Shown here piece after piece: positions 1 through 64,000 of a stretch of 64,000 bases of DNA. The DNA is from Candidatus Woesearchaeota archaeon (lineage in GTDB: Archaea > Nanobdellota > Nanobdellia > Woesearchaeales > UBA119). Positions within the stretch are counted from its first letter, which is position 1, and the number at the start of each line of letters is the position of its first letter. The stretch spans positions 7,574 through 71,573 of the forward strand of contig JASGME010000003.1 in assembly GCA_030156615.1 (NCBI GenBank), read 5' to 3'. Below the pieces are notes generated by a model. It ran no database searches. It saw only the letters and a list, made by a program, of their open reading frames with translations, and was not told where the DNA came from. A program made the position numbers and the translations under genes.

Positions 1-313
1 CTCATTAAATTCATGGGAGGAAAGAGAGATAGAATCCATTGGGAAAATTCAGGGCCTTAAAGAAGGGGTATATAAAGTGAATCTTACTGTTCATTACGAC
101 AATGCATCTTCAAGTATAACTAAAGATGTTAAATTTTCCATTGAGAAGCCAAAAGAAGAAGCGGTTTCTGAAGTCCAAACTGTTCCATTACAAAACAGTA
201 ATACAAAAATCCCGCCATTGGCAATAGCCATGTTTACATTCAGCATCATAATTCTAGTTTATGTTTTCATATTACTTAGAAAACAGAAGGATTTGAATAC
301 AAGCGATTTGTGA
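1..313 (+). CDS. C-terminal fragment of a membrane-anchored surface protein (5' end outside window)
   Basis: Frame is open from position 2 (SLNSWEEREIESIG...) through the 77..313 ORF; beta-rich segment then hydrophobic helix LAIAMFTFSIIILVYVFILL and basic tail. Confidence 0.75.
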   Translation, partial: SLNSWEEREIESIGKIQGLKEGVYKVNLTVHYDNASSSITKDVKFSIEKPKEEAVSEVQTVPLQNSNTKIPPLAIAMFTFSIIILVYVFILLRKQKDLNTSDL

Positions 314-317
314 TAAA

Positions 318-740
318 ATGAAGAAGGTTTATTGGATAATATTGCTCTTTGTATGCCTTTTTTGGTTTTTTGTCTATATAAATCTACCGGATGTTGTTGA
401 AACCTATGCAATAGAGGCATCTGCAAATTTAACTATGAAGAAGGTTGGAATAGATGTTGATGATTCAAGGTTTTCTTTCGGTTCTGTTCCTTTAGGAGGA
501 ACCTCTAAACGATATGCAAACATTTCAAATCTTTATCAGTTTCCGATTCGTGTTGAAATCTATACAAAAGGCAATATTAGTCCTTTCTTGTTTGCTTCTT
601 CAAATGAATTTGATCTGATGCCGAATGAAACCAAAAGGATAAATCTAACTTTTATCCCTCCTTTAGATGGGATAAATGAAACTCAATTGCCTATTTTCTA
701 CGAAGGCGAGGTCATCTTTAAATATATTAAGAAAAATTAA
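318..740 (+). CDS. Small N-terminally anchored extracellular protein, Ig-like beta fold, unknown function
   Basis: N-terminal hydrophobic helix (VYWIILLFVCLFWFFVYI), beta-rich body, several NxS/T sequons. Confidence 0.7.
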   Translation: MKKVYWIILLFVCLFWFFVYINLPDVVETYAIEASANLTMKKVGIDVDDSRFSFGSVPLGGTSKRYANISNLYQFPIRVEIYTKGNISPFLFASSNEFDLMPNETKRINLTFIPPLDGINETQLPIFYEGEVIFKYIKKN

Positions 741-770
741 AGGGAAAGAGGAAAACGAAGAGTTTTTATA

Positions 771-3700
771 TTGCGATTCTATTGGAGAAATATCGTGGTA
801 GAAAGAAAAAAGAGAGCCCCTTTTAAAAGAATTAACAACAGAACTCTTCTTGTTTTGGTAGTTGCCCTTCTCCTGGCAACTTTTTTCTCCCAATTTCTTA
901 TTATAAATTCTCTTTTTGAAAAATCTGCTATTACCGGGCTGTCATTTTCTTCAGGAGAGATAAGGATGTGTGTGCTCTCTGAAGAAACTGCTTATGAATT
1001 TGAACGTCCAAAATCTTATGGGGTTATGAGGAAAGATGAATATGGGAATTATATGCTTAATCTAAGTAAGGTAACGGCTCCATTTCAATCCGAATATAAT
1101 TTCACATATTTAATAAAGTACTCAATCCTTGAAGAAGATTCAATTCTTCTTGGGCAATATGAAGCACCTCAAGGTTCAGCTTTTCTAACCCCCTCAATTC
1201 GTATTGCTGATCTTGAAGATAGAAATTGCGAGTATTCTTTGTATTATTACTCCAATCCAGATGAGGAATGCAGTAATATAGCAAATGTGGAGCATATTAG
1301 TGTAGATAATAATCCTCTACCTCCTATATGGGAAACATATAAAAATGAGAATTCAACAAACTTTAGTCAGTATAATTCTCCGCCGGACTTCTGGACAGCA
1401 ATCACAAACGCTACTCTTTATCATCCTCTTTATGGAAGTTTAAATTTCACTCCCTACACACTAAACTTTGATTCTGCAAACCTTGATGAAGGTACTGTCT
1501 TCTCACAGAATAAGCTTAATTTCTCAGAGAAAACCAGCCATTGCCTTAACTTTCCTGCATATCTTGAATTCAGGAACATTTCAATGTACTATCCTCTTTT
1601 GATGAGAAATGACATAGATTGTATATCTTCTCAAGAATGCTATTTTATTTCCTATAATAAAACAGAAGGAATCTATAGGGCATATATTCCCGGATTTGGC
1701 GAATATGAACTTGTTGAGAATGCAACTGTAATGCTTGAAATTTGGGATGATAATGATGAAAAAGGGGGGATGCTCAATAAAACAGTTGGAGAATCAGTTA
1801 ATTTCTTTGCTAATCTTACTGCAGAGAATGAGACAGTTGTAGCTGACGGAGTTTTCTGTAATTATTCCATATATGATTCTTATGAAAACCAAATCGCTTA
1901 TGGCGATGCTATTTACAATTCCTCCTCTTCATTGTATGAATTCAATCATACTTTTGATTCTAACGGAGTTTACACATGGAAGGTTTTTTGTTCCGCAGAT
2001 GCATTAGATTTAGGCAATGCAACTGCCGTTGATGATATTGAACTGAAATTTAACCCAGTCATATTCTCACATTGGACAGATTTGGATGAATCTGGTGGAA
2101 TTCAGATAAAGTATTCTAAACAGCCAGTTGGTTTTTATTCAGTTTATCTTGATGCTAAAACAAAAGAGCCAATAAATAAAACCACATCTAATTGTACTCT
2201 TTTTTTAAATAATCTTTCTCAGGGACGTTGGGTAGTAGATGAAAACTCAACATCATTGTTGATGGAATATTCAAACGAAACAGAGGAATACGAAACAACA
2301 TTCACTTTTCAATATCCGGGAGAATATCCATATTCAATTGTTTGCCAGGATTATCCATACCATGAGAACGGAACAGGTAGCGGCGTCGTAAGCATAAAAA
2401 ATAGACTTCCTGTTCTAATCGCTAATATATCTAATGTAACTATTCAACAAGGCTTTTCAACAACATTTGTAGATCTTGATAATCATTTTATTGATCCAGA
2501 TGGAGAACTGATAACTTTTTCATCATCATTTAATCCATACCTCAATGTGTTTATTTCTGAAGACAATAGAGTTACAATTATTGCAGGGACAGCATTCGAA
2601 GGAAATACCACACTTACATTTTTTGCTCAGGATTATACTCAAATTAAAGTGCCGTCAAACGAGATTACTGTTTTTGTATTACCTTCACAATACAAGAACG
2701 ACACTGAGCCATCAACTTCATCTTCTGAAGGAGAGCCGGGTTATATTGTTGCATGTAGAGAAAGATGGGTCTGTTCTGATTGGTCTCAATGTTATCCAGA
2801 CAGCTATATGTACAGAACCTGTGTTGATATGAATAATTGTGATACTCTATTAAGAAGACCAAAACTGAAAATGGAGTGTAATTATACTGGAACCTGTTTT
2901 GATGGCATTCAGAATCAGGGTGAAGAAGGAGTAGATTGTGGCGGTCCCTGTCCTCCCTGTCCTACTTGTTTTGATGGCATACAGAATCAGGGTGAAGAAG
3001 GCATAGATTGTGGCGGTCCCTGCTCTCCATGCCCAAGCTGTTTTGATGGCATTCAGAATCAGGGTGAAGAAGGCATAGATTGTGGCGGTCCCTGCCCTCC
3101 TTGTGGCATTCTAGAAGCGCCAATGACATTAAGAACTCCTCTTGAAGATTATCTCACAGAGATATCTATGATATCTGCACTTTTCATGGCTATTATGTTT
3201 TTCCTCTTAAACTTCTTTAATGAGATTAAGAATGCTATAAAAAGATTCTTTTCGTATATCAAAAAAATCGTGAAATCATATAGTTCAAGCGAGATCTCTA
3301 TTGTTGACATAGAGGATTACCTATTGAAGAATCTTGATAAAATACAAAATGAGGTATCTCTTAGTGAAAATAAAAGCCTCCTTGCAGAGCTAACTCGTCT
3401 GTATCGTTTTTTCATAAAGTATGTATTTAATCTTAGACTTGAGTTTACAATTGATGAGCTTAAAGAGTTCTTAAGGACTCAATCTGTTCCATCTTCAAAG
3501 AAAACAATTTATATTGCTTATCTTAAAGCATTAAACGAAAAAGGCTATAGCAATGAAGAAATCAGCAATGAAACAATAGAGAGATTCATCTCGCAATTTA
3601 AAAAAATCATTGAAACAAGCAGGGATCTTATAAGTAGGGCTGATTTATTGAGGCAAGAAGAGGAGATTATAAAGAGGTTGAATTTATTCCCATGGCGCAG

Positions 3701-3989
3701 AAGATTCCTAAACAAAAAACTCAGAATAGAGATAGAATCACACATATACAAGAATCTTGCTTTTATCAGAACTGCAATAGGAAACAAAGATAGCATAGGG
3801 GCTGCAGAGGAATACGAACTTGCTCGCATATTAGTTTATCTTTTACCTAAAAAATACAGAAAAAAATTCATCTCTTCTTTAGCAAATTATCATTCAGAGA
3901 TATCAGAAATGGAAAAAACCGGTAATGCTCAAAAGAGTAATCAAGATAAAAATGAAGCAAAGAATAAAAAGAAAAATAATAAAAGATAG
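771..3989 (+). CDS. Large surface glycoprotein/adhesin with TSP1-like motif, three Cys-rich repeats, second TM helix and about 250-aa cytoplasmic tail
   Basis: 1072-aa ORF (likely start GTG 795 after GGAG); N-terminal TM, Ig-like repeats, CRERWVCSDWSQC, 3x CFDGIQNQGEEG(V/I)DCGGPC, TM ISMISALFMAIMFFLLNFF, then charged helical tail. Confidence 0.85.
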   Translation: MRFYWRNIVVERKKRAPFKRINNRTLLVLVVALLLATFFSQFLIINSLFEKSAITGLSFSSGEIRMCVLSEETAYEFERPKSYGVMRKDEYGNYMLNLSKVTAPFQSEYNFTYLIKYSILEEDSILLGQYEAPQGSAFLTPSIRIADLEDRNCEYSLYYYSNPDEECSNIANVEHISVDNNPLPPIWETYKNENSTNFSQYNSPPDFWTAITNATLYHPLYGSLNFTPYTLNFDSANLDEGTVFSQNKLNFSEKTSHCLNFPAYLEFRNISMYYPLLMRNDIDCISSQECYFISYNKTEGIYRAYIPGFGEYELVENATVMLEIWDDNDEKGGMLNKTVGESVNFFANLTAENETVVADGVFCNYSIYDSYENQIAYGDAIYNSSSSLYEFNHTFDSNGVYTWKVFCSADALDLGNATAVDDIELKFNPVIFSHWTDLDESGGIQIKYSKQPVGFYSVYLDAKTKEPINKTTSNCTLFLNNLSQGRWVVDENSTSLLMEYSNETEEYETTFTFQYPGEYPYSIVCQDYPYHENGTGSGVVSIKNRLPVLIANISNVTIQQGFSTTFVDLDNHFIDPDGELITFSSSFNPYLNVFISEDNRVTIIAGTAFEGNTTLTFFAQDYTQIKVPSNEITVFVLPSQYKNDTEPSTSSSEGEPGYIVACRERWVCSDWSQCYPDSYMYRTCVDMNNCDTLLRRPKLKMECNYTGTCFDGIQNQGEEGVDCGGPCPPCPTCFDGIQNQGEEGIDCGGPCSPCPSCFDGIQNQGEEGIDCGGPCPPCGILEAPMTLRTPLEDYLTEISMISALFMAIMFFLLNFFNEIKNAIKRFFSYIKKIVKSYSSSEISIVDIEDYLLKNLDKIQNEVSLSENKSLLAELTRLYRFFIKYVFNLRLEFTIDELKEFLRTQSVPSSKKTIYIAYLKALNEKGYSNEEISNETIERFISQFKKIIETSRDLISRADLLRQEEEIIKRLNLFPWRRRFLNKKLRIEIESHIYKNLAFIRTAIGNKDSIGAAEEYELARILVYLLPKKYRKKFISSLANYHSEISEMEKTGNAQKSNQDKNEAKNKKKNNKR
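2895..3104 (+). repeat. Three tandem 72-bp in-frame repeats encoding Cys-rich 24-aa units
   Basis: Units start at 2895, 2967, 3039 (tgttttgatggcat.cagaatcagggtgaagaagg..tagattgtggcggtccctg), nearly identical at DNA level. Confidence 0.95.
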
Positions 3990-4013
3990 TTTGGTTTAAA
4001 TATTTTAAAATAT

Positions 4014-4023
4014 TACTGACAAG
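4014..4023 (+). promoter_or_regulatory. TACTGACAAG motif about 11 nt downstream of a TATA-like box, upstream of the cadherin-like gene
   Basis: Same 10-mer occurs at 8883-8892 (minus) upstream of the 216-aa gene at similar TATA spacing. Confidence 0.35.
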
Positions 4024-4050
4024 TAGGATAAATCGAGTAAAGGGATAAGA

Positions 4051-7000
4051 TTGGAAATCGAAAAAGAATACCTGATTATTGCAGGAATCGTTGTTATTTT
4101 GCTTTTAATAGCTTTTACTATAAACTTGTCTATGGAAAATGCTATAACTGGCTTCTACACTTTGCAGGAATGTGAAGCCATGTGTACAGGAAACACTCAA
4201 CCATACATCTCTCCGAGTTTTCCAAGGACATATAACCTTCTTGAAGATGAAGAATATTTGATAGAGATCATCGGGATTGATGCCGAGGGAGATGATATTT
4301 ATTATACAACAGATGAATCAAAGGGAACATGGGATTCATTGTTCCTATATCCAAATGGAACAATGAATATTACGCCTACTAATGATGATGTTGGGAGGAA
4401 GAGCATCTTTATAATTCCTCTCGATATCTGCAGCGATCCGGATGAGTGTGCCCAGACTCCTGATTTAACCACTTCTGCAATTACATTTTACATAGAGAAT
4501 GTTAATGATCTTCCTTTTGTTGTGGAAGCAAATCCAGAAGCAGGTTCTGGTTTTACAGGTGCAGAAAATCATTCTCTTTCCTTCAATGTAACTATTGCTG
4601 ATGATGATTATAGCATTGCAGATGAATACTATAATGAATCTTTTAATTATTCTTTTATTTTGGACGGAGCAATCAATTATTCTGAAACTCTGGTTAAATC
4701 ATTAGAATTCAGCTGGACGTATGAACCTGGTTGGTATGATGCAGGAGAACATAATGTGACATTTTTGGTTTATGATTACGAAGGCGCAAATGCATCATAT
4801 GAATGGATTTTTTATGTAAATAATACGAATCGTATTCCTCTTCAGAATGCAACACTGCCCAATATAACTTGGGAAGAGGATACTAATTCAACACCGCTTC
4901 TTTTAAATTACTACTTCTATGATTTGGATTTAGATGACTTTTTGAATTATTCAGTAAATGTTTCCTCAGGGATTAATTACTCTGTTTATCAGGATGAAGG
5001 CATGAGTTACATTAAATTTATTCCATTAAAAGACTGGTTTGGCAATCAAACAGTTGTAATGAATGTTTCAGACGGCTATGATTTCATTCTCAGCAATCAA
5101 TTTATCCTGAATGTGACAAATGTTAATGATCCTCCAATAATAGAAGAAATTCCAGATTTGTCAACGGCATCTGGCTATCTTTTTGAATATCCGGTTAATG
5201 CCACAGATCCTGATAATGACGCAATTGAGTATGGTCTCTTTGGAAATCCTTCGTGGCTTTCAATTTCAGAAGATGGAATTATAAATGGAACTCCTCCTGT
5301 TGGGGAAGAAGGAACATATATATTCAATGTTAGAGCAATGGACCCTTATTCAGCCTATTCTCTTGAAGAAGTTAAGCTGAATGTATTCTATGATCAGCCT
5401 CCTGTATTTGATGATATTGAGCATATTAACACAACAGAAGGGAATCTAACGAGGATAAATGTTTCTGTCAGGGATCCTGACGGGGATTCTTTTGAAGTAA
5501 TCTCTGATTTTAATTATGCTTTATACAAGTTTAACGATACTTTGTATTATTACAATTTTACCCCGAAGCAAATTGATGTTGGGGAGCATGTAGTGAGGCT
5601 AAATGCTACAGATTCATGGGGCTTGAAATCAACATATTCTTTTAACCTTACAGTTCTTGATAAAAACTTTCCTCCGGAATTAGATGAAGTTGGAGATCAG
5701 GTAGCTAAGATAGGAAAGGCCTATTTTTTTGATATTAATGCTACTGATCCAGATGATGATCCTTTGTACTACGATATTAATCTTAGTTTTGTTTCTATAG
5801 ATCATAGCACAGGCATTATAACCTATTCAGGAAGTTCAGAACATGAAGGGACATATGTCGTTAATGTATCTGTAGAAGATCCTGCTGGAGAGGTAGATTA
5901 TGAACTTATAAACTTCACAGTAACATATAATCGTCCTCCTGACTTAGAGGAGCTTGGCTATTTTGAGATTGAAGAGGATGTTGAATGGATAAAACAGATT
6001 AAGGCAACTGATCCCGATAATGACGAGCTATCTTTTGAGGCAAATGCCAGCATTGGCCTTAACTCATCAACAGGATTAATAAATTATACTCCTCCTTTGC
6101 CCGGTCTTTTCCATTACAATATAACTGTTCATGATGAAGATATGGCTTTTGATTCTTCTTTGTTAATCCTTAATGTTACCCCTTTCAATGATCCTCCGTA
6201 TATTAACACTTCCAACTTAAACATTACAACTATGGAAGAAAACGAGACAATAATATATGTAGAATATTTTGATGAGGAAGGAGCAGAAATAATCCTTTAT
6301 GATAATACTACTGATTTTGACTTCATAAAAATAAACAACACTTTGGGCAAGATTAATTATACGCCAATGGAACAAGGGAATTATTCATATCTATTGATTG
6401 CTTCAGATGGAGATAAAAATGGAACTGCAGTTCTTAATGTTAGCGTTTTGCCTTATAATCATCCTCCTGAGTTATATTCATATTCTCCTTCATTATTTGT
6501 CCCTGCTGTTGAGAGAGATGTATTGAATTTCTCAGTAGTTGTTCATGATCCGGATGGGGATGAACTAACCTTTAGATGGAAGTTTGATGATGTAGAACTT
6601 GACAATAACAAAGAAAATCTTTCTTATACTCTTGGCTGGTATGATGCAGGAACTCATGAATTGAGATTGGAAATAACAGATGCATTCAATCAACCAGCAA
6701 ATTCAACTCCGCTGTCTTGGTACCTTGTTGTAGAGGATCTTAATCGCCCTCCGGTCTATGGCAAACGAGTTTTTGATAACTTCTCTTCAGGAACATTTGA
6801 TAATTGTGTTAATGGAAGTTTGAAGCTTCTTAATGATTCAGACGGATTGTATCCTTTATCTGGTACATATATTACTCCAAGGATAGATTTCTTTGATGAG
6901 GGCTTTATACATTTTGACAGGATTGAAGCTGCTGTAAATCTAACAAGCAAGACCAACATCTCATTTGAATATAAAAAATCATTGAACAATCCTCCGATTG

Positions 7001-8223
7001 AGTTTGCAGATACTATAATGTGGGGAAGTTGGCAGCCCATTCCTCTTACATATCAGGATGCTAATCATTCAACTTTTACCTTCAATGGGAGCAATATTCA
7101 AAATGTAACAGAGAATTCAAAATATTTTCAGTTTAGAATCACCTTAAACACGACTGAAAGGACAGAAACGCCTATCCTGCATAACTTTACATTGTATTAT
7201 AATATTGCAGAGACATCAATTGATCAGGGCTCGTATGGAAATCGTTGGATAACACCAGAAAACTTTTTCATAGAGCATGATTTGGATAATGAGCTTAGCT
7301 ATTCTGCAACATCTGAATATGGTAAGGTTGTTGCATATTTTCCTGAAGGGCTGTCGTATGCCAAGATTGAACCGATAAATGATGAGTTTGTAGGTGAGGA
7401 CTTTATTACTGTCAGCGCTTCTGATGGCATTGCTTCTGTTTCTAGCGATCCTGTTAAGATTAATGTTGTGAAGAAAAATACAACTGGTCTAACAACGCAG
7501 TATCTAATCCAGACAAGAACAGAGACTGTAACGAGGTTTGTGCCAAAAACAGAGGAAGTTCCTGTGTATGAAGAATTTAATCTTTTGGTGCCTCAGAGTA
7601 TGACTCTGTATGAAAACGATACTGTAATTGTACCAATTTTATTAGACAATAGCGGAAACGATACTTTGTATGATGTCCAGCTGTATGCCGAAACAAATAT
7701 GAGCAATGTAGATTTCTACTTTACTAAAGATTACTTCCCTCAGATCCTTGCAGGCACAAAGGAAAACACATCATTGATAGTAACATCGTATAAAACAAGA
7801 GGCAAATATGATATTGTAATAAGAGCGGAATCAAAAGAGCCAGAATTCAATGACACTGCAAAGCTGATGATGGCCACAATAGAAGCAGGCGAGTACAATG
7901 AAACACAGATAAATACAAAGATAGCATCTACTAAAGATTTGATAAACGATAATCAAGAATGTATTGAATTCAGTGAGATGGTTAGGATGGCTGAGAGTTA
8001 TGTTGCCTCCGGTAATGTTGAAAAGGCAAACCAAATCCTTGATTCAGCTGTGGAAAGTTGTAAATATCTTATAACAAATGATCAGATTCTGAGGGAAAGT
8101 CCTATGCCTCAAAGAACCATGCGGGAAGAAAATCCTCTTATGTTCTTCGGGGTTGTTCTAATGATTGCAATCATTGTTCTCTTAGTAATACTATACTACA
8201 CAAAGTTTTCAACTAAGAAGTAA
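4051..8223 (+). CDS. Giant cadherin-like/Ig-like repeat surface protein with N- and C-terminal membrane anchors
   Basis: 1390 aa; repeated (N)xxP linkers (NVNDLP, NVNDPP, NFPP, NRPP, NDPP, NHPP) and DPDND/DPDGD/DPDDD Ca-binding-type motifs about every 90-100 aa; terminal TM FFGVVLMIAIIVLLVILYY. Confidence 0.85.
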   Translation: MEIEKEYLIIAGIVVILLLIAFTINLSMENAITGFYTLQECEAMCTGNTQPYISPSFPRTYNLLEDEEYLIEIIGIDAEGDDIYYTTDESKGTWDSLFLYPNGTMNITPTNDDVGRKSIFIIPLDICSDPDECAQTPDLTTSAITFYIENVNDLPFVVEANPEAGSGFTGAENHSLSFNVTIADDDYSIADEYYNESFNYSFILDGAINYSETLVKSLEFSWTYEPGWYDAGEHNVTFLVYDYEGANASYEWIFYVNNTNRIPLQNATLPNITWEEDTNSTPLLLNYYFYDLDLDDFLNYSVNVSSGINYSVYQDEGMSYIKFIPLKDWFGNQTVVMNVSDGYDFILSNQFILNVTNVNDPPIIEEIPDLSTASGYLFEYPVNATDPDNDAIEYGLFGNPSWLSISEDGIINGTPPVGEEGTYIFNVRAMDPYSAYSLEEVKLNVFYDQPPVFDDIEHINTTEGNLTRINVSVRDPDGDSFEVISDFNYALYKFNDTLYYYNFTPKQIDVGEHVVRLNATDSWGLKSTYSFNLTVLDKNFPPELDEVGDQVAKIGKAYFFDINATDPDDDPLYYDINLSFVSIDHSTGIITYSGSSEHEGTYVVNVSVEDPAGEVDYELINFTVTYNRPPDLEELGYFEIEEDVEWIKQIKATDPDNDELSFEANASIGLNSSTGLINYTPPLPGLFHYNITVHDEDMAFDSSLLILNVTPFNDPPYINTSNLNITTMEENETIIYVEYFDEEGAEIILYDNTTDFDFIKINNTLGKINYTPMEQGNYSYLLIASDGDKNGTAVLNVSVLPYNHPPELYSYSPSLFVPAVERDVLNFSVVVHDPDGDELTFRWKFDDVELDNNKENLSYTLGWYDAGTHELRLEITDAFNQPANSTPLSWYLVVEDLNRPPVYGKRVFDNFSSGTFDNCVNGSLKLLNDSDGLYPLSGTYITPRIDFFDEGFIHFDRIEAAVNLTSKTNISFEYKKSLNNPPIEFADTIMWGSWQPIPLTYQDANHSTFTFNGSNIQNVTENSKYFQFRITLNTTERTETPILHNFTLYYNIAETSIDQGSYGNRWITPENFFIEHDLDNELSYSATSEYGKVVAYFPEGLSYAKIEPINDEFVGEDFITVSASDGIASVSSDPVKINVVKKNTTGLTTQYLIQTRTETVTRFVPKTEEVPVYEEFNLLVPQSMTLYENDTVIVPILLDNSGNDTLYDVQLYAETNMSNVDFYFTKDYFPQILAGTKENTSLIVTSYKTRGKYDIVIRAESKEPEFNDTAKLMMATIEAGEYNETQINTKIASTKDLINDNQECIEFSEMVRMAESYVASGNVEKANQILDSAVESCKYLITNDQILRESPMPQRTMREENPLMFFGVVLMIAIIVLLVILYYTKFSTKK

Positions 8224-8863
8224 TCTCTTTATAGAGTTCATTAATCTCCCTCTTCAGGTTAGAATTTTCCTCTTTTGATTTTCCAACTAAATCAACCAAC
8301 TTGTTATAGCATTTGGCTGCCTGCTTTATATCGCCAGACTCAATGAAGCCGTAAGCTTTTATTATTAATCTCCTTGCTTTTAAAACAATCTTTTGTTCTT
8401 TTCTTTTTCTTCTTTCTTCTAAAAATTTTTTTAATTTAGATGTTTTATCATTTTTTTTCTGAGCAATATTTTCGTTTATTTTCTTTTCTTCGTATTCTTT
8501 TTTTAAGCTCATTACAATTCTCTGAAATTCATCAGAAAGATCATAAAGCGAGGTATTGTCTTTTGAAGGGGCAAACTTCATATTGAAAAGTTTATCGTTG
8601 AATTCCATTACATCCTTCCTTGTATTTTCAGAGATCTTATGTTGTTTTAATCTTTCATCAATCTCTTTAGACGAGAATTCCCCTTTTAATCCTAAATTTT
8701 CAGCGTAAAATCTCCTGACGAGCTGTGTGAAATTAATGAGCCAGTCCTGATTCTTTATCTTTGGAATCCTCCTCCTTAAATACCTAATGTCCTCGAGAAT
8801 TTTCCCTGAATCTTCAAAAGCCCTGTCTTCTTCCATCTTCTTGTTGAATTGTTTTTTTCTCAT
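8213..8863 (-). CDS. Soluble helical protein, apparent paralogue of the cytoplasmic tail of 771..3989
   Basis: 216-aa charged helical ORF, no TM; segment FTQLVRRFYAENLGLKGEFSSKEIDERL aligns by eye with LTRLYRFFIKYVFNLRLEFTIDELKEFL. Confidence 0.75.
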   Translation of the reverse strand: MRKKQFNKKMEEDRAFEDSGKILEDIRYLRRRIPKIKNQDWLINFTQLVRRFYAENLGLKGEFSSKEIDERLKQHKISENTRKDVMEFNDKLFNMKFAPSKDNTSLYDLSDEFQRIVMSLKKEYEEKKINENIAQKKNDKTSKLKKFLEERRKRKEQKIVLKARRLIIKAYGFIESGDIKQAAKCYNKLVDLVGKSKEENSNLKREINELYKEITS

Positions 8864-8882
8864 TTATCAATTCTGTTTTTTC

Positions 8883-8892
8883 CTTGTCAGTA
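8883..8892 (-). promoter_or_regulatory. TACTGACAAG motif (second copy) upstream of the 216-aa gene
   Basis: cttgtcagta on plus strand; TATA-like box at 8903-8910. Confidence 0.35.
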
Positions 8893-8932
8893 GTAAATAA
8901 ACTATTTAATTCTTCCTTTGTATTTCCCGAAT

Positions 8933-9928
8933 ATGGCTGAATCTACGAATGTGATTTCTAAAGAACAGGTTCTCTCTTTCGTTAAACAGCTTGAAAGCGT
9001 AAAGAAGGAGATTTCAAAAGCTGTAATAGGTCAGGCTAAGGTAATTGATATGATTCTTTCTGCCCTTGTTGCAAACGGCAATATCCTCCTTGAAGGAGTT
9101 CCGGGAACCGCCAAAACGCTTATAATGAGAACCGTATCAAAGGTTATGGGTTGTCAGTTCTCAAGGATACAATTTACTCCAGATCTATTGCCTACAGATA
9201 TTATTGGCTTAACAACATATGAAAAAGGAAGAGGCTTCTATGTTTTGAAAGGTCCTATATTTTCAAACTTTGTATTAGCTGATGAAATCAACAGGGCGCC
9301 TCCAAAGGTTCAGTCAGCTCTGCTTGAATCAATGCAGGAAAGACAGGCTACTATAGGCAAGGAAACATTTCCATTGCCTGTTCCATTTTTTGTTCTTGCT
9401 ACAGAAAATCCTTTAGAGAATGTAGGAACATATCCGCTTCCAGAAGCTCAGGTTGATAGGTTTTTGTTTAAGATATTTATCTCTTATCCGGAAATAGACG
9501 AAGAGATTAAGGTCTTAACAACGAATATGAGTATTCAGAAGTTTGAGGCAATTACCCTATCTCCTATCTTGTCTCCTCAGGAGATTATTCAACTGCAGGA
9601 TGCAGCAAAGAAGATTTATGTAGATGAAAGGATAAAAGAATACATTGTAAAGATTGTTGATGCTACGCGAAATCCTTCTAGATACGGTATTAAGTATGGC
9701 AAGTATATTCAATGGGGTGCATCTCCAAGAGGTTCAATAGGAATATATACGGCTTCAATGGCAAATGCACTTATAAATGGCAAGAATTTTGTCACGCCAG
9801 AGAATGTCAAGGCGGTAGCTCCAAATGTTTTAAATCACAGGATTATCCTTAATTATGAAGGTGTATCTGAAAATATTGATTCTTTTGATATTGTTGATGA
9901 AATTTTGAATAAGATTCCTGTGCCCTGA
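8933..9928 (+). CDS. moxR: MoxR-family AAA+ ATPase
   Basis: Walker A GVPGTAKT, RIQFTPDLLPTDI, Walker B ADEINRAPPKVQSALLE, ATENP, DRF, GASPR; ATG at 8933. Confidence 0.95.
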   Translation: MAESTNVISKEQVLSFVKQLESVKKEISKAVIGQAKVIDMILSALVANGNILLEGVPGTAKTLIMRTVSKVMGCQFSRIQFTPDLLPTDIIGLTTYEKGRGFYVLKGPIFSNFVLADEINRAPPKVQSALLESMQERQATIGKETFPLPVPFFVLATENPLENVGTYPLPEAQVDRFLFKIFISYPEIDEEIKVLTTNMSIQKFEAITLSPILSPQEIIQLQDAAKKIYVDERIKEYIVKIVDATRNPSRYGIKYGKYIQWGASPRGSIGIYTASMANALINGKNFVTPENVKAVAPNVLNHRIILNYEGVSENIDSFDIVDEILNKIPVP

Positions 9929-9949
9929 TTATAGCTTTGCGTGATTCCT

Positions 9950-10834
9950 ATGATAAAAGAACTTAATGTTGATCTAACACCAGTCATCGTTAAGATAGAA
10001 TTGGTTGCAAGGCTCGGTGCCAGCGGGATGTTCACGGGGGAATATAGCTCGAGATTTAAAGGACGAGGCCTTGACTTTGAGGGCTATAGAGAATATATGC
10101 CTGAGGACGATGCTCAGAATATTGACTGGAAAGCATCTTTACGAAGTGATGAGGTATTAGTTAAGATTTTCAAGGAGGAAAGAAACATAGATGTAATCTA
10201 TCTCTTTGATGTAAGTGCAAGCATGTGCTTCTCATCAACAGATAAATTAAAATGCGAATATGCTGCAGAGATGATTTCCTCTGTTGCATATGCAAACCTC
10301 TCTGCTGGTGATTCTGTAGGCCTCCTGATGTTTTCAGATGATATAAAGGCTTATTTGCCTCCAAATCAGGGAAGTGCACAGTACTTTAAACTTACGCAAT
10401 TCCTTAAAAATCCAAAGAATTACGATGGCTTGTTTAGTTTTGATAAAGCCATAGATTTTCTTTTAGGTCATTATACTACAAATTCGGTCATTGTTTTAGT
10501 CTCCGACTTTATAGGATTGCATCAGGGATGGGAAAAGAGGATAAGTGCTCTTGCATATAAGAATGAGGTGATTGCAATGATGATCAGGGATCCTAGGGAT
10601 GATTATATGCCTCCTGAAAATATGGAGGTTTTTGTGGGTGACCCTTTTTCACCAAAGCAATTCCTAATCAATCCAGTATGGCTTCATGATGCTTATAATG
10701 GAGAAGCAAAGGTTCAAAAAAACAAGATAAAATCTGAATTAAAGAAGCGAGGGGTGGATTTGTTTGAAACATCAACAGATAAGCCATATGCAACTGCCGT
10801 CCGCAATTTCTTTTTCATGAGAACGAGGAAATAA
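9950..10834 (+). CDS. DUF58 family protein (vWA-like, MoxR partner)
   Basis: GRGLDFEGYREY, DDAQNIDWKASLR, MIDAS-like DVSASM, VLVSDF. Confidence 0.92.
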   Translation: MIKELNVDLTPVIVKIELVARLGASGMFTGEYSSRFKGRGLDFEGYREYMPEDDAQNIDWKASLRSDEVLVKIFKEERNIDVIYLFDVSASMCFSSTDKLKCEYAAEMISSVAYANLSAGDSVGLLMFSDDIKAYLPPNQGSAQYFKLTQFLKNPKNYDGLFSFDKAIDFLLGHYTTNSVIVLVSDFIGLHQGWEKRISALAYKNEVIAMMIRDPRDDYMPPENMEVFVGDPFSPKQFLINPVWLHDAYNGEAKVQKNKIKSELKKRGVDLFETSTDKPYATAVRNFFFMRTRK

Positions 10835-10835
10835 G

Positions 10836-11792
10836 ATGGAGCTTATATTCACCTATCCGGGCTACTTGTGGTTCCTGCTTAGTCTGCCTATCCTTGCTTT
10901 AACGCATTTCTTTGTCCTACGTTTTGTCAAGAACAGAGCAATGAGGTTCGCAAACTTTGAGGTTCTGGAGAGGGTTGTATCCAGTGGAGAACATGGTATA
11001 AGGCATACGCATTTTGTCTCCAAGAACATAGGTCTTCTTATCAACAGACTTATTGTTGTTACTCTTATTGTATTGGCGATATCTGGAATAACTATTCTTT
11101 ACGAAGGAAACATAAGTTCTTTTGACTACGTTATTGCCTTGGATGCTTCAAGCAGTATGCTCGCTGATGATATGAACCCTACTAGATTTGATGTTGCTAA
11201 GGAATCTGCAAAGGAATTCATTGATTCAATAAGTTATGAAAGCAATGTTGGACTTGTGAAGTTTGCAGGTGTTGCAGAAATCGTATCGCCTTTAACATCC
11301 TCCCTTGATGAGCTAAAGGAAGAGATAGATGGTTTAAAAATGTCTCTTACTTCAGGCACGGATTTGACAGAGGCAATCTTTACATCAATAAACCTGTTGC
11401 CTCCTGTTTCAGATAAGAAAGGGGCTGTGATTTTGCTCACTGATGGAAGAAGCACTGTGGGTGAGCCAATCCAGACAGGCATTTCCTATGCATTGAACAA
11501 TAATGTTGTTATTCATACAATTGGGATTGGCACCCCTGAAGGCGGCACTTTTATGGAAGGAGGAATATCACAGCTTGATGAGGAAAGTCTAAAAGAGATT
11601 GCAGAGAAAACAGGAGGAAATTATTATAGGGCAAGTTCTCCAACAGCTCTTTCGAATGCCTTCAAAGAGATTGCTTCTATTGACAAAGGGAAGATAGATG
11701 TTCAGTTGTCCCCTCTGTTTATGTTCTTGGCCCTCGCCCTCCTTTTCATGGAATGGGGCTTGGTAAATACAAAGTATAGAACTTATCCTTGA
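10836..11792 (+). CDS. Membrane-anchored vWA-domain protein (BatA-like)
   Basis: N-terminal FTYPGYLWFLLSLP BatA-type TM region; MIDAS DASSSM...T...LLTDG; C-terminal TM. Confidence 0.92.
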   Translation: MELIFTYPGYLWFLLSLPILALTHFFVLRFVKNRAMRFANFEVLERVVSSGEHGIRHTHFVSKNIGLLINRLIVVTLIVLAISGITILYEGNISSFDYVIALDASSSMLADDMNPTRFDVAKESAKEFIDSISYESNVGLVKFAGVAEIVSPLTSSLDELKEEIDGLKMSLTSGTDLTEAIFTSINLLPPVSDKKGAVILLTDGRSTVGEPIQTGISYALNNNVVIHTIGIGTPEGGTFMEGGISQLDEESLKEIAEKTGGNYYRASSPTALSNAFKEIASIDKGKIDVQLSPLFMFLALALLFMEWGLVNTKYRTYP

Positions 11793-11885
11793 ACTATTTT
11801 TCCTTATTTATTTTGAATGAACTAAAACAGAATCAACTTAAAATTTTTCTTGCTTTATTTCTAAAACGATCTATATCGTCTTGTT

Positions 11886-12317
11886 TCAAAGTTTCAATAA
11901 AATTGAAATTAGTGTAATAAAATCCTCAGTATCGCGAGTCAAATCTTTGACTTCTTGTTCTAATGCTTTTGAATCAACATAGTATTGTTTTTCAATCCTT
12001 TCTTTTTTAGCATTCTTTATAGATTTATTATCTATCTCAAAAAGTTCCTTAAGTAGCCATATTGATATTGTATGATTTTCTGATTTTATCCCAACTCTGA
12101 ACAACAAGCTTAGAAGAGCAAAATACATAGAATAGTAAGCTAGAGCTATTGAATCTTCAAGATTTTTCATTTTTAAAAGAACCTTAGAGGATTTTAATGA
12201 TTTCGTAGCTTTCTCCATATATGCTTGAGATATCTCTTTGCTTGGTTCAACTATCAAAAGTTTTTTCTCCTTCCTCAGCTTTGAGATCAGATTTTCTATG
12301 CTTATGGTATCTCTCAA
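11886..12317 (-). CDS. HEPN-domain protein (partner of MNT); probable 1-nt frameshift near 3' end
   Basis: AYYSMYFALLSLL and GIKSENH motifs; an alternative frame continues NFIETLKQDDIDRFRNKARKILS to a stop at 11833. Confidence 0.8.
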   Translation of the reverse strand: MRDTISIENLISKLRKEKKLLIVEPSKEISQAYMEKATKSLKSSKVLLKMKNLEDSIALAYYSMYFALLSLLFRVGIKSENHTISIWLLKELFEIDNKSIKNAKKERIEKQYYVDSKALEQEVKDLTRDTEDFITLISILLKL

Positions 12318-12837
12318 ATCCTTTGATTATTACATGAGCCTTATCAATCTCTCTGATTAATAAACTATTCCAAGAAAATTTCCCGATTTTTACATTTATT
12401 CTCGTGTCAATATCTTCAACCTCTTTTTTTATCTTTTGACTCAGCGTGTCAATATAGATGTCTATGTCGCTGTCTTTTCTTGGGATATCTTTAGCATATG
12501 AACCAAACAAGACAGCTAATTTCACTCTTTTGTCAGCTCTTATTTGAGAAAAAATTCTCCTTAAAAGCGGATACTTCTTGATAATATGCAAGAGTTTATA
12601 GTGCTCTGTCATCAATATTAGTTCATCTGCCTCGAGAGTTTGCTTCAGGAAATAAACCTTATTCCTGCCTTCCTGTCTAAAGTCAACAACATTAATTCTT
12701 TCAAGCTCTTTTAATTTTCTGAGAACAGTCATCTGGTTTGTATTTAGTTTTCTTGCCAAACTTCTTATGTGTTCAGGAGAGTTATATAATTGTTCTACCA
12801 TATCATAGATGTAATATTTTTGTTCCATATGTAACAA
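12247..12837 (-). CDS. wHTH plus minimal nucleotidyltransferase (MNT), antitoxin-like
   Basis: HIRSLARKLNTNQMTVLRKL HTH; LFGSYAKDIPRKDSDIDIYID polymerase-beta-type motif. Confidence 0.88.
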   Translation of the reverse strand: MLHMEQKYYIYDMVEQLYNSPEHIRSLARKLNTNQMTVLRKLKELERINVVDFRQEGRNKVYFLKQTLEADELILMTEHYKLLHIIKKYPLLRRIFSQIRADKRVKLAVLFGSYAKDIPRKDSDIDIYIDTLSQKIKKEVEDIDTRINVKIGKFSWNSLLIREIDKAHVIIKGFERYHKHRKSDLKAEEGEKTFDS

Positions 12838-12839
12838 AA
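12818..12839. promoter_or_regulatory. Palindromic operator over the MNT start codon
   Basis: TTTTGTTCC-ATAT-GTAACAAAA, 9-bp arms with 1 mismatch. Confidence 0.5.
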
Positions 12840-12850
12840 AAGTTATAATG

Positions 12851-13597
12851 CTATTTAAAATTATCTATCCTGTTCAATAGTTGTCTAAACTCTTTATTTG
12901 ATAAAATAGCGACTCTTTTTTCAAGAACCTTTTGTTCTGTTTCCATCGAATCAATCATACTTCGTGCATCCCTTTTCGATGCATCGAAAACTCTCTTAAA
13001 TGAATACATTAAGGCATTTTTTAACTTTTTATCACTTTGAAGAATAATTTCCCTGATTAGAATTTCTTTCTTTGTTAGATTCTTTTTCTTGTTAAATGAA
13101 ATAATAATCGATTCTGCTTTAGGAGGCGGATTGAATTTTTCTTTTGGCACAGTTTTTATTTTATTTATTTCATAGAAAGACTGGATTATTATGCTCCATT
13201 TACTTTCTTTACCTGTTAGTAAATGATAAAACTTTTCTCCAATGAGTAAAACTGCCAGATCAATATCTATTTTCAAAAGTTTCTTTAGGAAAGGCTCTGA
13301 AATAGAGTAAGGGATATTGGCAACGATTTTATTAAAATTCAGCCTTTCAATCACATTTAATATGTTGTCGTAAACTACGTCTACATTGTTTGGCATATTT
13401 TCAAGGTATTTGCTCATCCCTTTGTCAATCTCTACAGCAATAACCTTTCTGCATTCCCTTGCCAAGAAGGATGTTATGTTTCCCCTGCCTGATCCTACCT
13501 CAAGAACAATATCATCTTTTTTTAGGTTTGCTGCCTCAACTAAAAGAGAAATAGTTTCCTTATCTTCAAGGAAATGTTGATCATAAGATGAACTCAT
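12851..13597 (-). CDS. rsmA: 16S rRNA adenine dimethyltransferase KsgA/Dim1
   Basis: DQHFL, VLEVGSGRG, AVEID, VANIPYSI, FNPPPKAES. Confidence 0.92.
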   Translation of the reverse strand: MSSSYDQHFLEDKETISLLVEAANLKKDDIVLEVGSGRGNITSFLARECRKVIAVEIDKGMSKYLENMPNNVDVVYDNILNVIERLNFNKIVANIPYSISEPFLKKLLKIDIDLAVLLIGEKFYHLLTGKESKWSIIIQSFYEINKIKTVPKEKFNPPPKAESIIISFNKKKNLTKKEILIREIILQSDKKLKNALMYSFKRVFDASKRDARSMIDSMETEQKVLEKRVAILSNKEFRQLLNRIDNFK

Positions 13598-14226
13598 TTT
13601 AATTTTGCCTGTTTTTCTCTTTTGAAAGATGCCCAGCTCTTTCTGAAAATTTCATCGTATCTGCTATGATTCTTTCTCAGGAACTCTATTGTTCTTGGAT
13701 CAGATGGATAGCCAGAGCCAATATTTTGCTTTATCTCTTTTTCAATCTCTCTTATTCTTCTGTCTCTTTCTAGTTTAGCCAAAATAGAAGCCGCTGAAAC
13801 AACCGGGAAATTAACATCTGCCTTATGCTCAGCATCAATTCTGACTTTAAATTTTAGATTCTTTTTAATGAAGGCAAGGTAGCTTTCCTTATTATTTGAA
13901 GGCAGGTCAAGAATGACTTTGTCAGGCTTTAATGCATTTATTATCTTTGCAGTGTAAATTGCTTCAAGCCAGTTAAGGTTTGATTCAGGATTGTTTAAAG
14001 CATCATCAATCTCTTTTGGTTCTATGACTTCAATTTTGTAAGAATGAGCTAACCTCTTTAATGCCTCTTCAAGCTCTTCTCTTCTCTTTGGACTAAGCAT
14101 CTTAGAGTCTTTTGCTCCTGTTTTCTTGAGCAGCTCCTGATTCTTCTCTTCAATGCAATAGCCTGCAATAACCATCGGCCCTATAACAGGCCCTCTCCCT
14201 GCTTCATCTATGCCGCAAATTATCAT
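13594..14226 (-). CDS. rnhB: Ribonuclease HII
   Basis: GIDEAGRGPVIGPMV, DSKML, HKAD, VSAASILAK, GSGYPSDP. Confidence 0.97.
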   Translation of the reverse strand: MIICGIDEAGRGPVIGPMVIAGYCIEEKNQELLKKTGAKDSKMLSPKRREELEEALKRLAHSYKIEVIEPKEIDDALNNPESNLNWLEAIYTAKIINALKPDKVILDLPSNNKESYLAFIKKNLKFKVRIDAEHKADVNFPVVSAASILAKLERDRRIREIEKEIKQNIGSGYPSDPRTIEFLRKNHSRYDEIFRKSWASFKREKQAKLK

Positions 14227-14267
14227 CTTATCTCTGCTGAATTCACTTTATTTAAAAAGATTTATAT

Positions 14268-14300
14268 ATCATAAGGTTACTTTTTCTGTATCTTTATGAT
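14268..14300. promoter_or_regulatory. Inverted-repeat operator between TATA box and AbiEi start
   Basis: ATCATAAGGTTAC-tttttct-GTATCTTTATGAT (11/13 match), directly after TTTATATA and covering the ATG at 14296. Confidence 0.55.
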
Positions 14301-14991
14301 AAAAATCAAACCATATAAAACTTTGGTAGAAAAAATCGCTAGAACCCCGAAGAAAATAATTGTATCTGATTTAATTAGAGAGAGCTGTATTAAGCTCTCT
14401 ATAGATTATTATTCTGGAGTAAAATATCTTCTGAGGCATGGCTATATTGAAAGAATATTCAGGGGAATTTTTTATAATTACTCTTTAGAAGAACGAAAAC
14501 TGGGCAAATCTGAAATGAGCTTTTATGAGATTCTGTCTGAGGCTTTAAGGGTTAAAGGAATAAAAAACTGGTATTTTGGATTGGAGACTGCTTTAAAGTT
14601 AAACAATATGACTCATGAATACTTCTCTACCATTTTTATTGTAAATGATACCATATTTAGAGCAAGGCCTATAAACATAATGGGGCATAAGTTGAAATTC
14701 CTTCGTACTACTCTGCCTCTTTTTGATTTCGGAATTATTACGAAATCAACCTCAAAAGGCATAAAATACTCGTTTTCTAATCCTGAAAAAACCGCTCTTG
14801 AGCTAGTATATTTCAAGCATTATTCTGAAGATGAATTTTTGGAGATTTTTTCCGAACTCTCTCCAGACAGACTTATAAAATATTCATTACATTATGACCG
14901 AATAGTTCCTAAGGTAATGGATAATGTTAAAGAAAGAATTAATAGATTTCATATCAACCAGAAAAAAGATAAACCAGAGAGAGTTGATTGA
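14296..14991 (+). CDS. AbiEi-like antitoxin (type IV TA)
   Basis: YIERIFRGIFY wHTH wing, YFGLETAL, NPEKTALE; directly upstream of AbiEii-like gene. Confidence 0.8.
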   Translation: MIKIKPYKTLVEKIARTPKKIIVSDLIRESCIKLSIDYYSGVKYLLRHGYIERIFRGIFYNYSLEERKLGKSEMSFYEILSEALRVKGIKNWYFGLETALKLNNMTHEYFSTIFIVNDTIFRARPINIMGHKLKFLRTTLPLFDFGIITKSTSKGIKYSFSNPEKTALELVYFKHYSEDEFLEIFSELSPDRLIKYSLHYDRIVPKVMDNVKERINRFHINQKKDKPERVD

Positions 14992-15847
14992 AAATGATTT
15001 TATTCTTCATAGTTTACTATTCTATCTCTACCAAAATAAAGAGTTTAAACGCAAATATGCTTTCAAAGGAGGGAGTTGCTTAATTAAGTGTTATCTTGGA
15101 TATTACAGATTTTCAGAAGATTTGGATTTTACTTACATTAATCAGAACAAGTTTAAAGGGTTAAGCAAGAAAAAAGCAAGACAAAAAATATCTCAGGAAC
15201 TTGATAGAATAGTTAAATCGTTAGAACTTTTTTGTGAAAAAAATGGTTTTGATTTCAAACCGAATAAAGCAAATAAAAGATACTTTGAATTCGGAGCGGG
15301 GAATACCTTAACCACAATTAAACTTTTTTACAAATCCATTGAAACCGGCTTTGAACAATTCATCAAACTCCAGTTCAATTTTGTTGAAATGCTATGTTTT
15401 CCAATATTGGAATTAGATGCAAAAACGATTGTTAATGTTCAAGAATATCCAGAGATGAAAGTTCTTTTTCCAGAGGAGGATTTAAGGTTTGTGAGACCAG
15501 TTAGTTTAACATCTTATAATCTCAAGGAAATACTTGTTGAGAAGGTTAGAGCCATTCTAACAAGAGAAGTGGTGAAATCAAGAGATTTTTTAGATGTTTA
15601 TATGATAAAAAATGTAAAAGGATTGAGTTTCTATGAATTGAAAAAAGATATCATTGAAAAAACCAAATTTGTACTCCGATACCAAAAGTATTTGAGAAAT
15701 CTTAAATCACATATAGAACATAAAATAGAATATAACATTGGAGATGAACGAAATTTGCTTTTAGATAAGTCTCTGCCTAATTTTGATGTTTTTATCAAGG
15801 AGTTCAGAGAATTTATAGACAGGATAATTTTAGAAATATTAACCTGA
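14924..15847 (+). CDS. AbiEii-like nucleotidyltransferase toxin (type IV TA)
   Basis: FKGGSCLIKCY, RFSEDLDF, EKVRAILTR, RDFLDVY. Confidence 0.9.
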   Translation: MLKKELIDFISTRKKINQRELIENDFILHSLLFYLYQNKEFKRKYAFKGGSCLIKCYLGYYRFSEDLDFTYINQNKFKGLSKKKARQKISQELDRIVKSLELFCEKNGFDFKPNKANKRYFEFGAGNTLTTIKLFYKSIETGFEQFIKLQFNFVEMLCFPILELDAKTIVNVQEYPEMKVLFPEEDLRFVRPVSLTSYNLKEILVEKVRAILTREVVKSRDFLDVYMIKNVKGLSFYELKKDIIEKTKFVLRYQKYLRNLKSHIEHKIEYNIGDERNLLLDKSLPNFDVFIKEFREFIDRIILEILT

Positions 15848-15889
15848 ATGCTTCTATATACTAATTTAAAATGTAAAAGAAGAAAAATT

Positions 15890-17368
15890 TTATTCTTTCT
15901 TTGATCTTCTGTAGGCGATTATTGAAATCACTACGATTACTGCGAGCAATACTAAAGATATCCAAAGCCAAGCAAGAGAACTCTTTTCTTCTTCCTCAGC
16001 AGGAGGTGTTGGCTCTACTGGCTCAGGCTCGTCTTCATCCTCCTCTTCTTCCTCTTCAGGAAGTACAGGTTCTGGTTCTATTTCGTCCTCTTCAATTTCT
16101 TCTAGTTTAGAGAGTGCAATGCTCTCATTAAGCTTTTCCTCTACCTCATTTGTCTTTGATTCAACTGCAAACTCAACATTATCAGTATTTGAAAACATCA
16201 ATACTGGATCATTAACTAAAACTTCAAAGTTGCCTTCTATCTCATCTGCTGTTTCTGCTACACTCTTTGGAACCTCTACTACATAATCTCCTAGCTCAAC
16301 GTCATAAGAGATCTCAATAATACTTGATGATGTTCCGTCTTCAGTTATGAACGTTATTACATTAACATTTCTTTTGATATTGCTTACCTCTTTTAATTCC
16401 TTCTCTCCAATCTTTTCCTTAACCTGTTCTCTTACCTCTTCTGATAATTCTTTTGGAGTTACCTCTTCTTCAATAAGATTGGTCATAACTGCCTCAACAT
16501 TATCCAAGCCTAATTTATTAATCTGTTCATTGAATTCAGATGTGTCTGTGAAAACCTTGCTTTCTTTTGCTCCTTCAATAACTCCTTTCATCTGATCACA
16601 GACATTAATAACATTCTTTTTAATGTGCAATAGGAGACCTTCTGTTAATTCATCTAACCTCTTTTCATACTCGGTTTCCTCTCTTGGTTTAACAGGAGTA
16701 TGACCTGATCCTCCTGAGTCTTCTTCTGGAGAAACGGTAAAGCTTCCTTGATTCTCTAATAATGTTGCATAAGTAAACCCTTCACCAATCTTGGCTTTGG
16801 CTTCCAATGAGACAGAATAAGTTGTTTCTTCATCAACCTCCGGAGTAGTCCAGGTTATTTTGAAGACTATCTCAGCAGAATCTGTTAACGAAGTAGAATA
16901 AGTATCGTATCCATATCCAGTTTTATATCCATAACCATATCCATAGCCCAAAGATGTTCCTATTGTAGTGTATCCTGATCCGTCATAACCATAACCATAG
17001 CCATAGAGAGCAGTTTTTGTGTCATGATATATGAAGTTTTGACTCATAGGAGTAATCTCAAAGTCTTGGCAACCTTCTAATCCATCCCCATTTATATCAA
17101 AAACACAACTATATTCTTCTTTGTTGTGTTCATCTTTTATTGTAATAGTAAAATTAAGATCTTCAGGAACAATATCCCGAGAATGTAAATCTACTTTGGC
17201 AGTAATCTCAACTTCCTGCTGTTCTGTAACTTTATCATCCTTTATATCTACGCCAAGAGTAATAGCCCTAACAGGACCAGAAAAAATAAGCATGAGTACT
17301 ACTGCAACGCTTATAATTGAGCTAAATGCCTTAGTTTTCTTACTCTGATATCTCTTTCTGATTGCCAT
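15890..17368 (-). CDS. Acidic surface/S-layer-like protein with Gly-Tyr repeat patch and C-terminal TM anchor
   Basis: Signal-like N-terminus, YGYGYGYDGSGY...GYGYGYGYKTGYGY, Pro/Glu linker, TM LAWLWISLVLLAVIVVISII plus basic tail. Confidence 0.8.
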   Translation of the reverse strand: MAIRKRYQSKKTKAFSSIISVAVVLMLIFSGPVRAITLGVDIKDDKVTEQQEVEITAKVDLHSRDIVPEDLNFTITIKDEHNKEEYSCVFDINGDGLEGCQDFEITPMSQNFIYHDTKTALYGYGYGYDGSGYTTIGTSLGYGYGYGYKTGYGYDTYSTSLTDSAEIVFKITWTTPEVDEETTYSVSLEAKAKIGEGFTYATLLENQGSFTVSPEEDSGGSGHTPVKPREETEYEKRLDELTEGLLLHIKKNVINVCDQMKGVIEGAKESKVFTDTSEFNEQINKLGLDNVEAVMTNLIEEEVTPKELSEEVREQVKEKIGEKELKEVSNIKRNVNVITFITEDGTSSSIIEISYDVELGDYVVEVPKSVAETADEIEGNFEVLVNDPVLMFSNTDNVEFAVESKTNEVEEKLNESIALSKLEEIEEDEIEPEPVLPEEEEEEDEDEPEPVEPTPPAEEEEKSSLAWLWISLVLLAVIVVISIIAYRRSKKE

Positions 17369-17650
17369 GATTATGCTCCTCTCATAAGATTTATCTATTA
17401 CTAATATTTAAAAGTTTCTAAATCTGAACCGAAATTCATGCACAGACTTGACTCTGAGATCTCTCTGGCTTTTAAATACTTTGACACACAAACTAGGTTA
17501 ATAGAATATAAGGCATCATTGTATAACAAAGATTGCCTCGAGATTTTGGAAAATGCCAGTATATGAATGGCAGTCTGCTCTAAATATCTTTTAAATATAT
17601 GTCATTCAGTAAATAAAGATTTTTAAGTGAATGTCATTATTTTTGCTCAT

Positions 17651-18610
17651 ATGAAGGTTCTTGTTACTGGTGCAGCAGGATTTATCGGTTTTCATCTTTC
17701 TAAGAGATTATTGGAAATGGACAAAGAGGTTATTGGGGTGGATAACCTAAACAATTATTATAATCCTGTTCTAAAGAGGGAAAGACTGGATATTCTTAAT
17801 GGATATAAGAATTTTCACTTTCTCAAGCAGGATATTGCTGACTTTGAATCGCTTTATTCATCGTTAAAAGATAATCAATTCAATCTTATTGTGCATCTGG
17901 CTGCCCAAGCCGGAGTAAGGTATTCTTTAACAAATCCAATGGAGTATGCTAAAAGCAATTGTATGGGCACTGTTTCTGTCTTTGAACTTGCCAAATGCCT
18001 TAATGTTCCAAAAGTAGTGTATGCCTCATCTTCTTCTGTATATGGCAATAAAAAGAAGGTTCCTTTATCTGAAAAGGATAGAGTTGATCGTCCTGTATCT
18101 CTTTATGCAGCAACCAAGAAATTCTCAGAGTTAGCAGCTTATACATATCACCATATATATGGCATAGAGATGATAGGACTTAGATTCTTTACAGTATATG
18201 GCGAATATGGTAGGCCGGATATGGCTTATTTTAAGTTTGCAAATAGTATAATGAAAGACGAACCAATTGATGTATATAACTACGGAGACTTAAAACGTGA
18301 TTTCACATATATTGATGATATCATAGATGGAATTCTTTCGGCTATTGATCATTCTTTTGAATACGAGATATTTAATCTTGGCAACTCAAATCCAGTAAAG
18401 TTAATGGATTTCATTTCAATATTAGAAGAACATCTGGGCAGGAAAGCCAAAAAGAATTTTAAGGAGATGCAACCCGGTGATGTATATTGTACATATGCAG
18501 ATATTAGCAAAGCTAAAAGATTATTAGGGTATGACCCGAAAACTTCTGTTTATGAAGGATTGAAAAGGTTTGCAGAATGGTTCAAAAACGAAAAGAATTC
18601 TTTAGTATGA
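17651..18610 (+). CDS. NAD-dependent epimerase, UDP-glucuronate 4-epimerase type
   Basis: TGAAGFIG, HLAAQAGVRYS, ASSSSVYG, YAATK, RFFTVYG..GRPDMA. Confidence 0.9.
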   Translation: MKVLVTGAAGFIGFHLSKRLLEMDKEVIGVDNLNNYYNPVLKRERLDILNGYKNFHFLKQDIADFESLYSSLKDNQFNLIVHLAAQAGVRYSLTNPMEYAKSNCMGTVSVFELAKCLNVPKVVYASSSSVYGNKKKVPLSEKDRVDRPVSLYAATKKFSELAAYTYHHIYGIEMIGLRFFTVYGEYGRPDMAYFKFANSIMKDEPIDVYNYGDLKRDFTYIDDIIDGILSAIDHSFEYEIFNLGNSNPVKLMDFISILEEHLGRKAKKNFKEMQPGDVYCTYADISKAKRLLGYDPKTSVYEGLKRFAEWFKNEKNSLV

Positions 18611-19962
18611 TATGGATATGGCTTATTCTTATTTATGCTGCCGTCCTGAGATTTTCTTTTCTGGACTCTCAGCCCTTATGGATTGATGAACAGATTTCTG
18701 CTTCTGTTATGCAATCCATTCTTTCTTCAGGAAAGCCGGTTCTGCCTTCTGGAATCTTCTATGATCGCGCTTTGATTTTTCATTATGCATCTGCTCTTTT
18801 TTCCTTGCCTTTTTCTTTTCTTTATCTATATGCATTTCGAATTTTTAGTGTTGTCATAGGGATTGCTTTCGTCTATTTAATTTTCCTAATTGGCAGGGAG
18901 ATTTCAAACAAATACCTCCCATGGATAATGGCCCTGCTTTCTTGTTTCTTTTCAGTCTTTATCTTATATTCACAGCAATCTCGTTTCTATATCTTCCTTA
19001 TGTTTATGATTGCATTGGAAATTTTGTTTGTGCTTCGCAAAAAGAGGATTCCTGCAACTATTGCCTTTATCATTGCATTGGAAACGCATCCCCAAGCTTT
19101 ATTCTTTGTAATACCCTTGTTTTTCTCATGGCTTGAATGGCTATCCGAAAGACGGCTAAGGTATAAGAGACTTATTATCTCTCTGCTTGTTATTGCAATC
19201 TTGGTGATTGCTTCAATAAGCCTTGCTTCTATTATTGATTCCCTGACTTTTGATTATTTCTGGATCCATCTCTTGTGGGCATTCAACTTCCTGATGGATA
19301 ATATGCGCTATTCTTTATATTTCGCATTAGCAGGGATAGTATTTATATTCTTTAAGGATAGAAGGTTGTTTCTCTATCTTTATCTCCCTTCTCTAGTTAG
19401 TTTTTTCGGGGTTTTGTTGCTTGATAGATTTGAGACAAGGTATCTCTTTATCTTCTTCTTTCCATTGCTTCTATCTTTCGGCTATCTCTTTGACTGGCTA
19501 GCAAGGAAACTTGATGCCCGGATAATCTTGGTAGGCCTAGGACTTTTTGTATTCTTGTCCTCAAATGTTTTCGATCCTCTTGTTGCTCCCTATACGTTGT
19601 ATCCAAAGCCAGTGTACAACCTGGACAGGACAATGCCCAAGATGGATTATGAGAAGTTTTTCTCGGAGATGGAGTTAAAGAATATTACCTTGGTTTCTGG
19701 ATGGGCTCTTGGCCCTTATCTATATAATCATGAACCTGACTATTCAATTCCTTTCTCAATGACAGGCCATGCCTCTGATTCTACATTTCAGAATGGAAGT
19801 GAGAGATATATTGGTGTTCCTGCTTTTCCTCAGGAATTTGATGGAGAATATTATCTCTTGCTGGACAGATATGCTATGTCAAAGCTCCGCCAAAATCCTG
19901 TTGAAGAGAATTGTTCGTTAGAGTATGATTCCTCAGGGCTTATGCTTTTTTACTGCTCCTGA
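18607..19962 (+). CDS. GT-C fold (PMT-like) membrane glycosyltransferase
   Basis: LWIDE motif after first TM, SQQSRFY, many TM helices; ATGA coupling with epimerase. Confidence 0.75.
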   Translation: MIWIWLILIYAAVLRFSFLDSQPLWIDEQISASVMQSILSSGKPVLPSGIFYDRALIFHYASALFSLPFSFLYLYAFRIFSVVIGIAFVYLIFLIGREISNKYLPWIMALLSCFFSVFILYSQQSRFYIFLMFMIALEILFVLRKKRIPATIAFIIALETHPQALFFVIPLFFSWLEWLSERRLRYKRLIISLLVIAILVIASISLASIIDSLTFDYFWIHLLWAFNFLMDNMRYSLYFALAGIVFIFFKDRRLFLYLYLPSLVSFFGVLLLDRFETRYLFIFFFPLLLSFGYLFDWLARKLDARIILVGLGLFVFLSSNVFDPLVAPYTLYPKPVYNLDRTMPKMDYEKFFSEMELKNITLVSGWALGPYLYNHEPDYSIPFSMTGHASDSTFQNGSERYIGVPAFPQEFDGEYYLLLDRYAMSKLRQNPVEENCSLEYDSSGLMLFYCS

Positions 19963-20875
19963 TACTTTTTATTCTGTACCTTGGTTGTAACTTTGATGTA
20001 TTATGATATGTTCTTATAAGAATGTCCAATATGATGCCTGAAGAGAAGAGTATTATGCCTGTTATTATCAAGAAGAAACCAACCACGAAGAAACCTGAAT
20101 TAGTGAGATCTACGCTATGAAATATCTTGCTCCACAAAGAATAGCCTAATGCCAGTACTCCTAATAAAAAGCTTCCCAGGCCTAAAGCTCCAAAGAGATG
20201 CAGAGGTCTTTGAAGATACTTTTCTATAAACCAGATGTATATGAGATCAATAAATCCTTTTATGGATTTTTTCCAGTTGTATTTGCTCCTGCCAGATGTT
20301 CTAGCCCTGTGATTGACCTTTATCTCTGCTATCCTTGCTCCCCTTATCTTTAACAATGCTACTATATATCTGTGCATCTCTCCCCAAAGCTCAAGGTTTT
20401 CAACAAACTCCCTTCTATAAACCCTTAAGGTGCATCCAGAGTCATGTACCCCGTCTTTAATGAGTTTATTCCTCAATATCCTAGCAGACCTGCTTATGAA
20501 CCTCATCCATAAAGGATCCTTTCTCTTATATCGCCAACCTGCAACAACATCATAGCCTTGATTTAGCTTGTTTAATAATCTCGGGATATCTTTGGGGTCG
20601 TTTTGCAAATCCCCGTCCATGGTTATGATTATATTCCCCTTAGCATACCTGAAGCCAGCATCCAAGGCAACTGATTGACCATAATTCTTCTGCAGTTCTA
20701 TTAATGTAGCGTCTGTCTTGAGTATTTCTTCCTTTGTCCTGTCTTTAGAGCCATCATCTACGAAGATTATCTCATATTTCCCTTTTAAAGAATCCATAAC
20801 CTCTTTAATCTGCTCATACAAAGGCCTTATGTTTCTTTCCTCGTCAAAGACAGGGATTATAACTGAATACTTCAT
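19940..20875 (-). CDS. GT2 polyprenol/dolichol-phosphate glycosyltransferase (ArnC/DPM1-like)
   Basis: VIIPVFDEE, VDDGSKD, NYGQS, MDGDLQNDP, DSGC, GEMHRYI, two C-terminal TMs. Confidence 0.92.
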   Translation of the reverse strand: MKYSVIIPVFDEERNIRPLYEQIKEVMDSLKGKYEIIFVDDGSKDRTKEEILKTDATLIELQKNYGQSVALDAGFRYAKGNIIITMDGDLQNDPKDIPRLLNKLNQGYDVVAGWRYKRKDPLWMRFISRSARILRNKLIKDGVHDSGCTLRVYRREFVENLELWGEMHRYIVALLKIRGARIAEIKVNHRARTSGRSKYNWKKSIKGFIDLIYIWFIEKYLQRPLHLFGALGLGSFLLGVLALGYSLWSKIFHSVDLTNSGFFVVGFFLIITGIILFSSGIILDILIRTYHNTSKLQPRYRIKSIRSSKKA

Positions 20876-20929
20876 GCATCTCCCGCACTAAACGAATTAT
20901 TTAAATATTTCCACTTTTGAATATCGCTA

Positions 20930-22042
20930 ATGAGAATCTTAATGCTCAATTATGAGTTCCCGCCCCTTGGAGGGGGTGCCAGTCCTGTATCTTATGAGAT
21001 TGCTAAGGGATATGTTAGATTAGGTCATAGAGTAACGGTAGTAACAATGGGCTATAGAGGTTTGCCTAAACACGAGGTTAAGGATGGAATTGAGATTTAC
21101 AGGGTTCCTTGTTTAAGAAGTAAGAAAGAGATATGCCATCCTTGGGAACAATTAACCTATAACATATCTGCTAAACGATTCTTAAGGAAGCATCTGAAGC
21201 ACAATCATTATGACATCAACCACACACATTTTATAATTCCTACAGGAATAGTATCTTTATGGGTCAAGAAAAAGTTTGGAATCCCTTATATTATTACGAG
21301 CCATGGCAGTGATGTGCCCGGATATAATAAAGATAGGTTTAAATTCTTACACAAGTTCACAAAACCTATTTTAAATGTAGTTTGTAGAGATGCATTGATA
21401 GTTACTGTTCCATCCAATTCCTTAAGAAATTTAATTCTGAAAAATATTAATCCTGATTTAAAGAAGAAAACAATTGTTCTTCCAAATGGCTCTTCAGATT
21501 TTTATATGAAGGGAATAAAAAAAGAGAACATTATTGTTTCAAGTGGAAGGATGCATGTGGGTAAGGGTTTTCAATATATTATAAGAGCATTTAATGAATT
21601 AAATCCAGAAAGTTGGAAGTTGTTTCTCTTGGGAGACGGTCCTTATAAAAAAGAGTTAGTTAAGAACGCAAAAGGCAACCCCAACATAATTTTTACCGGA
21701 TGGATAAATAATAATACAAAAAGGTATAGGAGTATTCTTAATAAAGCAAAAATCTTTGTATTGTTGTCCGAGTTTGAAAGTCAAGGGATTGTTTATTTGG
21801 AAGCAATGAGTGCTGGATGTGCTATTCTGGCGTCAAACATTTCTGCATGTAAAGAAACAGTAAGCCCTAATGTTGGCTATTTAGTTAATAGAAAAAACAT
21901 CGCAGAGATTAAGAAGAAATTAAAAGAGTTGATGTATGATGATGTTAGATTAAATCAAATGATGAGCAAAGCAAGAAAAAGATATGAAGATAACTACAAA
22001 TGGGATAAAATCATTAAAAAGTATGAGGCTTTATTAAGATGA
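20930..22042 (+). CDS. GT4 family glycosyltransferase
   Basis: EFPPLGGGA, HTHF, SHGSD, FESQGIVYLEAMSAG (Ex7E). Confidence 0.92.
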   Translation: MRILMLNYEFPPLGGGASPVSYEIAKGYVRLGHRVTVVTMGYRGLPKHEVKDGIEIYRVPCLRSKKEICHPWEQLTYNISAKRFLRKHLKHNHYDINHTHFIIPTGIVSLWVKKKFGIPYIITSHGSDVPGYNKDRFKFLHKFTKPILNVVCRDALIVTVPSNSLRNLILKNINPDLKKKTIVLPNGSSDFYMKGIKKENIIVSSGRMHVGKGFQYIIRAFNELNPESWKLFLLGDGPYKKELVKNAKGNPNIIFTGWINNNTKRYRSILNKAKIFVLLSEFESQGIVYLEAMSAGCAILASNISACKETVSPNVGYLVNRKNIAEIKKKLKELMYDDVRLNQMMSKARKRYEDNYKWDKIIKKYEALLR

Positions 22043-22230
22043 AAATTTGTTTCATTGATCAAAAGTCTTATCCTTTATTTAATCCATCTGTGAAAAGTAT
22101 CTTTGAATGATCTAATGTTCAGCTAAGGCTTATAGCAAGATAAATAGTTAAGATTAACAAACAGAATTATGATATTAAAAGGTTTGAAATAGATAAGATT
22201 GCTAAGGCTTATATTGAGGTGTTGGAATGA
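22039..22230 (+). pseudogene. Internally deleted GT4 remnant with two in-frame stops
   Basis: MKICFIDQKSYPLFNPSVKSIFE*SNVQLRLIAR*...FEIDKIAKAYIEVLE*: GT4-like N-terminus joined to GT4-like C-terminus; ATGA overlaps at both ends. Confidence 0.6.
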
Positions 22231-22439
22231 AAAAATATCTTGAATATCCATTAAACGAAGGCATACAGAAGGAATTAGAAAAGTATTATGAAAACACAAA
22301 GTTAAAACAACATTCTGGTCAAGATAAAAAATCTAACCTGTTCTCCAGAAACATATGTCTGAAATACCTTTTCAAACCCATAGAACATAGCTTCCCATAC
22401 TGCCTTCTAATTGCTCCTTTCATTGAATGGCACTTTTAG
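22227..22439 (+). pseudogene. Short ORF, probably a truncated gene fragment
   Basis: 70 aa, ATGA-coupled to the GT4 remnant, no recognisable complete domain. Confidence 0.3.
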
Positions 22440-22446
22440 AAATTAT

Positions 22447-22962
22447 CTATTTAAATTTTCCTAAAGCTCGGTCCTTCTCAGAGACAATTGGATTATCTAC
22501 CATCCAATCTATTCCAAGCTTAGAATCATTCCAAACAATGCCTCCCTCACTTTCTTTATTGTAGAAATTGTCTGTTTTATATAGGACTATGGCTTCATCG
22601 GAAAGCACTGAAAAACCATGTGCAAAACCTCTGGGTATGAACAATTGCTTAAAATTATCCTCAGATAATATCTCCGAGACATATTTGCCATATGTTGGAG
22701 AATCTTTCCTTATGTCTACAGCGACATCTAGAATCTTTCCCCTTAAGGCTCTAACAAGCTTTGCCTGTTCATAAGGCGGTCTTTGGTAATGTAGCCCTCT
22801 AATTACATTCTTTACAGAATAAGATTGGTTATCCTGCACAAAATCAGGCAACTCTGGAAGCTTGCTTTTATTATAACTTTCAAAGAAATAACCTCGTTCA
22901 TCTCTATAAACGTCAGGGATTATGACCAACACATCATTTATTGATTTTCTTTCAATTTTCAT
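22447..22962 (-). CDS. rfbC: dTDP-4-dehydrorhamnose 3,5-epimerase
   Basis: DERGYFFESY, QDNQSYS, RGLHYQ, DVAVDIRKDSPTYG, GFAHGF, YKTDNFY. Confidence 0.96.
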   Translation of the reverse strand: MKIERKSINDVLVIIPDVYRDERGYFFESYNKSKLPELPDFVQDNQSYSVKNVIRGLHYQRPPYEQAKLVRALRGKILDVAVDIRKDSPTYGKYVSEILSEDNFKQLFIPRGFAHGFSVLSDEAIVLYKTDNFYNKESEGGIVWNDSKLGIDWMVDNPIVSEKDRALGKFK

Positions 22963-23665
22963 TTTTTTCCTCCTTTATCTTTTTCCAGGTACTTGCATTA
23001 TACAAACTCTCAAATGTTCCAGCATCGCTCCAAAAGCCTTTTACATAACTAAAGTCCATTCTACCGTCTCTGATATACTTATTATTTACATCTGTAATTT
23101 CCAATTCTCCTCTATGAGAAGGCTTAAGCGTGGAAATATAATCATAAACCTTGTTATCATAAAGATAAAGACCTGTTACTGCAAGGTTGGTTTTTGGTTT
23201 TGCAGGCTTTTCTTCTATTGAAACTATTTTTCCATTTTTAATCTCGGCAACACCAAACCTTTTGGGGGTTGAGACCTCTTTCAGGAATATTCTTGCTCCC
23301 CCTTTAAAATCGCTAATATCGAAGGAATCCTCATAGATATTATCTCCCAAGATTACTGCAATATTTTCTCTATCCGAAAAATCCTCTGTAAGGGATAATG
23401 CCTGGGCAATTCCTCCTGCTTCTTCCTGTATTGTATAATTGAGGGTTACTCCAAAGTTCTTGCCAGATCCAAGCAGTTCTAAGAAGTCTCCAGCATGTCC
23501 CCTTCCAGAAACAATCATGATCTCTTTTATTCCCATACTTATCAGTGTATGTAATGGATAGTATATCATTGGTTCATCATATATTGGCAAAAGGTGTTTA
23601 TTTGTAACCTTTGTTAGAGGATACAACCTAGACCCTGTTCCTCCTGCTAAAATTATTCCCTTCAT
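22952..23665 (-). CDS. rfbA: Glucose-1-phosphate thymidylyltransferase (short form)
   Basis: GIILAGGTGSRLYPLT, KHLLPIY, LGDNIY, EEKP, RGELEITD, WSDAGT. Confidence 0.95.
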   Translation of the reverse strand: MKGIILAGGTGSRLYPLTKVTNKHLLPIYDEPMIYYPLHTLISMGIKEIMIVSGRGHAGDFLELLGSGKNFGVTLNYTIQEEAGGIAQALSLTEDFSDRENIAVILGDNIYEDSFDISDFKGGARIFLKEVSTPKRFGVAEIKNGKIVSIEEKPAKPKTNLAVTGLYLYDNKVYDYISTLKPSHRGELEITDVNNKYIRDGRMDFSYVKGFWSDAGTFESLYNASTWKKIKEEKNEN

Positions 23666-23667
23666 TT

Positions 23668-24459
23668 TTACCTCCCAAGAAAATCATCTACTGCTTCTTT
23701 CCAATCCCTCAAATTACTTGTTCTGTTATTATTCAGGGCTGAATAGGCAGGCCTCTTCGCTTTTGTCTTGAATTCATAACTGTCACATGGCACGACATTA
23801 ACTTCTTTGTCTTTTAAGATATATTTTGCAAACTCATACCATGATGTAAGTCCTGAATTAGTAATATGAAAAATACCTTTCTCATCATATAGCTCCTTGG
23901 TTTTAATTGCCAGATCCTTCGTATATGTTGGATGGCCTACTTGATCTCTCACAACTTTGATTGTTTTCATCTTATTAGCTAAATCCAACATAGTTGTAAC
24001 GAAATTCCTTCCATGTTCCCCAAATAGCCAAGAGGTTCTAATAATAATATAATCCTCAAGTATTTCTTTGATGTAATCTTCTCCAATGGATTTAGACAGC
24101 CCATAGGTATTTAGGGGATTTTTCTCGTCATCTTCATCATAACCTTCTTCTTTGCTACCATCAAAAACATAATCAGTGCTATAATGAATTAGTTTGCAAC
24201 TGTTCTTAGCGCAAAAATCTGCAAGGTTCTTTACCCCTACATAATTTACTCTAAAGCATTTTTCTTTTTCGTCTTCAGCATCATCTACCTTGGTATAGGC
24301 ACTGGCATTAACTATGAGCTGAGGATTATATCTCTCAAGTTTAGACACATCTTCATATTTTGTCACATCTATCTCTGAATGACCAAACATATAATCAAAA
24401 TCAAAGATCCTTTTTAATTGATAAGCCAGCATCCCGTTTGCGCCAATAAGTATTTTCAT
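23668..24459 (-). CDS. rfbD: dTDP-4-dehydrorhamnose reductase
   Basis: GANGMLA, AYTKVDDAE, STDYVFDG, YGLSK, DQVGHPT, AKRPAYS. Confidence 0.94.
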   Translation of the reverse strand: MKILIGANGMLAYQLKRIFDFDYMFGHSEIDVTKYEDVSKLERYNPQLIVNASAYTKVDDAEDEKEKCFRVNYVGVKNLADFCAKNSCKLIHYSTDYVFDGSKEEGYDEDDEKNPLNTYGLSKSIGEDYIKEILEDYIIIRTSWLFGEHGRNFVTTMLDLANKMKTIKVVRDQVGHPTYTKDLAIKTKELYDEKGIFHITNSGLTSWYEFAKYILKDKEVNVVPCDSYEFKTKAKRPAYSALNNNRTSNLRDWKEAVDDFLGR

Positions 24460-25415
24460 TTGTTATCCCCTTGATGTTTCTTCTTATAGTATTCAATAGT
24501 TTCTTTTAATCCTGTTTCAAAGTCATATTCTGGTTCAAAGCCCAAAGACCTTAGCTTTGAATCATTAATCGCATATCTTAAATCATGGCCAGGCCTATCT
24601 TTTATAAACTCAATCCTGTTCTGCGATACTTTCATCAGTCTGACAATCATCCGTGCAATCTCTATGTTGCTTTTCTCGTTTCTTCCAGATATACAATATG
24701 TTTCTCCAATTTTGCCTTTATGAAGTATCAAATCAATTGCTCTACAATGGTCCTGAACATGAATCCAATCCCGTATATTCTCTCCTTTACCATATATTAA
24801 GATATTCTCGCCTTTAAGAATATTAGTTATAGATTTTGGAATCAGTTTCTCCTCGTGCTGCAAAGGTCCATAGTTGTTTCCGCAGTTGCTTATGGTTGCT
24901 TTTATTCCAAATGTGTTGATGTAAGACCTAACTAAATGATCACTTGCAGCCTTTGAGGCGGAATAAGGAGATTTAGGGTCATAACAAGATGTCTCATCAA
25001 AAGGCTTATCGAAAAAGCCAAGAGAACCGAAGACCTCATCAGTAGAAATGTGATGGAACCTAAGGTTATGCCTTTTGACGATATTGAGAATACTCATTGT
25101 TCCCAGCACATTGGTTTCCACAAAAACATTTGGGTTTTTGATAGAATTGTCTACATGACTTTCCGCTGCAAAATGTATTATTGTGCCAATCTTGTTCTTG
25201 TTTACAACATAATCCAGAAACTCAAAGTTATTAATATCTCCTTTGATGAAATGATACTCTTTTTTTCCTTCAAACTCTTTAAGATTGTCTGGATTTGCTG
25301 CGTATGTTACTTTATCATAATTAAAAATCTCTACATCTTTATATTTCCTAAACATATATTTTATAAAGTTTGATCCGATAAAACCAAGTCCCCCAGTAAC
25401 CAAAATTTTTTCCAT
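24456..25415 (-). CDS. rfbB: dTDP-glucose 4,6-dehydratase
   Basis: TGGLGFIGSNF, HFAAESHVDNSI, STDEVFG, YSASKAASD, DRPGHDLRYA. Confidence 0.96.
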   Translation of the reverse strand: MEKILVTGGLGFIGSNFIKYMFRKYKDVEIFNYDKVTYAANPDNLKEFEGKKEYHFIKGDINNFEFLDYVVNKNKIGTIIHFAAESHVDNSIKNPNVFVETNVLGTMSILNIVKRHNLRFHHISTDEVFGSLGFFDKPFDETSCYDPKSPYSASKAASDHLVRSYINTFGIKATISNCGNNYGPLQHEEKLIPKSITNILKGENILIYGKGENIRDWIHVQDHCRAIDLILHKGKIGETYCISGRNEKSNIEIARMIVRLMKVSQNRIEFIKDRPGHDLRYAINDSKLRSLGFEPEYDFETGLKETIEYYKKKHQGDNK

Positions 25416-25428
25416 TTTTTAAGAACGG

Positions 25429-25482
25429 ATAACAAATTATTTAAATATCTTGTTATTACTTGAGTAATATATGGGTATTACT
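25429..25482. promoter_or_regulatory. Divergent promoter with palindromic operator
   Basis: Central TTTAAA flanked by ATAACAA/TTGTTAT; TATTACT-TG-AGTAATA at 25454-25469; third TATTACT half-site at 25476-25482. Confidence 0.55.
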
Positions 25483-26247
25483 AACAAAGAAAGGATATCT
25501 TTGACTATTGATAAGAATCTCCTGAAACAGATTGATAATTCAAAAAAGGATTTTTCTAGATCTGGCTTTGTAGAGAAAATATTGAAAGAGAGATTTTCGG
25601 ATAAGAAAGTAGCTGTTATTCTTGCAGGGGGACCGCCCGAAGCATTATACACAAAGGACAAACTGTTAAAGCCATTATACCCTGTAAAGAAAAACAAGAC
25701 ATTGATTGAATTTCAAATAGAAAAGCTAAAAGAAGCAGGTTTTAATGAAATACTTTTCATATCTAAGAAGGAAATCATAGCTGAAATCTTCAAAAAAATA
25801 GGTGAAAAAGACCTTAAGTATATTGAAGAAAAAGATAGTCTGGGAACGGCTCAGACCCTTTCTCTGGCAAGAAATGAAATTGAAAGCGATTTTCTTTTTC
25901 TGCCTTGCGATCATTATTTTGAATTTGACATTAAAAAGTTGGAGAATGTGCACAAAAATAGTAATGCTACCACTACTTTAGCAGTTTATTATGGCAAAAA
26001 ACATGAATGGCATAAATCTTCTTTGATAGAAATTGAAGGAAATAAGATAATCAATTATGATGAAACTGCAAAATCCGATTCTAATCTGACATCGGTTTTT
26101 ATAGGTTTCTCCAAGCCAAAAATCTTTGAATATATTCCTTCCTCAAAAGTAGAATATAGCCTTCAGAAAGATGTTTTTCCTGTGTTAGCTAAGGAAAGAG
26201 AGCTGAATGCTTTCCTGTTTAATTCCGATTGGCTCAATTTAGAGTAG
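25471..26247 (+). CDS. Ribbon-helix-helix domain fused to a degenerate sugar-phosphate nucleotidyltransferase domain
   Basis: ERISLTIDKNLLKQID...SRSGFVEKIL (RHH) then VAVILAGG, K.L.PV, LGTA, FLFLPCD; the usual GxGTRL is replaced by GGPPEAL. Confidence 0.8.
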   Translation: MGITNKERISLTIDKNLLKQIDNSKKDFSRSGFVEKILKERFSDKKVAVILAGGPPEALYTKDKLLKPLYPVKKNKTLIEFQIEKLKEAGFNEILFISKKEIIAEIFKKIGEKDLKYIEEKDSLGTAQTLSLARNEIESDFLFLPCDHYFEFDIKKLENVHKNSNATTTLAVYYGKKHEWHKSSLIEIEGNKIINYDETAKSDSNLTSVFIGFSKPKIFEYIPSSKVEYSLQKDVFPVLAKERELNAFLFNSDWLNLE

Positions 26248-26451
26248 AATCTGATTTGTCCGAAAAATAGTAAAAGGCATATTAGTTTACATCCTAGCAA
26301 CAAAAATGGAGAATCAAAAATCTTTCCATAATAGGAGCAAAACCAAATTACTAAGTTAATTATCATTAGGATGATTTATTATTCCGGGCATACCAGATAA
26401 GAACGATAAAGATTTAAACATTGAAATTTGGTTGGTTTTACTAAAGAGAGA

Positions 26452-27126
26452 ATGATTTATTTAATTGAAAATAAGGAACACAGAAACATCCAATCTTCTT
26501 TGGAATATTTTTTAAAATTTAATATTCCAAAAAATGCAAAAATTCTCGATGTCGGATGCAATTGTGGGAGTTTAATTTATAATATTTATAGAAAAGGTTA
26601 CAAAAATGTTCAAGGAATAGATATAAACAAAGAAGCGATAAAAATAGGAAAAAGAGAATATAAGCTTCTAGAAAAAAAATTAAAAATATATGATGGTTAC
26701 AAAATTCCTTTCAAAAATGAATCTTTTGATGTTGTTTTAATGTTTGATGTTATTGAACATATACCAAGTGTTGAGAGATTTATTAAAGAAGAAGTTTACA
26801 GAATTCTCAGGAAGGGAGGGCTTTTTATTTTTCAGACACCGAACAAGCCAATGAATATTATATTCGTTTATATTGATAATAATTTCAATCCTTTTGTAAA
26901 GTGGTGGGAAGAACATTGTTCTTTACAAACTTATTGGAGTTTAAAAAAATTATTAATGAAATCCGGTTTTAAAGAGATTAAAATAGAAAAATATAACATT
27001 TTAACAGATTACAACAAAGAGAAAGTTAAAAAGGTAGCAGGAAGAGTTGGATTGGTTCTGCTTAATATTTCTTCTAAGCTTCCTATAAGGCTTTCTACGA
27101 ATTTATGGGGCTTTGCAAAAAAATGA
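26452..27126 (+). CDS. Class I SAM-dependent methyltransferase
   Basis: ILDVGCNCG, GIDIN, FDVVLMFDVIEH, RILRKGG, QTPN. Confidence 0.9.
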   Translation: MIYLIENKEHRNIQSSLEYFLKFNIPKNAKILDVGCNCGSLIYNIYRKGYKNVQGIDINKEAIKIGKREYKLLEKKLKIYDGYKIPFKNESFDVVLMFDVIEHIPSVERFIKEEVYRILRKGGLFIFQTPNKPMNIIFVYIDNNFNPFVKWWEEHCSLQTYWSLKKLLMKSGFKEIKIEKYNILTDYNKEKVKKVAGRVGLVLLNISSKLPIRLSTNLWGFAKK

Positions 27127-28115
27127 AAAAAGCAGCAATAATTATAGTTAATTGGAATGGAAAGAAATTTCTTAAAGATTGTCTTAATGCGGTTTATAAA
27201 CAAACTTACGAGAATTTTGAAGTTTATTTTGTAGATAATGGCTCTATTGATGGAAGTGCTGATTATGTCAAAAAGAATTTTCCAAAAGCAAAGGTCATTA
27301 AATTAAGCAAAAATACTGGATTTGCTAAGGGAAATAATGAAGGTATCAAAGAAGCATTTAAGGATAAAAAAGTTGAATATATCGTTTGCCTTAATAATGA
27401 TACAATTGTTGATAAAAATTGGTTAAAAGAATTAGTAAAAACTGCAGAAAAAGATGAAAAAATTGGTATGGTTTCAAGCAAAGCTTATTTTAAAGATGGG
27501 AAAACAATACAAAATGCAGGGTTGATTTATTCTCCATCACTTCACATTAATAAGAAGGGAGGAATTTCTTTAGGTTACGGGATGACCGATAAAGAAATGC
27601 CTGAACTCTCTAATGAAATTGAGATATTCTGCCCAGGCGGAGTTGCACCATTATATAAAAGGAAAGTCTTAGAATTTTTATATAAAAGGGATAAAGAGAT
27701 ATTTGATGAAGATTTTTTTGCTTATGCAGAGGATTTAGATTTGGGATTTAGGATTAGAAAAATCGGCTATATCTCTTTTTTGTCACCAAAAGCAAAGCTT
27801 ATTCATTTACATTCTAAAACAGGTGGAGTTGCTTCTCCTTTTAAAGCATATTATTCTGAGAGAAATACCATACTTACTGCAATAAAAAATTTACCTCTCT
27901 TTGATTTATTCTTATTTCCCTTTAGAAATTTTTTTGTGAAGGTTTCTTATTTGAAAAAAGAAAATAGTTCTGTTAAAAAATTAAGAGAGGATAAAAGTCT
28001 TAGTGGTATTTTTTGGATTTTGATAAAAGCACACTTTTCAGCACTATTTTTAACACCAAAAATGCTAATTAAAAGATGGAGGATTCAATATAATAGAAAC
28101 TTTAGAATTGAATAA
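27123..28115 (+). CDS. GT2 glycosyltransferase (rhamnosyltransferase-like)
   Basis: IIVNWNG, VDNGSIDGS, NTGFAKGNN, LNNDT, FFAYAEDLDLG. Confidence 0.9.
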   Translation: MKKAAIIIVNWNGKKFLKDCLNAVYKQTYENFEVYFVDNGSIDGSADYVKKNFPKAKVIKLSKNTGFAKGNNEGIKEAFKDKKVEYIVCLNNDTIVDKNWLKELVKTAEKDEKIGMVSSKAYFKDGKTIQNAGLIYSPSLHINKKGGISLGYGMTDKEMPELSNEIEIFCPGGVAPLYKRKVLEFLYKRDKEIFDEDFFAYAEDLDLGFRIRKIGYISFLSPKAKLIHLHSKTGGVASPFKAYYSERNTILTAIKNLPLFDLFLFPFRNFFVKVSYLKKENSSVKKLREDKSLSGIFWILIKAHFSALFLTPKMLIKRWRIQYNRNFRIE

Positions 28116-28147
28116 ACTTAGTGACTGTATAACTGAGATGATACAAA

Positions 28148-29089
28148 ATGAATAAATATTTTAAGTTTGCAATCTCTCTCTTTGCAACCGGAATAATCGT
28201 TTACCTTCTATTTAGAAAAATAGATATTTCAACTTTAGTGAAATTATCAAGAGAGGGATTTGTTGCTTTAGGATTTTCAACTTTTCTTTTTTTTTTGATT
28301 AAAATGGTAAATACTTTTAGGTATTCGAAATTGTACAATCTGAAAGCAGGGATAAAACTTTTTTCACTGTTATCTTATTCCAATCTAATGTTAAATATTT
28401 TTCCATTCCGGACAGGAGAAATTTCATATATTCGTGGATTTAAAAAATACTTCAATATCAGATACTCTGAAGGACTAAACAAATTAGTTCTCTTGAGATT
28501 TATAGATTATCTTGTAATTTATATTATTTTCTTAATTTCTTCTATTTGCGTTTATAATAATGTTGAAGAAAGAATTTTAGAATTGGTCTCTCTTTTTTTT
28601 GTGATTTCTTTAGTGTTCTTTTTTGGGTTCATTTATTTTATCACTTCTAAAAAAGTTTCATTTAATTTTAAGAGTAAAAAAATAAATAACATATTAAAAA
28701 CAATAAGAATTGGGATCAAAGATATCAGAAAAATACCTATGAATGTTGGATATGTGATAGTCTCTCTGTCTTTTTTATATTGGATCCTTAGATTAATCTC
28801 GGGGTATGTTGTCTTAAGATTTTTAGGACTAAATATTCCTTTTTCTTATCTAACTTTTGTGTCTCTTCTTCTCTTATTAATTGGGATTCTACCAATTAGA
28901 TCCTTTCTTGGATTTGGGATATTTGAAGGAGGATGGGCATATTTTTTAATTCCTTTAGGTTATCAATACGATCTAATTCTGCCTTTAGTTTTACAATATC
29001 ATTTAATATTATTAATACCTTCAATAATTTTCGGAGCTTTTGGATTTTTTATTCTGAGAATTATATCTAAATTATCTGATAAACCTTAA
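28148..29089 (+). CDS. LPG-synthase TM / flippase-like membrane protein (AglD2/MprF-TM type)
   Basis: Multiple TMs, NIFPFRTGEISY, RFIDY, GFGIFEGG. Confidence 0.75.
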   Translation: MNKYFKFAISLFATGIIVYLLFRKIDISTLVKLSREGFVALGFSTFLFFLIKMVNTFRYSKLYNLKAGIKLFSLLSYSNLMLNIFPFRTGEISYIRGFKKYFNIRYSEGLNKLVLLRFIDYLVIYIIFLISSICVYNNVEERILELVSLFFVISLVFFFGFIYFITSKKVSFNFKSKKINNILKTIRIGIKDIRKIPMNVGYVIVSLSFLYWILRLISGYVVLRFLGLNIPFSYLTFVSLLLLLIGILPIRSFLGFGIFEGGWAYFLIPLGYQYDLILPLVLQYHLILLIPSIIFGAFGFFILRIISKLSDKP

Positions 29090-31559
29090 CCCTCCCAAAT
29101 TTTTTTTCAATCTTGTAGTTCTCCTCTAAAAATTCCTTCCACTTGTTTTCTTCAAATATCCTTAAAGTAGATCTCCATGCTCCAAATATTATTTTTGGTT
29201 TGTCTTCATTTAATTTATCTAATATCTCTGATTTTGTTAAAGAAATGTCGTAGTTCTTATACTTTTTATTCAAACCTTCATAAAAATATATATCTTTTTC
29301 CTCTCGCAAATGAAAAGGGGAGTGAAATGATATTACATTTTTATTGTCCAACGAGGCTAAAATTGCAGTATCTAAGGAAAAGACTGATTCATTGTCAAAA
29401 TTTTTTTTGAGATACTTTTCCACTTCATCAAACTCCTCGATAGTATAAAAAGTGTAATCAGTTGGAAGGTTAATATTAATGTAAAAAGAAAAAGAAACAC
29501 TTAAAAACAAAATGAAAGAAAATAACCTTTTGCTTTTAAAATTAGTAAAATAAATTAAAATGAGTATTAAAGGGAAGAATATTAAAATTGTTTGAAAACG
29601 GGTTGGCATTAGATAACCTCCTAAAGTAGATACAATAAGCCAAAAATCAAAAACAAGAATTAATCCCGATTTTTTAGAGTCTTTATACATTCGATCTTTC
29701 TTTGAATAGATGCCATAATATATTAAGAAAATAGTATGAATAATTACTAAAGAACAAGCAAGATAGTGGTAAAAAGAAGGAACGAAGGTGAAAAAACCTC
29801 GACTCCCAAAGCCAAAAATTAAGACGGATATATTAATTGTTGCATAAACCATAGAAAGTATCTTTCTGTATTTTGTTAAAACATATAAATTTAAAAATTG
29901 CATTGAAAAAAGTATAACTGGAAAACTTAAAATAATCCCTCCATAAAAAGAAGAAAAAAAAATTTCTGGTTCTGTTTTTAGTTCATAAATGAAAGTTAAT
30001 AAAATAAGAATATTTGTTAGAATAATTAATCTTTCTTTTTCGAATATTTTTTTTGGAGTTATTTTTGATAAAATAAGACATATACTTAAAAATATTAGAG
30101 ACAATATTCCTAAATTAATAAAAACGTCATTTAATACAATCTTATAAATATGAAAAAAATCTGTTTTAATGGAATAATAAATCCAATATGTTAGGATTGG
30201 AATTAGAAGTGATATAAAAAACATTAAACTTTCATTGAATGTTTTTTTCCACTTTTCTTTATTTTTAAAAATGATCATTAAAGGAATGATTACCAAAAAT
30301 ATTTCTTGTCCTTTGTAGCAGAGTATTGCTAAACCTGTTAAAAAACCTATTAAAAAGATAAAAAGCGAAGAATTTTCTTTCAAATAATTTTTATATGCTA
30401 AATATAAAATTAAAACTGAAAATAGATTTCCTAATTGATAGAAGATCCCTTGAAAAAGGTCCAATGTAGCATTAAAAGAAAGACTAACAACAGAAATTAA
30501 TAAAATTGTTATGTTTATCTTTTTATGATTAGAAATTTCTTTTAAGAAAAGGTACCATAAGATAAAAATTAATACGTGGATTAAAAAAACAAACCATCTT
30601 AAGTTTATTATGCTAATCTCAAATATTTTAAACCAAGGAATTAAAAAAAGTAAGCTCCCACTCTCCCTAGACCAAAAATCTAGAAAGAGTGTTTTTCCCT
30701 CAAAAAGTAGTTTAGTAGTATATAAAAAATTTCCTTCGTCTGTTCCAATTCCAGTATGGTAAATTTTGTAAATTTGAATTATCATAAATAGAACAAATAC
30801 CCCGAAGAGACCAAGCGAATATCCCCAGCCCTCTTTATACATCCATTTAACAAAACTATAAGGTAATCTAGCAAACCAAATAAAGGGAGCTGCTAAGGCT
30901 CTTAAAATAGAAACAAAATATCTTTTTTCTTTCCAATTTTTGGTTATGCCGTAATCAAAATTAAACCATGCAAGCTTTGGGAACTTCCTGTCAAACTCTT
31001 TTGCTCGCTTTTGCTCTGCTTTTTCTTCATCTTCTTTTTCTTCTTCAATTTCATCAATAACATCTCTGTTGTAATAAAAAACAAAAACACCCAAGAGAAT
31101 TGTTATTATGCTTAATCCTGTCATCTTTGAAGAGAAGAAATCAAAGAAAGAGCCTAAACTTATCAAAACAAGCATTGCCAAGAACATGTATTTATATACA
31201 TCCTCTTTGAGAAAGAGATCCTTCTTCTTATTAAAGTGTTCAAGAAGAAGCTTTATTCCTCCTAAGATACATGTAGCAATAAGAAACGCAATAACCTTAA
31301 AATCCAGCCAAAAGATATTAACAAAAGAAAAGCCCAAGAAAATTAAGAAAGCAAGATTAACGACCTTCTGAATATTTCTAAAGATACGCCATGGAACAAA
31401 AGAAGCAATAAGCAAAATAAATGCAGCAAGGAGGAAAGGCCATACCCTGTCTTCCAAGCCAACGAAAATAAAAGGACTCTTAACTAAGGCAAAAATCTCT
31501 AGTCCCAATAGAACCAAGAAAACAACAAAAAACACCGATCTATACCTTTTAAGACCCAT
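29067..31559 (-). CDS. Large polytopic GT-C-type glycosyltransferase with N-terminal membrane extension
   Basis: 830 aa; DEG motif after TM (GTDEGNFLY), YKGQE, many TMs; N-terminal module ending KWMYKEGWGY. Confidence 0.7.
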   Translation of the reverse strand: MGLKRYRSVFFVVFLVLLGLEIFALVKSPFIFVGLEDRVWPFLLAAFILLIASFVPWRIFRNIQKVVNLAFLIFLGFSFVNIFWLDFKVIAFLIATCILGGIKLLLEHFNKKKDLFLKEDVYKYMFLAMLVLISLGSFFDFFSSKMTGLSIITILLGVFVFYYNRDVIDEIEEEKEDEEKAEQKRAKEFDRKFPKLAWFNFDYGITKNWKEKRYFVSILRALAAPFIWFARLPYSFVKWMYKEGWGYSLGLFGVFVLFMIIQIYKIYHTGIGTDEGNFLYTTKLLFEGKTLFLDFWSRESGSLLFLIPWFKIFEISIINLRWFVFLIHVLIFILWYLFLKEISNHKKINITILLISVVSLSFNATLDLFQGIFYQLGNLFSVLILYLAYKNYLKENSSLFIFLIGFLTGLAILCYKGQEIFLVIIPLMIIFKNKEKWKKTFNESLMFFISLLIPILTYWIYYSIKTDFFHIYKIVLNDVFINLGILSLIFLSICLILSKITPKKIFEKERLIILTNILILLTFIYELKTEPEIFFSSFYGGIILSFPVILFSMQFLNLYVLTKYRKILSMVYATINISVLIFGFGSRGFFTFVPSFYHYLACSLVIIHTIFLIYYGIYSKKDRMYKDSKKSGLILVFDFWLIVSTLGGYLMPTRFQTILIFFPLILILIYFTNFKSKRLFSFILFLSVSFSFYININLPTDYTFYTIEEFDEVEKYLKKNFDNESVFSLDTAILASLDNKNVISFHSPFHLREEKDIYFYEGLNKKYKNYDISLTKSEILDKLNEDKPKIIFGAWRSTLRIFEENKWKEFLEENYKIEKKFGRVKVYQII

Positions 31560-31715
31560 GTTCCGATGAGTTTATATTATCTTTTTATATTTTTACTTTT
31601 AGCCCTTCATCCGTAAAACAGTCATTAAACTGTCTAAATTATGTCTCAGTTATATATAAGAAAGTTTTCGTAGAGGGAACTAAACAGCCAATTATCTCCT
31701 TCCAAAGAGGGACAT

Positions 31716-31771
31716 AATGTTACACTCAAACGTAACATTTCTGCCCTTCTTGTTACACTTTAATGTAACAT
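31716..31771. promoter_or_regulatory. Tandem palindromes TGTTAC-N8-GTAACA (33-bp period)
   Basis: AATGTTAC-ACTCAAAC-GTAACATT (31716-31739) and TGTTAC-ACTTTAAT-GTAACA (31751-31770). Confidence 0.6.
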
Positions 31772-33052
31772 CTCCAAAAGCAGAAACTTCCACAATGGAG
31801 CAACTCTAATCTTGTATCCTTTATATTTCAAAGAATCCTCCTGATCATATGTTAGAATCATTCCTTCTTTAATTTTCAATTCACTCATGGCTTCAACCAA
31901 GCCATCCATCTCCCTTTTCTTATTCTTTTCATTCAGATCGTATGTAACCTGAACTGCTGAAGTCAGCTTCCTGTTCTTTTGAAGTATGAAATCACATTCT
32001 TTAGCATGCTTAAAGTAAAAAACATCAAAGCCTTTTCTTTTGAACTCCTGCATTGCTAATGATTCCAAAAGCTTCCCCTTGTTCTTTGTTAATGTAGTTG
32101 AGAGCATGGTATGGAATATATTATCGCTGAGATATACTTTCTTAGGATTCTGAATCCTGACTCTGCCTGAATAGGAAAATTTCTCGGTTGCAAACACAAA
32201 GAATGCCTCTTCCAAGTATTTCAGATATTGGGAAATGGTCTTCTTGCTTACTTTAATGCCCTTGCCCCTTAAACTCTTTTCAAAGGAGCTTATTGAAAAA
32301 ATATCTGAGTTTATATCTATAAGATAAGACATTAAAAGCTCAATAATCTCTGTATTCTTAATCCGATGCCTTTCTACTACATCCTTATAATAAGTAGTAT
32401 CAAAGTAAGAGTTAGCAAGTTCTTTCTTCTCTATCTCGCTATTTTTCTTAATAATCTCAGGATATCCACCATAAAGCATATATTCATCAAACAATCGCAT
32501 CAACTTTCCCTTGTTAGCAGTATATTCTGTAGTCTTCTTATACTCAAATCCCCTATATCTTAAGAACTCTTTGAAAGAGAAATTAAGCAAAAGAATGCTT
32601 CTATACCTCCCTCTCAATTCGGTAGCTATCTCTTTTGACATCAGCTTGGAAGAAGAACCAGAGATAACAACATAGTATTTCTTTAGATTATTCAATCTTC
32701 TGACAAACCTGCTCCATTTGTCTATCTCTTGAATTTCATCAAAAAAGAGGTATTTAACATCATTATCGCTCAATTCTTTATGCGCAGTAAACATATCATC
32801 AAGCTCATCATCGCTAATTCCAGCAAGTCTATTATCCTCAAAATCAATAAAGAGAATCTCATCTTTTTCATTAGTTTCAAGCAACTGCTTTATTTTGTTG
32901 AACATGAGATATGTCTTTCCGGCCCTTCTTGGCCCCATTATGGCTAAAATGCTATCTTTATCTATCCTGAATTCTATATCTCTTTCAATCATCTCAGGCA
33001 AATCTCTCTCAAGCCATTCGCTAATTATCTTCTTAAATACTTCTCTTTTCAT
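31760..33052 (-). CDS. AAA+ ATPase (AAA_14 plus DUF4143 type)
   Basis: GPRRAGKT, FFDEIQ, ISGSSS, ELRGR, YMLYGGYPE, KKVYLSD, LLES, ECDF, QVTY. Confidence 0.92.
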   Translation of the reverse strand: MKREVFKKIISEWLERDLPEMIERDIEFRIDKDSILAIMGPRRAGKTYLMFNKIKQLLETNEKDEILFIDFEDNRLAGISDDELDDMFTAHKELSDNDVKYLFFDEIQEIDKWSRFVRRLNNLKKYYVVISGSSSKLMSKEIATELRGRYRSILLLNFSFKEFLRYRGFEYKKTTEYTANKGKLMRLFDEYMLYGGYPEIIKKNSEIEKKELANSYFDTTYYKDVVERHRIKNTEIIELLMSYLIDINSDIFSISSFEKSLRGKGIKVSKKTISQYLKYLEEAFFVFATEKFSYSGRVRIQNPKKVYLSDNIFHTMLSTTLTKNKGKLLESLAMQEFKRKGFDVFYFKHAKECDFILQKNRKLTSAVQVTYDLNEKNKKREMDGLVEAMSELKIKEGMILTYDQEDSLKYKGYKIRVAPLWKFLLLEMLH

Positions 33053-33086
33053 ATTGTTGATAAGATAAAAAGAGCATATTTAAAAA

Positions 33087-33136
33087 TGTTTCCCACAGGA
33101 AACACTTTTGGACTAAATTGTTTCCTTTAAGAAACA
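33087..33136. promoter_or_regulatory. Tandem palindromes TGTTTCC-N4-(G/A)GAAACA (32-bp period) just upstream of the ATPase TATA box
   Basis: TGTTTCC-CACA-GGAAACA (33087-33104) and TGTTTCC-TTTA-AGAAACA (33119-33136), both followed by CTTT. Confidence 0.6.
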
Positions 33137-33164
33137 CTTTTTCAATTTCAGAGAACATAAAGAA

Positions 33165-33239
33165 TAGCGGGGAGTAGATTTGAACTACTGACCTTCGGGT
33201 TATGAGCCCGACGGGCACTCCTGACTGCCCCACCCCGCT
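33165..33239 (-). tRNA. Initiator tRNA-Met (CAT)
   Basis: AGCGGGG...CCCCGCT acceptor (A1:U72), anticodon arm TCGGG-CTCATAA-CCCGA with three G-C pairs, T-loop GTTCAAATC; no encoded CCA. Confidence 0.95.
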
Positions 33240-33320
33240 ATATCTTCGTGAATCTTTAAGCAATATTTAAACCTTTTTATTGCCACAAGAGTTAAATATC
33301 AATTATCTAATCTTCTGGCT

Positions 33321-34334
33321 ATGGATAATGAAAAAAAGGCAAGAGAGAATGTGTTAAAGCCATCCGTGGATCTTGAAGGCTGGCCTGTTGTAAAGGGCTA
33401 TGATTTCAGCAGGCCTTTCTCTGTGAAGCGTTTTGTAGAATCTTTATGCAATACAGGATTTCAAGCGACATCTTTGTATAAGGCTATTCAGTTATATAAA
33501 AAGATGCTCAATGATAAGGCTACAATATTCTTCGGATTTACATCAAACATGGCAAGCTGTGGCATTAGAGATATTATTACTTATCTTGTCAAAAACAAGA
33601 TGGTTCATGTCTTGTCTACAACAGCAGGTGGCGTAGAAGAGGATATTATGAAATGTCATAAGCCTTTTGTTATAGGTGATTATGATGCCCCGGGCGAATA
33701 TCTTAGAGGACATGGTATTAACAGGACAGGCAATCTCTTTATACCAAACGACAGATATCTCTGGTTTGAGCGTTATATGAATTCTTTGCTTGATAGACTT
33801 TATGAGAAACAAAAGAATGAAAAAAAGGTGATAAACAGCAAGGAATTCTGCAGAGAGATGGGCTATCAGTTGGAGCTTATGAGCAAGCAGGATAAAGAGC
33901 TTAAATACACCGAGAGCTTCATTTATCAAGCGTATAAAAACGATATCCCTGTGTTTGGCCTGCCCCTGACAGACGGCTCAATAGGCGACATGATATACTT
34001 CTTTAAGAAGAGGCATAAGGATTTCCAGCTTGATATTGCAGATGATATTGAGATGCTTACCGATATTGCATTAAATGCTGAAAAGACTGGCATAATTGCA
34101 ATAGGTGGTTCTGTGCCTAAACATCAGGTATGCAATGCAAATCTATTTAGAGGAGGTGCTGATTACACTATCTATATAAATTTAGGAATAGAATATGAAG
34201 GCTCTAATGCAGGAGCCAACCCAGATGAAGCAGTATCCTGGGGCAAATTAGTCAAGAAGGAGAATACTGTTAAGGTTTTTGGAGAAGCGAGCATCGTGTT
34301 TCCATTGCTTGTTTTAGGTGTGATTGAAGGATGA
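33321..34334 (+). CDS. dys: Deoxyhypusine synthase
   Basis: [35 protein letters not shown], active-site EAVSWGK. Confidence 0.95.
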
Positions 34335-35494
34335 AAATCGCAGTTGTCGGTCTTGGCTATGTTGGATTATCTCTCGCAGTTCTTCTATCGCAGAATAACG
34401 AAGTTGTAGCATTAGATATTGTTAAAGAGAAGGTTGATGATGTTAATAATAGAAAATCGCCCATCAAAGATACAGAAATAGAAGAATTTCTGAAGAAGAA
34501 ACTAAATCTAAAGGCAACTATAGACAAGGAAGAAGCTTATGAGAAAGCAGATTTTGTCATTGTTGCAACCCCGACAGACTATGATCCAGAAAGAAAATAT
34601 TTCAATACTGAGAGCGTTGATTCTGTTCTTAAAGATGTAGTGCAGATTAATTCAAATGCTATAATTGTTATAAAATCAACAGTCCCTGTAGGCTACACAA
34701 AAGAAGCAAGGAGAAGATTAAAAACTGAGAATATAATATTTTCTCCAGAATTCTTAAGAGAAGGGAAAGCATTATACGATAATCTTTACCCATCAAGGAT
34801 CATTGTTGGGGATAAAACAAGAAAAGGGGAGCAGTTTGCCAATCTTTTAAAGGAAGCTTCTCTTAAGAGGGATGTTCCTGTTCTTCTTACAAATAGTACA
34901 GAAGCAGAAGCAATAAAACTCTTTGCCAATACATTCCTTGCAATGCGTGTTGCATTCTTCAATGAATTAGATACCTTTGCTGAAATAAGGGGCTTGGACA
35001 CAAAACAGATAATAGAGGGAGTATGCTTGGATCCAAGGATAGGAAACTTTTACAATAATCCTTCTTTTGGCTATGGCGGTTATTGTCTTCCAAAGGATAC
35101 AAAACAGCTCCTTGCAAACTATGAAAACATACCAAACAGCCTGATGACTGCAATTGTAGAAGCAAACGAAACAAGAAAAAATCATATTGTTAATATGGTT
35201 TTAAAGAGAAATCCAAAGATTGTTGGAATATACAGATTAGCAATGAAAAAGGATTCGGATAATTTCAGGCAGTCAGCAATAATAGACATAATAAGGCGTT
35301 TAAAAAGCTCGGCAATAAATATGATAATCTACGAACCTGTAATAACTGAGCCTATGTTTTACAACATTGAAGTTATAAACGATTTGGAAGAATTCAAGGA
35401 AAAGTCAGATTTGATTCTTGCTAACAGAATGGAGCCCGAATTAAAAGATGTTTTTGAGAAAGTTTACACAAGAGATTTATTCGAAAGAGATTAA
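34331..35494 (+). CDS. ugd: UDP-glucose 6-dehydrogenase (bacterial short type)
   Basis: [52 protein letters not shown]. Confidence 0.96.
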
Positions 35495-35558
35495 GTTTTG
35501 ATTTTGAGAAAGAGAAAATTTTTATATCACTCTTCTTTCTTCTTTTTTTGATTAGTAT

Positions 35559-35643
35559 GCCGAGGTCGCATAGTCTGGCCATTGCGGAGGATTGCTAATC
35601 CTCTGTCCGAAAGGGCACCAGGGTTCAAATCCCTGCCTCGGCG
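35559..35643 (+). tRNA. tRNA-Ser (GCT)
   Basis: GCCGAGG...CCTCGGC acceptor, anticodon arm GAGGA-TTGCTAA-TCCTC, long variable arm TGTCC-GAAA-GGGCA, GGTTCAAATCC. Confidence 0.96.
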
Positions 35644-36677
35644 TTATTATCACTGCTTTTTCTTTTCTTTTTCATTTTGTCTCCTATAATATAAATTGGA
35701 GTCAAAAAAAATCTGTTGAAAATATATCCTGTGATTTTTGGTAAAGTTTTAATTGGATGCTTTTTAAATTCTCTCATCCCTTTTGATAATAGACTTTTTG
35801 TGTTTTCAATCTTGTTTTTTATTAAACTACCTGGTTGAATCATTTCATTTGTTTCTACACAAAAGACACTTTTTCCGGATTTGTTTGCTATTTCAACTGC
35901 TTGTTTAAAAGAACTTTCGATAAATAGTTCTGCGTTAGTATTTTTATAAATTTTAGTTTTGAAATCAGCATAATTCCCTGCTCTTATTCTTTCTTCTTTT
36001 GAATCAAAAGGCATCATAATAAGATGATTATACTTGACATTGTGTTTTTTCAGCCATTCTTCAGTTAGACTTCTGTATTTTTCCAATCTGGAAGTCACTA
36101 ACCATCCGATCTTTTTAGTTGGGATCATATATTCATCAGCATTCTGAATAAATTGTTTATATCTTTCTCCGTCGTCGTTCTCTTCTTCTAAAGGATCCCT
36201 GCACAATACCCCATCGATGTCAACACAGGAATTTTCTAATATTCCGTGGTGCATAATATTCCATTCAAAAACTCTTGGTGGATTGAGAATTTCATAATAA
36301 AAATCAACTATTCTCGTTGCTGTTGGTGCCACATAAACTGCTGCATATTTTATGTTATATTTTATGTTTAAATCTTTGATCTTTTTTTTTATAATATTTA
36401 TCTGTCTACCGCTCCAAACACTATCGTCAATTATTAAAACTCTTGTTTTGTCACTATTCCATTCTATTTCTTTGCCAGTGTATCTTTTTCCAGTAGAAAA
36501 TAATCTTTTTTCTATCAATCCCTCAACATCTGTTAGAGGGATATTTCTATATAATGATATTAGAGTTGCAGGAATTAAACCGCTTCGAGGTATTCCTACA
36601 ACCAAATCAACCTTTGGTAAAGTCAAGAGCCATTTTTTAATATCCTTGTTAAGATCGCAGAAAGACTTATATTTCAT
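35625..36677 (-). CDS. Phosphoribosyltransferase-like domain fused to HAD-family phosphatase
   Basis: VVGIPRSGLIPA and LIIDDSVWSG (PRPP-binding loop); VDIDGVL, LVTSR, K, FIES (HAD motifs I-IV). Confidence 0.8.
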   Translation of the reverse strand: MKYKSFCDLNKDIKKWLLTLPKVDLVVGIPRSGLIPATLISLYRNIPLTDVEGLIEKRLFSTGKRYTGKEIEWNSDKTRVLIIDDSVWSGRQINIIKKKIKDLNIKYNIKYAAVYVAPTATRIVDFYYEILNPPRVFEWNIMHHGILENSCVDIDGVLCRDPLEEENDDGERYKQFIQNADEYMIPTKKIGWLVTSRLEKYRSLTEEWLKKHNVKYNHLIMMPFDSKEERIRAGNYADFKTKIYKNTNAELFIESSFKQAVEIANKSGKSVFCVETNEMIQPGSLIKNKIENTKSLLSKGMREFKKHPIKTLPKITGYIFNRFFLTPIYIIGDKMKKKRKSSDNNAEAGI

Positions 36678-37422
36678 TTTTAGTCCCTTTAATTCCTAGA
36701 TTGATCCATCCGTGGTCATATCCTCTTACTTCTTTTGAATTCATTTTCTTAATATTGGTTAGATTTAAATCACGGAGTATACTTTTTAGAAATTTATACG
36801 TGAAAAGTGTTCTATGCCAGTTATAACTCTTTATCCTTCCTGTACCATCCCCATAAGAAAAAATCCGTCCATTAGCCCATAAATAAGTATTTCTCTCTTC
36901 ATTGAATTTGTACCATCCGTCGTTATTTATAAACGTCTTTTTTCCTTGTTCTTCTAATATAATTTGCTTTATTATTTTTAGACCATCGGGAACCCAGATT
37001 TCTAAAGTTCCTCCTTTCTTAAGAACTCTAATCCATTCTTTTAGTACTTGTTTTGTTTTATACCAAGGGATATGCTCTAAAATATGACTTGCATAAACTA
37101 TTTCAAAAGTATTATCTTTAAATGGTAATTTCTTAGATGCGTCATAAACATAATCAACATTCAATCCTCCAACAGCATCAATTGTTTCAAATCCTTTTAT
37201 TCTTCCAAATCCCGGTCCGATCTCTAGTTTTCTGTTTTTTCGTTTTCTATTCTTTAACAGTCGAAAAGGATTCAAGATCTTTCCGATGATCGTGAATAAA
37301 AAGAAATAGATCTTTAAAATCCATGCTTCATTATTCTTTATAAATCTTCTTAGAAACTCAGGCAATTGATGATATCTTTTAACTAAATCTTGTTCTCCCA
37401 TTTTTTCTTGCTTTTTTTTCAT
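36667..37422 (-). CDS. SAM-dependent methyltransferase (Methyltransf_11-like)
   Basis: LEIGPG, LPFKDNTFEIVYASHILEH, RVLKKGG, VPD. Confidence 0.85.
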   Translation of the reverse strand: MKKKQEKMGEQDLVKRYHQLPEFLRRFIKNNEAWILKIYFFLFTIIGKILNPFRLLKNRKRKNRKLEIGPGFGRIKGFETIDAVGGLNVDYVYDASKKLPFKDNTFEIVYASHILEHIPWYKTKQVLKEWIRVLKKGGTLEIWVPDGLKIIKQIILEEQGKKTFINNDGWYKFNEERNTYLWANGRIFSYGDGTGRIKSYNWHRTLFTYKFLKSILRDLNLTNIKKMNSKEVRGYDHGWINLGIKGTKNEI

Positions 37423-37625
37423 TCTTCTTTATACTTTTTAATTTTTTCTTTTTTGGTGTTCGAATGAAGATATATGTAAATTATCTCCTTTCGTAGCAAA
37501 GATCAGACTCAAAAGAAATTTTATCCAGTTTCCTTTAGAGGATCTTTGTTTATTTTTTTTATAAGAATTCGTTTTCCATCCTTCTTTCACAAATTATATA
37601 TATCTTTTTCCAACATGAATTAAGA

Positions 37626-38768
37626 ATGCCAAATAAAAAAAGAATCTTGGTTTTTGCAGAATATTATCTTCCGGGCATAAAGGGAGGAGGTCCTATAACA
37701 ACCATAAAAAATATGGTTGATGCCCTTTCAGATTTCTTTGAATTTAGAATTGTTACGCTTGACAGGGATTTGGGAGATAAAGAGCCATATAAAGGCATAA
37801 AGAAAGGATGGAATGAAGTAGGGGATGCATCAGTTTTATATCTTGGCCCCAAAGAGATAAAAATCTCAAAATTCATAAAGATTCTTAAAGAAGAAGAATA
37901 TGATGCAATATACTTTAACAGCTTCTTTTCCGTTAAATTTACATTAAAGCCTTTGATTGCCTATAAAAGGCTTAAACTTGAGAAGCAGGTGATAATAGCC
38001 CCGAGAGGGGAATTCTCTAAAGGAGCTTTGCAACTTAAATCACATATTAAAAAGCTTTATCTTATGATAGCAAGGAAACTGTTTCCTTTAAATAAAGTCA
38101 TATTTCAGGCATCATCTGAATTTGAAAAGAATGATATAAAGGCAATATTCAAAGAAGCAAATGTTGTCATTGCTCCAAATATAAGAACCCAACCGATAGA
38201 GAACCTTCCTTTTGAGAATAAAACAAAGGGAATGCTTAAGATTGTATTTCTTTCAAGAATATCGCCAAAGAAGAATCTTCTTTATGCCTTGGAAGTATTA
38301 AAAGAAATTAAAGGAGAGCTTTACTTTGAAATCTATGGACCAATTGAAGATAAAGAATACTGGAATAAATGCAATGAAATAATAAAGAATCTTCCTGCGA
38401 ATGTGAAAGTAAGTTATTGTGGTCAAATTAACCATGACAGAGTTATTGAAACTATGAACAATTATCATTTATTCTTCCTGCCAACCCTCGGAGAAAATTA
38501 TGGACATGTTATTCATGAGGCATTATTGGCAGGCTGCCCGGTCTTAATAAGCGATCAAACCCCTTGGAAGGATCTTCAAAAAAAAGGCGTTGGCTGGGAT
38601 ATCCCATTAAAACAAAAAGAAGAATTCACAAAGGCAATATCCTTTATGATTCAATTATCAAATAAAGAATTCAGGGAATTATCAAAAAAGGCAAGGCAAT
38701 ACGGAGCAGAGGTTAGCAGGGATAAAACTGTTATTGAGGCAAATAAAAACCTCTTTAGAAAATCTTAA
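37626..38768 (+). CDS. GT4 family glycosyltransferase
   Basis: PGIKGGGP, APRGE, FLSRISPKKN, GENYGHVIHEALLAGCPV. Confidence 0.9.
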   Translation: MPNKKRILVFAEYYLPGIKGGGPITTIKNMVDALSDFFEFRIVTLDRDLGDKEPYKGIKKGWNEVGDASVLYLGPKEIKISKFIKILKEEEYDAIYFNSFFSVKFTLKPLIAYKRLKLEKQVIIAPRGEFSKGALQLKSHIKKLYLMIARKLFPLNKVIFQASSEFEKNDIKAIFKEANVVIAPNIRTQPIENLPFENKTKGMLKIVFLSRISPKKNLLYALEVLKEIKGELYFEIYGPIEDKEYWNKCNEIIKNLPANVKVSYCGQINHDRVIETMNNYHLFFLPTLGENYGHVIHEALLAGCPVLISDQTPWKDLQKKGVGWDIPLKQKEEFTKAISFMIQLSNKEFRELSKKARQYGAEVSRDKTVIEANKNLFRKS

Positions 38769-38793
38769 ATAAACTTATTCTTCAGGGAAGGGA

Positions 38794-40767
38794 ATGAACT
38801 TTAAAAATGGTCTGCTCTTATCATTGGTCATTATTGTAATGATGCCTGAGGCATTAGCACAGATAAGCTCAATAGATAGCATTAATCTTTCATTAAATGT
38901 ATCTCTTTCAATTATGCCCCAAAAGAGTTCTTCAACAAGGGATGTGAATCTTAAACTTTACTACATCCCCCAGAACAACTCTTTTCAAGAGCTGAGCTTC
39001 ACAAATTTTTTTCCTGAGAATGCTGAGCTAAAAGAAGATTACATTAATTATTACATAAGACGAATGGAGCCAAATGAGACTTATTTTGGCTATACGGCAT
39101 CAATAACCAGAAAAAGATTCCTGCCGGAAATAAATCATGCAATTAAATATCCTGCAGAGATAACAGACGAAGAGGCACTAAATTATCTTGAATTTGATGA
39201 AACATTTAACTTTATAGAAGAGGCTAAATCAATAATTGAATCTGAAGAAGATTATTTAGAAGTAATCTTCAGGATTAGCCAGTGGGTTATTGACAATATT
39301 GAATATGAACTAACAAATGAAACAGAAAAGGTAACAAAATCAGCATCTTGGGTTTTCATGCACAGATATGGGGTCTGCGATGAATTCTCTGTTCTGCTGG
39401 CATCTATGCTAAGAAGCCTCGGTATTCCAGCAAGAGTCATCTCCGGCATAGCGTATCCATCATCAAACATCTCAGATGATGAAGAATGGGAAACGCATTC
39501 TTGGGTTGAAGTATACATACCGGATGAAGGATGGCTTCCTGTTGATCCAGTTTTCAAAGAAATATTCTGGCTTGATTCAGGCCATATATCCATTAAAGAA
39601 TTCTCAGAAGATGGAGAGGCTTTTAAGTACTATTGGAAAGGAGGTTCAAATGCTTTAAGTTCTTCATCTATTGACTTCTCAATAAAAATCAATTCATTTA
39701 ACATATCAAATGAACCAAACATAAGCTATTCTTTAAGCCCTGCACGGCCGTCAATGGCCCCTTCATCGTTCAATGCATTAACAATTGAAATAAAAAACAA
39801 TGAAGATTCTTACATTCATCAGAATCTTGAGCTCTCACTGCCTAAAGATATTCTCCTTCTTGGAGATAAATCATTCAGCATCCTTCTAAAGCCGAATCAG
39901 TCTTTAAACAAAACTATCCTATTTAATCTTAACATTCCAAATGCTTCTTCTTCAATATACACATATACAATTAATCTTTATTCTTATGATTCTATAGTCG
40001 CATCAACAGATATAAAGGTTTCAAAATTCTTTCCAATGTATGAAGAAGAACAGTTTGAAAACCTGTCTGACTTTAAAAAAGAGCAAAATGTCCGATTAGA
40101 ATGCATTCCAGAATCAGACGAAGCAATCCAGAATCATCATCTTTTGATTCGTTGTTTTGTTCATAATGAAGGGAATGAACCTCTTCAGGATTTATTATGC
40201 ATAGAAGAAAGATGCCAGTTTGTTAATATCTCTTCCGGAGAATCTACCTCTTTTGACTTCTATTATATGCCTTATGTTGCAGGTGTTCAAAGAAAGGCAG
40301 CAATCCTGAAAGGCATCAATAAAAAGGAACCACTTGTTTTCACAGTTTATCCTCAACCATGGATGTCATTAACAACATCCTTTATTTCTTCAGAAGAAAT
40401 TTTAGGCACCAGTTCTATTTTAGTAGAGATTTCTCCTCAAACAAATTCTCCTGCATATAATGCCTCTGTTAGCTTCTATCTAAATGGAAGGCTTCTTGAA
40501 GAATGGAAAATCAGTTCCATCTCATCAAAAATCAGCAATACGATGCAAATCAAGAATTATCTTTTTCTTGAAAAAAATAAAATAGATGTTGTATTAAGAT
40601 ATAGCGATTTAAAAGGAAATCCATATTCAATGAGACAAGACCTTGATGTAAAAATCACTGAAAGACCTTTCTTAAACAAATTGGGTGCATCTGTGCTTAG
40701 AGTTCTCTTCGATTTTTCACAACTAGCGTTCAATATTCAAGAATTTTACCTGTCTCTTTTTGAATAA
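38794..40767 (+). CDS. Secreted transglutaminase-like protein with C-terminal Ig-like domains
   Basis: Signal peptide; Cys-His-Asp triad GVCDEFS, HSWVEVY, VDP. Confidence 0.85.
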   Translation: MNFKNGLLLSLVIIVMMPEALAQISSIDSINLSLNVSLSIMPQKSSSTRDVNLKLYYIPQNNSFQELSFTNFFPENAELKEDYINYYIRRMEPNETYFGYTASITRKRFLPEINHAIKYPAEITDEEALNYLEFDETFNFIEEAKSIIESEEDYLEVIFRISQWVIDNIEYELTNETEKVTKSASWVFMHRYGVCDEFSVLLASMLRSLGIPARVISGIAYPSSNISDDEEWETHSWVEVYIPDEGWLPVDPVFKEIFWLDSGHISIKEFSEDGEAFKYYWKGGSNALSSSSIDFSIKINSFNISNEPNISYSLSPARPSMAPSSFNALTIEIKNNEDSYIHQNLELSLPKDILLLGDKSFSILLKPNQSLNKTILFNLNIPNASSSIYTYTINLYSYDSIVASTDIKVSKFFPMYEEEQFENLSDFKKEQNVRLECIPESDEAIQNHHLLIRCFVHNEGNEPLQDLLCIEERCQFVNISSGESTSFDFYYMPYVAGVQRKAAILKGINKKEPLVFTVYPQPWMSLTTSFISSEEILGTSSILVEISPQTNSPAYNASVSFYLNGRLLEEWKISSISSKISNTMQIKNYLFLEKNKIDVVLRYSDLKGNPYSMRQDLDVKITERPFLNKLGASVLRVLFDFSQLAFNIQEFYLSLFE

Positions 40768-40820
40768 AACCACAATTTCCTCAAGAACCTTTTTAAATTT
40801 CAATCTTCCTGTCCTTTTGT

Positions 40821-41204
40821 ATGGTAAATCAAACAAAAAAGGAGTGGTTGCTGGGCTTTATAGCCTATCATTCTGGGAAAAAGATAAAGCATTTAGAAGA
40901 GAAGGAAGGCGTCATTGTTGGTTTTTTAGATGAGCTTAATCAGCCATTTTTCGTTTATTCCGAAGATCTAAAAAACGCTGCTCCATACCTCTCAAAGACA
41001 AAATACATAATAACCGATTATACTATGACGAATGTGAAAGAGATTGAGACATATTGGTCGCTCCTTTCTGACAATGAGCAGACTATACTTTGTTTAGCAG
41101 ACTATGATAATGACAAGTATGCCTTGCTAAAGCCCCATCTTCATTCAATGATCGTCCAGAAGGATAATCTAAGAAAAAGCATCCATAGTCTGATGGCATA
41201 TTAA
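40821..41204 (+). CDS. Hypothetical protein
   Basis: 127-aa ATG ORF with own upstream AT-rich promoter region, normal composition. Confidence 0.65.
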   Translation: MVNQTKKEWLLGFIAYHSGKKIKHLEEKEGVIVGFLDELNQPFFVYSEDLKNAAPYLSKTKYIITDYTMTNVKEIETYWSLLSDNEQTILCLADYDNDKYALLKPHLHSMIVQKDNLRKSIHSLMAY

Positions 41205-41572
41205 CGAAATGTATCAGGATCATCAGGGTTAAATTCTTCATCTATGTATGCAATGACGATAGCTTCCTCTGCATGATCATTCCTGAATATATGCCTCACA
41301 GAAGGCCTGACCTCTACAACAACAGGCTTCTCTGCATCAAGCAAAATCTCCTCTTTTTCCTCTTCAGATTCAAGAATCAATGAGCATTTTCCCTTGACAA
41401 TAGAAAACCATTCCCACTTTCTCTTATGATAATGATTCCCCCTTTCCTTTCCCGGCTTAATTGAAAAGGAATAAACCTGTCCTTTTATCCTTCCATCTAA
41501 AAAAGAACCCTTAAAAAACTCGGCAAGCCAACCCCTTTCATCCTCCTTCTTTTCAATCTTTCTTATGTTCAT
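41201..41572 (-). CDS. Cupin sugar epimerase, resembling the CapF/WbjC C-terminal domain
   Basis: DERGWLAEF, KGQV, KPGKERGNHYHKRKWEWFSIVKG, H. Confidence 0.8.
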   Translation of the reverse strand: MNIRKIEKKEDERGWLAEFFKGSFLDGRIKGQVYSFSIKPGKERGNHYHKRKWEWFSIVKGKCSLILESEEEKEEILLDAEKPVVVEVRPSVRHIFRNDHAEEAIVIAYIDEEFNPDDPDTFR

Positions 41573-42398
41573 TTAATTCCGCCTCAATATATTTTTTCAG
41601 CCCTTCTTTAAAATCAAACCTTGGCTTGAATCCTAAAACATCAAAAGTTTTTTCATTCTTCATTAGTATTGTACTTTCATCATCTCCTTTCTTATCAATA
41701 GCCATCTTTGGAAAATATCGCTTTAACTCATCTAAGACCTCTTTCATTGAAATGGCATTTCCCGTTGCTATATTGAAAATTCCGTTGATATCTTTGTTGA
41801 TTGCAAGAAGAATCGCCTCAATTGCATCCTTAACATAGAGCAAATCCATTCTTTTTTCAGGAGAGCAGCTAAGCTCAATTCTCTCCCCTTTCTTCGCCAA
41901 TTCAATGAAGGTAGCAATTGCAGAATTGTAAAAAGGCCTGCATCCCTCTCCATATATATTTGTAAATCTTAGTATTGTGCTTTTAATATGACAATAATCT
42001 ATAAGCATCTCTCCGAGCTTCTTTGATATCCCATAAAGACTTTGAGGACTTGCAAAATCCTCTTCTGAATAGGCTTCTCCATCATTTGGGCTATAAACCT
42101 GAGCAGAAGAAGCAAAGATTAACCTGCATTCCTTGTTGAAGTCTCTTATGGCTCTTGCAAGGTTGAAACTTCCTTCGGCATTCACCCTTACAAAATCAAG
42201 CTCGTCCCCTCTATTAATGCCTGCAAGATGCACAATTACCTTACAATCCTTAACAAAATCTGCTAAAGAATCATAATGAAGCAAATCATATTTATCTCTA
42301 TCAAATTCCTTAACATTGAATCCGCGAAGTCCCAATTCTCTTTTCAAATGACTCCCTAAAAAACCATTCCCCCCAGTTAATCCAATCAAATCAGCCAT
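41553..42398 (-). CDS. NAD(P)-dependent sugar reductase/epimerase (SDR), resembling the CapF/WbjC N-terminal domain
   Basis: TGGNGFLG, HLAGINR, ASSAQ, YGISK, RFTNIYGEGCRPFYNSAIATF. Confidence 0.82.
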   Translation of the reverse strand: MADLIGLTGGNGFLGSHLKRELGLRGFNVKEFDRDKYDLLHYDSLADFVKDCKVIVHLAGINRGDELDFVRVNAEGSFNLARAIRDFNKECRLIFASSAQVYSPNDGEAYSEEDFASPQSLYGISKKLGEMLIDYCHIKSTILRFTNIYGEGCRPFYNSAIATFIELAKKGERIELSCSPEKRMDLLYVKDAIEAILLAINKDINGIFNIATGNAISMKEVLDELKRYFPKMAIDKKGDDESTILMKNEKTFDVLGFKPRFDFKEGLKKYIEAELNEHKKD

Positions 42399-43471
42399 TT
42401 TTCTTTCTTCTCAATCCTGTTCATCTCTTCTCTGTTGAGGCCTCCAATCAATTCATCGTATTCATAATCATTCCCTAAGAAATGATTTCTTTTTAAAACC
42501 TCTTTAATCTCTTCAAGCGAGAGCATCTTCGTATTATTGGATGAATAATATTCAAACTCTGGCTTCTTCATATTCTTATACTTCTCTATTGCCTTCTTTA
42601 TAGGAACATAAGGCATAATAACAAAGTATTTGCCGAATTCAACAGTTCTATGAATCTCATCCTGAGAGACAAGCACTTCATCAATCTTCTCACCGGGCCT
42701 TATCCCAGTTATCTTTATCTTAGTATTTTTATCACCGAGCTCCTTCGCCATAACCTTTGCCAAATCCATAACCTTTATTCCGGGCATTTGCATAACGAAG
42801 ATTTCGCCGCCAATAGAAAGCTCTGCTGCCTTCAATAGCAGCCCAATTGCCTCTTCTAAAGACATAATAAACCTTGTCATCTTTTCATCTGTAACCGTAA
42901 TCATATTGTTTAACGCAATCTGTTTTCTAAATAAAGGGATAACACTGCCACTTGAGCCCATTACATTTCCTGCCCTGATACAACTAAAAATAGTCTTGCC
43001 ATTTCTAAGATTTGCATTCACAATAAGCCTTTCAGAGGCCGCCTTTGTTATCCCATACAGATTAATAGGAGCAACAGCCTTATCGGTTGAAACATAGACA
43101 ACCTTTTCTATATTATTTTCTATTGCACAATTTACAACATTCTCAGTTCCCTTTATATTTATGTCAATGGCCTCTGTCGGGTTTTCCTCGCAGACAGTAA
43201 CATGCTTTAATGCTGCCAAATGGAAAATTATATCGCTTTCCTTGCACAATAAATTCAGTCTCTCTTTATTCCTGACATCTCCGATAACAAACTCCAACTT
43301 TGGATTATTTAGCCTTCTTTTCATAGAAACCTGCCTGAGCTCTCCTCTAGAATAAATAATAATCTTCTTTGGTGAGAAATCTTTTAGGATTCTTTCAACG
43401 AGCACATTTCCCCACGAGCCTGTCCCTCCTGTAATCAATATTCTCTTCCCGTTCAAAAAGTTATTTGCCAT
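42386..43471 (-). CDS. UDP-GlcNAc 4,6-dehydratase/5-epimerase (CapE/FnlA/WbjB-PseB family)
   Basis: TGGTGSWG, SRGELRQ, GDVRN, FHLAALKHV, STDKAV, GNVMGSSGSVIP, MTRF, GIRPGEK. Confidence 0.9.
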   Translation of the reverse strand: MANNFLNGKRILITGGTGSWGNVLVERILKDFSPKKIIIYSRGELRQVSMKRRLNNPKLEFVIGDVRNKERLNLLCKESDIIFHLAALKHVTVCEENPTEAIDINIKGTENVVNCAIENNIEKVVYVSTDKAVAPINLYGITKAASERLIVNANLRNGKTIFSCIRAGNVMGSSGSVIPLFRKQIALNNMITVTDEKMTRFIMSLEEAIGLLLKAAELSIGGEIFVMQMPGIKVMDLAKVMAKELGDKNTKIKITGIRPGEKIDEVLVSQDEIHRTVEFGKYFVIMPYVPIKKAIEKYKNMKKPEFEYYSSNNTKMLSLEEIKEVLKRNHFLGNDYEYDELIGGLNREEMNRIEKKEKWLI

Positions 43472-43498
43472 TTTTATTCCTCAGAATTATTTTATTAT

Positions 43499-44401
43499 TT
43501 AAACATTTGCCTTAACTTTTTTCCATATATAATGCTTTGAAGGATTAAATGCATAATCTAACCTTCCCAAAAATCTCCCCCATCCCTCTAAAATGCCTGC
43601 AATTATTACTACGCCCATATTATACCTTTTTATATTCTTCATTAATATCTTTATAATATAGAAAGAGTTCAGTGTTGAAACCTCATAGCCCTTTCTTTTT
43701 TTCAATTCAAGATGTCCGCAATATATCCTCCTCCTCTGCTTTACAAATTCTCTTGCTCCTTTTGGAGGAAAATTGAATACTATTGCATTAGGATTATATA
43801 CTCCCTTATATCCCTGCCTAATAATCTTTTCTGCAATCAGCTCCTCATCTACAGAGCCCTCTTCAATATTGCTGATGACTGCTTTAATCCCTATTAATTC
43901 TCCAAACTTTGGTTTTTCTCTTGCACATTTGTCAAGCAGATCCCATTCCAAACCAGCAACAGCTCCAATGATGCCATTAGCTGTTTTAGGAATTACGCGC
44001 ACACCAACAATCCCTGCATTCGGCTCTTCCAAAGATTTCATAACCTCTTCCAAGCAGTGTTCATCTAAAATAATGTCGGCACTGGATATTACTAATTTAT
44101 CCGATTTTGCAGTCTTAAGGAATTTGTTTATCTCGGCTAACTTGCCAAGCCTTTCCCTGCTTATAACTGCTTTTATCCTCTCATCTATCTTCTCATACTC
44201 TTTTATAATCCTGTTTGTCATATCAGTGCTTCCATCTGAGAAAACAAGGATTTCGTCAATTTCGTTAATGATGCTCTGCCTAAGAATAGAATCTAAGTTC
44301 TTCTTTATTATCGCTTCTTCATTATAGGCAAAAACCCCAACAGAGATGGCCATGTCTGAAGAATCTTTCTCGTTCTTTATAAGCTTTTTTTCAATCTCCA
44401 A
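43499..44401 (-). CDS. GT2 family glycosyltransferase
   Basis: GVFAYNEE, DGSTD, ADII, DEE, QRRRIY. Confidence 0.85.
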   Translation of the reverse strand: MEIEKKLIKNEKDSSDMAISVGVFAYNEEAIIKKNLDSILRQSIINEIDEILVFSDGSTDMTNRIIKEYEKIDERIKAVISRERLGKLAEINKFLKTAKSDKLVISSADIILDEHCLEEVMKSLEEPNAGIVGVRVIPKTANGIIGAVAGLEWDLLDKCAREKPKFGELIGIKAVISNIEEGSVDEELIAEKIIRQGYKGVYNPNAIVFNFPPKGAREFVKQRRRIYCGHLELKKRKGYEVSTLNSFYIIKILMKNIKRYNMGVVIIAGILEGWGRFLGRLDYAFNPSKHYIWKKVKANV

Positions 44402-44451
44402 ATCATAACTTTTTTAAAGGAGCATAGATTTCCCAACAGAAAGGTGTTAAT

Positions 44452-44724
44452 ATGACTCAAAGGATTCATAAATCTAATTCATTGAGGACTGTTTATAAGA
44501 AAGTGCCCGGCGGAGCTTTAAAGACCCATTACGAAGCCAGAAATCCATCAAAGGCACATTGCGCAATATGTGGCAAACCTTTGCCCGGCGTTGAGTCCAA
44601 AAGGTCTGCGAAATTAAAAAAGCTTTCAAAGACTGAAAAGAGACCATCAAGGCCATATGGAGGAATGCTCTGCTCGTATTGTTCAAGAAAGAAAATCATA
44701 GAGGTTGCAAGAAAAAATCTTTAG
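44452..44724 (+). CDS. rpl34e: 50S ribosomal protein L34e
   Basis: KVPGG, CAICGKPL, KTEKRPSRPYGGMLCSYC. Confidence 0.95.
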   Translation: MTQRIHKSNSLRTVYKKVPGGALKTHYEARNPSKAHCAICGKPLPGVESKRSAKLKKLSKTEKRPSRPYGGMLCSYCSRKKIIEVARKNL

Positions 44725-44742
44725 TTATGCTTGGTGATATTT

Positions 44743-45087
44743 ATGTTTGAGATTGGAAGAATATGCCTTAAAATTGCAGGAAGGGATGCAGGAAAATATG
44801 GTGTCGTTATAAAGCAAGAAGAATCTCAATATGTCCTGATAGATGGCTATACTAGAAGGAGAAAGGTAAATGTAAAGCATCTCGAGCCAACCTCAAAACT
44901 AGTAGAGATTAAGGAGAATGCCTCAACAGAAGAAGTGAAAAAGGCATTGGAAAAGGCTGGTTTTAAGGAAAAATTGATTCGTAAGCCAATAAAAAAGAAG
45001 GAAGAAGAGCAAAAAAAGCCGCAAAAGAAAAGCACAAGCTCAAAACCATCAAAGCAAACAAAGAGCAAGGAAGAGAAAAAACAATAA
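44743..45087 (+). CDS. rpl14e: 50S ribosomal protein L14e with Lys-rich tail
   Basis: EIGRICLKIAGRDAGK, RRKVNVKHLEP. Confidence 0.95.
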   Translation: MFEIGRICLKIAGRDAGKYGVVIKQEESQYVLIDGYTRRRKVNVKHLEPTSKLVEIKENASTEEVKKALEKAGFKEKLIRKPIKKKEEEQKKPQKKSTSSKPSKQTKSKEEKKQ

Positions 45088-45119
45088 TTTTTTAACAGAA
45101 AGATTGTTTCTACTTCTTG

Positions 45120-46919
45120 ATGAAAACAAAAATCCTAGTCCCTTTAGTAGTGATTGTATTAATCTTTATCCTAATATTCTCAATTGCCCCATCTCCATTT
45201 AACTCTTATTCAATCCCTCTTCTTGCTGTATCCGAGACAGGTGCAGGGTTGAAAGGCAGCGTTGCTGAGCTTCAACTTCAAATTTTGTCGGGCAGTGGCA
45301 GGGTTTTCATAGATTCCTTCCCTTTCAATGAGATGGATCTTCAGGTGTCAACAAGATATGCAAAGGACCTTGCATGCAAATTTTCAGATATAGATTGTTC
45401 AAGATTGGATTTCTTCCATACGATAAGAGCTAATGCCTCAATAATCGGAGGGCCGAGTGCAGGAGCAAGCATCGCATTTCTTACTATTGCAGCTTTAGAA
45501 GGACTTGAATATGATTCAAGCATAGCTTTGACTGGTACAATAAATGCAGGCTATATCGTAGGACCTGTTGGAGGATTAAAGGAGAAGATAGATGCAGCAG
45601 CTAATGCAGGAATTAAAAAGGTCTTAATCCCTTTAGGAGAAGGAAGCCAGCTTGTTGAATCTTCTGAATTAAACATTGTTGAATATGGAAAAAGCAAAGG
45701 GGTAGAGGTTAAAGAGGTTTTTGACCTATACGATGTAGTATATGAATATTCTGGAAAGAATCTTTCAATAGAAGCTACTAAGCCTGATCCTGCAGAATTC
45801 TCAAAAACAATGAAAACAATATCAGATGGACTTTGTGAAAGGGCGTTTCAGTTGAATGCATCTTTGACTTCTTCAATTCCAGATTCTTTATTGGGGATGT
45901 ATGAGAAAAGCCAGCAAAATCTGCTCTTGGCTATAAACGAAACATCAAAATCAAATTATTATTCAGCAGCAAGCTTCTGTTTTGGCAGTTTAAACGATCT
46001 TCTAACGATACAATTGGAGCTGAGTAATCTCTCTGAGCAATATCTTCCAGTACTGATAAGCATGACTCGCGGAAATGCCGAAGCATTAAAATCAGGGCTT
46101 CAGAAGGATTACAATACTTTAGGAGATTTACAGGTTTATGCAGCTATCATTGAGAGGATTGAAGAAGCCGAGCTTCATTTAGACGCCGCAGAAGAACTCT
46201 TAAACGAATCAATAAATATAAGCCTTCTTGCTCCCTACTTAGAAGAAAAAGTTGATGAAATAGTTTATGACGGAATAATAAACAGCATTGCGTATGCAAT
46301 CAACAGGATATATAGTGCAGAGCTATGGCAGAGTTTCTTAGGTTTTGATAAACAAGTTGTTAATTTAAATGAAGCTACTCTTGAGCAAGCATGCGTATCT
46401 AAGATATCAGAAGTAACTGGAATGCTTGACTACTTCTCAACATCTTTTCCTTCTCTTCTTGAAGAATCAAGGGAAATCCTGAAAAAGGCTCAAGGCAACA
46501 GGGAAGAAGGAAATTATGAGCTGTGCATATATCAGGCATCCTCAGCAAAGGCCCAATTAAACAATCTTATGAGTTCAATATATCTCCCTGTTGAATACTA
46601 TAACAAAAGTATTGAAGGCAAGATAAAGGCTGCAGAAAGACAAATTTCAGAGCAACAAAACAAACAAAGCTTCCCTATAATGGGTTATAGCTATCTTGAA
46701 TACTCAAAAACCCTTTACGAATTAGGCGACTTATATTCAGCAAGTCTATATGCAGATTATGCCTTAGAACTTTCAAACCTTGATGTTTATTTTAATCATA
46801 AATCCTCGATGCCTGTTATTTCTTATCTCTCATCATTTTATATAAGAATCTTCTTATTTGGAGCAATCTTTGGCTTCTCCATATCTTTGCTGTTCAAGAT
46901 TAAATCAGGAAAGAATTGA
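45120..46919 (+). CDS. Membrane-anchored archaeal Lon-like (S16) serine protease without ATPase domain
   Basis: GRVF, GGPSAGA (Ser), TGTI, PVGGLKEKIDAA (Lys), KVLIP; N- and C-terminal TMs. Confidence 0.9.
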   Translation: MKTKILVPLVVIVLIFILIFSIAPSPFNSYSIPLLAVSETGAGLKGSVAELQLQILSGSGRVFIDSFPFNEMDLQVSTRYAKDLACKFSDIDCSRLDFFHTIRANASIIGGPSAGASIAFLTIAALEGLEYDSSIALTGTINAGYIVGPVGGLKEKIDAAANAGIKKVLIPLGEGSQLVESSELNIVEYGKSKGVEVKEVFDLYDVVYEYSGKNLSIEATKPDPAEFSKTMKTISDGLCERAFQLNASLTSSIPDSLLGMYEKSQQNLLLAINETSKSNYYSAASFCFGSLNDLLTIQLELSNLSEQYLPVLISMTRGNAEALKSGLQKDYNTLGDLQVYAAIIERIEEAELHLDAAEELLNESINISLLAPYLEEKVDEIVYDGIINSIAYAINRIYSAELWQSFLGFDKQVVNLNEATLEQACVSKISEVTGMLDYFSTSFPSLLEESREILKKAQGNREEGNYELCIYQASSAKAQLNNLMSSIYLPVEYYNKSIEGKIKAAERQISEQQNKQSFPIMGYSYLEYSKTLYELGDLYSASLYADYALELSNLDVYFNHKSSMPVISYLSSFYIRIFLFGAIFGFSISLLFKIKSGKN

Positions 46920-47018
46920 TTTAAAAAAGAAGACCTTGGGAAGGCTAAAGGCCCTCCCAAGGAAGAGGTGGTCTGCTGTTAAGAATATGAAGATGAAATT
47001 AATTAATGAAGTTATCAA
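46905..47018 (-). CDS. Candidate 37-aa hydrophobic small peptide
   Basis: TTG start after AGAGGGG, TATA-like TTTAAATA upstream; MITSLINFIFIFLTADHLFLGRAFSLPKVFFFKSILS. Confidence 0.3.
   Translation of the reverse strand: MITSLINFIFIFLTADHLFLGRAFSLPKVFFFKSILS
46925..46962 (-). terminator. GC-rich hairpin followed by a U-tract on the minus strand
   Basis: CCTTGGGAAGGC-TAAAG-GCCCTCCCAAGG stem (1 mismatch), then TCTTCTTTTTT on minus strand. Confidence 0.55.
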
Positions 47019-47275
47019 CCCCTCTTAACCACTATGTAGTGTTAACAAATTCCTATTTAAATTTTTCTTTTTTCTCTTTCTGAGTTTAAAAAACTTTCTT
47101 TTTGTTTGGCTTTGCCTCATACGCGTTTCAAAGAAATGTAATTTAATAAATTATTTGTCAGACTTTTATTTTGGCTTGTTAATATTTTAAAACTGCAGGC
47201 AAATTGATTAAAATTTTCTTGCCTAGGAAATTTCATATATGAAAACCGCAATCTTACCGAGCCGTTCTAAAATAT

Positions 47276-48178
47276 TTAAGAATAAGATTCAAAGAGGTCA
47301 AAACATACACCAATATTTTCTTGATACCATGTATCAGCTTCATTTATAGCTTCAGTAATACTAGCATCTTCATCAGAACCCATTGATATTGCTTCCGAAT
47401 ATTCTTGTGAATATTCAATATATTTTATTTCTGCTTCTTCCCAATCTTCATCAATTAAAAGGTTAATGTATTCTTTATATGTATTATAAGAGTTTGATAA
47501 TGCATCATAAGACTGAATTGTTTCAGTTGAAAAAGTTTGGATTCCTGAATCTTTTCTTTTTTGAGCATTATCTTTCATTTGACTGATGGTGTTTTGAATT
47601 TCGGTTACCTTTGAAAGAGCATCTTGATATTTCTCTGATTGAACATATTCATTCATCAAAATTGATTGTGTTTCAAATTTTTCTAATATCTTAGCATTAT
47701 CATTAACAAGTTTTATCCAATCCCTATATTCTTCCATTTTAGATAAACAAGAGTTCACTTTTTCTTTGTTTAAATTATATTCACTAATTTTATTATCAAT
47801 TTTGTTTACAATAAGCTTATCTTCCTCAGATAACATATTAATGTTAATAGATGATTTAGCAGTTTGGTATTCTTTGGCTATTTCTTCAAAATTTAACATA
47901 TCTTCTTTAATATTATTCTCTTCTTTTTTCATTCCTGTAACCATAGAATCAGTTATTGTTAATAAATTCATTAATCTATTAACACTATAATCTAAATCAT
48001 AATTATAGAAATCTGTGTGGATATTTCCTAAAATGATTTCTAAATTTTCATCATATTGTGGCAAATCTTGTGAGAATTGCTTTATTTCAGGAGATTGGAC
48101 ACAACCACTAAGAAAGAATAAACTTACTATTGAAAGTAAAATGAAGGTTCTTGAATATGTTTTATGTTTTGACTTCAT
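47276..48178 (-). CDS. Putative lipoprotein, helical/coiled-coil, AT-rich
   Basis: Hydrophobic signal ending FFLSGC (lipobox), helical body. Confidence 0.75.
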   Translation of the reverse strand: MKSKHKTYSRTFILLSIVSLFFLSGCVQSPEIKQFSQDLPQYDENLEIILGNIHTDFYNYDLDYSVNRLMNLLTITDSMVTGMKKEENNIKEDMLNFEEIAKEYQTAKSSININMLSEEDKLIVNKIDNKISEYNLNKEKVNSCLSKMEEYRDWIKLVNDNAKILEKFETQSILMNEYVQSEKYQDALSKVTEIQNTISQMKDNAQKRKDSGIQTFSTETIQSYDALSNSYNTYKEYINLLIDEDWEEAEIKYIEYSQEYSEAISMGSDEDASITEAINEADTWYQENIGVCFDLFESYS

Positions 48179-48367
48179 TTTCCTTATCTGAGCTATTAGC
48201 ATATATAAAGTTTTCTTTTTAAGGCTGGCGTAGGCAGATTGTAATTAAAATTTATATAAAAATATAACAAATTTACTGATATTCTTGTATAAAACCTATT
48301 AAATTTTATAATAAAAGCAATATGTTTTTTTCAACAGGGCAATCTTTTTAAGTCACTAAATTTCCGC

Positions 48368-48919
48368 ATGATTATGGAAAGATGTGCAAAATGTAAAAAA
48401 TCAAAGAATATTATTCATTTAGGTTATACACCTTATACAGTATGCCAGAACTGTTTTTCAGATATGATTGAAAGAAGGATAAAAGCCAATATTCGCTTCT
48501 TTGGACCTTTGAAAAAAGGAGAAAAAGGCTTTCTAATTGAAAATGATTTTAGGCCAGTTGCAGATTTCATAATAAAGAAAACATTTCATAAAGAATTCTT
48601 TAGCTTGACAAACAACAGAGATGAAGCAGATGTACTGATTGATTGCAGAAGTATGGAAGAAATAGTAGCAGATTTTCTTGATAAAGTCCTTAAAAACGAA
48701 TCTATTGTATCATCAAATATTTTTATCTTCTGCGATATCCCTTTTGATGAACTAATTCAATATTCAAGAATTAATGGAATAAAATTAGAAAATCCAAAAA
48801 AGAAAGAACTCAATGAAATATTAAATTCAATTCAAATACAGTTCTCAGTGATTGCTTCATTCAAGAATCTGATAAAGAGCATTAATTCTCCTTCTTCATC
48901 TCATTCCAGCCCTTCTTGA
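48368..48919 (+). CDS. Degenerate TtuA/NcsA (tRNA thiolase)-like protein lacking the PP-loop
   Basis: CAKC...CQNC Zn finger, ERRIKANIR...KKGEK; no SGGxDS. Confidence 0.55.
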   Translation: MIMERCAKCKKSKNIIHLGYTPYTVCQNCFSDMIERRIKANIRFFGPLKKGEKGFLIENDFRPVADFIIKKTFHKEFFSLTNNRDEADVLIDCRSMEEIVADFLDKVLKNESIVSSNIFIFCDIPFDELIQYSRINGIKLENPKKKELNEILNSIQIQFSVIASFKNLIKSINSPSSSHSSPS

Positions 48920-49427
48920 AAGAGTTAAATCTTTCAATAATCTCTTTATATTCCTCAAATTCCTTTGAGCTTTTAATCTTATCTATATAACGCTTTGGCA
49001 GAGATGTAATAATTGTATTAGTTATGCTGAAAACCTCTTTCAGGTCATCAGATAGCTTATCTATTATTTCTATATATTCTGATTCATCTTCTTCAACCTC
49101 TTCATCCTCCTCCTGCTTAACAAACCATCTGCTGAAGAAGCCCCTTTTCTTATTATCTTCTTCTTCGAATTCCTCTTCAAACTCCTCTTCTTCTGGCTCT
49201 TCATCTTCTTCATTTTTACTCTTTTTAGAGAAAATAGAACCAAACCTGCTAAAAAATCCCCTGCCCTTTTCTTCAATAATCTCTACCTCTTCGGGCTGGG
49301 CAGTCTTCTCTTCTTTCTTTTCCTTCTTAACCTTAGGTTTCTCTACTACTTCATTCTCCTCTTTTCTCTTCCTTTCAAGGTACTTCTCCATTTCCTTATT
49401 GAATTCCCCTTGGTCTTTATTGAACAA
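48882..49427 (-). CDS. Highly charged low-complexity protein with two GFFSR amphipathic motifs and a small C-terminal helical domain
   Basis: KGRGFFSRFGSIF and KKRGFFSRWF separated by poly-Glu. Confidence 0.7.
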   Translation of the reverse strand: MFNKDQGEFNKEMEKYLERKRKEENEVVEKPKVKKEKKEEKTAQPEEVEIIEEKGRGFFSRFGSIFSKKSKNEEDEEPEEEEFEEEFEEEDNKKRGFFSRWFVKQEEDEEVEEDESEYIEIIDKLSDDLKEVFSITNTIITSLPKRYIDKIKSSKEFEEYKEIIERFNSFKKGWNEMKKEN

Positions 49428-49450
49428 GATTCATCACCTTCATCATTTAA

Positions 49451-49472
49451 TAATGATTAAATTTAATCATTA
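49451..49472. promoter_or_regulatory. Perfect 22-bp palindrome, operator-like
   Basis: TAATGATTAAATTTAATCATTA between the minus-strand TATA-like box and the ATG at 49427. Confidence 0.55.
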
Positions 49473-49531
49473 ATATTTATATTTATCTCTATTTTGGGCT
49501 GAGAAAGATTGAAAAGCAGAAAATTTAAATA

Positions 49532-49558
49532 CCATAGCAATCTATATGATTTCTATGG
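49532..49558. promoter_or_regulatory. Imperfect palindrome over the antitoxin start
   Basis: CCATAGCAATC-TATAT-GATTTCTATGG after TTTAAATA. Confidence 0.45.
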
Positions 49559-49776
49559 CAATTACAACTATTCAGATAAGTAAGGAGCTTTTAGAAGAGT
49601 TAAAATCCCGTAAAATGTACGATAAAGAAAGTTATGAAGATGTAATAAGAGACTTATTAGAGGATAGTATGGAATTATCTGAAGAAACTAAAAAAAGAAT
49701 CAAGCTAGCTGAAGAAGATATCAAGGCAGGCAGAATTTATTCTATTGAAGATGTTAAAAAGGAACTAGGAATATAA
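49546..49776 (+). CDS. Type II antitoxin (RHH-like, RelB partner)
   Basis: TTIQISKELLEELK...SYEDVIRDLL; C-terminal GRIYSIEDVKKELG; upstream of RelE. Confidence 0.8.
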   Translation: MISMAITTIQISKELLEELKSRKMYDKESYEDVIRDLLEDSMELSEETKKRIKLAEEDIKAGRIYSIEDVKKELGI

Positions 49777-49777
49777 A

Positions 49778-50026
49778 ATGTTTAATATCTTTTTTACGGC
49801 TGAAGCTAAGAAATTTCTAAAGAAATTAAATAAAGAGGATTCTAAAAGAATTATTTCTACATTAGAAAGATGTAGAATCAGACCTTATGCTCATGTTAGA
49901 AAATTAGTTTCTTCGCCATATTTCAGATTGAGAGCAGGAGATTACAGATTAATTCTTGACATTAAAGCCGATAAACTTTTGATTATTGTTATTGAAATAG
50001 GTCATAGAAAGAATATTTATAAATAA
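49778..50026 (+). CDS. relE: RelE/ParE family toxin
   Basis: AKKFLKKL, RKL, FRLRAGDYRLI, IGHRKNIY. Confidence 0.92.
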   Translation: MFNIFFTAEAKKFLKKLNKEDSKRIISTLERCRIRPYAHVRKLVSSPYFRLRAGDYRLILDIKADKLLIIVIEIGHRKNIYK

Positions 50027-50050
50027 ATAGCTAATTCTAGAATAGCTTAG

Positions 50051-52540
50051 TTAATCTGAGTAAAAGCCAAGAAGGGTTTGCTGGCTCTCTTTGCTCTTTA
50101 AAGCGCTTTCAATGTCAATTCCAACAGTTTTGAATATACTTTCAACAGCAGGAATAATCTGTTTTTCAATATAATAATTCTCATCGTAGCTGTCCTTGGT
50201 GCATTCCTCTGGCAAGATAACCCTCTCGCTGATTCTCTCATTCTTTCCTGTCTTTGACTTAGCAACAATATAGCTTATAATTGATCCTGCTCCTATCTTT
50301 CCGCGCTTCTCAATAGCTCTCTTGGCAGCGGCAACATGAGGGCTAATATTTGCATAGGAATTTATGTTCTTAGTTATCTTGGTTCTTATCTCAAGCTCCT
50401 TGAAATCGACCTCGCCCTTCCTTATCTTTTCTATCTCTTCTTTAAGATAGTCAAGAGCTTCCTCAGGATTTCCTTTTTCAAGCATCCTTCTAAGGACCCC
50501 CATCTGTATCCTTTTGCCTATCTCCGACCAGTTTCTTCTTATAACTTCAAATCCTTTTATGTTGATGTCTCCATCCTCATCTATTAGTGCATATCTTTTC
50601 TTTGCTCCTTTATCAAAAGATTTAGCAAATACAAATATGCCTCGCTTATAGAATCCTTCATATTCAAGCTCCATCTCCTCTGGCAATTCCTTATTGATTT
50701 GTTCAACAAAATCAATGCATTCCTCTTTTGTTTTATCCTTTAAAGTAATGAATATAGAATCTGTATCTGAATATATTACATGAAATCCTTCTTTGTTAGC
50801 CTTGCTTATCACATCCTTTATGTAATATCTGGCAAAGCTCGCGACAGCTCTTGCACATTCATAACAATACCATCTGGCTCTTTCGTATGCAAGATAGCCA
50901 TACATTGAATTAGCGAGTGTTTTTAACCCCTGCTCTCTTGCCTTCAACAAACTCTTTTCATGCTCATCCAAATCTTTCTTTAATCTTGCTTTTACCTCTC
51001 TTCTCTGCTTTAATATGTCTTTAATTGATTTTGATACTAAGCCTGTTGGTTTTTTAATAAAGCCCCCCTGATTCTTGTCAGGAACAGTGTAGCAATCTTC
51101 ACATTCTTTATTAGTGAATGTTTCTGTAGAGATGTTGTGGCTTGCAATTATGCTGGGATAAAGACTTCTGAAATCAAAAACAACTATGTTATCGTATAGG
51201 CCCGGTGTAGGTTGGAATACAAAAGCCCCTTCAAACCTTCTTTTTCTTCTTTCATAAGATTCTTCAGATTCAGGCTTGTTTGGAATAATTGCCTTTTCCT
51301 GACTTGCCCTTTTCATTAAATACCATTCTACGAGCTGTGAAAAGCTCATCCTGCAAACATCTTCAGGAGAAAGGCAGATCAATCTGCTTAACTCGCTTAT
51401 TGAGGGCAAAAATCTCTCTCCAAGCTCATATGTTATCTCAGCGTCATTTAAATTGTAAATAGCAAACTCAATTATCTTCTTCTCATTATTCTCTCTCCAG
51501 GCATTGCTGAGCTCAAGAGGATTTAAATCATTCTTGCCCTTTCCTATGATTTTGTTTGCAACCTCATCTAGACTATAGTTCTCAAGGTTAAGTCCTCTGC
51601 CTCCTGCTATTCTAATATACCTATACAAATCAATATGTGCATATCCTTTAATCTTTACAATAGGCATCCCTTTGGAAGAATCCTTAAATTCAATCTCGTT
51701 ATGTTTTATGCCAAGCAACTCAGTTCTTCTTGCTATATAACTCATATCAAAGGAATCAGAATTGTATCCAAAAATGATTGCCGGTTGCTCAGCATTAATT
51801 ATTTCAAACAATCTTTCAAGCATAGCCTTTTCATTGCCACACCATTCAATCATCTCTGTATCTTTCCCGCTTCCTGCGATTAAAATTTTCTTTAATTTTT
51901 CTCCATAAATTGAAATCATTAAAATGGGATCTTTCTCTGGCTTTATTTCATCCTCATTAGAAACAAAGGTTTCAATATCTATTCCTATTGCATTAGGCAT
52001 CCTTCTTTCAGCAGAATTTAATGCATTAATCTCTTGTATTCTTTTAAGCATTAATCTTTCATTTTTCTCTTCAACAGAAACAGAATAGTCGTTAAAACAG
52101 CTCAATCCCTTATCAAGAAGATAGCGAAAGGCAAAAGGGATATCATATTCATAAATCTCCTTAACGCCTTTTGTCTTTCTTATTATTCCTTTTAGAGCAG
52201 GAACACTTGAAGGTCTATTTACAATCACTTTTATGAATTCCTTGTTTTCAAGTCCAATCCTCCTCTTTACGAATTCACATTTTGTTACATAATGCTCCTT
52301 GTTCTTTTCATCATTTCTTATCTTTTCGAGCTCTTTAACAATCCCCTCAATTCTTTCATTATCTTTAATTTCAACAAGAAGATATGGTTCAAAGTTATCA
52401 TCTTCTATCCTAATCTTTCCCGCATCTGTCCAGAAAAAAAGCTCGATCACTGCTTTTCCTTCACGCAAGAAATAATCCGTATTGAGCAATGTTCCTTCAA
52501 TCTTTTTCCTGCCTTCAAACTCTTCATTTGATTTGCTCAT
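50051..52540 (-). CDS. polB: Family B DNA polymerase with proofreading exonuclease
   Basis: YEYDIPF, DIET, YNSDSFD, YNLND, DFRSLYPSII, KTLANSMYGY, YSDTDS, KKRYA; no intein. Confidence 0.97.
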   Translation of the reverse strand: MSKSNEEFEGRKKIEGTLLNTDYFLREGKAVIELFFWTDAGKIRIEDDNFEPYLLVEIKDNERIEGIVKELEKIRNDEKNKEHYVTKCEFVKRRIGLENKEFIKVIVNRPSSVPALKGIIRKTKGVKEIYEYDIPFAFRYLLDKGLSCFNDYSVSVEEKNERLMLKRIQEINALNSAERRMPNAIGIDIETFVSNEDEIKPEKDPILMISIYGEKLKKILIAGSGKDTEMIEWCGNEKAMLERLFEIINAEQPAIIFGYNSDSFDMSYIARRTELLGIKHNEIEFKDSSKGMPIVKIKGYAHIDLYRYIRIAGGRGLNLENYSLDEVANKIIGKGKNDLNPLELSNAWRENNEKKIIEFAIYNLNDAEITYELGERFLPSISELSRLICLSPEDVCRMSFSQLVEWYLMKRASQEKAIIPNKPESEESYERRKRRFEGAFVFQPTPGLYDNIVVFDFRSLYPSIIASHNISTETFTNKECEDCYTVPDKNQGGFIKKPTGLVSKSIKDILKQRREVKARLKKDLDEHEKSLLKAREQGLKTLANSMYGYLAYERARWYCYECARAVASFARYYIKDVISKANKEGFHVIYSDTDSIFITLKDKTKEECIDFVEQINKELPEEMELEYEGFYKRGIFVFAKSFDKGAKKRYALIDEDGDINIKGFEVIRRNWSEIGKRIQMGVLRRMLEKGNPEEALDYLKEEIEKIRKGEVDFKELEIRTKITKNINSYANISPHVAAAKRAIEKRGKIGAGSIISYIVAKSKTGKNERISERVILPEECTKDSYDENYYIEKQIIPAVESIFKTVGIDIESALKSKESQQTLLGFYSD

Positions 52541-52653
52541 TATTCATAATAAAAGATACCAATTATTTAATAGTTGCGAATATTCATCAGGAAATAAAAA
52601 CCAAAAATATTTATATATGTTTATATATGTTTTTATATAAACTCATATAATCG

Positions 52654-52926
52654 GTGGTTGAAATGCAGGCATTAAGGACTATACATTATCCAAACTTAAA
52701 GACAGTATTAATGGTAGAAGATACTTTGAAAAGGGCTAATCGGCCTATGACAAGAGAAGCTCTTAAGAAGAAATTGCCTACTAAAGTAATGCATCAGACA
52801 TTGAATGTTATATTAAAATATCTGGAAGATAGCGGAAAAATAATAGATGGAAGAAAAGGAATTTTATGGATACACAATCCTAGTCCAAAACTAGACAAAG
52901 CTATAGAAGAAGGAATTGAATTATAA
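52654..52926 (+). CDS. Small wHTH protein, antitoxin-like
   Basis: YPNLKTVLMVE, MHQTLNVILKYLEDSGKI; overlaps downstream toxin-like gene; inverted/direct repeats at 52611-52650. Confidence 0.7.
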   Translation: MVEMQALRTIHYPNLKTVLMVEDTLKRANRPMTREALKKKLPTKVMHQTLNVILKYLEDSGKIIDGRKGILWIHNPSPKLDKAIEEGIEL

Positions 52927-53302
52927 GATGTTTAAAGGAAAACCTACGAGAGTAATTATTACTGGATTAGCTAAAGAGGAGTTTGAGGATTTGAATAAGA
53001 TAGTAGGAGAAGAGATTGCAAAAGGAATTACACATAGCGATCATCAAATTTTGCTCAATTCAATAAAGCAGAAAATAGAGTTATTAAAAAACAATCCAGA
53101 ATATGGAATTCATGTTCCTAAAGACAGAATCCCGAAAGAGTATATTAAAAATTACGATGTAAATAATCTTTGGAAAGTTAATTTAGCAGGAGCTTGGAGG
53201 ATGATTTATACTATAAGAGGTAGTGAAGTTGAGATTATCTCATTGATATTGGATATAATGAATCATAAAGATTATGAAAAGAAATTTAGATATAAAAAAT
53301 AG
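52916..53302 (+). CDS. RelE-fold toxin-like protein
   Basis: LKNNPEYG, NLWKVNLAGAWRMIYTI, HKDYEKKFRY. Confidence 0.7.
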   Translation: MNYKMFKGKPTRVIITGLAKEEFEDLNKIVGEEIAKGITHSDHQILLNSIKQKIELLKNNPEYGIHVPKDRIPKEYIKNYDVNNLWKVNLAGAWRMIYTIRGSEVEIISLILDIMNHKDYEKKFRYKK

Positions 53303-53416
53303 AGTTTTCTCTGGTCTATGAGAGATTTGTTACGGTTATTTCTTTAATAGAAAGAAGACTTTTGAAGGAATTTGAAGAACAAAAGATTAATATTAGCGTT
53401 ATTATCTCTAAGATAC

Positions 53417-54400
53417 ATGAAAACATTATATTCCTTGCCATTCGGACTGTTTGTTTTTGAAGATAATGAACAAATAACTTTTCATCAGATTGATTCTTCT
53501 GAAGCAATAGCCATTTCAAAAGGTGAATTCCTATCAAAAGAGCAGGAATTGATTAAAAAATACAATATTAAGCATATTGTAGCATATAAGAATAAAGCAC
53601 CTGCAGATTTATCTTTAGACTTCTCAGAAGAGAATATGAAAATTGTAGCAAGATTGGCAGATGAAAATTATAAAGAGGCTAGAGAAAAAGCAATCTCAAT
53701 CTTTAAGGCAAATATGAAGGAAAGACAATGCACAGATTTAATAATCTCAAATACAATAAAAGCTATTGATGAAGCAGATTTAAACATCAATCAATTATCA
53801 AAAAGGGCAGAGGAGATAATAAGTCAGTTCCTGCCGGAAACATTTTATCATCCAGCATCAAGCTCCATAAATTATCAAAGAATCTTTTCTGATTTAGCAT
53901 CGCTTTCTTATGAAGAATTAAATGAAAAAGCCAAGCAAGATGAGATAGGCGCTGATATCCCAAAGGATGCATATCCTATTATAAAGGAAATGTTGAATTC
54001 AACACTTAATGCAATATCATACAGAAAAAACCTTCTTAATGCTTTAGATTCTCTCCTAAAAGATTATTGCCCTAATTTAGTTGAGCTATTAGGTCCTTCC
54101 ATTTGTGCAAGGTTAATCTCTGAAGCAGGTTCATTAAAGAGGCTGGCATTCCTGCCATCTTCTACAATCCAGTTATTAGGAGCAGAAAATGCTTTTTTTA
54201 GATATCTTAAGTCAAAGACAAAATGTCCGAAATATGGTCATATATTGCAACATCAGTTCGTTCAGAACCAGCCAAAAAAGAAGAGAGGGAAAGCCGCCCG
54301 CTTCCTTGCAGATAAGATATCAATATGTGCAAGATGCGATTATTTCTCAAAGGAAAGGATTGTTGATGATATTTTAGCTCAGATGATGAGGTTTGATTAA
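53417..54400 (+). CDS. nop5: Nop5 (Nop56/58) box C/D RNP protein
   Basis: CPNLVELLG, ARLISEAGSLKRLA, STIQLLGAE, PKYG, RGKAAR. Confidence 0.9.
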   Translation: MKTLYSLPFGLFVFEDNEQITFHQIDSSEAIAISKGEFLSKEQELIKKYNIKHIVAYKNKAPADLSLDFSEENMKIVARLADENYKEAREKAISIFKANMKERQCTDLIISNTIKAIDEADLNINQLSKRAEEIISQFLPETFYHPASSSINYQRIFSDLASLSYEELNEKAKQDEIGADIPKDAYPIIKEMLNSTLNAISYRKNLLNALDSLLKDYCPNLVELLGPSICARLISEAGSLKRLAFLPSSTIQLLGAENAFFRYLKSKTKCPKYGHILQHQFVQNQPKKKRGKAARFLADKISICARCDYFSKERIVDDILAQMMRFD

Positions 54401-54401
54401 T

Positions 54402-55079
54402 ATGGAACAATTTAAGCATTTCAATGGCGTTTATTCAAAAAGAAGAGGAAATTCTTTTGTTCTTTACACTAAATCACCTTATGGAGGAGAAAGCCATTAT
54501 GGCGAGAAGATAATAAAAGAAGGCAAAAGCTTCTACAGGGAATGGAATCCAGAGAGGTCAAAGCTTTCTGCTGCCCTTCACAAAGGAATATCTCAAATTG
54601 CTATAAAGCAAGCCAAGCGAGTCCTGTATTTAGGAGCTGCCTCTGGAACGACAGTAAGTCATGTTTCTGATATCGTTGGAAAACAAGGCAAGGTTTTTGC
54701 AGTTGAATTCTCTCCTTCAGTTGTAGTTCCTTTATACTTTCTGGCAAAGAAAAGGGATAATATTGTTCCAATACTTGCAGACGCCCGTCATCCAGAATCA
54801 TATGCCTTATTTTCAGGCCAATGTGACATTGTTTATCAGGATATTGCGCAAAAGGATCAGGTTGATATCTTTTTGAAAAATATATACTTTTTTCTTCCTT
54901 CATCCGGATTTGGAATTTTATGCGTAAAAGCAAGAAGCATAGATGTGTCTAAAAATTCAAAAGAGGTTTTTGATGATGTAGAGAAGGAACTATTAAAGAA
55001 AACAGTTATTGTTGATAAAAGAGAGCTGGCTCCTTTTGAAAAGGATCACAAATTATTTATAGTGAAACCAAAAGAATAA
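54402..55079 (+). CDS. flpA: Fibrillarin-like rRNA/tRNA 2'-O-methyltransferase
   Basis: YREWNPERSKLSAA, VLYLGAASGTTVSHVSDIV, AVEFS, DARHP, YQDIAQ. Confidence 0.97.
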   Translation: MEQFKHFNGVYSKRRGNSFVLYTKSPYGGESHYGEKIIKEGKSFYREWNPERSKLSAALHKGISQIAIKQAKRVLYLGAASGTTVSHVSDIVGKQGKVFAVEFSPSVVVPLYFLAKKRDNIVPILADARHPESYALFSGQCDIVYQDIAQKDQVDIFLKNIYFFLPSSGFGILCVKARSIDVSKNSKEVFDDVEKELLKKTVIVDKRELAPFEKDHKLFIVKPKE

Positions 55080-55136
55080 AAGAAAAAACATTCAAATTGT
55101 TTATAAAACTTTCCTTTTGCAAAAAAACAACTTCAA

Positions 55137-55592
55137 ATGAAAACATCGAATATAAAGGACTTTGAATTTCTTAATCTTACTACATCTGATTTAGGCTTTA
55201 AATCATATGGAAAAACCCTTGAAGAATTATTTGTTAATTCAGCAAAAGCCCTATTTTCCGTAATCTGCGACATAAACATGGTGCCTAAAAACAAATCAAT
55301 TGAATTTTCCATTTCAGGAAATCCAGAAGACTTATTATATGATTGGTTATCAAAGCTTTTAATGTTCTCTGATTCAGAAGAAATCTTCTTCTCTGATTTC
55401 TTAGTTTCTCTTAAAAGAAAAAATAAAGAAAAGGATTGGAAGAATGATGAATTTATGTTAAAGGCAAGATGTCTTGGAGATTTTGCAAATCCAGCATATT
55501 CAAGGACTGAGGTAAAAGCAATAACAATGTTCAATTTTCAACTAAAAAGAACAAAATATGGCTTTGAAGCCATTGTTGTTGTTGATGTTTAA
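55137..55592 (+). CDS. Archease
   Basis: TSDLG, GKTLEELFVNSAKAL, LYDWLSKLL, EVKAIT, VVVDV. Confidence 0.92.
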   Translation: MKTSNIKDFEFLNLTTSDLGFKSYGKTLEELFVNSAKALFSVICDINMVPKNKSIEFSISGNPEDLLYDWLSKLLMFSDSEEIFFSDFLVSLKRKNKEKDWKNDEFMLKARCLGDFANPAYSRTEVKAITMFNFQLKRTKYGFEAIVVVDV

Positions 55593-55646
55593 CCTGCCTG
55601 AATTAAATTCGTTAATTTTAAAAATAGTTTAATATCTTTGAAATCC

Positions 55647-56741
55647 ATGAATCATCTTGAAAGCCTCCTGTTTCTGAAAAAACATCGATTGATAGAGCAA
55701 GCCACGAACTATGCTCCAGCAATAAAAAGAATGCTTGGCACCGCATTTGGACTTAATAAAGGCGACATCTTAATGATAATAAGCGACAAAGGCAAGAATA
55801 ATAATTTATGTGCCCCCCTTCTTGCAGCAACCTATTATGTTGCATCAAAAAGGCTGGGATTAAATCCAAATATCTATTTAGACAATTCAGAATTAGCAAA
55901 TTCTCATCCTTCTGAAGAGATTCAAAGAGCTCTTTCTATGCTTCCTGATAAAAGTGTAGTACTGCTTTCTCTTTCAGATAAATTGGGAACTCTTTCAAAT
56001 ATAGGACATTCTTTCAGGAATTTCTGCAAAATAAAACAACATCGCTTTGCAACAACGAGTAGCCTGTCTTTTTTGCCAATGAACAAGTTTCATTATTTAA
56101 TAAAAGCAATGGATGTTGACTATGTTTCATTAAGGGAAAGGCATCTGAAGCTTGCAAAGATTATGAGCTGCAGCAATACCATACGGCTTTTAAGCAAGAA
56201 TGGCACAGATCTCATTGCAGATATAAAGAGTAGCACGGCTATAAGCTCAGACGGGATGTACAATAAGGTTGGTTTAGGCGGGAATATCCCTGCTGGCGAG
56301 GTTTTTATAGCACCAAACAGAGATAATATCTCTGGAAAAGTAGTTATAGATGGAAGCTCAAGGACACTTCACGGAGTTTCTTTAATAAAATCAAAATCAG
56401 ATTGGATAACTATGCGGGTTAAGGATGGGAAGGTTGTAACTATTGAAGGAGGCGAATCCGCTTCACTTTTAAAGCAAAGTCTATTTGAAAAAGCAGAAAA
56501 AACCAAGATGCCAATCTGGGGTATCAACAGGATTGGTGAGATAGGCATAGGATTAAATCCAAATGCAACTATTGTAGGAACAACGATAATAGATGAAAAG
56601 GTATTGGGCACAGCACATGTTGCCTTAGGATCAAACTACTGGTTCATGGGCAGGGTTGTTGCTCCTCTTCATCTGGATCAGGTATTTAGGGATGCTGAGA
56701 TTATTCTTGATGGAAAGAAGATTGATGTAAGAAATCTATAA
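55647..56741 (+). CDS. Leucyl aminopeptidase (M29/thermophilic metalloprotease-like)
   Basis: GNIPAGEVFIAP, GEIGIG, DEKVLGTAHVALG, HLD. Confidence 0.85.
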   Translation: MNHLESLLFLKKHRLIEQATNYAPAIKRMLGTAFGLNKGDILMIISDKGKNNNLCAPLLAATYYVASKRLGLNPNIYLDNSELANSHPSEEIQRALSMLPDKSVVLLSLSDKLGTLSNIGHSFRNFCKIKQHRFATTSSLSFLPMNKFHYLIKAMDVDYVSLRERHLKLAKIMSCSNTIRLLSKNGTDLIADIKSSTAISSDGMYNKVGLGGNIPAGEVFIAPNRDNISGKVVIDGSSRTLHGVSLIKSKSDWITMRVKDGKVVTIEGGESASLLKQSLFEKAEKTKMPIWGINRIGEIGIGLNPNATIVGTTIIDEKVLGTAHVALGSNYWFMGRVVAPLHLDQVFRDAEIILDGKKIDVRNL

Positions 56742-56810
56742 AAATTAAGATTGAAAGCAAAAAGGAAATTGTTTTAAAAAGCCAAAACCGCCCATTTAAT
56801 TAAGGTTCAA

Positions 56811-58571
56811 ATGAAGATAAATAAGAAGAGGATTGCAGTTGTTCGCAGGGAGAAATGCAATCCAGAGGCATGTGGAAACCTGTGCGTGAAGCTTTGCCCA
56901 GTCAATCGAACAGGAAAGGAATGCATAAGAATAGAAGATGGCAAAGCAGTCATAGAAGAAGCTCTATGTACAGGTTGCGGGATCTGCTCAAATAGATGTC
57001 CTTTCAACGCAATTTCAATAATTAATCTTCCTAAGGAGCTCCAGCATGAACCAATTCACCAGTACGGCATGAATGGCTTTCATCTATTCAACATTCCGAT
57101 GCCTTCTTTTGGCAAGGTTGTAGGTATAGTTGGAAGGAATGGAATCGGAAAGACCACAGCAATAAAAATTCTTGCAGGCATTTTGAAGCCAAATCTTGGA
57201 AATCTAAATTCTCAACCAGATTACAAAGAATTAATTCAATACTTCAAGGGAACAGAATCACAGCACTTCTTTGAGCTTCTTAGTGAAGGCAAGATAAAAG
57301 TGAGTTATAAGCCACAGCAGGTTGAGGCTCTAACAAAAATGTACGACTGCACAGTTAATGAACTTTTGTTAAAGGCAGACAAGACAGGAAAGTTAGATGA
57401 ATTTGTAAAATCACTTTCTCTTCAAAGCATTCTTTCAAATAAGATCTCAGATGTTTCAGGAGGTGAGCTTCAAAGAATTGCAATTGCAGCAACCTTCCTG
57501 AATGACGCTGATTTGTATATATTGGATGAACCAAGCTCTTATCTTGATATAAAGCAAAGGCTTTCTGTTGCAAAATTCATTAGATCTATGATATCGCCAT
57601 CTAAAAGTATAATTGTTGTTGAGCACGATTTGATTGTTTTGGATTATCTTGCAGATTTAATTCATATATTGTATGGAGAGAGTGGAGTTTATGGTGTTGT
57701 AAGCCCGCCAATCTCAGCAAGAGAAGGAATAAATTCTTATCTCTCGGGCTATATAAAAGAAGAAAATGTAAGATTTAGAGATTATGAACTGAAGTTTTAT
57801 TCAAGGCCTGAGATACAAGCCAAAAGCTCTGAAACTCTTATAGAATGGACTCCGCTGAAAAAGAAGATGGGCAACTTTTCTCTTGAAGCTGAAGAAGGCA
57901 AGATTCTGAAGAAAACAATGACAGGACTGCTCGGAGAAAACGGCATAGGAAAGACAACATTCATAAGAATGCTTGCAGGAGAACTTAAGCCGGATGAAGG
58001 GAATATTAATGAAGCCATTAAAATCGCTTATAAACCTCAATATATTGAAATAAAGGAGGATGTGCCAGTTTCTTTATTCCTTAAAGAAGCGATACAGAAA
58101 TATTCAACGCAGTTAATAAAGCCTCTTGAATTAGATGAGCTTAAAGACAGGATGCTCTCAGAACTTTCCGGTGGAGAGCTTCAAAGGGTTATGATTGCTT
58201 CCACTTTAGCAAAGGATGCCGATATATATCTCTTTGATGAGCCATCAGCATATTTGGATGTTGAGCAAAGACTTAGTGTTGCCAAGATAATCTCAAATAT
58301 TCTTGAAGTTATAGGAAAAGCCTGTGCTGTAATTGATCATGATTTACTCTTCTTGGATACAATTTCATCAAACCTTCTTATATTCCATGGAAAACCAGCA
58401 CTGCATGGCATCGTTAAAGGACCTTTTACAATGGAAGAAGGAATGACTATTTTCCTAAGTGATCTAGGTATAACATTCAGAAGGGACAAGGATTCAAGGA
58501 GACCAAGGGCAAATAAAGAAGGTTCAAGACTTGATGTTATGCAGAAAGCTCAAGGTCGTTATTTTTATTAA
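56811..58571 (+). CDS. rli: ABCE1/RLI ribosome recycling ATPase
   Basis: Two [4Fe-4S] Cys clusters, two ABC cassettes (GRNGIGKTT, GENGIGKTT, SGGELQR, DEPS). Confidence 0.97.
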   Translation: MKINKKRIAVVRREKCNPEACGNLCVKLCPVNRTGKECIRIEDGKAVIEEALCTGCGICSNRCPFNAISIINLPKELQHEPIHQYGMNGFHLFNIPMPSFGKVVGIVGRNGIGKTTAIKILAGILKPNLGNLNSQPDYKELIQYFKGTESQHFFELLSEGKIKVSYKPQQVEALTKMYDCTVNELLLKADKTGKLDEFVKSLSLQSILSNKISDVSGGELQRIAIAATFLNDADLYILDEPSSYLDIKQRLSVAKFIRSMISPSKSIIVVEHDLIVLDYLADLIHILYGESGVYGVVSPPISAREGINSYLSGYIKEENVRFRDYELKFYSRPEIQAKSSETLIEWTPLKKKMGNFSLEAEEGKILKKTMTGLLGENGIGKTTFIRMLAGELKPDEGNINEAIKIAYKPQYIEIKEDVPVSLFLKEAIQKYSTQLIKPLELDELKDRMLSELSGGELQRVMIASTLAKDADIYLFDEPSAYLDVEQRLSVAKIISNILEVIGKACAVIDHDLLFLDTISSNLLIFHGKPALHGIVKGPFTMEEGMTIFLSDLGITFRRDKDSRRPRANKEGSRLDVMQKAQGRYFY

Positions 58572-58678
58572 AAGATAAAGGGATTTTTATTCGTGAAAAT
58601 TCTTTAAATTAATCAAAAGATTTATTAATACTACACATAGTTTCCTTTTAGGTTTTATCAATGTCTTTAAGAATATAA

Positions 58679-60616
<1,938 letters not shown>

Positions 60617-60619
60617 AGT

Positions 60620-61846
60620 TCAGAGAGCTCGCTTATTCTCGTGGGGCAAAATCTGGTTTAATACCAATCCTACAACACTGGCAAGTCCAATTCCTCCTAA
60701 TGAAAAGCTGCCAAAAGATATAGTAGCTCCCCCGATTCCTATCGTCAGAATAATCGAGACAATCACAAGATTCCTTGTCTTGTTCATGTCAGGCCGGGCT
60801 TGCAGTAAAGTTCTTATGCCTACTGCAGCAATCATACCGAAAAGCAGGATCATTATTCCTCCTAAAACAGCACTAGGAATCGTCTTCAGGATTGCTCCTA
60901 ACTTACCTACAAAAGCCAGAATGATGGCTGTTCCTGCCGCTATTCTCATAATTTCCGGGTCATAGACCTTTGTCAAAGCCACAGCCCCAGTAACCTCTGA
61001 ATACGTAGTATTTGGAGGACCACCAAAGAAGCCAGCAATCATAGTAGCAAGTCCATCCCCCAAGAGAGTCCTATGAACCCCCGGCTTTTCCACAAACTTC
61101 TTTCCTGTAACTTCGCTTATTGTGTATATATCACCGATATGTTCAATAAGAGGAGCTATTGCAACTGGAATGAAGTAGATTATTGCTTCCCATTTGAAAG
61201 CAGGAAAAGTAAAATCAGGCAAAGAAATCCACGCAGCCTGAGTAACAGGAGTGAAATCAACAATTCCCATAAACAATGCTACAATATAGCCAATAACAAT
61301 TCCGCCGAATATCGGAATAAGCTTTAACATCCCCTTGCCAAAAATAACAAGTCCAATTGCAACCGCTAATGAGATTATTGCGAGGAGCCAATTCTCTTGG
61401 GCCATTTCTATTCCAGTAGGAGCTAATACCAGACCTATGCACATAATTACTGGACCTATGACAATCGCTGGAAAGTATTTCTCTATTAGCTTAATTCCTT
61501 TTCTTCGCACAATCATTGATACTATTACATATATTGCTCCTGCCGCAATCAACCCGCCTAAAGCTCCTGGCAATCCGTAAAGTTTTGTTCCTTCTATAAT
61601 CGGTGCAATAAAAGCAAAACTGCTTCCTAGAAAAACAGGCACCTTGTTTTTCGTTACTAGATGAAAGACAAGAGTTCCAACTCCTGCAGTGAATAACGCT
61701 ACTGCAGGATCCAGACCAGTAAGCAAAGGCACAAGAACAGTCGCTCCAAATGCCACAAAAAGCATCTGTATCCCAAGAATCAGTTTTGTTGTTGCATTAA
61801 GCTCTTTAGCATCTTTATCTGTTTCATTTGCAGGCTTTCCCAACAT
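60620..61846 (-). CDS. uraA: Uracil/nucleobase:cation symporter (NCS2, UraA/PyrP)
   Basis: QMLFVAFGATVLVP, LGSSFAF, EHIGD, PNTTYSE, GK, RNL; strong AGGAGGT RBS. Confidence 0.93.
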   Translation of the reverse strand: MLGKPANETDKDAKELNATTKLILGIQMLFVAFGATVLVPLLTGLDPAVALFTAGVGTLVFHLVTKNKVPVFLGSSFAFIAPIIEGTKLYGLPGALGGLIAAGAIYVIVSMIVRRKGIKLIEKYFPAIVIGPVIMCIGLVLAPTGIEMAQENWLLAIISLAVAIGLVIFGKGMLKLIPIFGGIVIGYIVALFMGIVDFTPVTQAAWISLPDFTFPAFKWEAIIYFIPVAIAPLIEHIGDIYTISEVTGKKFVEKPGVHRTLLGDGLATMIAGFFGGPPNTTYSEVTGAVALTKVYDPEIMRIAAGTAIILAFVGKLGAILKTIPSAVLGGIMILLFGMIAAVGIRTLLQARPDMNKTRNLVIVSIILTIGIGGATISFGSFSLGGIGLASVVGLVLNQILPHENKRAL

Positions 61847-62077
61847 TTTCTATACCTCCTTTTTTAGAAAAGATAGAGTTATGAAAAGCATCGTGTTGAG
61901 AATAAAAATGAATTAAAAAGGGCTGCCCCAGAAAGATATCAGAAGAAGTCCAACCAAATAAAAAATACATCTTAAAAAAATAAAATGCTATTTTACTCTT
62001 TTTATACTTTTATGTTTTCTATATTATGTTTCCTTTACTATCTTTCTTGTTCTGATTCTTTTTTGGCTAGATAGTTC

Positions 62078-62112
62078 AGGCAATGATTATCAATCAATGT
62101 GAATCATTGCCT
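62078..62112. terminator. 11-bp perfect inverted repeat after the 301-aa gene (stem-loop or operator)
   Basis: AGGCAATGATT-N13-AATCATTGCCT. Confidence 0.4.
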
Positions 62113-62127
62113 AAGGAATTCATTTTT

Positions 62128-63033
62128 TCAATAATTCTTTATGGCATCAATCATCTCTTCTTTAGAATTAGTTTGCCTTAGCCTGTTTGCAAGATCCGAG
62201 AGCCCAAACACACCTTCAATCCAATTAGCAAAATCGTTCTTTTGATTATTAGCGTAATGGCTAAACACTTCATCAGGCATCTTCTCAAGCTCATATAGAA
62301 GTTCTTCAATAGAGTACAAAGTAGCGTTAGAAAGCCTAAACCCCTTCTCTTCACTACATCTTTGGCTGAACAACTTAAATCTTTCAGCGTTCCTTATCAT
62401 CTCTTTAAGCTCTTTTATGTTCTGCTCAATCTCCTCTTCCTTCTCAAGCAGAAGCTGTCTTGTTTCTTGGTATTGCTCATTTCTCACAACCCACTCGGAT
62501 TCAAGTTCCTTTAGCTTTATCAACTTTCTATAAATCTTTTCTTCAATATCATCCGCATCAAGAAAAAAGAATTCTCCTTTGTTTAGGGTGTCGTGATAAA
62601 TCTTCATTCTCTTGAGAAGATTGCTTGACAAATGTTTTTTTATGTTTTCTTGACCTTTTTCTTCTTTGAATCTTTTTTCAAGCTGCTTAAAGAAAGAAAA
62701 ATCTTCATAATTCCTTTCTTTTCTATGTTCTCCTTTATACTCCTTCCCTTCCCTTTTGCTTTCATTTTCTTCTTTATTCAATTCGTTATTTCTGTGCCTG
62801 GCTGATTTTGATTCATTCAATTCCTTTTTATTCTCTTTTAAATCCAACCTTTCTTTGACCTCTTCATCCTTCTTTAATGATAAAGGCAACCTTTTATTGT
62901 CTTCCTCTTTCTCTTTTTTCTTCCTCTCTTCAATCATAGTGCTTATCTCTTGTGTATATTTGTCTAGTATAGTTTCAGGAAGAGAATTAGGTATTTCTTC
63001 TTTATTCTCCTTTAACTCTCTAATTAAACTCAT
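62128..63033 (-). CDS. Charged coiled-coil protein with C-terminal DUF5752-like domain
   Basis: FRLSNATLYSIEELLYELEKMPDEVFSHYANNQKNDFANWIEGVFG. Confidence 0.75.
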   Translation of the reverse strand: MSLIRELKENKEEIPNSLPETILDKYTQEISTMIEERKKKEKEEDNKRLPLSLKKDEEVKERLDLKENKKELNESKSARHRNNELNKEENESKREGKEYKGEHRKERNYEDFSFFKQLEKRFKEEKGQENIKKHLSSNLLKRMKIYHDTLNKGEFFFLDADDIEEKIYRKLIKLKELESEWVVRNEQYQETRQLLLEKEEEIEQNIKELKEMIRNAERFKLFSQRCSEEKGFRLSNATLYSIEELLYELEKMPDEVFSHYANNQKNDFANWIEGVFGLSDLANRLRQTNSKEEMIDAIKNY

Positions 63034-63092
63034 CTGCAGACCCCCAAAATTCCTTGAATAAATTTCTTTAAATACTTTTTTGTTTTTACTTC

Positions 63093-64000
63093 TTAAACGA
63101 TTTCAATATAAAAAGATAGCTTATTTGTTCCGATTTTATAGTCCCTTAACAAGGCAGGCACCCTTATCTCATAATCATATACCCCATAGCTTCCAATTGA
63201 TCCCGGATTGAGTTCTGTGATAAAAACTAAATCCTCATCATCTGAAGTATCATACTGCAGATTACCCGAGTCATCGCGTGAATCCCATAAGATTCCTGTT
63301 TTAAAGTTTTCATTATCGGTACTGCTTACGATTGGTACATTTTCAATAACTCTGTTTGCCAGAGTAAAGTTCATTGTTTCAATAGGATTGTTTGTGCCGC
63401 CACCCCAAATTTCCTTTATTGAATCAACAAACGAGGTTGTGTTAAGATTTGTATCAATATCATCAAAATCTAAAGATGGATCACCTAAAATGTTTCTCCC
63501 TATTGCTATTAAATCTTCATATGCAAAATTGCTGTCAGCATCGGCAACAAACAGATTCCCTGAAAAACCAGGATTATCTTCGTAATCAATGATCTTGTAA
63601 CCTAAAGCATTAGCTAAGATTACATCAGTAGAAACATTGCCGTAGAAATATTGATATAATTCTACTATAATCGTATTGTTTGCCTGGTTGTTAGAATAAC
63701 TAGTTTCATTCAGACTCTCATCTAAATTCGCTACTGCAAAGATATTGTTATTCCCTGCTTTTAAAATATAAGATTCATTAATTATGGTATTGTTTCCAGA
63801 AGCAAGGAAATCAACAGTTTGGTTCTCTCCAATCTGGTTTTCAGGGGACACAGAATTCTTGAAAAACTGTACGACAAATGATTCTTTTGCATCATTTAGT
63901 CCTCTATTCGATACATTAGCGTATATTGTGATTTCATTTCCTTCTATCCTGCTTTCATCACTAAACCAGATATCGTCTTGTTCTATTACTAAGTCCGGCG
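63093..64000 (-). CDS. C-terminal part of a large CARDB-containing surface protein (5' end outside window)
   Basis: Frame open from 63998: PDLVIEQDDIWFS...ITIYANVSNRG...FAVANLDESLNETSYSNNQA (CARDB signature). Confidence 0.8.
   Translation of the reverse strand, partial: PDLVIEQDDIWFSDESRIEGNEITIYANVSNRGLNDAKESFVVQFFKNSVSPENQIGENQTVDFLASGNNTIINESYILKAGNNNIFAVANLDESLNETSYSNNQANNTIIVELYQYFYGNVSTDVILANALGYKIIDYEDNPGFSGNLFVADADSNFAYEDLIAIGRNILGDPSLDFDDIDTNLNTTSFVDSIKEIWGGGTNNPIETMNFTLANRVIENVPIVSSTDNENFKTGILWDSRDDSGNLQYDTSDDEDLVFITELNPGSIGSYGVYDYEIRVPALLRDYKIGTNKLSFYIEIV

What the first reader, a model, noticed from the sequence alone, without database searches (positions are those of the whole stretch)
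1..11792. Candidate DPANN attachment apparatus: giant double-anchored adhesins co-located with a MoxR-DUF58-vWA AAA+ module
Seen: four consecutive surface proteins (two of 1072 and 1390 aa, each with N- and C-terminal TM helices), a convergent soluble gene, and, divergent from it, a tightly coupled MoxR/DUF58/membrane-vWA operon. Established: MoxR-DUF58-vWA trios act as chaperone or remodelling machines for partner proteins. Inference: here the partners are the adhesins, making an ATP-driven system for assembling, remodelling or signalling through host-contact proteins in a reduced, probably symbiotic archaeon.
Basis: partly seen in the sequence, partly recalled or inferred. Interest (0 to 1): 0.75.

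Follow-up and report, generated by a model that had tools for sequence, protein, structure and literature searches.

The report
Archaeal surface-protein cluster tied to MoxR
A tiny Woesearchaeota-type archaeon keeps its large sugar-coated surface proteins next to a MoxR ATPase/DUF58/BatA gene set, and a helical tail domain not in Pfam, related to the tail of bacterial BatD proteins, ties the two together across a whole archaeal class, which gives this poorly understood ATPase module a concrete candidate partner.

Summary
Four co-directional membrane-anchored surface genes, a convergent soluble 216-aa gene and a tight MoxR-DUF58-BatA operon are all present. Two corrections: the 1072-aa protein is not C-terminally anchored, because a 253-aa cytoplasmic helical tail follows its second TM helix; and the cluster starts about 1.9 kb upstream of the window.

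The linkage is not chance. A ~105-aa helical domain (here 'TD') occurs both in that tail and in the 216-aa protein. In 301 genomes of the class, 56 of 60 same-contig TD-MoxR distances are at most 9 kb. TD tracks one MoxR subgroup (52 of 61 genomes, against 3 of 31 for the other). The link survives gene-order changes and fusions.

TD has no Pfam family and no PDB fold match. It aligns with the post-membrane tails of Bacteroidales and Leptospira BatD-type proteins (hhalign 80%, E 1.4e-5).

So this is a DPANN variant of the Bat-type MoxR operon, with greatly enlarged, glycosylated, Ig-repeat BatD-like partners. ATP-driven assembly or remodelling through TD is inferred. A host-adhesion role is untested. 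A related MoxR-vWA-Ig-like neighbourhood in archaea was predicted in 2015. Verdict: new variant of a known kind, moderate interest.

The parts
2..313 (+). o1, 3' part: the C-terminal 103 aa of a ~400-aa protein with a signal peptide, a beta-rich body and a C-terminal TM helix. It starts upstream of the window at contig C25:~6687.
   Evidence: Orthologues of 371-438 aa lie upstream of o2/o3 in 18 of 38 MoxR loci. No Pfam family.
318..740 (+). o2: a 140-aa N-anchored small beta-sandwich protein.
   Evidence: Weak Cep192_D4/ASH and choice-of-anchor-D hits, all below cut-off. Orthologues in 14 of 38 loci.
771..3989 (+). o3: a 1072-aa protein with BatD-like architecture. N-terminal TM helix (aa 23-47), beta-sandwich string (aa ~65-640), Cys-rich module and repeats (aa 660-780), TM helix (aa 794-819), cytoplasmic helical tail (aa 820-1072).
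   Evidence: AF2 model, mean pLDDT 77. Foldseek finds generic multi-Ig folds. 28 sequons in the ectodomain against 2 in the tail. Homologues lie next to MoxR in other families.
2891..3104 (+). Three tandem 72-bp repeats that encode CFDGIQNQGEEG(V/I)DCGGPCPPCP modules, the membrane-proximal stalk of o3.
   Evidence: Tandem Repeats Finder: period 72, 3.0 copies, 88% matches. The Cys columns are invariant in the o3 alignment A6.
3312..3626 (+). TD domain copy 1, in the cytoplasmic tail of o3 (aa ~849-952), about 30 residues after the TM helix.
   Evidence: jackhmmer and HMM searches. Alignments A1 and A2. hhalign against BatD-type tails: 80%, E 1.4e-5.
4051..8223 (+). o4: a 1390-aa Ig/cadherin/PKD-repeat protein anchored at both ends (TM helices at aa ~8-30 and ~1363-1385), with 67 N-glycosylation sequons.
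   Evidence: Full-length orthologues lie 9 bp to 3.4 kb from MoxR in 28 of 38 loci. Fused with o3 in G212.
8213..8863 (-). o5: a 216-aa soluble all-helical protein. TD copy 2 (aa ~20-122; nt 8498-8809), then a long helix and a C-terminal helical hairpin.
   Evidence: AF2 pLDDT 94.3. No PDB fold match. No Pfam family. A TD-bearing gene lies within ~400 bp of MoxR in most loci.
8864..8917 (.). Divergent intergenic region between o5 and MoxR, with A/T-rich TATA-like boxes facing both ways (TATTTAA at 8903-8909, ~25 nt before ATG 8933).
   Evidence: Read directly from the sequence. Promoter function is inferred.
8918..9928 (+). MoxR-family AAA+ ATPase. The likely true start is ATG 8933.
   Evidence: AAA_3 E 2.7e-57 and AAA_lid_2. 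Walker A and B present. Orthologues in 61 of 301 class genomes at E<=1e-98.
9941..10834 (+). DUF58 protein: a cytoplasmic VWA-fold protein with a DxSxS motif.
   Evidence: PF01882 E 1.9e-39. DVSAS at aa 90.
10836..11792 (+). BatA-type membrane VWA protein. 3 TM helices, with the VWA-MIDAS domain predicted to face outside.
   Evidence: PF07584, VWA and NF047508 BatA hits. DASSS motif. Basic TM1-TM2 loop. The homologue BB0173 was shown experimentally to expose its VWA domain to the periplasm (PMC5700661).

Best explanation
The region is one functional gene cluster. It is the Nanoarchaeia (Woesearchaeota-type DPANN) version of a Bat-type MoxR system.

Components. The cytoplasmic side holds the MoxR AAA+ ATPase and its VWA-fold partner DUF58. 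The membrane holds BatA, whose VWA-MIDAS domain faces outward. The dedicated partners are glycosylated, membrane-anchored beta-sandwich proteins (o1-o4).

The connecting element. The link is a ~105-aa helical cytoplasmic domain, TD. It sits just inside the membrane on the tail of o3, and again on the soluble protein o5 encoded head-to-head with MoxR. TD is the archaeal counterpart of the post-membrane tail of bacterial BatD-type proteins. That gives o3 a BatD-like architecture (ectodomain, TM helix, TD tail) with a greatly enlarged ectodomain.

Proposed mechanism. MoxR-DUF58 engages TD on the inside. BatA's MIDAS domain and the o3/o4 ectodomains form a complex on the outside. ATP hydrolysis drives assembly, insertion or a change of state of that surface complex. 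o5 acts as a soluble competitor, adaptor or regulator of the same TD-binding site.

Shown: the gene content, the predicted topology, the homology of the o3 tail, o5 and BatD-type tails, and the conserved linkage and fusions.

Inferred: every physical contact, the direction of action, and the biological role (envelope building versus host attachment).
For: 1. Domain identities and motifs are confirmed.

2. One TD family. jackhmmer started from the o3 tail retrieves only o3 tails and the genes next to MoxR among ~300 locus ORFs. In the organism's own 903 ORFs, TD occurs only in o3 and o5. The two AF2 models show the same helix pattern.

3. Linkage. In 301 class genomes, TD is present in 65. Of 60 TD-MoxR distances measured on the same contig, 56 are at most 9,026 bp. 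52 of 61 genomes with the close MoxR subgroup carry TD, against 3 of 31 with the other subgroup. Among 38 inspected MoxR loci, 34 have TD, 28 an o4-like gene and 19 an o3-ectodomain gene.

4. Linkage survives rearrangement:
- all genes co-directional with overlapping ends in G011;
- o3 and o4 fused in G212, with TD lying between two TM helices;
- TD moved into an N-terminal cytoplasmic loop of o4 in G124 and G254;
- TD on its own 2-TM protein in G082 and G240;
- a small N-TM+TD protein after BatA in family f73.

5. Link to Bat operons. Bacterial operons read MoxR-DUF58-(DUF4381 or BatD-family)-VWA-VWA-TPR-BatD. The TD HMM hits the post-TM tails of Bacteroidales BatD and third-gene proteins. 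hhalign of TD against those tails gives probability 80%, E 1.4e-5; the reversed control gives E 0.42. The best genome-wide DUF4381 hits in G329 and G185 fall on small N-TM+TD proteins.

6. The VWA domain of the BatA homologue BB0173 is periplasmic by experiment.
Against: - No physical interaction, expression data or phenotype is available.
- TD matches DUF4381 only below Pfam's cut-off (23.3 bits against 27.2). hhalign against four proteobacterial DUF4381 sequences is not significant (E 0.11).
- The BatD ectodomain family (PF13584) and the BatD tail family DUF7939 do not hit the cluster.
- There is no BatB and no TPR BatC/E.
- Some genomes have TD without a detectable MoxR (10 of 65). One of them, G038, keeps o3 and o5 beside a truncated MoxR, with no DUF58 or BatA.
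- Nine genomes of the close MoxR subgroup lack a detectable TD, and four have TD 28-359 kb away from MoxR.
- Bacterial bat mutants gave no clear phenotype in Leptospira, so the function of the core module is itself unknown.
Confidence: 0.6

Rival explanations
1. o3 and o4 are host-contact adhesins of an ectosymbiotic archaeon. The MoxR module assembles them, remodels them or signals through them during attachment to a host cell.
For: The genome is 0.86 Mb and 96% complete. Close homologues carry Woesearchaeota or Nanoarchaeia names. The ectodomains contain Ig, cadherin-like and PKD repeats. The outward-facing MIDAS VWA domain is an integrin-type ligand-binding fold. The surface proteins evolve faster than the ATPase module: 61-69% against 84% identity within the genus.
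Against: No host is known and no binding data exist. o4 is a conserved end-to-end orthologue across families, not a variable repertoire. The fold matches are generic and include S-layer proteins. The homologous Bat module occurs in free-living bacteria. The cluster is in only about a fifth of the class genomes sampled.
Confidence: 0.3
2. An envelope-building role. o1-o4 are structural components of the S-layer or pseudo-periplasm. The MoxR module is their assembly or quality-control chaperone, with no role in host contact.
For: Full-length conservation of o4. Heavy glycosylation sequon load. Foldseek matches to the Sap S-layer protein and an archaeal S-layer protein. Makarova et al. 2015 predicted a MoxR + vWA + Ig-like S-layer-protein membrane complex in euryarchaea (PMC5898192).
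Against: The cluster is absent from most genomes of the class, which is unexpected for an essential wall component. Anchoring at both ends is atypical for known S-layer proteins (my own knowledge).
Confidence: 0.3
3. A secretion or membrane-remodelling system of the kind predicted for arCOG01314 (DUF4350) neighbourhoods. In this reading the cluster exports other proteins and is not itself the end product.
For: It shares components with that predicted system: a COG0714 MoxR ATPase, a vWA protein and Ig-like membrane proteins.
Against: No DUF4350 protein, no polytopic channel-like protein and no ABC component were found in the cluster.
Confidence: 0.08
4. Co-location without shared function: synteny inherited from a common ancestor.
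For: The closest genomes (same genus and family) are simply collinear.
Against: The linkage persists across orders despite changes of gene order and orientation and despite domain shuffling. o3-o4 and TD-o4 fusions exist. TD and the MoxR subgroup co-occur in the same genomes.
Confidence: 0.05
5. A MoxR-vWA 'ternary' conflict or defence system.
For: A weak bpMoxR Pfam hit, 63.7 bits.
Against: The AAA_3 hit is far stronger, 192.7 bits. There is no VMAP, beta-propeller or effector domain. PADLOC finds nothing except a 20.9-bit partial hit.
Confidence: 0.02

Closest known systems
Bat (Bacteroides aerotolerance) type MoxR operons: MoxR - DUF58 - DUF4381 or BatD-family protein - BatA - BatB - BatC(TPR) - BatD (Bacteroides, Legionella, Leptospira, Borrelia bb0170-bb0176)
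   Same: [quoted passage not shown] There is a partner protein with ectodomain + TM helix + helical cytoplasmic tail. The tail is homologous to TD (hhalign 80%, E 1.4e-5). The BatA VWA domain faces outside.
   Different: There is no BatB and no TPR BatC/E. The BatD ecto 'DUF11-like' domain is not detectable. The partner is enlarged to 1072 aa with Cys-rich repeats. The cluster adds a 1390-aa protein anchored at both ends, several small N-anchored beta-sandwich proteins, and a soluble TD paralogue. I saw no soluble TD protein in the nine bacterial Bat operons inspected. The function of Bat operons is itself unknown.
Predicted archaeal secretion/membrane-remodelling complex around arCOG01314 (DUF4350) with a COG0714 MoxR ATPase, a vWA protein and Ig-like S-layer-type membrane proteins (Makarova, Galperin and Koonin 2015, PMC5898192)
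   Same: The same general idea and gene classes: a MoxR-type ATPase plus a vWA protein encoded with membrane-anchored Ig-like surface proteins in archaea.
   Different: No DUF4350/arCOG01314 protein is present here. TD, the o3/o4 families and the DPANN distribution are not part of that description, as far as the text I read shows.
Bifidobacterium PFNA cluster (pkb2 - fn3 - MoxR - duf58 - tgm)
   Same: A MoxR-DUF58 pair encoded beside a large glycosylated FN3-type surface protein proposed to mediate adhesion (PMC8430577).
   Different: PFNA has a Ser/Thr kinase and a transglutaminase and lacks BatA. Neither a kinase nor a transglutaminase was found here.
Pfam DUF4381 (PF14316): a small N-terminal TM helix plus a helical domain, the third gene of proteobacterial Bat operons
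   Same: The same operon context and the same TM-then-helical-domain layout. Small N-TM+TD proteins in relatives are the best genome-wide DUF4381 hits and cover nearly the whole model.
   Different: The scores stay below the curated cut-off (23.3 against 27.2 bits). o5 and the o3 tail themselves do not hit. hhalign is not significant.

Membership tests
MoxR AAA+ ATPase (Pfam AAA_3, MRP-type) | AAA_3 domain over the curated cut-off, AAA lid, and Walker A and B motifs | tested here: met
   AAA_3 scores 192.7 bits (cut-off 27) and AAA_lid_2 63.7 bits. GVPGTAKT and FVLADE are present.
DUF58 (PF01882) | DUF58 domain over the cut-off | tested here: met
   135.5 bits against a cut-off of 23.4. DVSAS MIDAS-like motif.
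BatA | BatA N-terminal membrane domain plus a VWA domain with MIDAS, and 3 TM helices with the VWA domain outside | tested here: met
   PF07584 scores 31.4 bits (cut-off 25.9) and VWA 67 bits. DASSS motif and TM helices at ~5-27, 62-88 and 290-310. The orientation is inferred from the positive-inside rule and from BB0173.
Bat operon (Bacteroides/Legionella type) | A second VWA protein (BatB) and TPR proteins (BatC/BatE) | tested here: not met
   There is no second VWA gene and no TPR family hit in window 1-12400. o5 ends in a helical hairpin of unclear type.
BatD (PF13584) | Extracytoplasmic BatD 'DUF11-like' domain | tested here: not met
   No hit on o1-o4. The six-frame search of 12 genomes does not land in the cluster.
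BatD-type proteins | Architecture of signal or N-anchor, ectodomain, TM helix and helical cytoplasmic tail with the (F/L)T..E(L/I)...L ... (K/R)(F/Y)A motif | tested here: met
   The TD HMM hits the post-TM tails of 5 Bacteroidales BatD and third-gene proteins at 11-18 bits. hhalign gives 80%, E 1.4e-5; the reversed control gives E 0.42.
DUF4381 (PF14316) | Score over the gathering threshold (27.2 bits) | tested here: inconclusive
   o5 and o3 do not hit. Relatives' N-TM+TD proteins score 23.3 and 17.4 bits with near full-length coverage. hhalign gives E 0.11.
DUF7939 (PF25607, BatD tail of the Legionella type) | A family match on the tail | tested here: not met
   No hit in 22 genomes, the organism's own included.
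arCOG01314 / DUF4350 system (Makarova 2015) | A membrane-anchored DUF4350 protein in the neighbourhood | tested here: not met
   No DUF4350 hit on any cluster protein.
Adhesin | Demonstrated binding to a host or substrate ligand | not testable with these tools
   Only Ig, cadherin-like and PKD repeats and an extracellular topology are shown.
MoxR-vWA ternary conflict systems (bpMoxR/VMAP) | A VMAP or beta-propeller partner and effector domains | tested here: not met
   No such domains. PADLOC is negative.

The most novel reading that the evidence does not exclude
The cluster is an ATP-powered, integrin-like transmembrane clutch. A cytoplasmic MoxR-DUF58 motor grips the TD tails of giant surface proteins, with soluble o5 acting as a competing regulator. 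This switches the conformation or clustering of an outer complex built from the o3/o4 ectodomains and the outward MIDAS domain of BatA, and so turns attachment of the DPANN cell to its host on and off. By extension, the same TD/BatD-tail coupling would explain what bacterial Bat operons do.
Probability: 0.12. Interest if true: 0.85.

Novelty: new variant of a known kind. Interest (0 to 1): 0.55.

Why it matters
MoxR-DUF58-BatA (Bat) operons are widespread in bacteria and archaea, yet after 25 years they have no demonstrated client or mechanism.

This cluster offers concrete, testable candidates for both. One is a defined cytoplasmic domain (TD, the counterpart of the BatD-type tail) that travels with the ATPase through fusions and rearrangements. 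The other is a defined set of surface proteins on the far side of the membrane.

For DPANN biology, it marks a conserved surface-protein machine in about a fifth of Nanoarchaeia genomes. That makes it a candidate for envelope construction or host attachment.

TD has at least 1074 sequence clusters in public data and no Pfam family, so it could be defined as a new domain family.

Tried and rejected
- BLASTP of the o3 tail against o5 found nothing (E 1.0). The relationship only appears with profiles.
- Pfam and NCBIfam gave no family for o1, o2 (weak hits only), o5, the 73-aa and 217-aa upstream proteins, or the long soluble TD proteins.
- A PDB sequence search with the TD profile gave only low-complexity Plasmodium hits.
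- Foldseek of the o5 model found nothing below E 0.7.
- A six-frame search with PF14316 in 41 relatives did not land on o5 or o3.
- PF13584 and PF25607 did not land in the cluster.
- hhalign of TD against four DUF4381 sequences was not significant.
- The word-indexed homologue search with A3 returned only 8 proteins.
The taxonomic range outside the class therefore stays unknown.
- A type IV pilin reading of the 73-aa and 217-aa proteins was rejected. The residue before the hydrophobic helix is not a conserved G or A.
- A defence-system reading was rejected.
Full report
OBSERVATION

The window is G000:C25:7574-71573 of a 0.86-Mb genome that is 96% complete. An o5 homologue with 84% identity is named 'Candidatus Woesearchaeota archaeon' by its source. 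More distant TD proteins are named Woesearchaeota or Nanoarchaeia.

- o1, 2-313: the 3' end of a ~400-aa gene that starts upstream of the window.
- o2, 318-740.
- o3, 771-3989: 1072 aa.
- o4, 4051-8223: 1390 aa.
- o5, 8213-8863, minus strand: 216 aa, no TM helix, 42% charged residues.
- MoxR, 8918-9928.
- DUF58, 9941-10834.
- BatA, 10836-11792.

Pfam and NCBIfam confirm the following.
- MoxR: AAA_3 (E 2.7e-57) plus the AAA lid.
- DUF58: E 1.9e-39.
- BatA: the N-terminal BatA domain plus a VWA domain.
- o4: Big_9, He_PIG and PKD.

The Walker A and B motifs and both DxSxS MIDAS motifs are intact.

Hydropathy gives N-terminal TM helices in o2, o3 and o4, C-terminal TM helices in o1 and o4, and three TM helices in BatA.

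Two corrections to the observation:
- The second TM helix of o3 is at residues 794-819 and is followed by a 253-aa charged helical tail. o3 is a type I-like membrane protein with a substantial cytoplasmic domain, not a protein anchored at its C-terminus.
- The cluster starts upstream of the window with a 73-aa and a 217-aa N-anchored protein.

N-glycosylation sequons support the topology. o3 has 28 in its ectodomain and 2 in its tail. o4 has 67 against 17 expected. MoxR, DUF58 and BatA have one each.

THE CONNECTING ELEMENT: TD

Pairwise BLAST sees no similarity between the o3 tail and o5. Two profile searches do.
- phmmer with the o3 tail hits the o5 orthologues of two sister genomes (1e-5 and 9e-7) and the gene next to MoxR in three other families.
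- jackhmmer started from the o3 tail converges on o3 tails and MoxR-adjacent genes only, among ~300 locus ORFs.

I call the shared ~105-aa core 'TD' (alignments A1 and A2). Its motif is L..L....R.Ff...f.i.yEFT..EL...L, then about 20 residues, then L....(Y/F)(s/a). E67 of o5 is nearly invariant.

In the organism's own 903 ORFs, TD occurs only in o3 and o5.

Structure predictions:
- AlphaFold2 models o5 with mean pLDDT 94.3 as an all-helical protein.
- A full-length o3 model (mean pLDDT 77) shows an N-terminal TM helix, a beta-sandwich string at residues 65-640 with pLDDT ~90, a small Cys module, low-confidence Cys repeats, a TM helix, and a helical tail with the same order of helices as o5.
- Foldseek finds no PDB match for o5 (best E 0.78). 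For the o3 ectodomain it finds only generic multi-Ig proteins: alpha-2-macroglobulin and complement MG domains, S-layer proteins and cadherins.

No Pfam family covers TD.

A search of 1.84 billion representative proteins finds 1074 clusters at E<=1e-3 and 287 at E<=1e-10. In the best 149, TD is either at the N-terminus of a soluble protein (95 cases) or about 40 residues after a TM helix (54 cases). The membrane forms are either large proteins with an N-terminal TM helix and an ectodomain, or small proteins made of an N-terminal TM helix plus TD.

IS THE LINKAGE REAL?

In 41 genomes of the same order, o3 homologues lie 0.7-8 kb from MoxR on the same contig, not only in the same family but in at least six other families.

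ORF maps of 20-kb regions reveal a conserved cluster of about ten genes:
- an ~80-aa TM protein;
- a ~216-aa Cys-bearing protein with an N-terminal TM helix;
- o1, o2, o3 and o4;
- a TD gene;
- MoxR, DUF58 and BatA.

In G011 all of these are co-directional with overlapping stops and starts.

A survey of 301 genomes drawn evenly from the class gives these numbers.
- TD is in 65 genomes and MoxR (E<=1e-40) is in 92.
- Of 60 TD-MoxR distances measured on a shared contig, 56 are at most 9,026 bp. For a ~1-Mb genome a random pair would fall that close about 2% of the time.
- The four exceptions are 28-359 kb apart.
- TD tracks one MoxR subgroup: 52 of 61 genomes with E<=1e-98, against 3 of 31 genomes that have only the more distant MoxR type.
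- That more distant type sits in a different, haloarchaeal-like Bat operon with DUF7502 and DUF7408 proteins.

Twenty further loci from other orders show that the association survives extensive shuffling.
- G212: o3 and o4 fused into one 2255-aa ORF, with TD between two internal TM helices.
- G124 and G254: TD moved into an N-terminal cytoplasmic loop of o4.
- G082 and G240: TD on a separate 2-TM protein between o3 and o4.
- Family f73: o3-o4-MoxR-DUF58-BatA co-directional, followed by a small protein made of an N-terminal TM helix plus TD.
- G107 and G129: only two TM-TD proteins beside the MoxR operon.

Over 38 MoxR loci, 34 have TD, 28 have an o4-like gene, 19 an o3 ectodomain, 18 o1 and 14 o2. 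Several loci are cut by contig ends, so these counts are lower bounds.

WHAT IT RESEMBLES

Annotated bacterial records show the canonical Bat operons.
- Legionella, Azospirillum, Rhizobium, Fulvitalea and Persicobacter: MoxR-DUF58-DUF4381-VWA-VWA-(TPR)-BatD.
- Bacteroides, Prevotella, Parabacteroides and Leptospira: the third gene is a 289-369-aa 'BatD family' or hypothetical protein made of an ectodomain, a TM helix and a tail.

Evidence that TD is related to BatD-type tails:
- The TD HMM hits the post-TM tails of the Bacteroidales BatD and third-gene proteins at 11-18 bits, in the expected place. The same HMM hits nothing else in the archaeon's own proteome.
- Profile-profile comparison of TD (A2) with six such tails (A5) gives probability 80%, E 1.4e-5 over 78 columns.
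- A larger TD alignment gives 73%, E 3e-5. The reversed control gives E 0.4.

The relationship to DUF4381 itself is weaker.
- The best genome-wide PF14316 hits in G329 and G185 fall exactly on the small N-TM+TD proteins next to BatA and cover nearly the whole model. They score 22-23 bits against a cut-off of 27.2.
- hhalign against four proteobacterial DUF4381 sequences is not significant (E 0.11).

The BatD ecto-domain (PF13584) and the Legionella-type tail family DUF7939 are not found in the cluster.

My reading is that o3 has BatD-like architecture and a homologous tail, attached to an unrelated or unrecognisably diverged, much larger ectodomain.

PUBLISHED CONTEXT

- The BatA homologue BB0173 of Borrelia has three TM helices and a periplasmic VWA domain (PMC5700661).
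- Bat proteins were proposed to form a membrane complex, but Leptospira bat mutants showed no oxidative-stress or morphological phenotype (PMC3557215).
- The Bifidobacterium PFNA cluster places MoxR-DUF58 beside a large FN3 surface protein (PMC8430577).
- Makarova, Galperin and Koonin (2015) predicted an archaeal secretion or membrane-remodelling complex of a COG0714 MoxR ATPase, a vWA protein, DUF4350 and Ig-like S-layer-type membrane proteins (PMC5898192).

So the general theme is known as a prediction. I found no description of TD, of the o3/o4 families or of this DPANN cluster.

Earlier notes of this scan report the same MoxR/surface-protein theme in other DPANN genomes. I treat them as leads, not as evidence.

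MECHANISM

Shown:
- the parts;
- the predicted sides of the membrane they occupy;
- the homology of the o3 tail, o5 and BatD-type tails;
- linkage that persists through rearrangements and fusions.

Inferred:
- MoxR and DUF58 in the cytoplasm engage TD.
- BatA's outward MIDAS domain and the o3/o4 ectodomains form the outer half of one complex.
- ATP hydrolysis assembles or switches that complex.
- Soluble o5, encoded head-to-head with MoxR across a 54-bp region with TATA-like boxes facing both ways, competes for or adapts the same site.

The data do not decide whether the biological role is envelope construction or host attachment. Conservation of o4 end to end, and the presence of Bat operons in free-living bacteria, argue against a purely symbiosis-specific device. 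The Ig/cadherin repeats, the faster evolution of the surface parts and the DPANN lifestyle keep adhesion plausible.

LIMITS

- No multimer prediction was possible.
- The taxonomy of most TD proteins is unknown.
- The TD-DUF4381 link is not proven.
- My ORF calls use a simple longest-ORF rule.

VERDICT

Functional linkage is well supported. The adhesion and remodelling reading is plausible but untested. This is a new variant of a known kind (a Bat-type MoxR system). Its most useful product is a tail domain absent from Pfam.

Noticed in passing
window 771-4200; own genome C11:37012-38019, C24:43935-44660, C24:59668-63615, C25:5948-6601: Six surface proteins of this genome, including o3, o4 and the 217-aa protein, carry the motif ITG[FYL] 5-15 residues after their N-terminal TM helix (SAITGLSF, NAITGFYT, TGITGYVT, EGITGFFY ...). 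About 0.4 such cases are expected by chance. Orthologues in other families keep a (T/S)G at the same place. This may be a processing or sorting signal.
   Followed up: partly
window 2749-3104: Just outside the membrane, o3 carries a W..CS.WS.C...R.C.D.N.C module (TSP1-like spacing), followed by three near-identical 72-bp repeats that encode CFDGIQNQGEEGxDCGGPCPPCP. The Cys columns are invariant across 24 homologues. The repeat number probably varies between relatives.
   Followed up: partly
L059 (G212:C1:451975-458742): o3 and o4 are fused into a single 2255-aa ORF with four TM helices, and TD lies in the internal cytoplasmic loop. This is a natural fusion of the two large surface proteins.
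   Followed up: partly
L040 (G038:C2:~33200-37300): This genome keeps o3 and an o5-like gene. Its MoxR is only 255 aa, and no DUF58 or BatA follows it. The module may be decaying or replaced.
   Followed up: no
L048, L049, L050 (G019, G026, G032): A second, different MoxR-DUF58 operon type exists in the same order. It has 600-830-aa BatA-like proteins (DUF7406, DUF7407 and DUF7408), a DUF7502 membrane protein and a ~170-aa coiled-coil TM protein. It lacks TD and the o3/o4 genes.
   Followed up: partly
L046 13222-13599 and L047 3774-4799: Extra genes are inserted inside distant MoxR operons. One is a DUF1844 protein between MoxR and DUF58. The other is a membrane-anchored FKBP-type peptidyl-prolyl isomerase between DUF58 and BatA. 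The FKBP would fit an outward protein-folding role.
   Followed up: no
window 771 and 4051: Both large genes appear to start with TTG, and there is no in-frame ATG before the TM helix. The o4 orthologue of a sister genome (G002) does the same, so the non-ATG start looks conserved for o4.
   Followed up: no
window 11886-12837 (minus strand): Directly after BatA lie two overlapping small genes (143 and 196 aa) that look like a HEPN / nucleotidyltransferase-HTH pair, a toxin-antitoxin-like arrangement. They are not part of the conserved cluster.
   Followed up: no
L031 1638-3041 (C25:1638-3041, upstream of the window): There are four consecutive small (91-130 aa) N-anchored proteins with 4-12 cysteines each on the minus strand, of unknown family.
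   Followed up: no

Follow-up and report, generated by a model that had tools for sequence, protein, structure and literature searches.

A helical domain in the predicted cytoplasmic tail of a giant woesearchaeal adhesin and its soluble paralog encoded beside MoxR

Attachment to other cells is the way of life of DPANN archaea, and we know of no account of how they build or control very large surface proteins. A locus of a Candidatus Woesearchaeota archaeon (GCA_030156615.1, contig JASGME010000003.1, positions 7,574 to 71,573 of the forward strand; this whole 64,000-nt stretch is the window) raises the question of why the tail of a giant adhesin should recur as a small free protein next to a MoxR ATPase. 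The likeness was drawn by eye in a first-pass annotation. Below, S denotes the small 216-aa protein, T the adhesin tail, and M1 and M2 the N-terminal and C-terminal modules of the domain.

Both reading frames were present as originally described. The adhesin, an AdhN-type surface protein of 1072 aa (771..3989, + strand), has a transmembrane segment or signal anchor at its N-terminus. Its ectodomain is rich in Cys and sequons and includes three CxDGxxNxGExGxDCGGPCxxC repeats; a second transmembrane helix (ISMISALFMAIMFFLLNFF, aa ~798–816; 3162..3218, + strand) leads into the cytoplasmic tail (aa 817–1072). Orthologs in about 19 further loci share this layout. The true start may lie ~8 codons downstream of the ORF start, since an NCBI homolog begins with MVERKK. 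Profile alignments delimit two helical modules in the tail: M1, DUF4129-like and containing LEFTIDEL ... KGYSN (aa 850–952; 3318..3626, + strand), and M2, TPR-like and containing AAEEYELARILVYLLP (aa 990–1051; 3738..3923, + strand). The next ORF encodes a second giant surface protein, Big2 (1390 aa; 4051..8223, + strand), in which a domain scan found Ig-like Big_9, He_PIG and PKD domains; it has transmembrane anchors at both its N- and C-terminus. In most related loci the Big2 gene lies between those of the adhesin and S; some genomes encode Big2 and the adhesin as a single fused protein.

S (8213..8863, − strand) has no transmembrane segment. An E/K-rich helical linker joins its M1 (aa 21–123; 8495..8803, − strand) to its M2 (aa 161–215; 8219..8383, − strand). 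The S gene is convergent with the Big2 gene, which it overlaps by 11 nt, and divergent from moxR across an A+T-rich 54-nt spacer (8864..8917, unstranded) that is presumably a shared promoter region. The MoxR-family AAA+ ATPase (8918..9928, + strand) was recognized by Pfam scan (AAA_3, 192.7 bits; AAA_lid_2). Downstream are a DUF58 protein (9941..10834, + strand; 135.5 bits), with a VWA-like domain, an intact DVSAS MIDAS motif and no transmembrane segment, which is therefore predicted to be cytoplasmic, and a BatA-type VWA protein (10836..11792, + strand; BatA PF07584 at 31.4 bits against a cut-off of 25.9, VWA at 67 bits) with three transmembrane helices (at ~6, 59 and 287) and an intact DASSS MIDAS motif.

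Compared directly, S and T have a pairwise similarity that by itself is marginal and not significant. The best BLASTP E-value was 1.1, phmmer within the genome did not pair the two at E ≤ 10, and the Smith–Waterman score of 72 (shuffle mean 48.1, sd 8.4; z 2.9) was matched by 13 of 1000 shuffles. Comparison of shallow profiles with hhalign was non-significant as well (P 0.017). The BLASTP value near 1, the missed phmmer pairing and the 48 of 72 points reached by shuffled sequences alone are all points in favor of a chance or compositional artefact between two K/E/I/L-rich helical sequences. The optimal Smith–Waterman path was nevertheless the collinear alignment drawn in the first-pass annotation, and comparison of family profiles, in contrast to the pairwise tests, was significant. 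A profile of 10 S homologs matched the tail profile over 189 collinear columns (probability 91.7%, E 7.8e-7). Its score of 48.7 was far above the maxima from shuffled columns (21.8) and shuffled blocks (25.9) and above the reversed profile (14.6). With five tails, the comparison reached a probability of 96% and an E-value of 3.6e-9. When an HMM of the S homologs was run against the 2589 ORFs of the genome, the best non-self match was the adhesin tail (aa 843–968, E 1.7e-4; the next match had E 0.11). S-only and T-only profiles built independently from about 20 genomes agreed even better, at E 8e-26 for M1 (probability 99.7%) and E 5.4e-17 for M2 (probability 98.8%). Together with the conserved synteny described below, the profile controls, the genome-wide ranking and this last match led us to reject chance similarity, which we consider next to impossible.

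The proposed alignment along the length of both proteins was thus borne out at the level of the family, and all four segment pairs on which it was based are in register in the S–T profile alignment. The predicted helices of S and T, compared in order, match one to one, and both modules keep their conserved motifs in S as in T. The AF2 model of S had a pLDDT of 81; that of the tail was poor (pLDDT 58). Judged from these alignments, S and T are paralogs of one helical domain that carried no earlier annotation.

On which side of the membrane do the two copies reside? The 20 residues that precede the second transmembrane helix of the adhesin have a net charge of −3 and the 20 that follow it a net charge of +5, as the positive-inside rule predicts for an internal tail. 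Ectodomains contain 3.6 sequons and 4.7 Cys per 100 aa, the tails 0.16 and 0.06. In a fused protein of 2255 aa, the domain is set between TM2 and TM3, and transmembrane parity gives the same orientation. The charge, the Cys and sequon content and the topology of the fusion protein together place T in the cytoplasm; S, with no transmembrane segment, is soluble, and the distinction between a tethered and a free copy, as originally suggested, holds.

How widely is this arrangement conserved? The domain was found in 126 of the 251 genomes of the phylum sample, all within the order or class of the window; 90 of the 151 genomes of the order have it, and 20 of the 126 come from other orders of the class. 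A cassette of six genes recurs, encoding the adhesin with its T tail, Big2, S, MoxR, DUF58 and the BatA-type VWA protein. Adhesin, Big2 and S occur together in about 19 of 23 distinct loci. S is usually divergent from MoxR and, in agreement with the placement noted for this window, directly adjoins it in 19 of 21 evaluable loci, each from a different genome, linked to the MoxR–DUF58–VWA genes. S is also beside MoxR in two loci where the adhesin genes are not adjacent, in one of which (L044, genome G055, as distinct from L009) the adhesin is on another contig. In at least 38 genomes a match to the domain lies ~2 kb from a DUF58 gene on one contig. Almost every genome of the order encodes DUF58 (133 of 151), so its presence or absence is uninformative with respect to the domain. 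We saw no protein that joins the domain to MoxR, DUF58 or VWA. In a phylogenetic tree, one branch splits S from T (support 82/72; 80% of bootstrap trees), and none of 500 shuffles of the S/T labels was as low as the real tree. S and T thus fall into two distinct clades, and the duplication is ancient; by this tree, both lineages predate the diversification of the order and have been kept.

Scans of S, T and 38 relatives against Pfam, NCBIfam and PADLOC gave no family covering the domain, and a word-indexed homolog search with the 38-sequence profile returned only six proteins, all from Woesearchaeota or DPANN. Foldseek of the S model against the PDB gave nothing below an E-value of about 0.5–0.6, the matches being generic three-helix, MIT and TPR structures, and the family profile had no informative match among PDB sequences. 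Matches there to the prosegment of Plasmodium histo-aspartic protease (E 4e-4) and to J-domain helices (E > 0.01) were judged compositional or due to chance.

The first-pass annotation had likened the domain to the helical accessory proteins of Bat-type MoxR operons and had pointed to DUF4129 and BatD-like families. In searches with those families, S and T had no match above threshold. PF13559 (DUF4129) did not match the S and T of the window even at E ≤ 10; one of 38 family members scored 19.9 bits, under the gathering score of 24.8, and a tail in one of 30 genomes scored a sub-threshold 20.1 bits. No true DUF4129 turned up when 251 genomes of the phylum were scanned with PF13559, and comparators were drawn from plasmid records instead. 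Aligned by hhalign with 10 true DUF4129 domains, M1 from all members scored 17.6 over 68 columns (P 0.0097, probability 4%) and M1 from tails only scored 22.8 (P 0.0012, probability 20%), compared with shuffle maxima of 11.8–15.2; M1 from S proteins only gave P 0.2. The alignment keeps a single register over the full domain (T-x-x-E ... aromatic-S/G). This resemblance of M1 to DUF4129 lies below every accepted threshold and is suggestive only. FT-x-EE, the polar motif with the strongest conservation, resembles a helix N-capping box, a structural feature and not a binding site. In gene context, true DUF4129 proteins of Streptomyces, M. marinum and haloarchaeal records, in which a transmembrane helix precedes the C-terminal domain, adjoin MoxR or DUF58. 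Both copies of our domain lie beside MoxR/DUF58, and in T only does the domain follow a transmembrane helix.

Matches to TPR models lie on M2. TPR_16 matched two of the 38 members at a sub-threshold E of 0.04, and TPR_6 and TPR_12 matched single members. Elsewhere in the genome, M2 occurs in at least five tandem copies on a soluble protein of 646 aa (TPR_12 E 1.6e-4, TPR_2 E 2.6e-3), at the C-terminus of an ABC-2 permease and on a PKD surface protein, in the tail that follows the transmembrane helix; in related genomes, large ORFs often have M2-only matches. M2 can be called TPR-like, and since it occurs on other proteins, part of the domain has a role that is not specific to MoxR. One could go further and regard the whole domain as a general cytoplasmic scaffolding or clustering module, in which a soluble multi-M2 protein would gather several membrane proteins through M2–M2 contacts with their tails, with no direct enzymatic relation to MoxR and with S next to MoxR only through co-regulation. 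The three further M2 proteins, the frequency of M2-only matches and the position of the sub-threshold TPR matches on M2 speak for this. M1, however, is restricted to S and T in this genome (next match E 0.025), S stays by MoxR across families even where the adhesin genes are elsewhere, and DUF4129 proteins occupy an analogous place in other MoxR–DUF58 operons. We consider a pure scaffold fairly unlikely.

We lean modestly towards a different reading, namely that the S/T domain is the cytoplasmic coupling element of a MoxR–DUF58–surface-protein system, present in the cassette as two ancient paralogs. T would bring the two surface proteins to a remodelling module made up of MoxR and DUF58. S would serve this module as its soluble partner and would bind either T itself or the site that T occupies, through helical contacts that may be homotypic or pseudo-symmetric. 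ATP-driven MoxR would then act on the surface proteins, serving their assembly, their insertion or the control of their conformation, and the VWA domain of the BatA-type protein could engage them from outside. Docking to MoxR or a VWA domain was already proposed when the locus was first annotated; we infer docking to MoxR or DUF58 from synteny, the one link between them and the domain. The absence of fusion proteins, the structural look of FT-x-EE, the occurrence of M2 on other proteins, the poor tail model and the sub-threshold likeness to DUF4129 weigh against the coupling reading.

The first-pass annotation also raised the idea that S is a decoy or competitor. S would mimic the tail, fill the site of T on DUF58, MoxR or another partner and so set the threshold at which the surface proteins are engaged, and would not bridge them. 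S and T share motifs in both modules and therefore could bind one site; S is soluble and is transcribed divergently from MoxR, and its copies differ in length and carry extra M2 repeats. Our results fit competition and bridging alike, however, and retention of both lineages since before the order diversified suits an obligate partner as well as a regulator. We regard a decoy or competitor role of S as improbable. A bolder form of the coupling reading deserves mention, improbable though we hold it to be in its entirety: MoxR and its VWA adaptor DUF58 might grip the adhesin tail, with S as a talin-like adaptor or competitor and the outward VWA of the BatA-type protein as an external clamp, and an episymbiotic DPANN cell might thereby switch its giant surface proteins between states such as assembly, extension and host attachment or release, in an archaeal form of inside-out attachment control.

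What is new here is a lineage-wide domain, predicted to be cytoplasmic, that forms part of a giant surface protein and also exists as a free paralog with a fixed place next to MoxR–DUF58–VWA genes. The six defined proteins are an expressible set for binding tests and offer a handle on the coupling of surface proteins to a cytoplasmic machine. We know of no settled function for MoxR/DUF58/Bat-type operons in bacteria, and the cassette may help to show their general job. If M1 is truly a divergent DUF4129, a cytoplasmic tail domain by MoxR–DUF58 would be a rule common to Actinobacteria, haloarchaea and DPANN.

How does the cassette compare with known systems? As in MoxR–VWA chaperone pairs of the RavA–ViaA and CbbQ–CbbO type, where a client held by the VWA domain is remodelled at the cost of ATP, VWA partners with intact MIDAS motifs lie by MoxR. 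In DUF4129 systems and the C-terminal tails of TgpA-type transglutaminases, as in T, a small helical domain follows a transmembrane helix on the cytoplasmic side beside MoxR–DUF58; here there is in addition a second module, M2, and a conserved tethered-plus-free pair, and the tethered protein is a giant Cys-rich adhesin instead of a transglutaminase. A Bifidobacterium cluster, PFNA, reportedly encodes an FN3 surface protein with a MoxR-type AAA protein, DUF58, a transglutaminase and a Ser/Thr kinase. It resembles the cassette in that a surface adhesion protein is encoded with MoxR and DUF58, and differs in being bacterial and in having the kinase and transglutaminase, the cassette being archaeal; to our knowledge, no description of it includes a tethered-plus-free pair of paralogs. 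In archaea, the predicted arCOG01314 system combines a MoxR/GvpN-type ATPase and vWA proteins with membrane-anchored Ig-like surface proteins, and a role in assembly or regulation of a surface complex was proposed (Makarova, Galperin, Koonin 2015, PMC5898192). Compared by description, it shares with the cassette a MoxR-type ATPase, vWA and Ig-like surface proteins. It is defined, however, by a membrane protein with an outside flavodoxin-like domain, and the text of that paper has no occurrence of DUF58, which the cassette has, and does not seem to describe a cytoplasmic tail domain or free paralog (PMC5898192). The Bat (Bacteroides aerotolerance) operon, with its counterparts in spirochaetes (BB0170–BB0176), has a core that recurs here: MoxR, DUF58 and a VWA protein of BatA type, which includes the N-terminal transmembrane domain of BatA. 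The VWA domain of the BatA-type BB0173 of Borrelia is periplasmic by experiment (PMC5700661), and by homology of layout that of the cassette protein probably faces outward. Bat accessories comprise a membrane protein with a large outside domain and helical TPR proteins; BatD, BatC and BatE are separate in Bacteroides and fused in Borrelia BB0170 (PMC5700661), the same tethered-or-free theme as in the S/T cassette. The six cassette proteins had no BatD (PF13584) or threshold TPR match, whereas the Bacteroides comparator matched clearly. The suggested likeness of the domain to Bat accessories is thus weakly supported: the surrounding cassette is Bat-like and the M1–DUF4129 resemblance suggestive, with BatC/BatE TPR, BatD and DUF4129 matches all short of threshold. 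In contrast to the Bat operon, the cassette has no second VWA protein (BatB), its surface proteins are of 1000–1400 aa with Ig-like or Cys repeats, and its helical domain is of a different, unannotated family. We regard the S/T cassette as a variant of the Bat/MoxR–DUF58 systems.

The first 12,000 bases of the window (contig C25; the genome measures 861 kb and is 96% complete) carry, on the plus strand, genes for a 1072-aa Cys-repeat adhesin (771..3989), a second giant surface protein of 1390 aa (4051..8223), MoxR (8918..9928), DUF58 (9941..10834) and a BatA-type VWA protein (10836..11792). A 216-aa ORF on the minus strand (8213..8863) is convergent with the 1390-aa gene, their 3′ ends sharing 11 nt (8213-8223), and divergent from MoxR, from which 54 nt separate it. 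We refer to this small protein and its orthologs as S, and to the adhesin tail domain (aa 817-1072 in the window) as T. The near-identical NCBI protein P0006 (1064 aa) starts with MVERKK, 8 codons downstream of the TTG listed as adhesin start (window 771-800); the true start is probably downstream of that TTG. Immediately upstream of the adhesin, the gene at 318-740 encodes 140 aa; its product has a TM helix at the N-terminus and weakly matches an ASH/Cep192-type Ig fold (E 1e-5, under the cut-off).

The first-pass annotation had aligned the adhesin tail with the 216-aa protein by eye. As two single sequences, they are marginally similar. The best BLASTP E-value was 1.1, and phmmer against all ORFs of the window's genome did not pair S with the adhesin. 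Smith-Waterman alignment, which reproduced the proposed collinear alignment, scored 72 versus 48 ± 8 for shuffles (z 2.9, uncorrected; reached by 13 of 1000 shuffles). hhalign with the first close homologs, too similar to be useful, gave P 0.017. Exhaustive phmmer searching with S yielded seven further distant clusters (27-50% identity). The resulting 10-sequence S profile matched the tail profile over 189 collinear columns (probability 91.7%, E 7.8e-7); its score of 48.7 compares with at most 21.8 for column-shuffled, at most 25.9 for block-shuffled and 14.6 for reversed controls. Among 2589 genome ORFs, the adhesin tail was the top non-self match of the S HMM (E 1.7e-4; next 0.11). Finally, S-only and T-only profiles were built from small proteins and tails gathered from about 20 other genomes; they matched with E 8e-26 over 104 columns in an N-terminal module (M1) and E 5.4e-17 over 65 columns in a C-terminal module (M2). 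All segment pairs originally quoted are in register in the profile alignments, and sequence comparison thus confirms that S and the tail are homologous. The AF2 helices correspond one to one (pLDDT 81.5 for S and 58.2 for the tail, whose model is unreliable in detail).

M1 (≈ 105 aa) has the consensus R.FF....L.I.YEFTYEEL..E..., followed after about 25 residues by ..I.EYSG.....L..L..E...I. A variable E/K-rich helix connects it to M2 (≈ 55 aa; A...Y..I...Y..L....K...Y..I..LY..I). In the window's genome, M1 occurs in S and T only (next match E 0.025). Three proteins encoded on other contigs also contain M2. One is soluble (646 aa; C28:31284-33224, minus strand), carries five or more copies in tandem and may have a winged helix at its N-terminus. 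The second, an ABC-2 permease (C24:21127-23148, minus strand), has M2 at its C-terminus, and the third, a PKD/CarboxypepD_reg surface protein of 1049 aa (C24:56510-59659, plus strand), has it in the tail that follows the TM helix. This suggests that M2 is a lineage-wide cytoplasmic tail module; M2 proteins possibly form a scaffold network. S length and M2 copy number differ among genomes: many orthologs are longer (340-670 aa), with one to three additional M2 copies after a low-complexity stretch (P0011, 670 aa; P0014, 470 aa; the small-protein genes of loci L031, L032, L033, L037 and L038).

In a maximum-likelihood tree, one branch (support 82/72) parted all S from all T. The split was present in 80% of bootstrap trees, and none of 500 label shuffles was as low. 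The duplication therefore took place before the order diversified, and the lineage kept both copies. The domain is present in 90 of the order's 151 genomes and in 126 of 251 sampled phylum genomes; 20 of the 126 represent orders of the class other than the window's. At least 38 genomes have a domain match and a DUF58 gene on one contig, about 2 kb apart.

S relatives adjoin MoxR, mostly in divergent orientation. Where that flank is present, S does so directly in 19 of 21 loci; of the exceptions, one has an intervening ORF and one lacks MoxR. On the other side of S, both giant proteins have orthologs in about 19 loci. The adhesin ortholog has a constant layout (N-terminal TM, ectodomain, TM, domain), and that of the 1390-aa protein has TM anchors at both termini in every case. 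The two are fused in some genomes (L026 8975-15742, minus; L027 14499-20000, minus; L030 4924-8250, plus), reaching 2255 aa, a Rosetta-stone link between both surface proteins. At L009 and in genome G055, S stays with MoxR-DUF58-BatA though the adhesin genes are not adjacent; in G055 the tail-bearing gene is on a different contig. The linkage of S to MoxR-DUF58-BatA is thus conserved, as is that between T and the adhesin. Besides the window's DUF58 gene, the genome contains one more match to this family, and in many relatives the count is 2-5; it seems usual for genomes of this order to encode several MoxR-DUF58 systems.

The TM helix preceding the window's adhesin tail has a net charge of -3 ahead and +5 behind. 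In pooled orthologs, N-glycosylation sequons number 3.6 per 100 residues in ectodomains and 0.16 in tail domains; for Cys the values are 4.7 and 0.06. TM parity in the fusion proteins agrees; TM2 (645) and TM3 (886) bracket the domain in the 2255-aa fusion. These data place T in the cytoplasm. S lacks both TM segments and a signal sequence. The DUF58 protein also lacks a TM helix and has an intact MIDAS motif (DVSAS); the BatA-type protein has three TM helices and the MIDAS DASSS. Borrelia BB0173 has the same layout as the latter, and experiment placed its VWA domain on the periplasmic side (PMC5700661).

Two further ectodomain features were seen. The membrane-proximal adhesin region (window 2750-3110) has a W..C..WS.C...R.C.D.N.C motif and, after it, three near-identical CFDGIQNQGEEG(I/V)DCGGPC.PCP repeats, which match no Pfam model; motif and repeats are both kept in the distant orthologs P0016 and P0018. 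Just outside its C-terminal TM anchor, the 1390-aa protein (aa ~1315-1355; window 7990-8120) has a Cys-flanked helical hairpin, ECIEFSEMVRMAESYVASGNVEKANQILDSAVESCKYL, kept in the L006 ortholog, which looks M2-like by eye and is undetected by the M2 HMM.

Neither S nor T is covered by any model in Pfam, NCBIfam or PADLOC, and Foldseek and a PDB sequence search returned nothing informative. A match of family profile A5 43-110 to the Plasmodium histo-aspartic protease prosegment (3qvc_A / 6kub_A; E 4e-4) is probably due to chance, because both are K/N/E-rich. The matches of M2 to TPR models were all sub-threshold. One relative's tail matched DUF4129 (PF13559) at 19.9 bits, under the cut-off. Since none of the 251 phylum genomes has a true DUF4129, ten bona fide domains were taken from plasmid records; most adjoin DUF58 or MoxR, and those fully read follow a TM helix. 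Against the profile of these ten, M1 aligned in a single register along the entire domain (T-x-x-E, then aromatic-S/G about 30 residues later). The score was 17.6 (P 0.0097) for all members and 22.8 (P 0.0012, probability 20%) for tails only, with shuffle maxima of 11.8-15.2; small proteins only gave P 0.2. M2 showed no similarity to DUF4129. The resemblance is suggestive, not sufficient, and we lean towards M1 being a divergent DUF4129.

In MoxR-VWA pairs such as RavA-ViaA and CbbQ-CbbO, the VWA protein delivers a client to the ATPase. By analogy, DUF58 may recognize the helical domain. T would then be a handle on the surface-protein pair, and S a soluble partner that either pairs with T or takes the same site; sequence cannot tell bridging from competition. 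M2 is probably a general association module, because it occurs on other membrane proteins, and M1 is the cassette-specific part. The earlier interpretation, a MoxR/vWA docking domain both tethered and free, is reasonable, though supported only in part: the pair stands, and docking is a prediction.

Literature searches found no paper on a DPANN MoxR-DUF58 system. The general theme of archaeal MoxR, vWA and Ig-like surface proteins was predicted in 2015 (PMC5898192), in a paper where we found neither the helical domain nor the tethered-and-free pair described. Compared with the Bat operon, the cassette has the core MoxR, DUF58 and BatA, but lacks BatB, BatC, BatD and BatE by Pfam. It is a variant of the Bat/MoxR-DUF58 systems that brings a new domain family and conserves a tethered and a free paralog, and it can be tested directly.

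Follow-up and report, generated by a model that had tools for sequence, protein, structure and literature searches.

The window analysed here (the whole stretch of 64,000 nucleotides, from a Candidatus Woesearchaeota archaeon) carries an rmlC-A-D-B cluster on the minus strand, at 22447-25415, and a gene on the plus strand that diverges from it. The product of this second gene, which we call RHH-NT, joins a ribbon-helix-helix (RHH) domain to a sugar-1-phosphate nucleotidyltransferase (NT) fold. The genes are as follows.

22447..22962, minus strand: rmlC, dTDP-4-dehydrorhamnose 3,5-epimerase (Pfam dTDP_sugar_isom, 1.4e-67)
22952..23665, minus strand: rmlA, glucose-1-phosphate thymidylyltransferase, canonical and catalytically complete (Pfam NTP_transferase, 2e-57)
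23668..24459, minus strand: rmlD, dTDP-4-dehydrorhamnose reductase (Pfam RmlD_sub_bind, 2e-82)
24456..25415, minus strand: rmlB, dTDP-glucose 4,6-dehydratase, leading the divergent operon (Pfam GDP_Man_Dehyd, 9.5e-83)
25471..26247, plus strand: gene of the putative RHH-NT regulator, 258 aa plus stop (ORF list, Pfam, homologues, AF2 model)

The spacer between the two transcription units measures 55 bp (25416-25470), with the rmlB start codon (CAT on the plus strand) ending at 25415 and the ATG of the regulator gene at 25471. In alignment, the RmlA of the window displays GGTGSRL, K23, D108, EKP and WSDAGT.

Two domains of the RHH-NT protein

The protein was divided into the following parts.

25471..25608, plus strand: RHH domain, residues 1-46, putatively DNA-binding (NikR/CopG profile matches, RHH_1, AF2 model)
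25609..26244, plus strand: sugar-1-phosphate nucleotidyltransferase-fold domain, residues 47-258, predicted to be a non-catalytic sensor (Foldseek, PDB profile, catalytic-column census)
25627..25647, plus strand: GGPPEAL, residues 53-59, in place of the GxGTRL phosphate loop, with Ala58 at the catalytic Arg position (alignment with the window RmlA, GGTGSRL, and 99 members)
26236..26238, plus strand: Asn256, in place of the second Mg-binding Asp, WxDxG becoming WLNLE (census of 99 members)

Taken alone, the N-terminus of the window protein scores only weakly as an RHH domain (E 0.02-0.16), and the call rests on its relatives. Pfam RHH_1 is matched individually by 14 of 20 homologous N-termini (best E-value 2e-8, or 2.3e-8 to two figures), and a profile of these 20 N-termini searched against the PDB retrieves the RHH domain of E. 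coli NikR (5.4e-7), P. horikoshii NikR (5e-5), an RHH antitoxin (8e-4) and CopG (0.037). The AF2 model of the window protein (mean pLDDT 90.6, pTM 0.84) consists of an extended N-terminal segment and helices at residues 15-24 and 30-42, followed by the nucleotidyltransferase fold. The model also has the strand-helix-helix topology expected of an RHH domain (~45 residues), and polar and hydrophobic residues alternate along the N-terminal strand. The RHH assignment is thus secure at the family level, where it lies closest to that of NikR; DNA binding itself is an inference. We predict from the model that the recognition strand is K6-E-R8-I-S10-L-T12, a pattern (KxR-I-S-L-T) conserved in the RHH-NT relatives, and alignment to NikR (MQRVTITLD) places R8, S10 and T12 on its outward face. 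For RHH dimerisation and sequence-specific binding, both inferred from sequence alone, the support is only indirect and comes from conserved phased repeats that co-vary with the strand residues, as described below.

The remainder of the protein is matched by Pfam NTP_transferase (PF00483) over residues 48-254, above the gathering score (E 3e-16); NCBIfam matches score far below any equivalog cut-off. The best Foldseek matches of this domain are GDP-mannose pyrophosphorylases and RmlA (E 1e-13 to 1e-16), and the profile search of PDB sequences combined with Foldseek places it nearest GMPPB, VTC1 and Leishmania GDP-MP (E about 1e-28), then RmlA (1e-16 to 1e-22). The chain ends (...DWLNLE, then stop) at residue 258, immediately after the NT domain. 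The window protein is atypical among its relatives in its truncated C-terminus and in having ETAK where they have ExPK.

The catalytic columns were counted in 99 aligned members. The column of the GxGTR Arg is variable (Asn 24, Lys 20, Gly 12, Arg 10, Ala 9, Asp 8). VTC1 binds Mg through D111 and D219 (PMC9168903), and the column of D219, the second Mg-Asp, holds Asn in 79 members, His in 15, Lys in three and Asp in two. No member retains both this Asp and the GxGTR Arg (0/99), and none has the full catalytic set (0/99). The EKP lysine is kept in 45/99, and the column matching Lys196 of the VTC1 Glu195-Lys196 pair contains Glu in 44, Lys in 20 and Asp in 15. The first Mg-Asp, D147, is invariant, and the catalytic-Lys position is Arg in 83 members and Lys in nine; the GG loop, the LGTA motif, E120 and the hexose-contacting E198 are also conserved, together with a motif specific to the family, W-x-N-[VI]-H. 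Alteration of the catalytic motif is hence a trait of the whole RHH-NT family and not a local decay. We regard this pattern as the probable signature of a binding pocket that is under selection without catalysis, the loss of catalysis being itself inferred, since D147 and the Arg or Lys at the catalytic-Lys position leave residual or altered catalysis possible.

One position bears on the identity of the ligand. Where S. enterica RmlA reads thymine with Q83, 99/99 members have an acidic residue (Glu 93, Asp 6). In VTC1 the acidic residue at this position hydrogen-bonds guanine N1 (PMC9168903), and the RmlA Q83D variant crystallised with dGTP (PDB 3PKQ) is among the Foldseek matches. A guanine nucleotide is hinted at as ligand, and the residue pattern may favour it over dTDP-rhamnose; both suggestions are tentative and inferred from this single residue.

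The initial annotation had described the protein as a fusion of an RHH domain with a catalytically altered nucleotidyltransferase. Its statements on the sequence (GGPPEAL, the WLNLE end, the 55-bp spacer and, in the promoter, TTTAAA and the heptamers) were all borne out on direct re-checking. The fusion also stands and defines a conserved family, with the weak N-terminus of the window protein as the one reservation, and the motif change stands as a feature of the family in its 99 members, without activity loss being more than an inference.

Distribution of the family and its neighbouring genes

A word-seeded search returned 75 homologues, nearly all of which cover 98-100% of the query including the N-terminus, and whose source labels name Woesearchaeota, Micrarchaeota or Burarchaeum only. 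Several members are annotated in databases as 'NDP-sugar pyrophosphorylase', 'mannose-1-phosphate guanylyltransferase' or 'AglF'. An exhaustive profile search of 1.84 billion representatives (50% identity) at a cut-off of E<=1e-30 gave 412 representatives, and the best 150 of these all align to the profile from position 1-2 onwards, with lengths almost without exception of 240-290 aa. In a scan of one genome per prokaryotic species we found 32 true RHH-NT members, all of them in DPANN (Woese-, Nano-, Aenigm-, Parv- and Micrarchaeota, Burarchaeum and AR15), and no bacterial or CPR member. The sole bacterial match (L033, Nealsonbacteria) has the NT domain alone and was rejected as a member. Proteins from MAGs labelled 'Methanosarcinales' group among Woesearchaeota sequences in the tree. 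A second family member was not found in the window's own genome, where the only other candidate was a small stand-alone RHH protein on contig C3.

The linkage to nucleotide-sugar operons is conserved as well. Of 21 related loci with GTAWTAC boxes (see next section), 17 have genes of the rml pathway as neighbours, and the remaining four, like a sister clade described below, adjoin the gene for UDP-glucose 6-dehydrogenase (ugd) or other sugar-nucleotide genes, with a ugd operon as the neighbour in most cases. Canonical nucleotidyltransferases are also encoded in the ugd-type operons that adjoin other members. The checks proposed at the outset, for conservation of the fusion, the operator and the rml linkage, are accordingly positive within DPANN, and nothing was found in CPR bacteria.

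Phased boxes at the divergent promoter

The spacer and the start of the regulator gene hold four features, none of which is assigned to a strand.

25438..25447: palindromic TATA box TATTTAAATA, a perfect 10-bp palindrome common to both divergent genes
25453..25459: predicted operator box 1, TTATTAC
25464..25470: predicted operator box 2, GTAATAT, 11 bp after box 1 and abutting the ATG
25475..25481: predicted operator box 3, GTATTAC, 11 bp after box 2 and within codons 2-4 (G-I-T)

Within TATTTAAATA, TTTAAA (25440-25445) lies at -31 from the regulator ATG and at -30 from the rmlB ATG. TATA-like hexamers peak genome-wide at -31 to -27 from start codons, which implies that mRNAs in this genome are mostly leaderless; the single TATTTAAATA at -31/-30 would thus be one symmetric TATA box serving both the regulator and rmlB. 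The boxes begin 6 bp after it, and their centres fall at about -15, -4 and +8 relative to the regulator start. In archaeal promoters such positions are a repressing placement. For transcription towards rmlB, box 1 is immediately next to the BRE side of the TATA box, and its occupancy should therefore affect TFB recruitment for the rml operon too. The Micrarchaeota cluster is co-directional, regulator-rmlD-rmlA, with the regulator as its first gene, and boxes between TATA and ATG would there repress the sugar genes directly.

In the initial annotation the site had been read as a palindrome, made of TATTACT (25454-25460) and AGTAATA (25463-25469), with a third half-site inside the gene start; this second TATTACT (25476-25482) falls in codons 2-4. 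This claim holds in part: the sequences are right, and the site is better read as three pseudo-palindromic GTAWTAC 7-mers in exact 11-bp steps. The counterpart of box 3 is encoded as S-I-T or G-I-T in two related loci (L001 and L004). TATTACT occurs 20 times in the 64 kb, both strands counted, and three of these lie within 29 bp at the regulator start. Nowhere else in the 861-kb, 34% GC genome do three or more boxes follow one another at 9-13 bp, and none of 20 third-order Markov simulations produced such a chain. The window contains 10 matches to the 16-nt palindrome at up to three mismatches where 8.6 are expected, which is no enrichment. Across the 861 kb, the search for further operators returned two-box chains only, nine of them (two at this locus) where about five are expected, and none of the others, including C3:28212 and C29:57088, was convincing as a regulon site. 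Without convincing distant sites, the regulator looks local.

The boxes recur at related loci. At 22 species-level loci, drawn from four or more DPANN lineages (Woese-, Aenigm-, Parv- and Micrarchaeota, Burarchaeum), box density is 33/kb between -80 and +15 and 1.09/kb in the rest of the loci, and 45 of 47 neighbouring boxes are spaced by 10 or 11 bp. Over 60 non-redundant sites the core TAWTA is invariant, the flanking G and C being present in 37 and 46, respectively. The orientation of the central W varies freely, as would be expected if an RHH dimer with two-fold symmetry reads each pseudo-palindromic box. Woesearchaeota loci have three boxes; four, in 11-10-11 steps, are present in Micrarchaeota, Burarchaeum and some Aenigm- and Parvarchaeota, and in several of these the first box overlaps the TATA box. 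L001 is a close relative of the window (98% identity in rmlB), and the substitutions that separate the two spacers lie between the boxes and not inside them. What looks like a gap in the L001 homologue is a stretch of N and not an insertion.

Box type and recognition strand change together in the family. In a sister clade (L021-L032) the strand reads K-x-K-[IVL]-S-I-T, compared with KxR-[IV]S[LI]S, and GTAWTAC boxes are essentially absent, with one stray box in each of 2/11 loci. These loci instead have the repeats ATCTTACC, ATCCTACT and ATCCGAT at 11 and 10 bp, situated between two divergent TATA boxes and upstream of both, and the gene usually lies opposite a divergent ugd operon. Such a location means that a single 'repressor' sign may not fit the whole family. 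On the maximum-likelihood protein tree the operator type is explained by one change (support 93/95, 100% of bootstrap trees), and one genome (CAYLOA01) carries a paralogue of each class (L006 and L030). P0050 is a third variant: its RHH subtype differs, a further symmetric repeat, TTTTACATA-N22-TATGTAAAA, surrounds the same TATTTAAATA box, and the gene lies opposite a ugd/NT/epimerase operon.

Proposed regulation, rival readings and related systems

We propose, as the likely reading of the sequence comparison and of one predicted monomer structure, that the RHH-NT protein is a ligand-sensing, self-repressing one-component regulator of nucleotide-sugar operons. The NikR-like RHH domain would dimerise, each dimer reading one pseudo-palindromic GTAWTAC box, and three boxes at 11 bp would present the dimers on one face of the DNA. 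As the boxes run over the regulator's own putative leaderless transcription start, bound protein may block the pre-initiation complex and result in autorepression. Through box 1, at the BRE side of the common TATA box, binding would also control the divergent rmlBDAC genes, where we predict repression as the likelier outcome. The NT-fold domain, with catalytic residues lost and nucleotide- and hexose-binding residues retained, would act as the sensor and probably also as a module for oligomerisation or higher-order assembly, such that the level of a nucleotide or nucleotide-sugar sets the affinity for DNA. The sign of regulation, ligand binding, the identity of the ligand and the oligomeric state are all inferred. 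The guanine hint may be at odds with the simplest end-product feedback, that by dTDP-rhamnose. The original suggestion, of a one-component sensor of nucleotide-sugar or NTP pools that tunes rhamnose/glycan synthesis, is supported by our analysis, with ligand sensing and DNA binding as its inferred parts.

A bolder reading goes further, and we judge that the evidence falls a little short of carrying it. On this view RHH-NT proteins form an undescribed, DPANN-wide family of transcription factors that use a dead sugar-nucleotidyltransferase to sense a nucleotide or nucleotide-sugar, with at least three insulated specificity classes, each having its own strand, operator and target operon (rml, ugd). 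Candidate ligands would be guanine nucleotides such as GDP-mannose or GTP, which is no more than possible.

Three rival explanations were considered. First, the protein could be a bifunctional enzyme-repressor, like BirA, PutA or NadR, whose NT domain still makes a nucleotide-sugar by a variant mechanism and whose RHH domain couples enzyme occupancy to transcription. The invariant D147, Arg or Lys at the catalytic-Lys position (83 and nine members), the conserved E198 and GG loop, and a complete, confidently modelled fold speak for it. However, the GxGTR Arg is variable, the second Mg-Asp is Asn or His in 94/99, the EKP lysine persists in fewer than half of the members and the full catalytic set in none, and the canonical nucleotidyltransferases of adjacent operons make an extra enzyme unneeded. 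We consider this rival unlikely but still possible. Second, the protein could be a non-catalytic subunit that tunes a neighbouring active nucleotidyltransferase, its RHH domain only setting its own level. The model would be GMPPA, which is non-catalytic, binds GDP-mannose and regulates its paralogue GMPPB (PMC11228364, PMC9168903), and fold and profile searches do place the NT domain nearest the GMPPB/GMPPA/VTC1 group. Operators on promoters common to sugar operons nevertheless favour transcriptional control of these operons, and we hold this rival, which does not exclude the regulator model, to be unlikely, though possible. Lastly, the boxes could reflect chance or promoter structure alone in a spacer rich in AT, with residues 1-46 not being a DNA-binding domain. 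For this one may cite the 34% GC genome, the unenriched palindrome and the weak Pfam RHH score of the window protein, but the 30-fold box enrichment, the strict 10-11 bp phasing in related loci, a chain that is the sole one in the genome, the co-variation of box type with recognition strand and the significant family-level RHH assignment all but exclude it. An RHH antitoxin combined with a minimal nucleotidyltransferase (MNT/HEPN) module was rejected, the fold being GT-A/Rossmann-like PF00483 and not PF01909/PF18765, with no HEPN partner present.

The self-repressing regulator remains our preferred reading. DPANN archaea are uncultivated organisms with tiny genomes that rely on hosts for nucleotides, and hardly any specific DPANN transcription factor has a proposed signal, operator and target. 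The RHH-NT family offers a complete and testable regulatory unit, with a 7-bp box, a phased putative operator, an inferred bidirectional leaderless promoter on a symmetric TATA box and few candidate ligands. If the reading is true, the family would give prokaryotes a DNA-binding equivalent of GMPPA and eIF2B, the pseudo-enzyme sensors of eukaryotes, as well as a clean natural case of paralogous regulators insulated by co-evolution of recognition strand and operator; on the bolder reading it would couple surface-glycan precursor synthesis to the supply of scavenged nucleotides in host-dependent archaea. The enzyme annotations of several members are probably wrong, and inflate the predicted sugar metabolism of these genomes.

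We found no published description of an RHH plus sugar-nucleotidyltransferase fusion in the literature searched, which was not exhaustive, in agreement with the initial statement that no characterised example is known; a paper on archaeal 'dark matter' mentions MNT/HEPN modules only. RHH domains fused to enzymes or sensors have precedents as such. RHH regulators with sensor domains (NikR, MetJ, PutA) are known, as are inactive nucleotidyltransferase sensors, and it is likely that only their combination is undescribed.

Comparison with known systems illustrates which parts have parallels. With active PF00483 enzymes such as RmlA and GDP-mannose pyrophosphorylase, RHH-NT proteins share the fold, the GG loop, LGTA, the first Mg-Asp and the hexose-binding Glu, and differ in lacking the GxGTR Arg, the second Mg-Asp and, in about half of the members, the EKP lysine, and in having the N-terminal RHH domain. 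GMPPA and eIF2B gamma/epsilon have the NT fold in common with them and are the best profile and fold matches. GMPPA is a precedent for an inactive nucleotidyltransferase that senses a nucleotide-sugar (PMC11228364), and RHH-NT shares with GMPPA-like proteins an NT fold with an impaired catalytic motif, but its chain stops straight after the NT domain, and family members are 250-285 aa long. In contrast, GMPPA and eIF2B are eukaryotic, work through protein-protein allostery and have a C-terminal beta-helix domain and no DNA-binding domain.

Metabolic-enzyme folds serve as effector-sensing modules of repressors in PutA, which also has an RHH domain, BirA, NadR and PurR of B. subtilis. Their folds are different (proline dehydrogenase, biotin ligase, NMN adenylyltransferase and phosphoribosyltransferase, respectively), all are bacterial, and their enzyme domains are active except in PurR. 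Tandem RHH dimers of Arc, Mnt, CopG and omega bind short repeats cooperatively, with an Arc-like centre-to-centre spacing of about one helical turn; these are, however, small stand-alone RHH proteins without a sensor domain. The nearest parallel is NikR, the closest RHH sequence, which likewise has an N-terminal RHH domain, a short linker and a C-terminal ligand-binding oligomerising domain. The recognition strands are similar (R-x-T-x-T in NikR, R-x-S-x-S/T in RHH-NT), and the NikR half-site GTATGA (PMC7055735) resembles the GTATTAC box. The two differ in that NikR senses through an ACT-like metal-binding tetramerisation domain and reads two half-sites 16 bp apart, whereas RHH-NT has a putative sensor of nucleotidyltransferase fold and three or four boxes at 10-11 bp.

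Shared TATA box and probably leaderless transcripts

The divergent start codons of the regulator, a ribbon-helix-helix (RHH) domain fused to a sugar-nucleotidyltransferase (NT) fold, and of the rml operon are served by a single TATA box that is a perfect palindrome, 30-31 nt from each ATG.

Window 25438-25447: palindromic TATA box TATTTAAATA, one copy

A genome-wide count of TATA-like hexamers shows a sharp maximum at -31 to -27 from ATGs, from which we infer that leaderless transcripts probably predominate in this organism. The same symmetric TATA also occurs at the homologous loci L003, where it is embedded in an 18-bp palindrome, L004 and L039.

Gene neighbourhood of the regulator

The regulator lies within a larger glycan-synthesis island (window 19940-31559), for the flanking part of which Pfam was run solely on the first two genes below.

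Window 26428: methyltransferase (Pfam)
Window 27105: GT2 (Pfam)
Window 19940, 20930, 28148 and 29067-31559 (last, 830 aa): ORFs inspected by eye, without Pfam

By eye only, the latter ORFs resemble two more glycosyltransferases and two hydrophobic proteins, these being probably multi-pass membrane proteins.

Two related loci differ in gene content.

L001 6344-6614: run of N within the homologous regulator gene, in the genome that represents the closest relative (Woesearchaeota UBA119) in GTDB
L025 4698-5900: 400-aa ORF of unknown function, between the UDP-glucose dehydrogenase gene (ugd) and the regulator promoter, in one genome

Downstream of the L001 homologue is a UDP-glucose/ManNAc dehydrogenase-like gene, a place taken in the window by the methyltransferase. 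The L025 ORF, which may be a mobile insertion, is missing from the otherwise syntenic L027.

RHH domains across the family and genome

Family members P0050 and P0047 carry another RHH subtype (Pfam DUF7557/RHH_10) joined to the same NT domain, and at L039 a symmetric repeat unlike the family's others flanks TATTTAAATA, with a ugd-NT-SDR-epimerase operon as divergent neighbour.

L039 4958-4997: symmetric repeat TTTTACATA-N22-TATGTAAAA

Together, the RHH subtype and the repeat suggest that the DNA-binding domain was exchanged in this variant. Two other family members, P0044 and P0046 (413-419 aa), have an additional N-terminal extension of ~140 residues, with more RHH-type Pfam matches in P0044 (PF19891, PF12441, PF07878); the extra stretch could reflect duplication of the DNA-binding domain or a gene model that was called too long.

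Outside the window, contig C3 of the organism's own 861-kb genome encodes a small stand-alone RHH protein.

C3 about 32566-32805 (-): RHH protein, about 80 aa (METIQIRLNQGLLRLIDSLVDKGIYSNRSEVIRDAV...)

It has no relation to the sugar locus, and its N-terminus resembles NikR/CopG.
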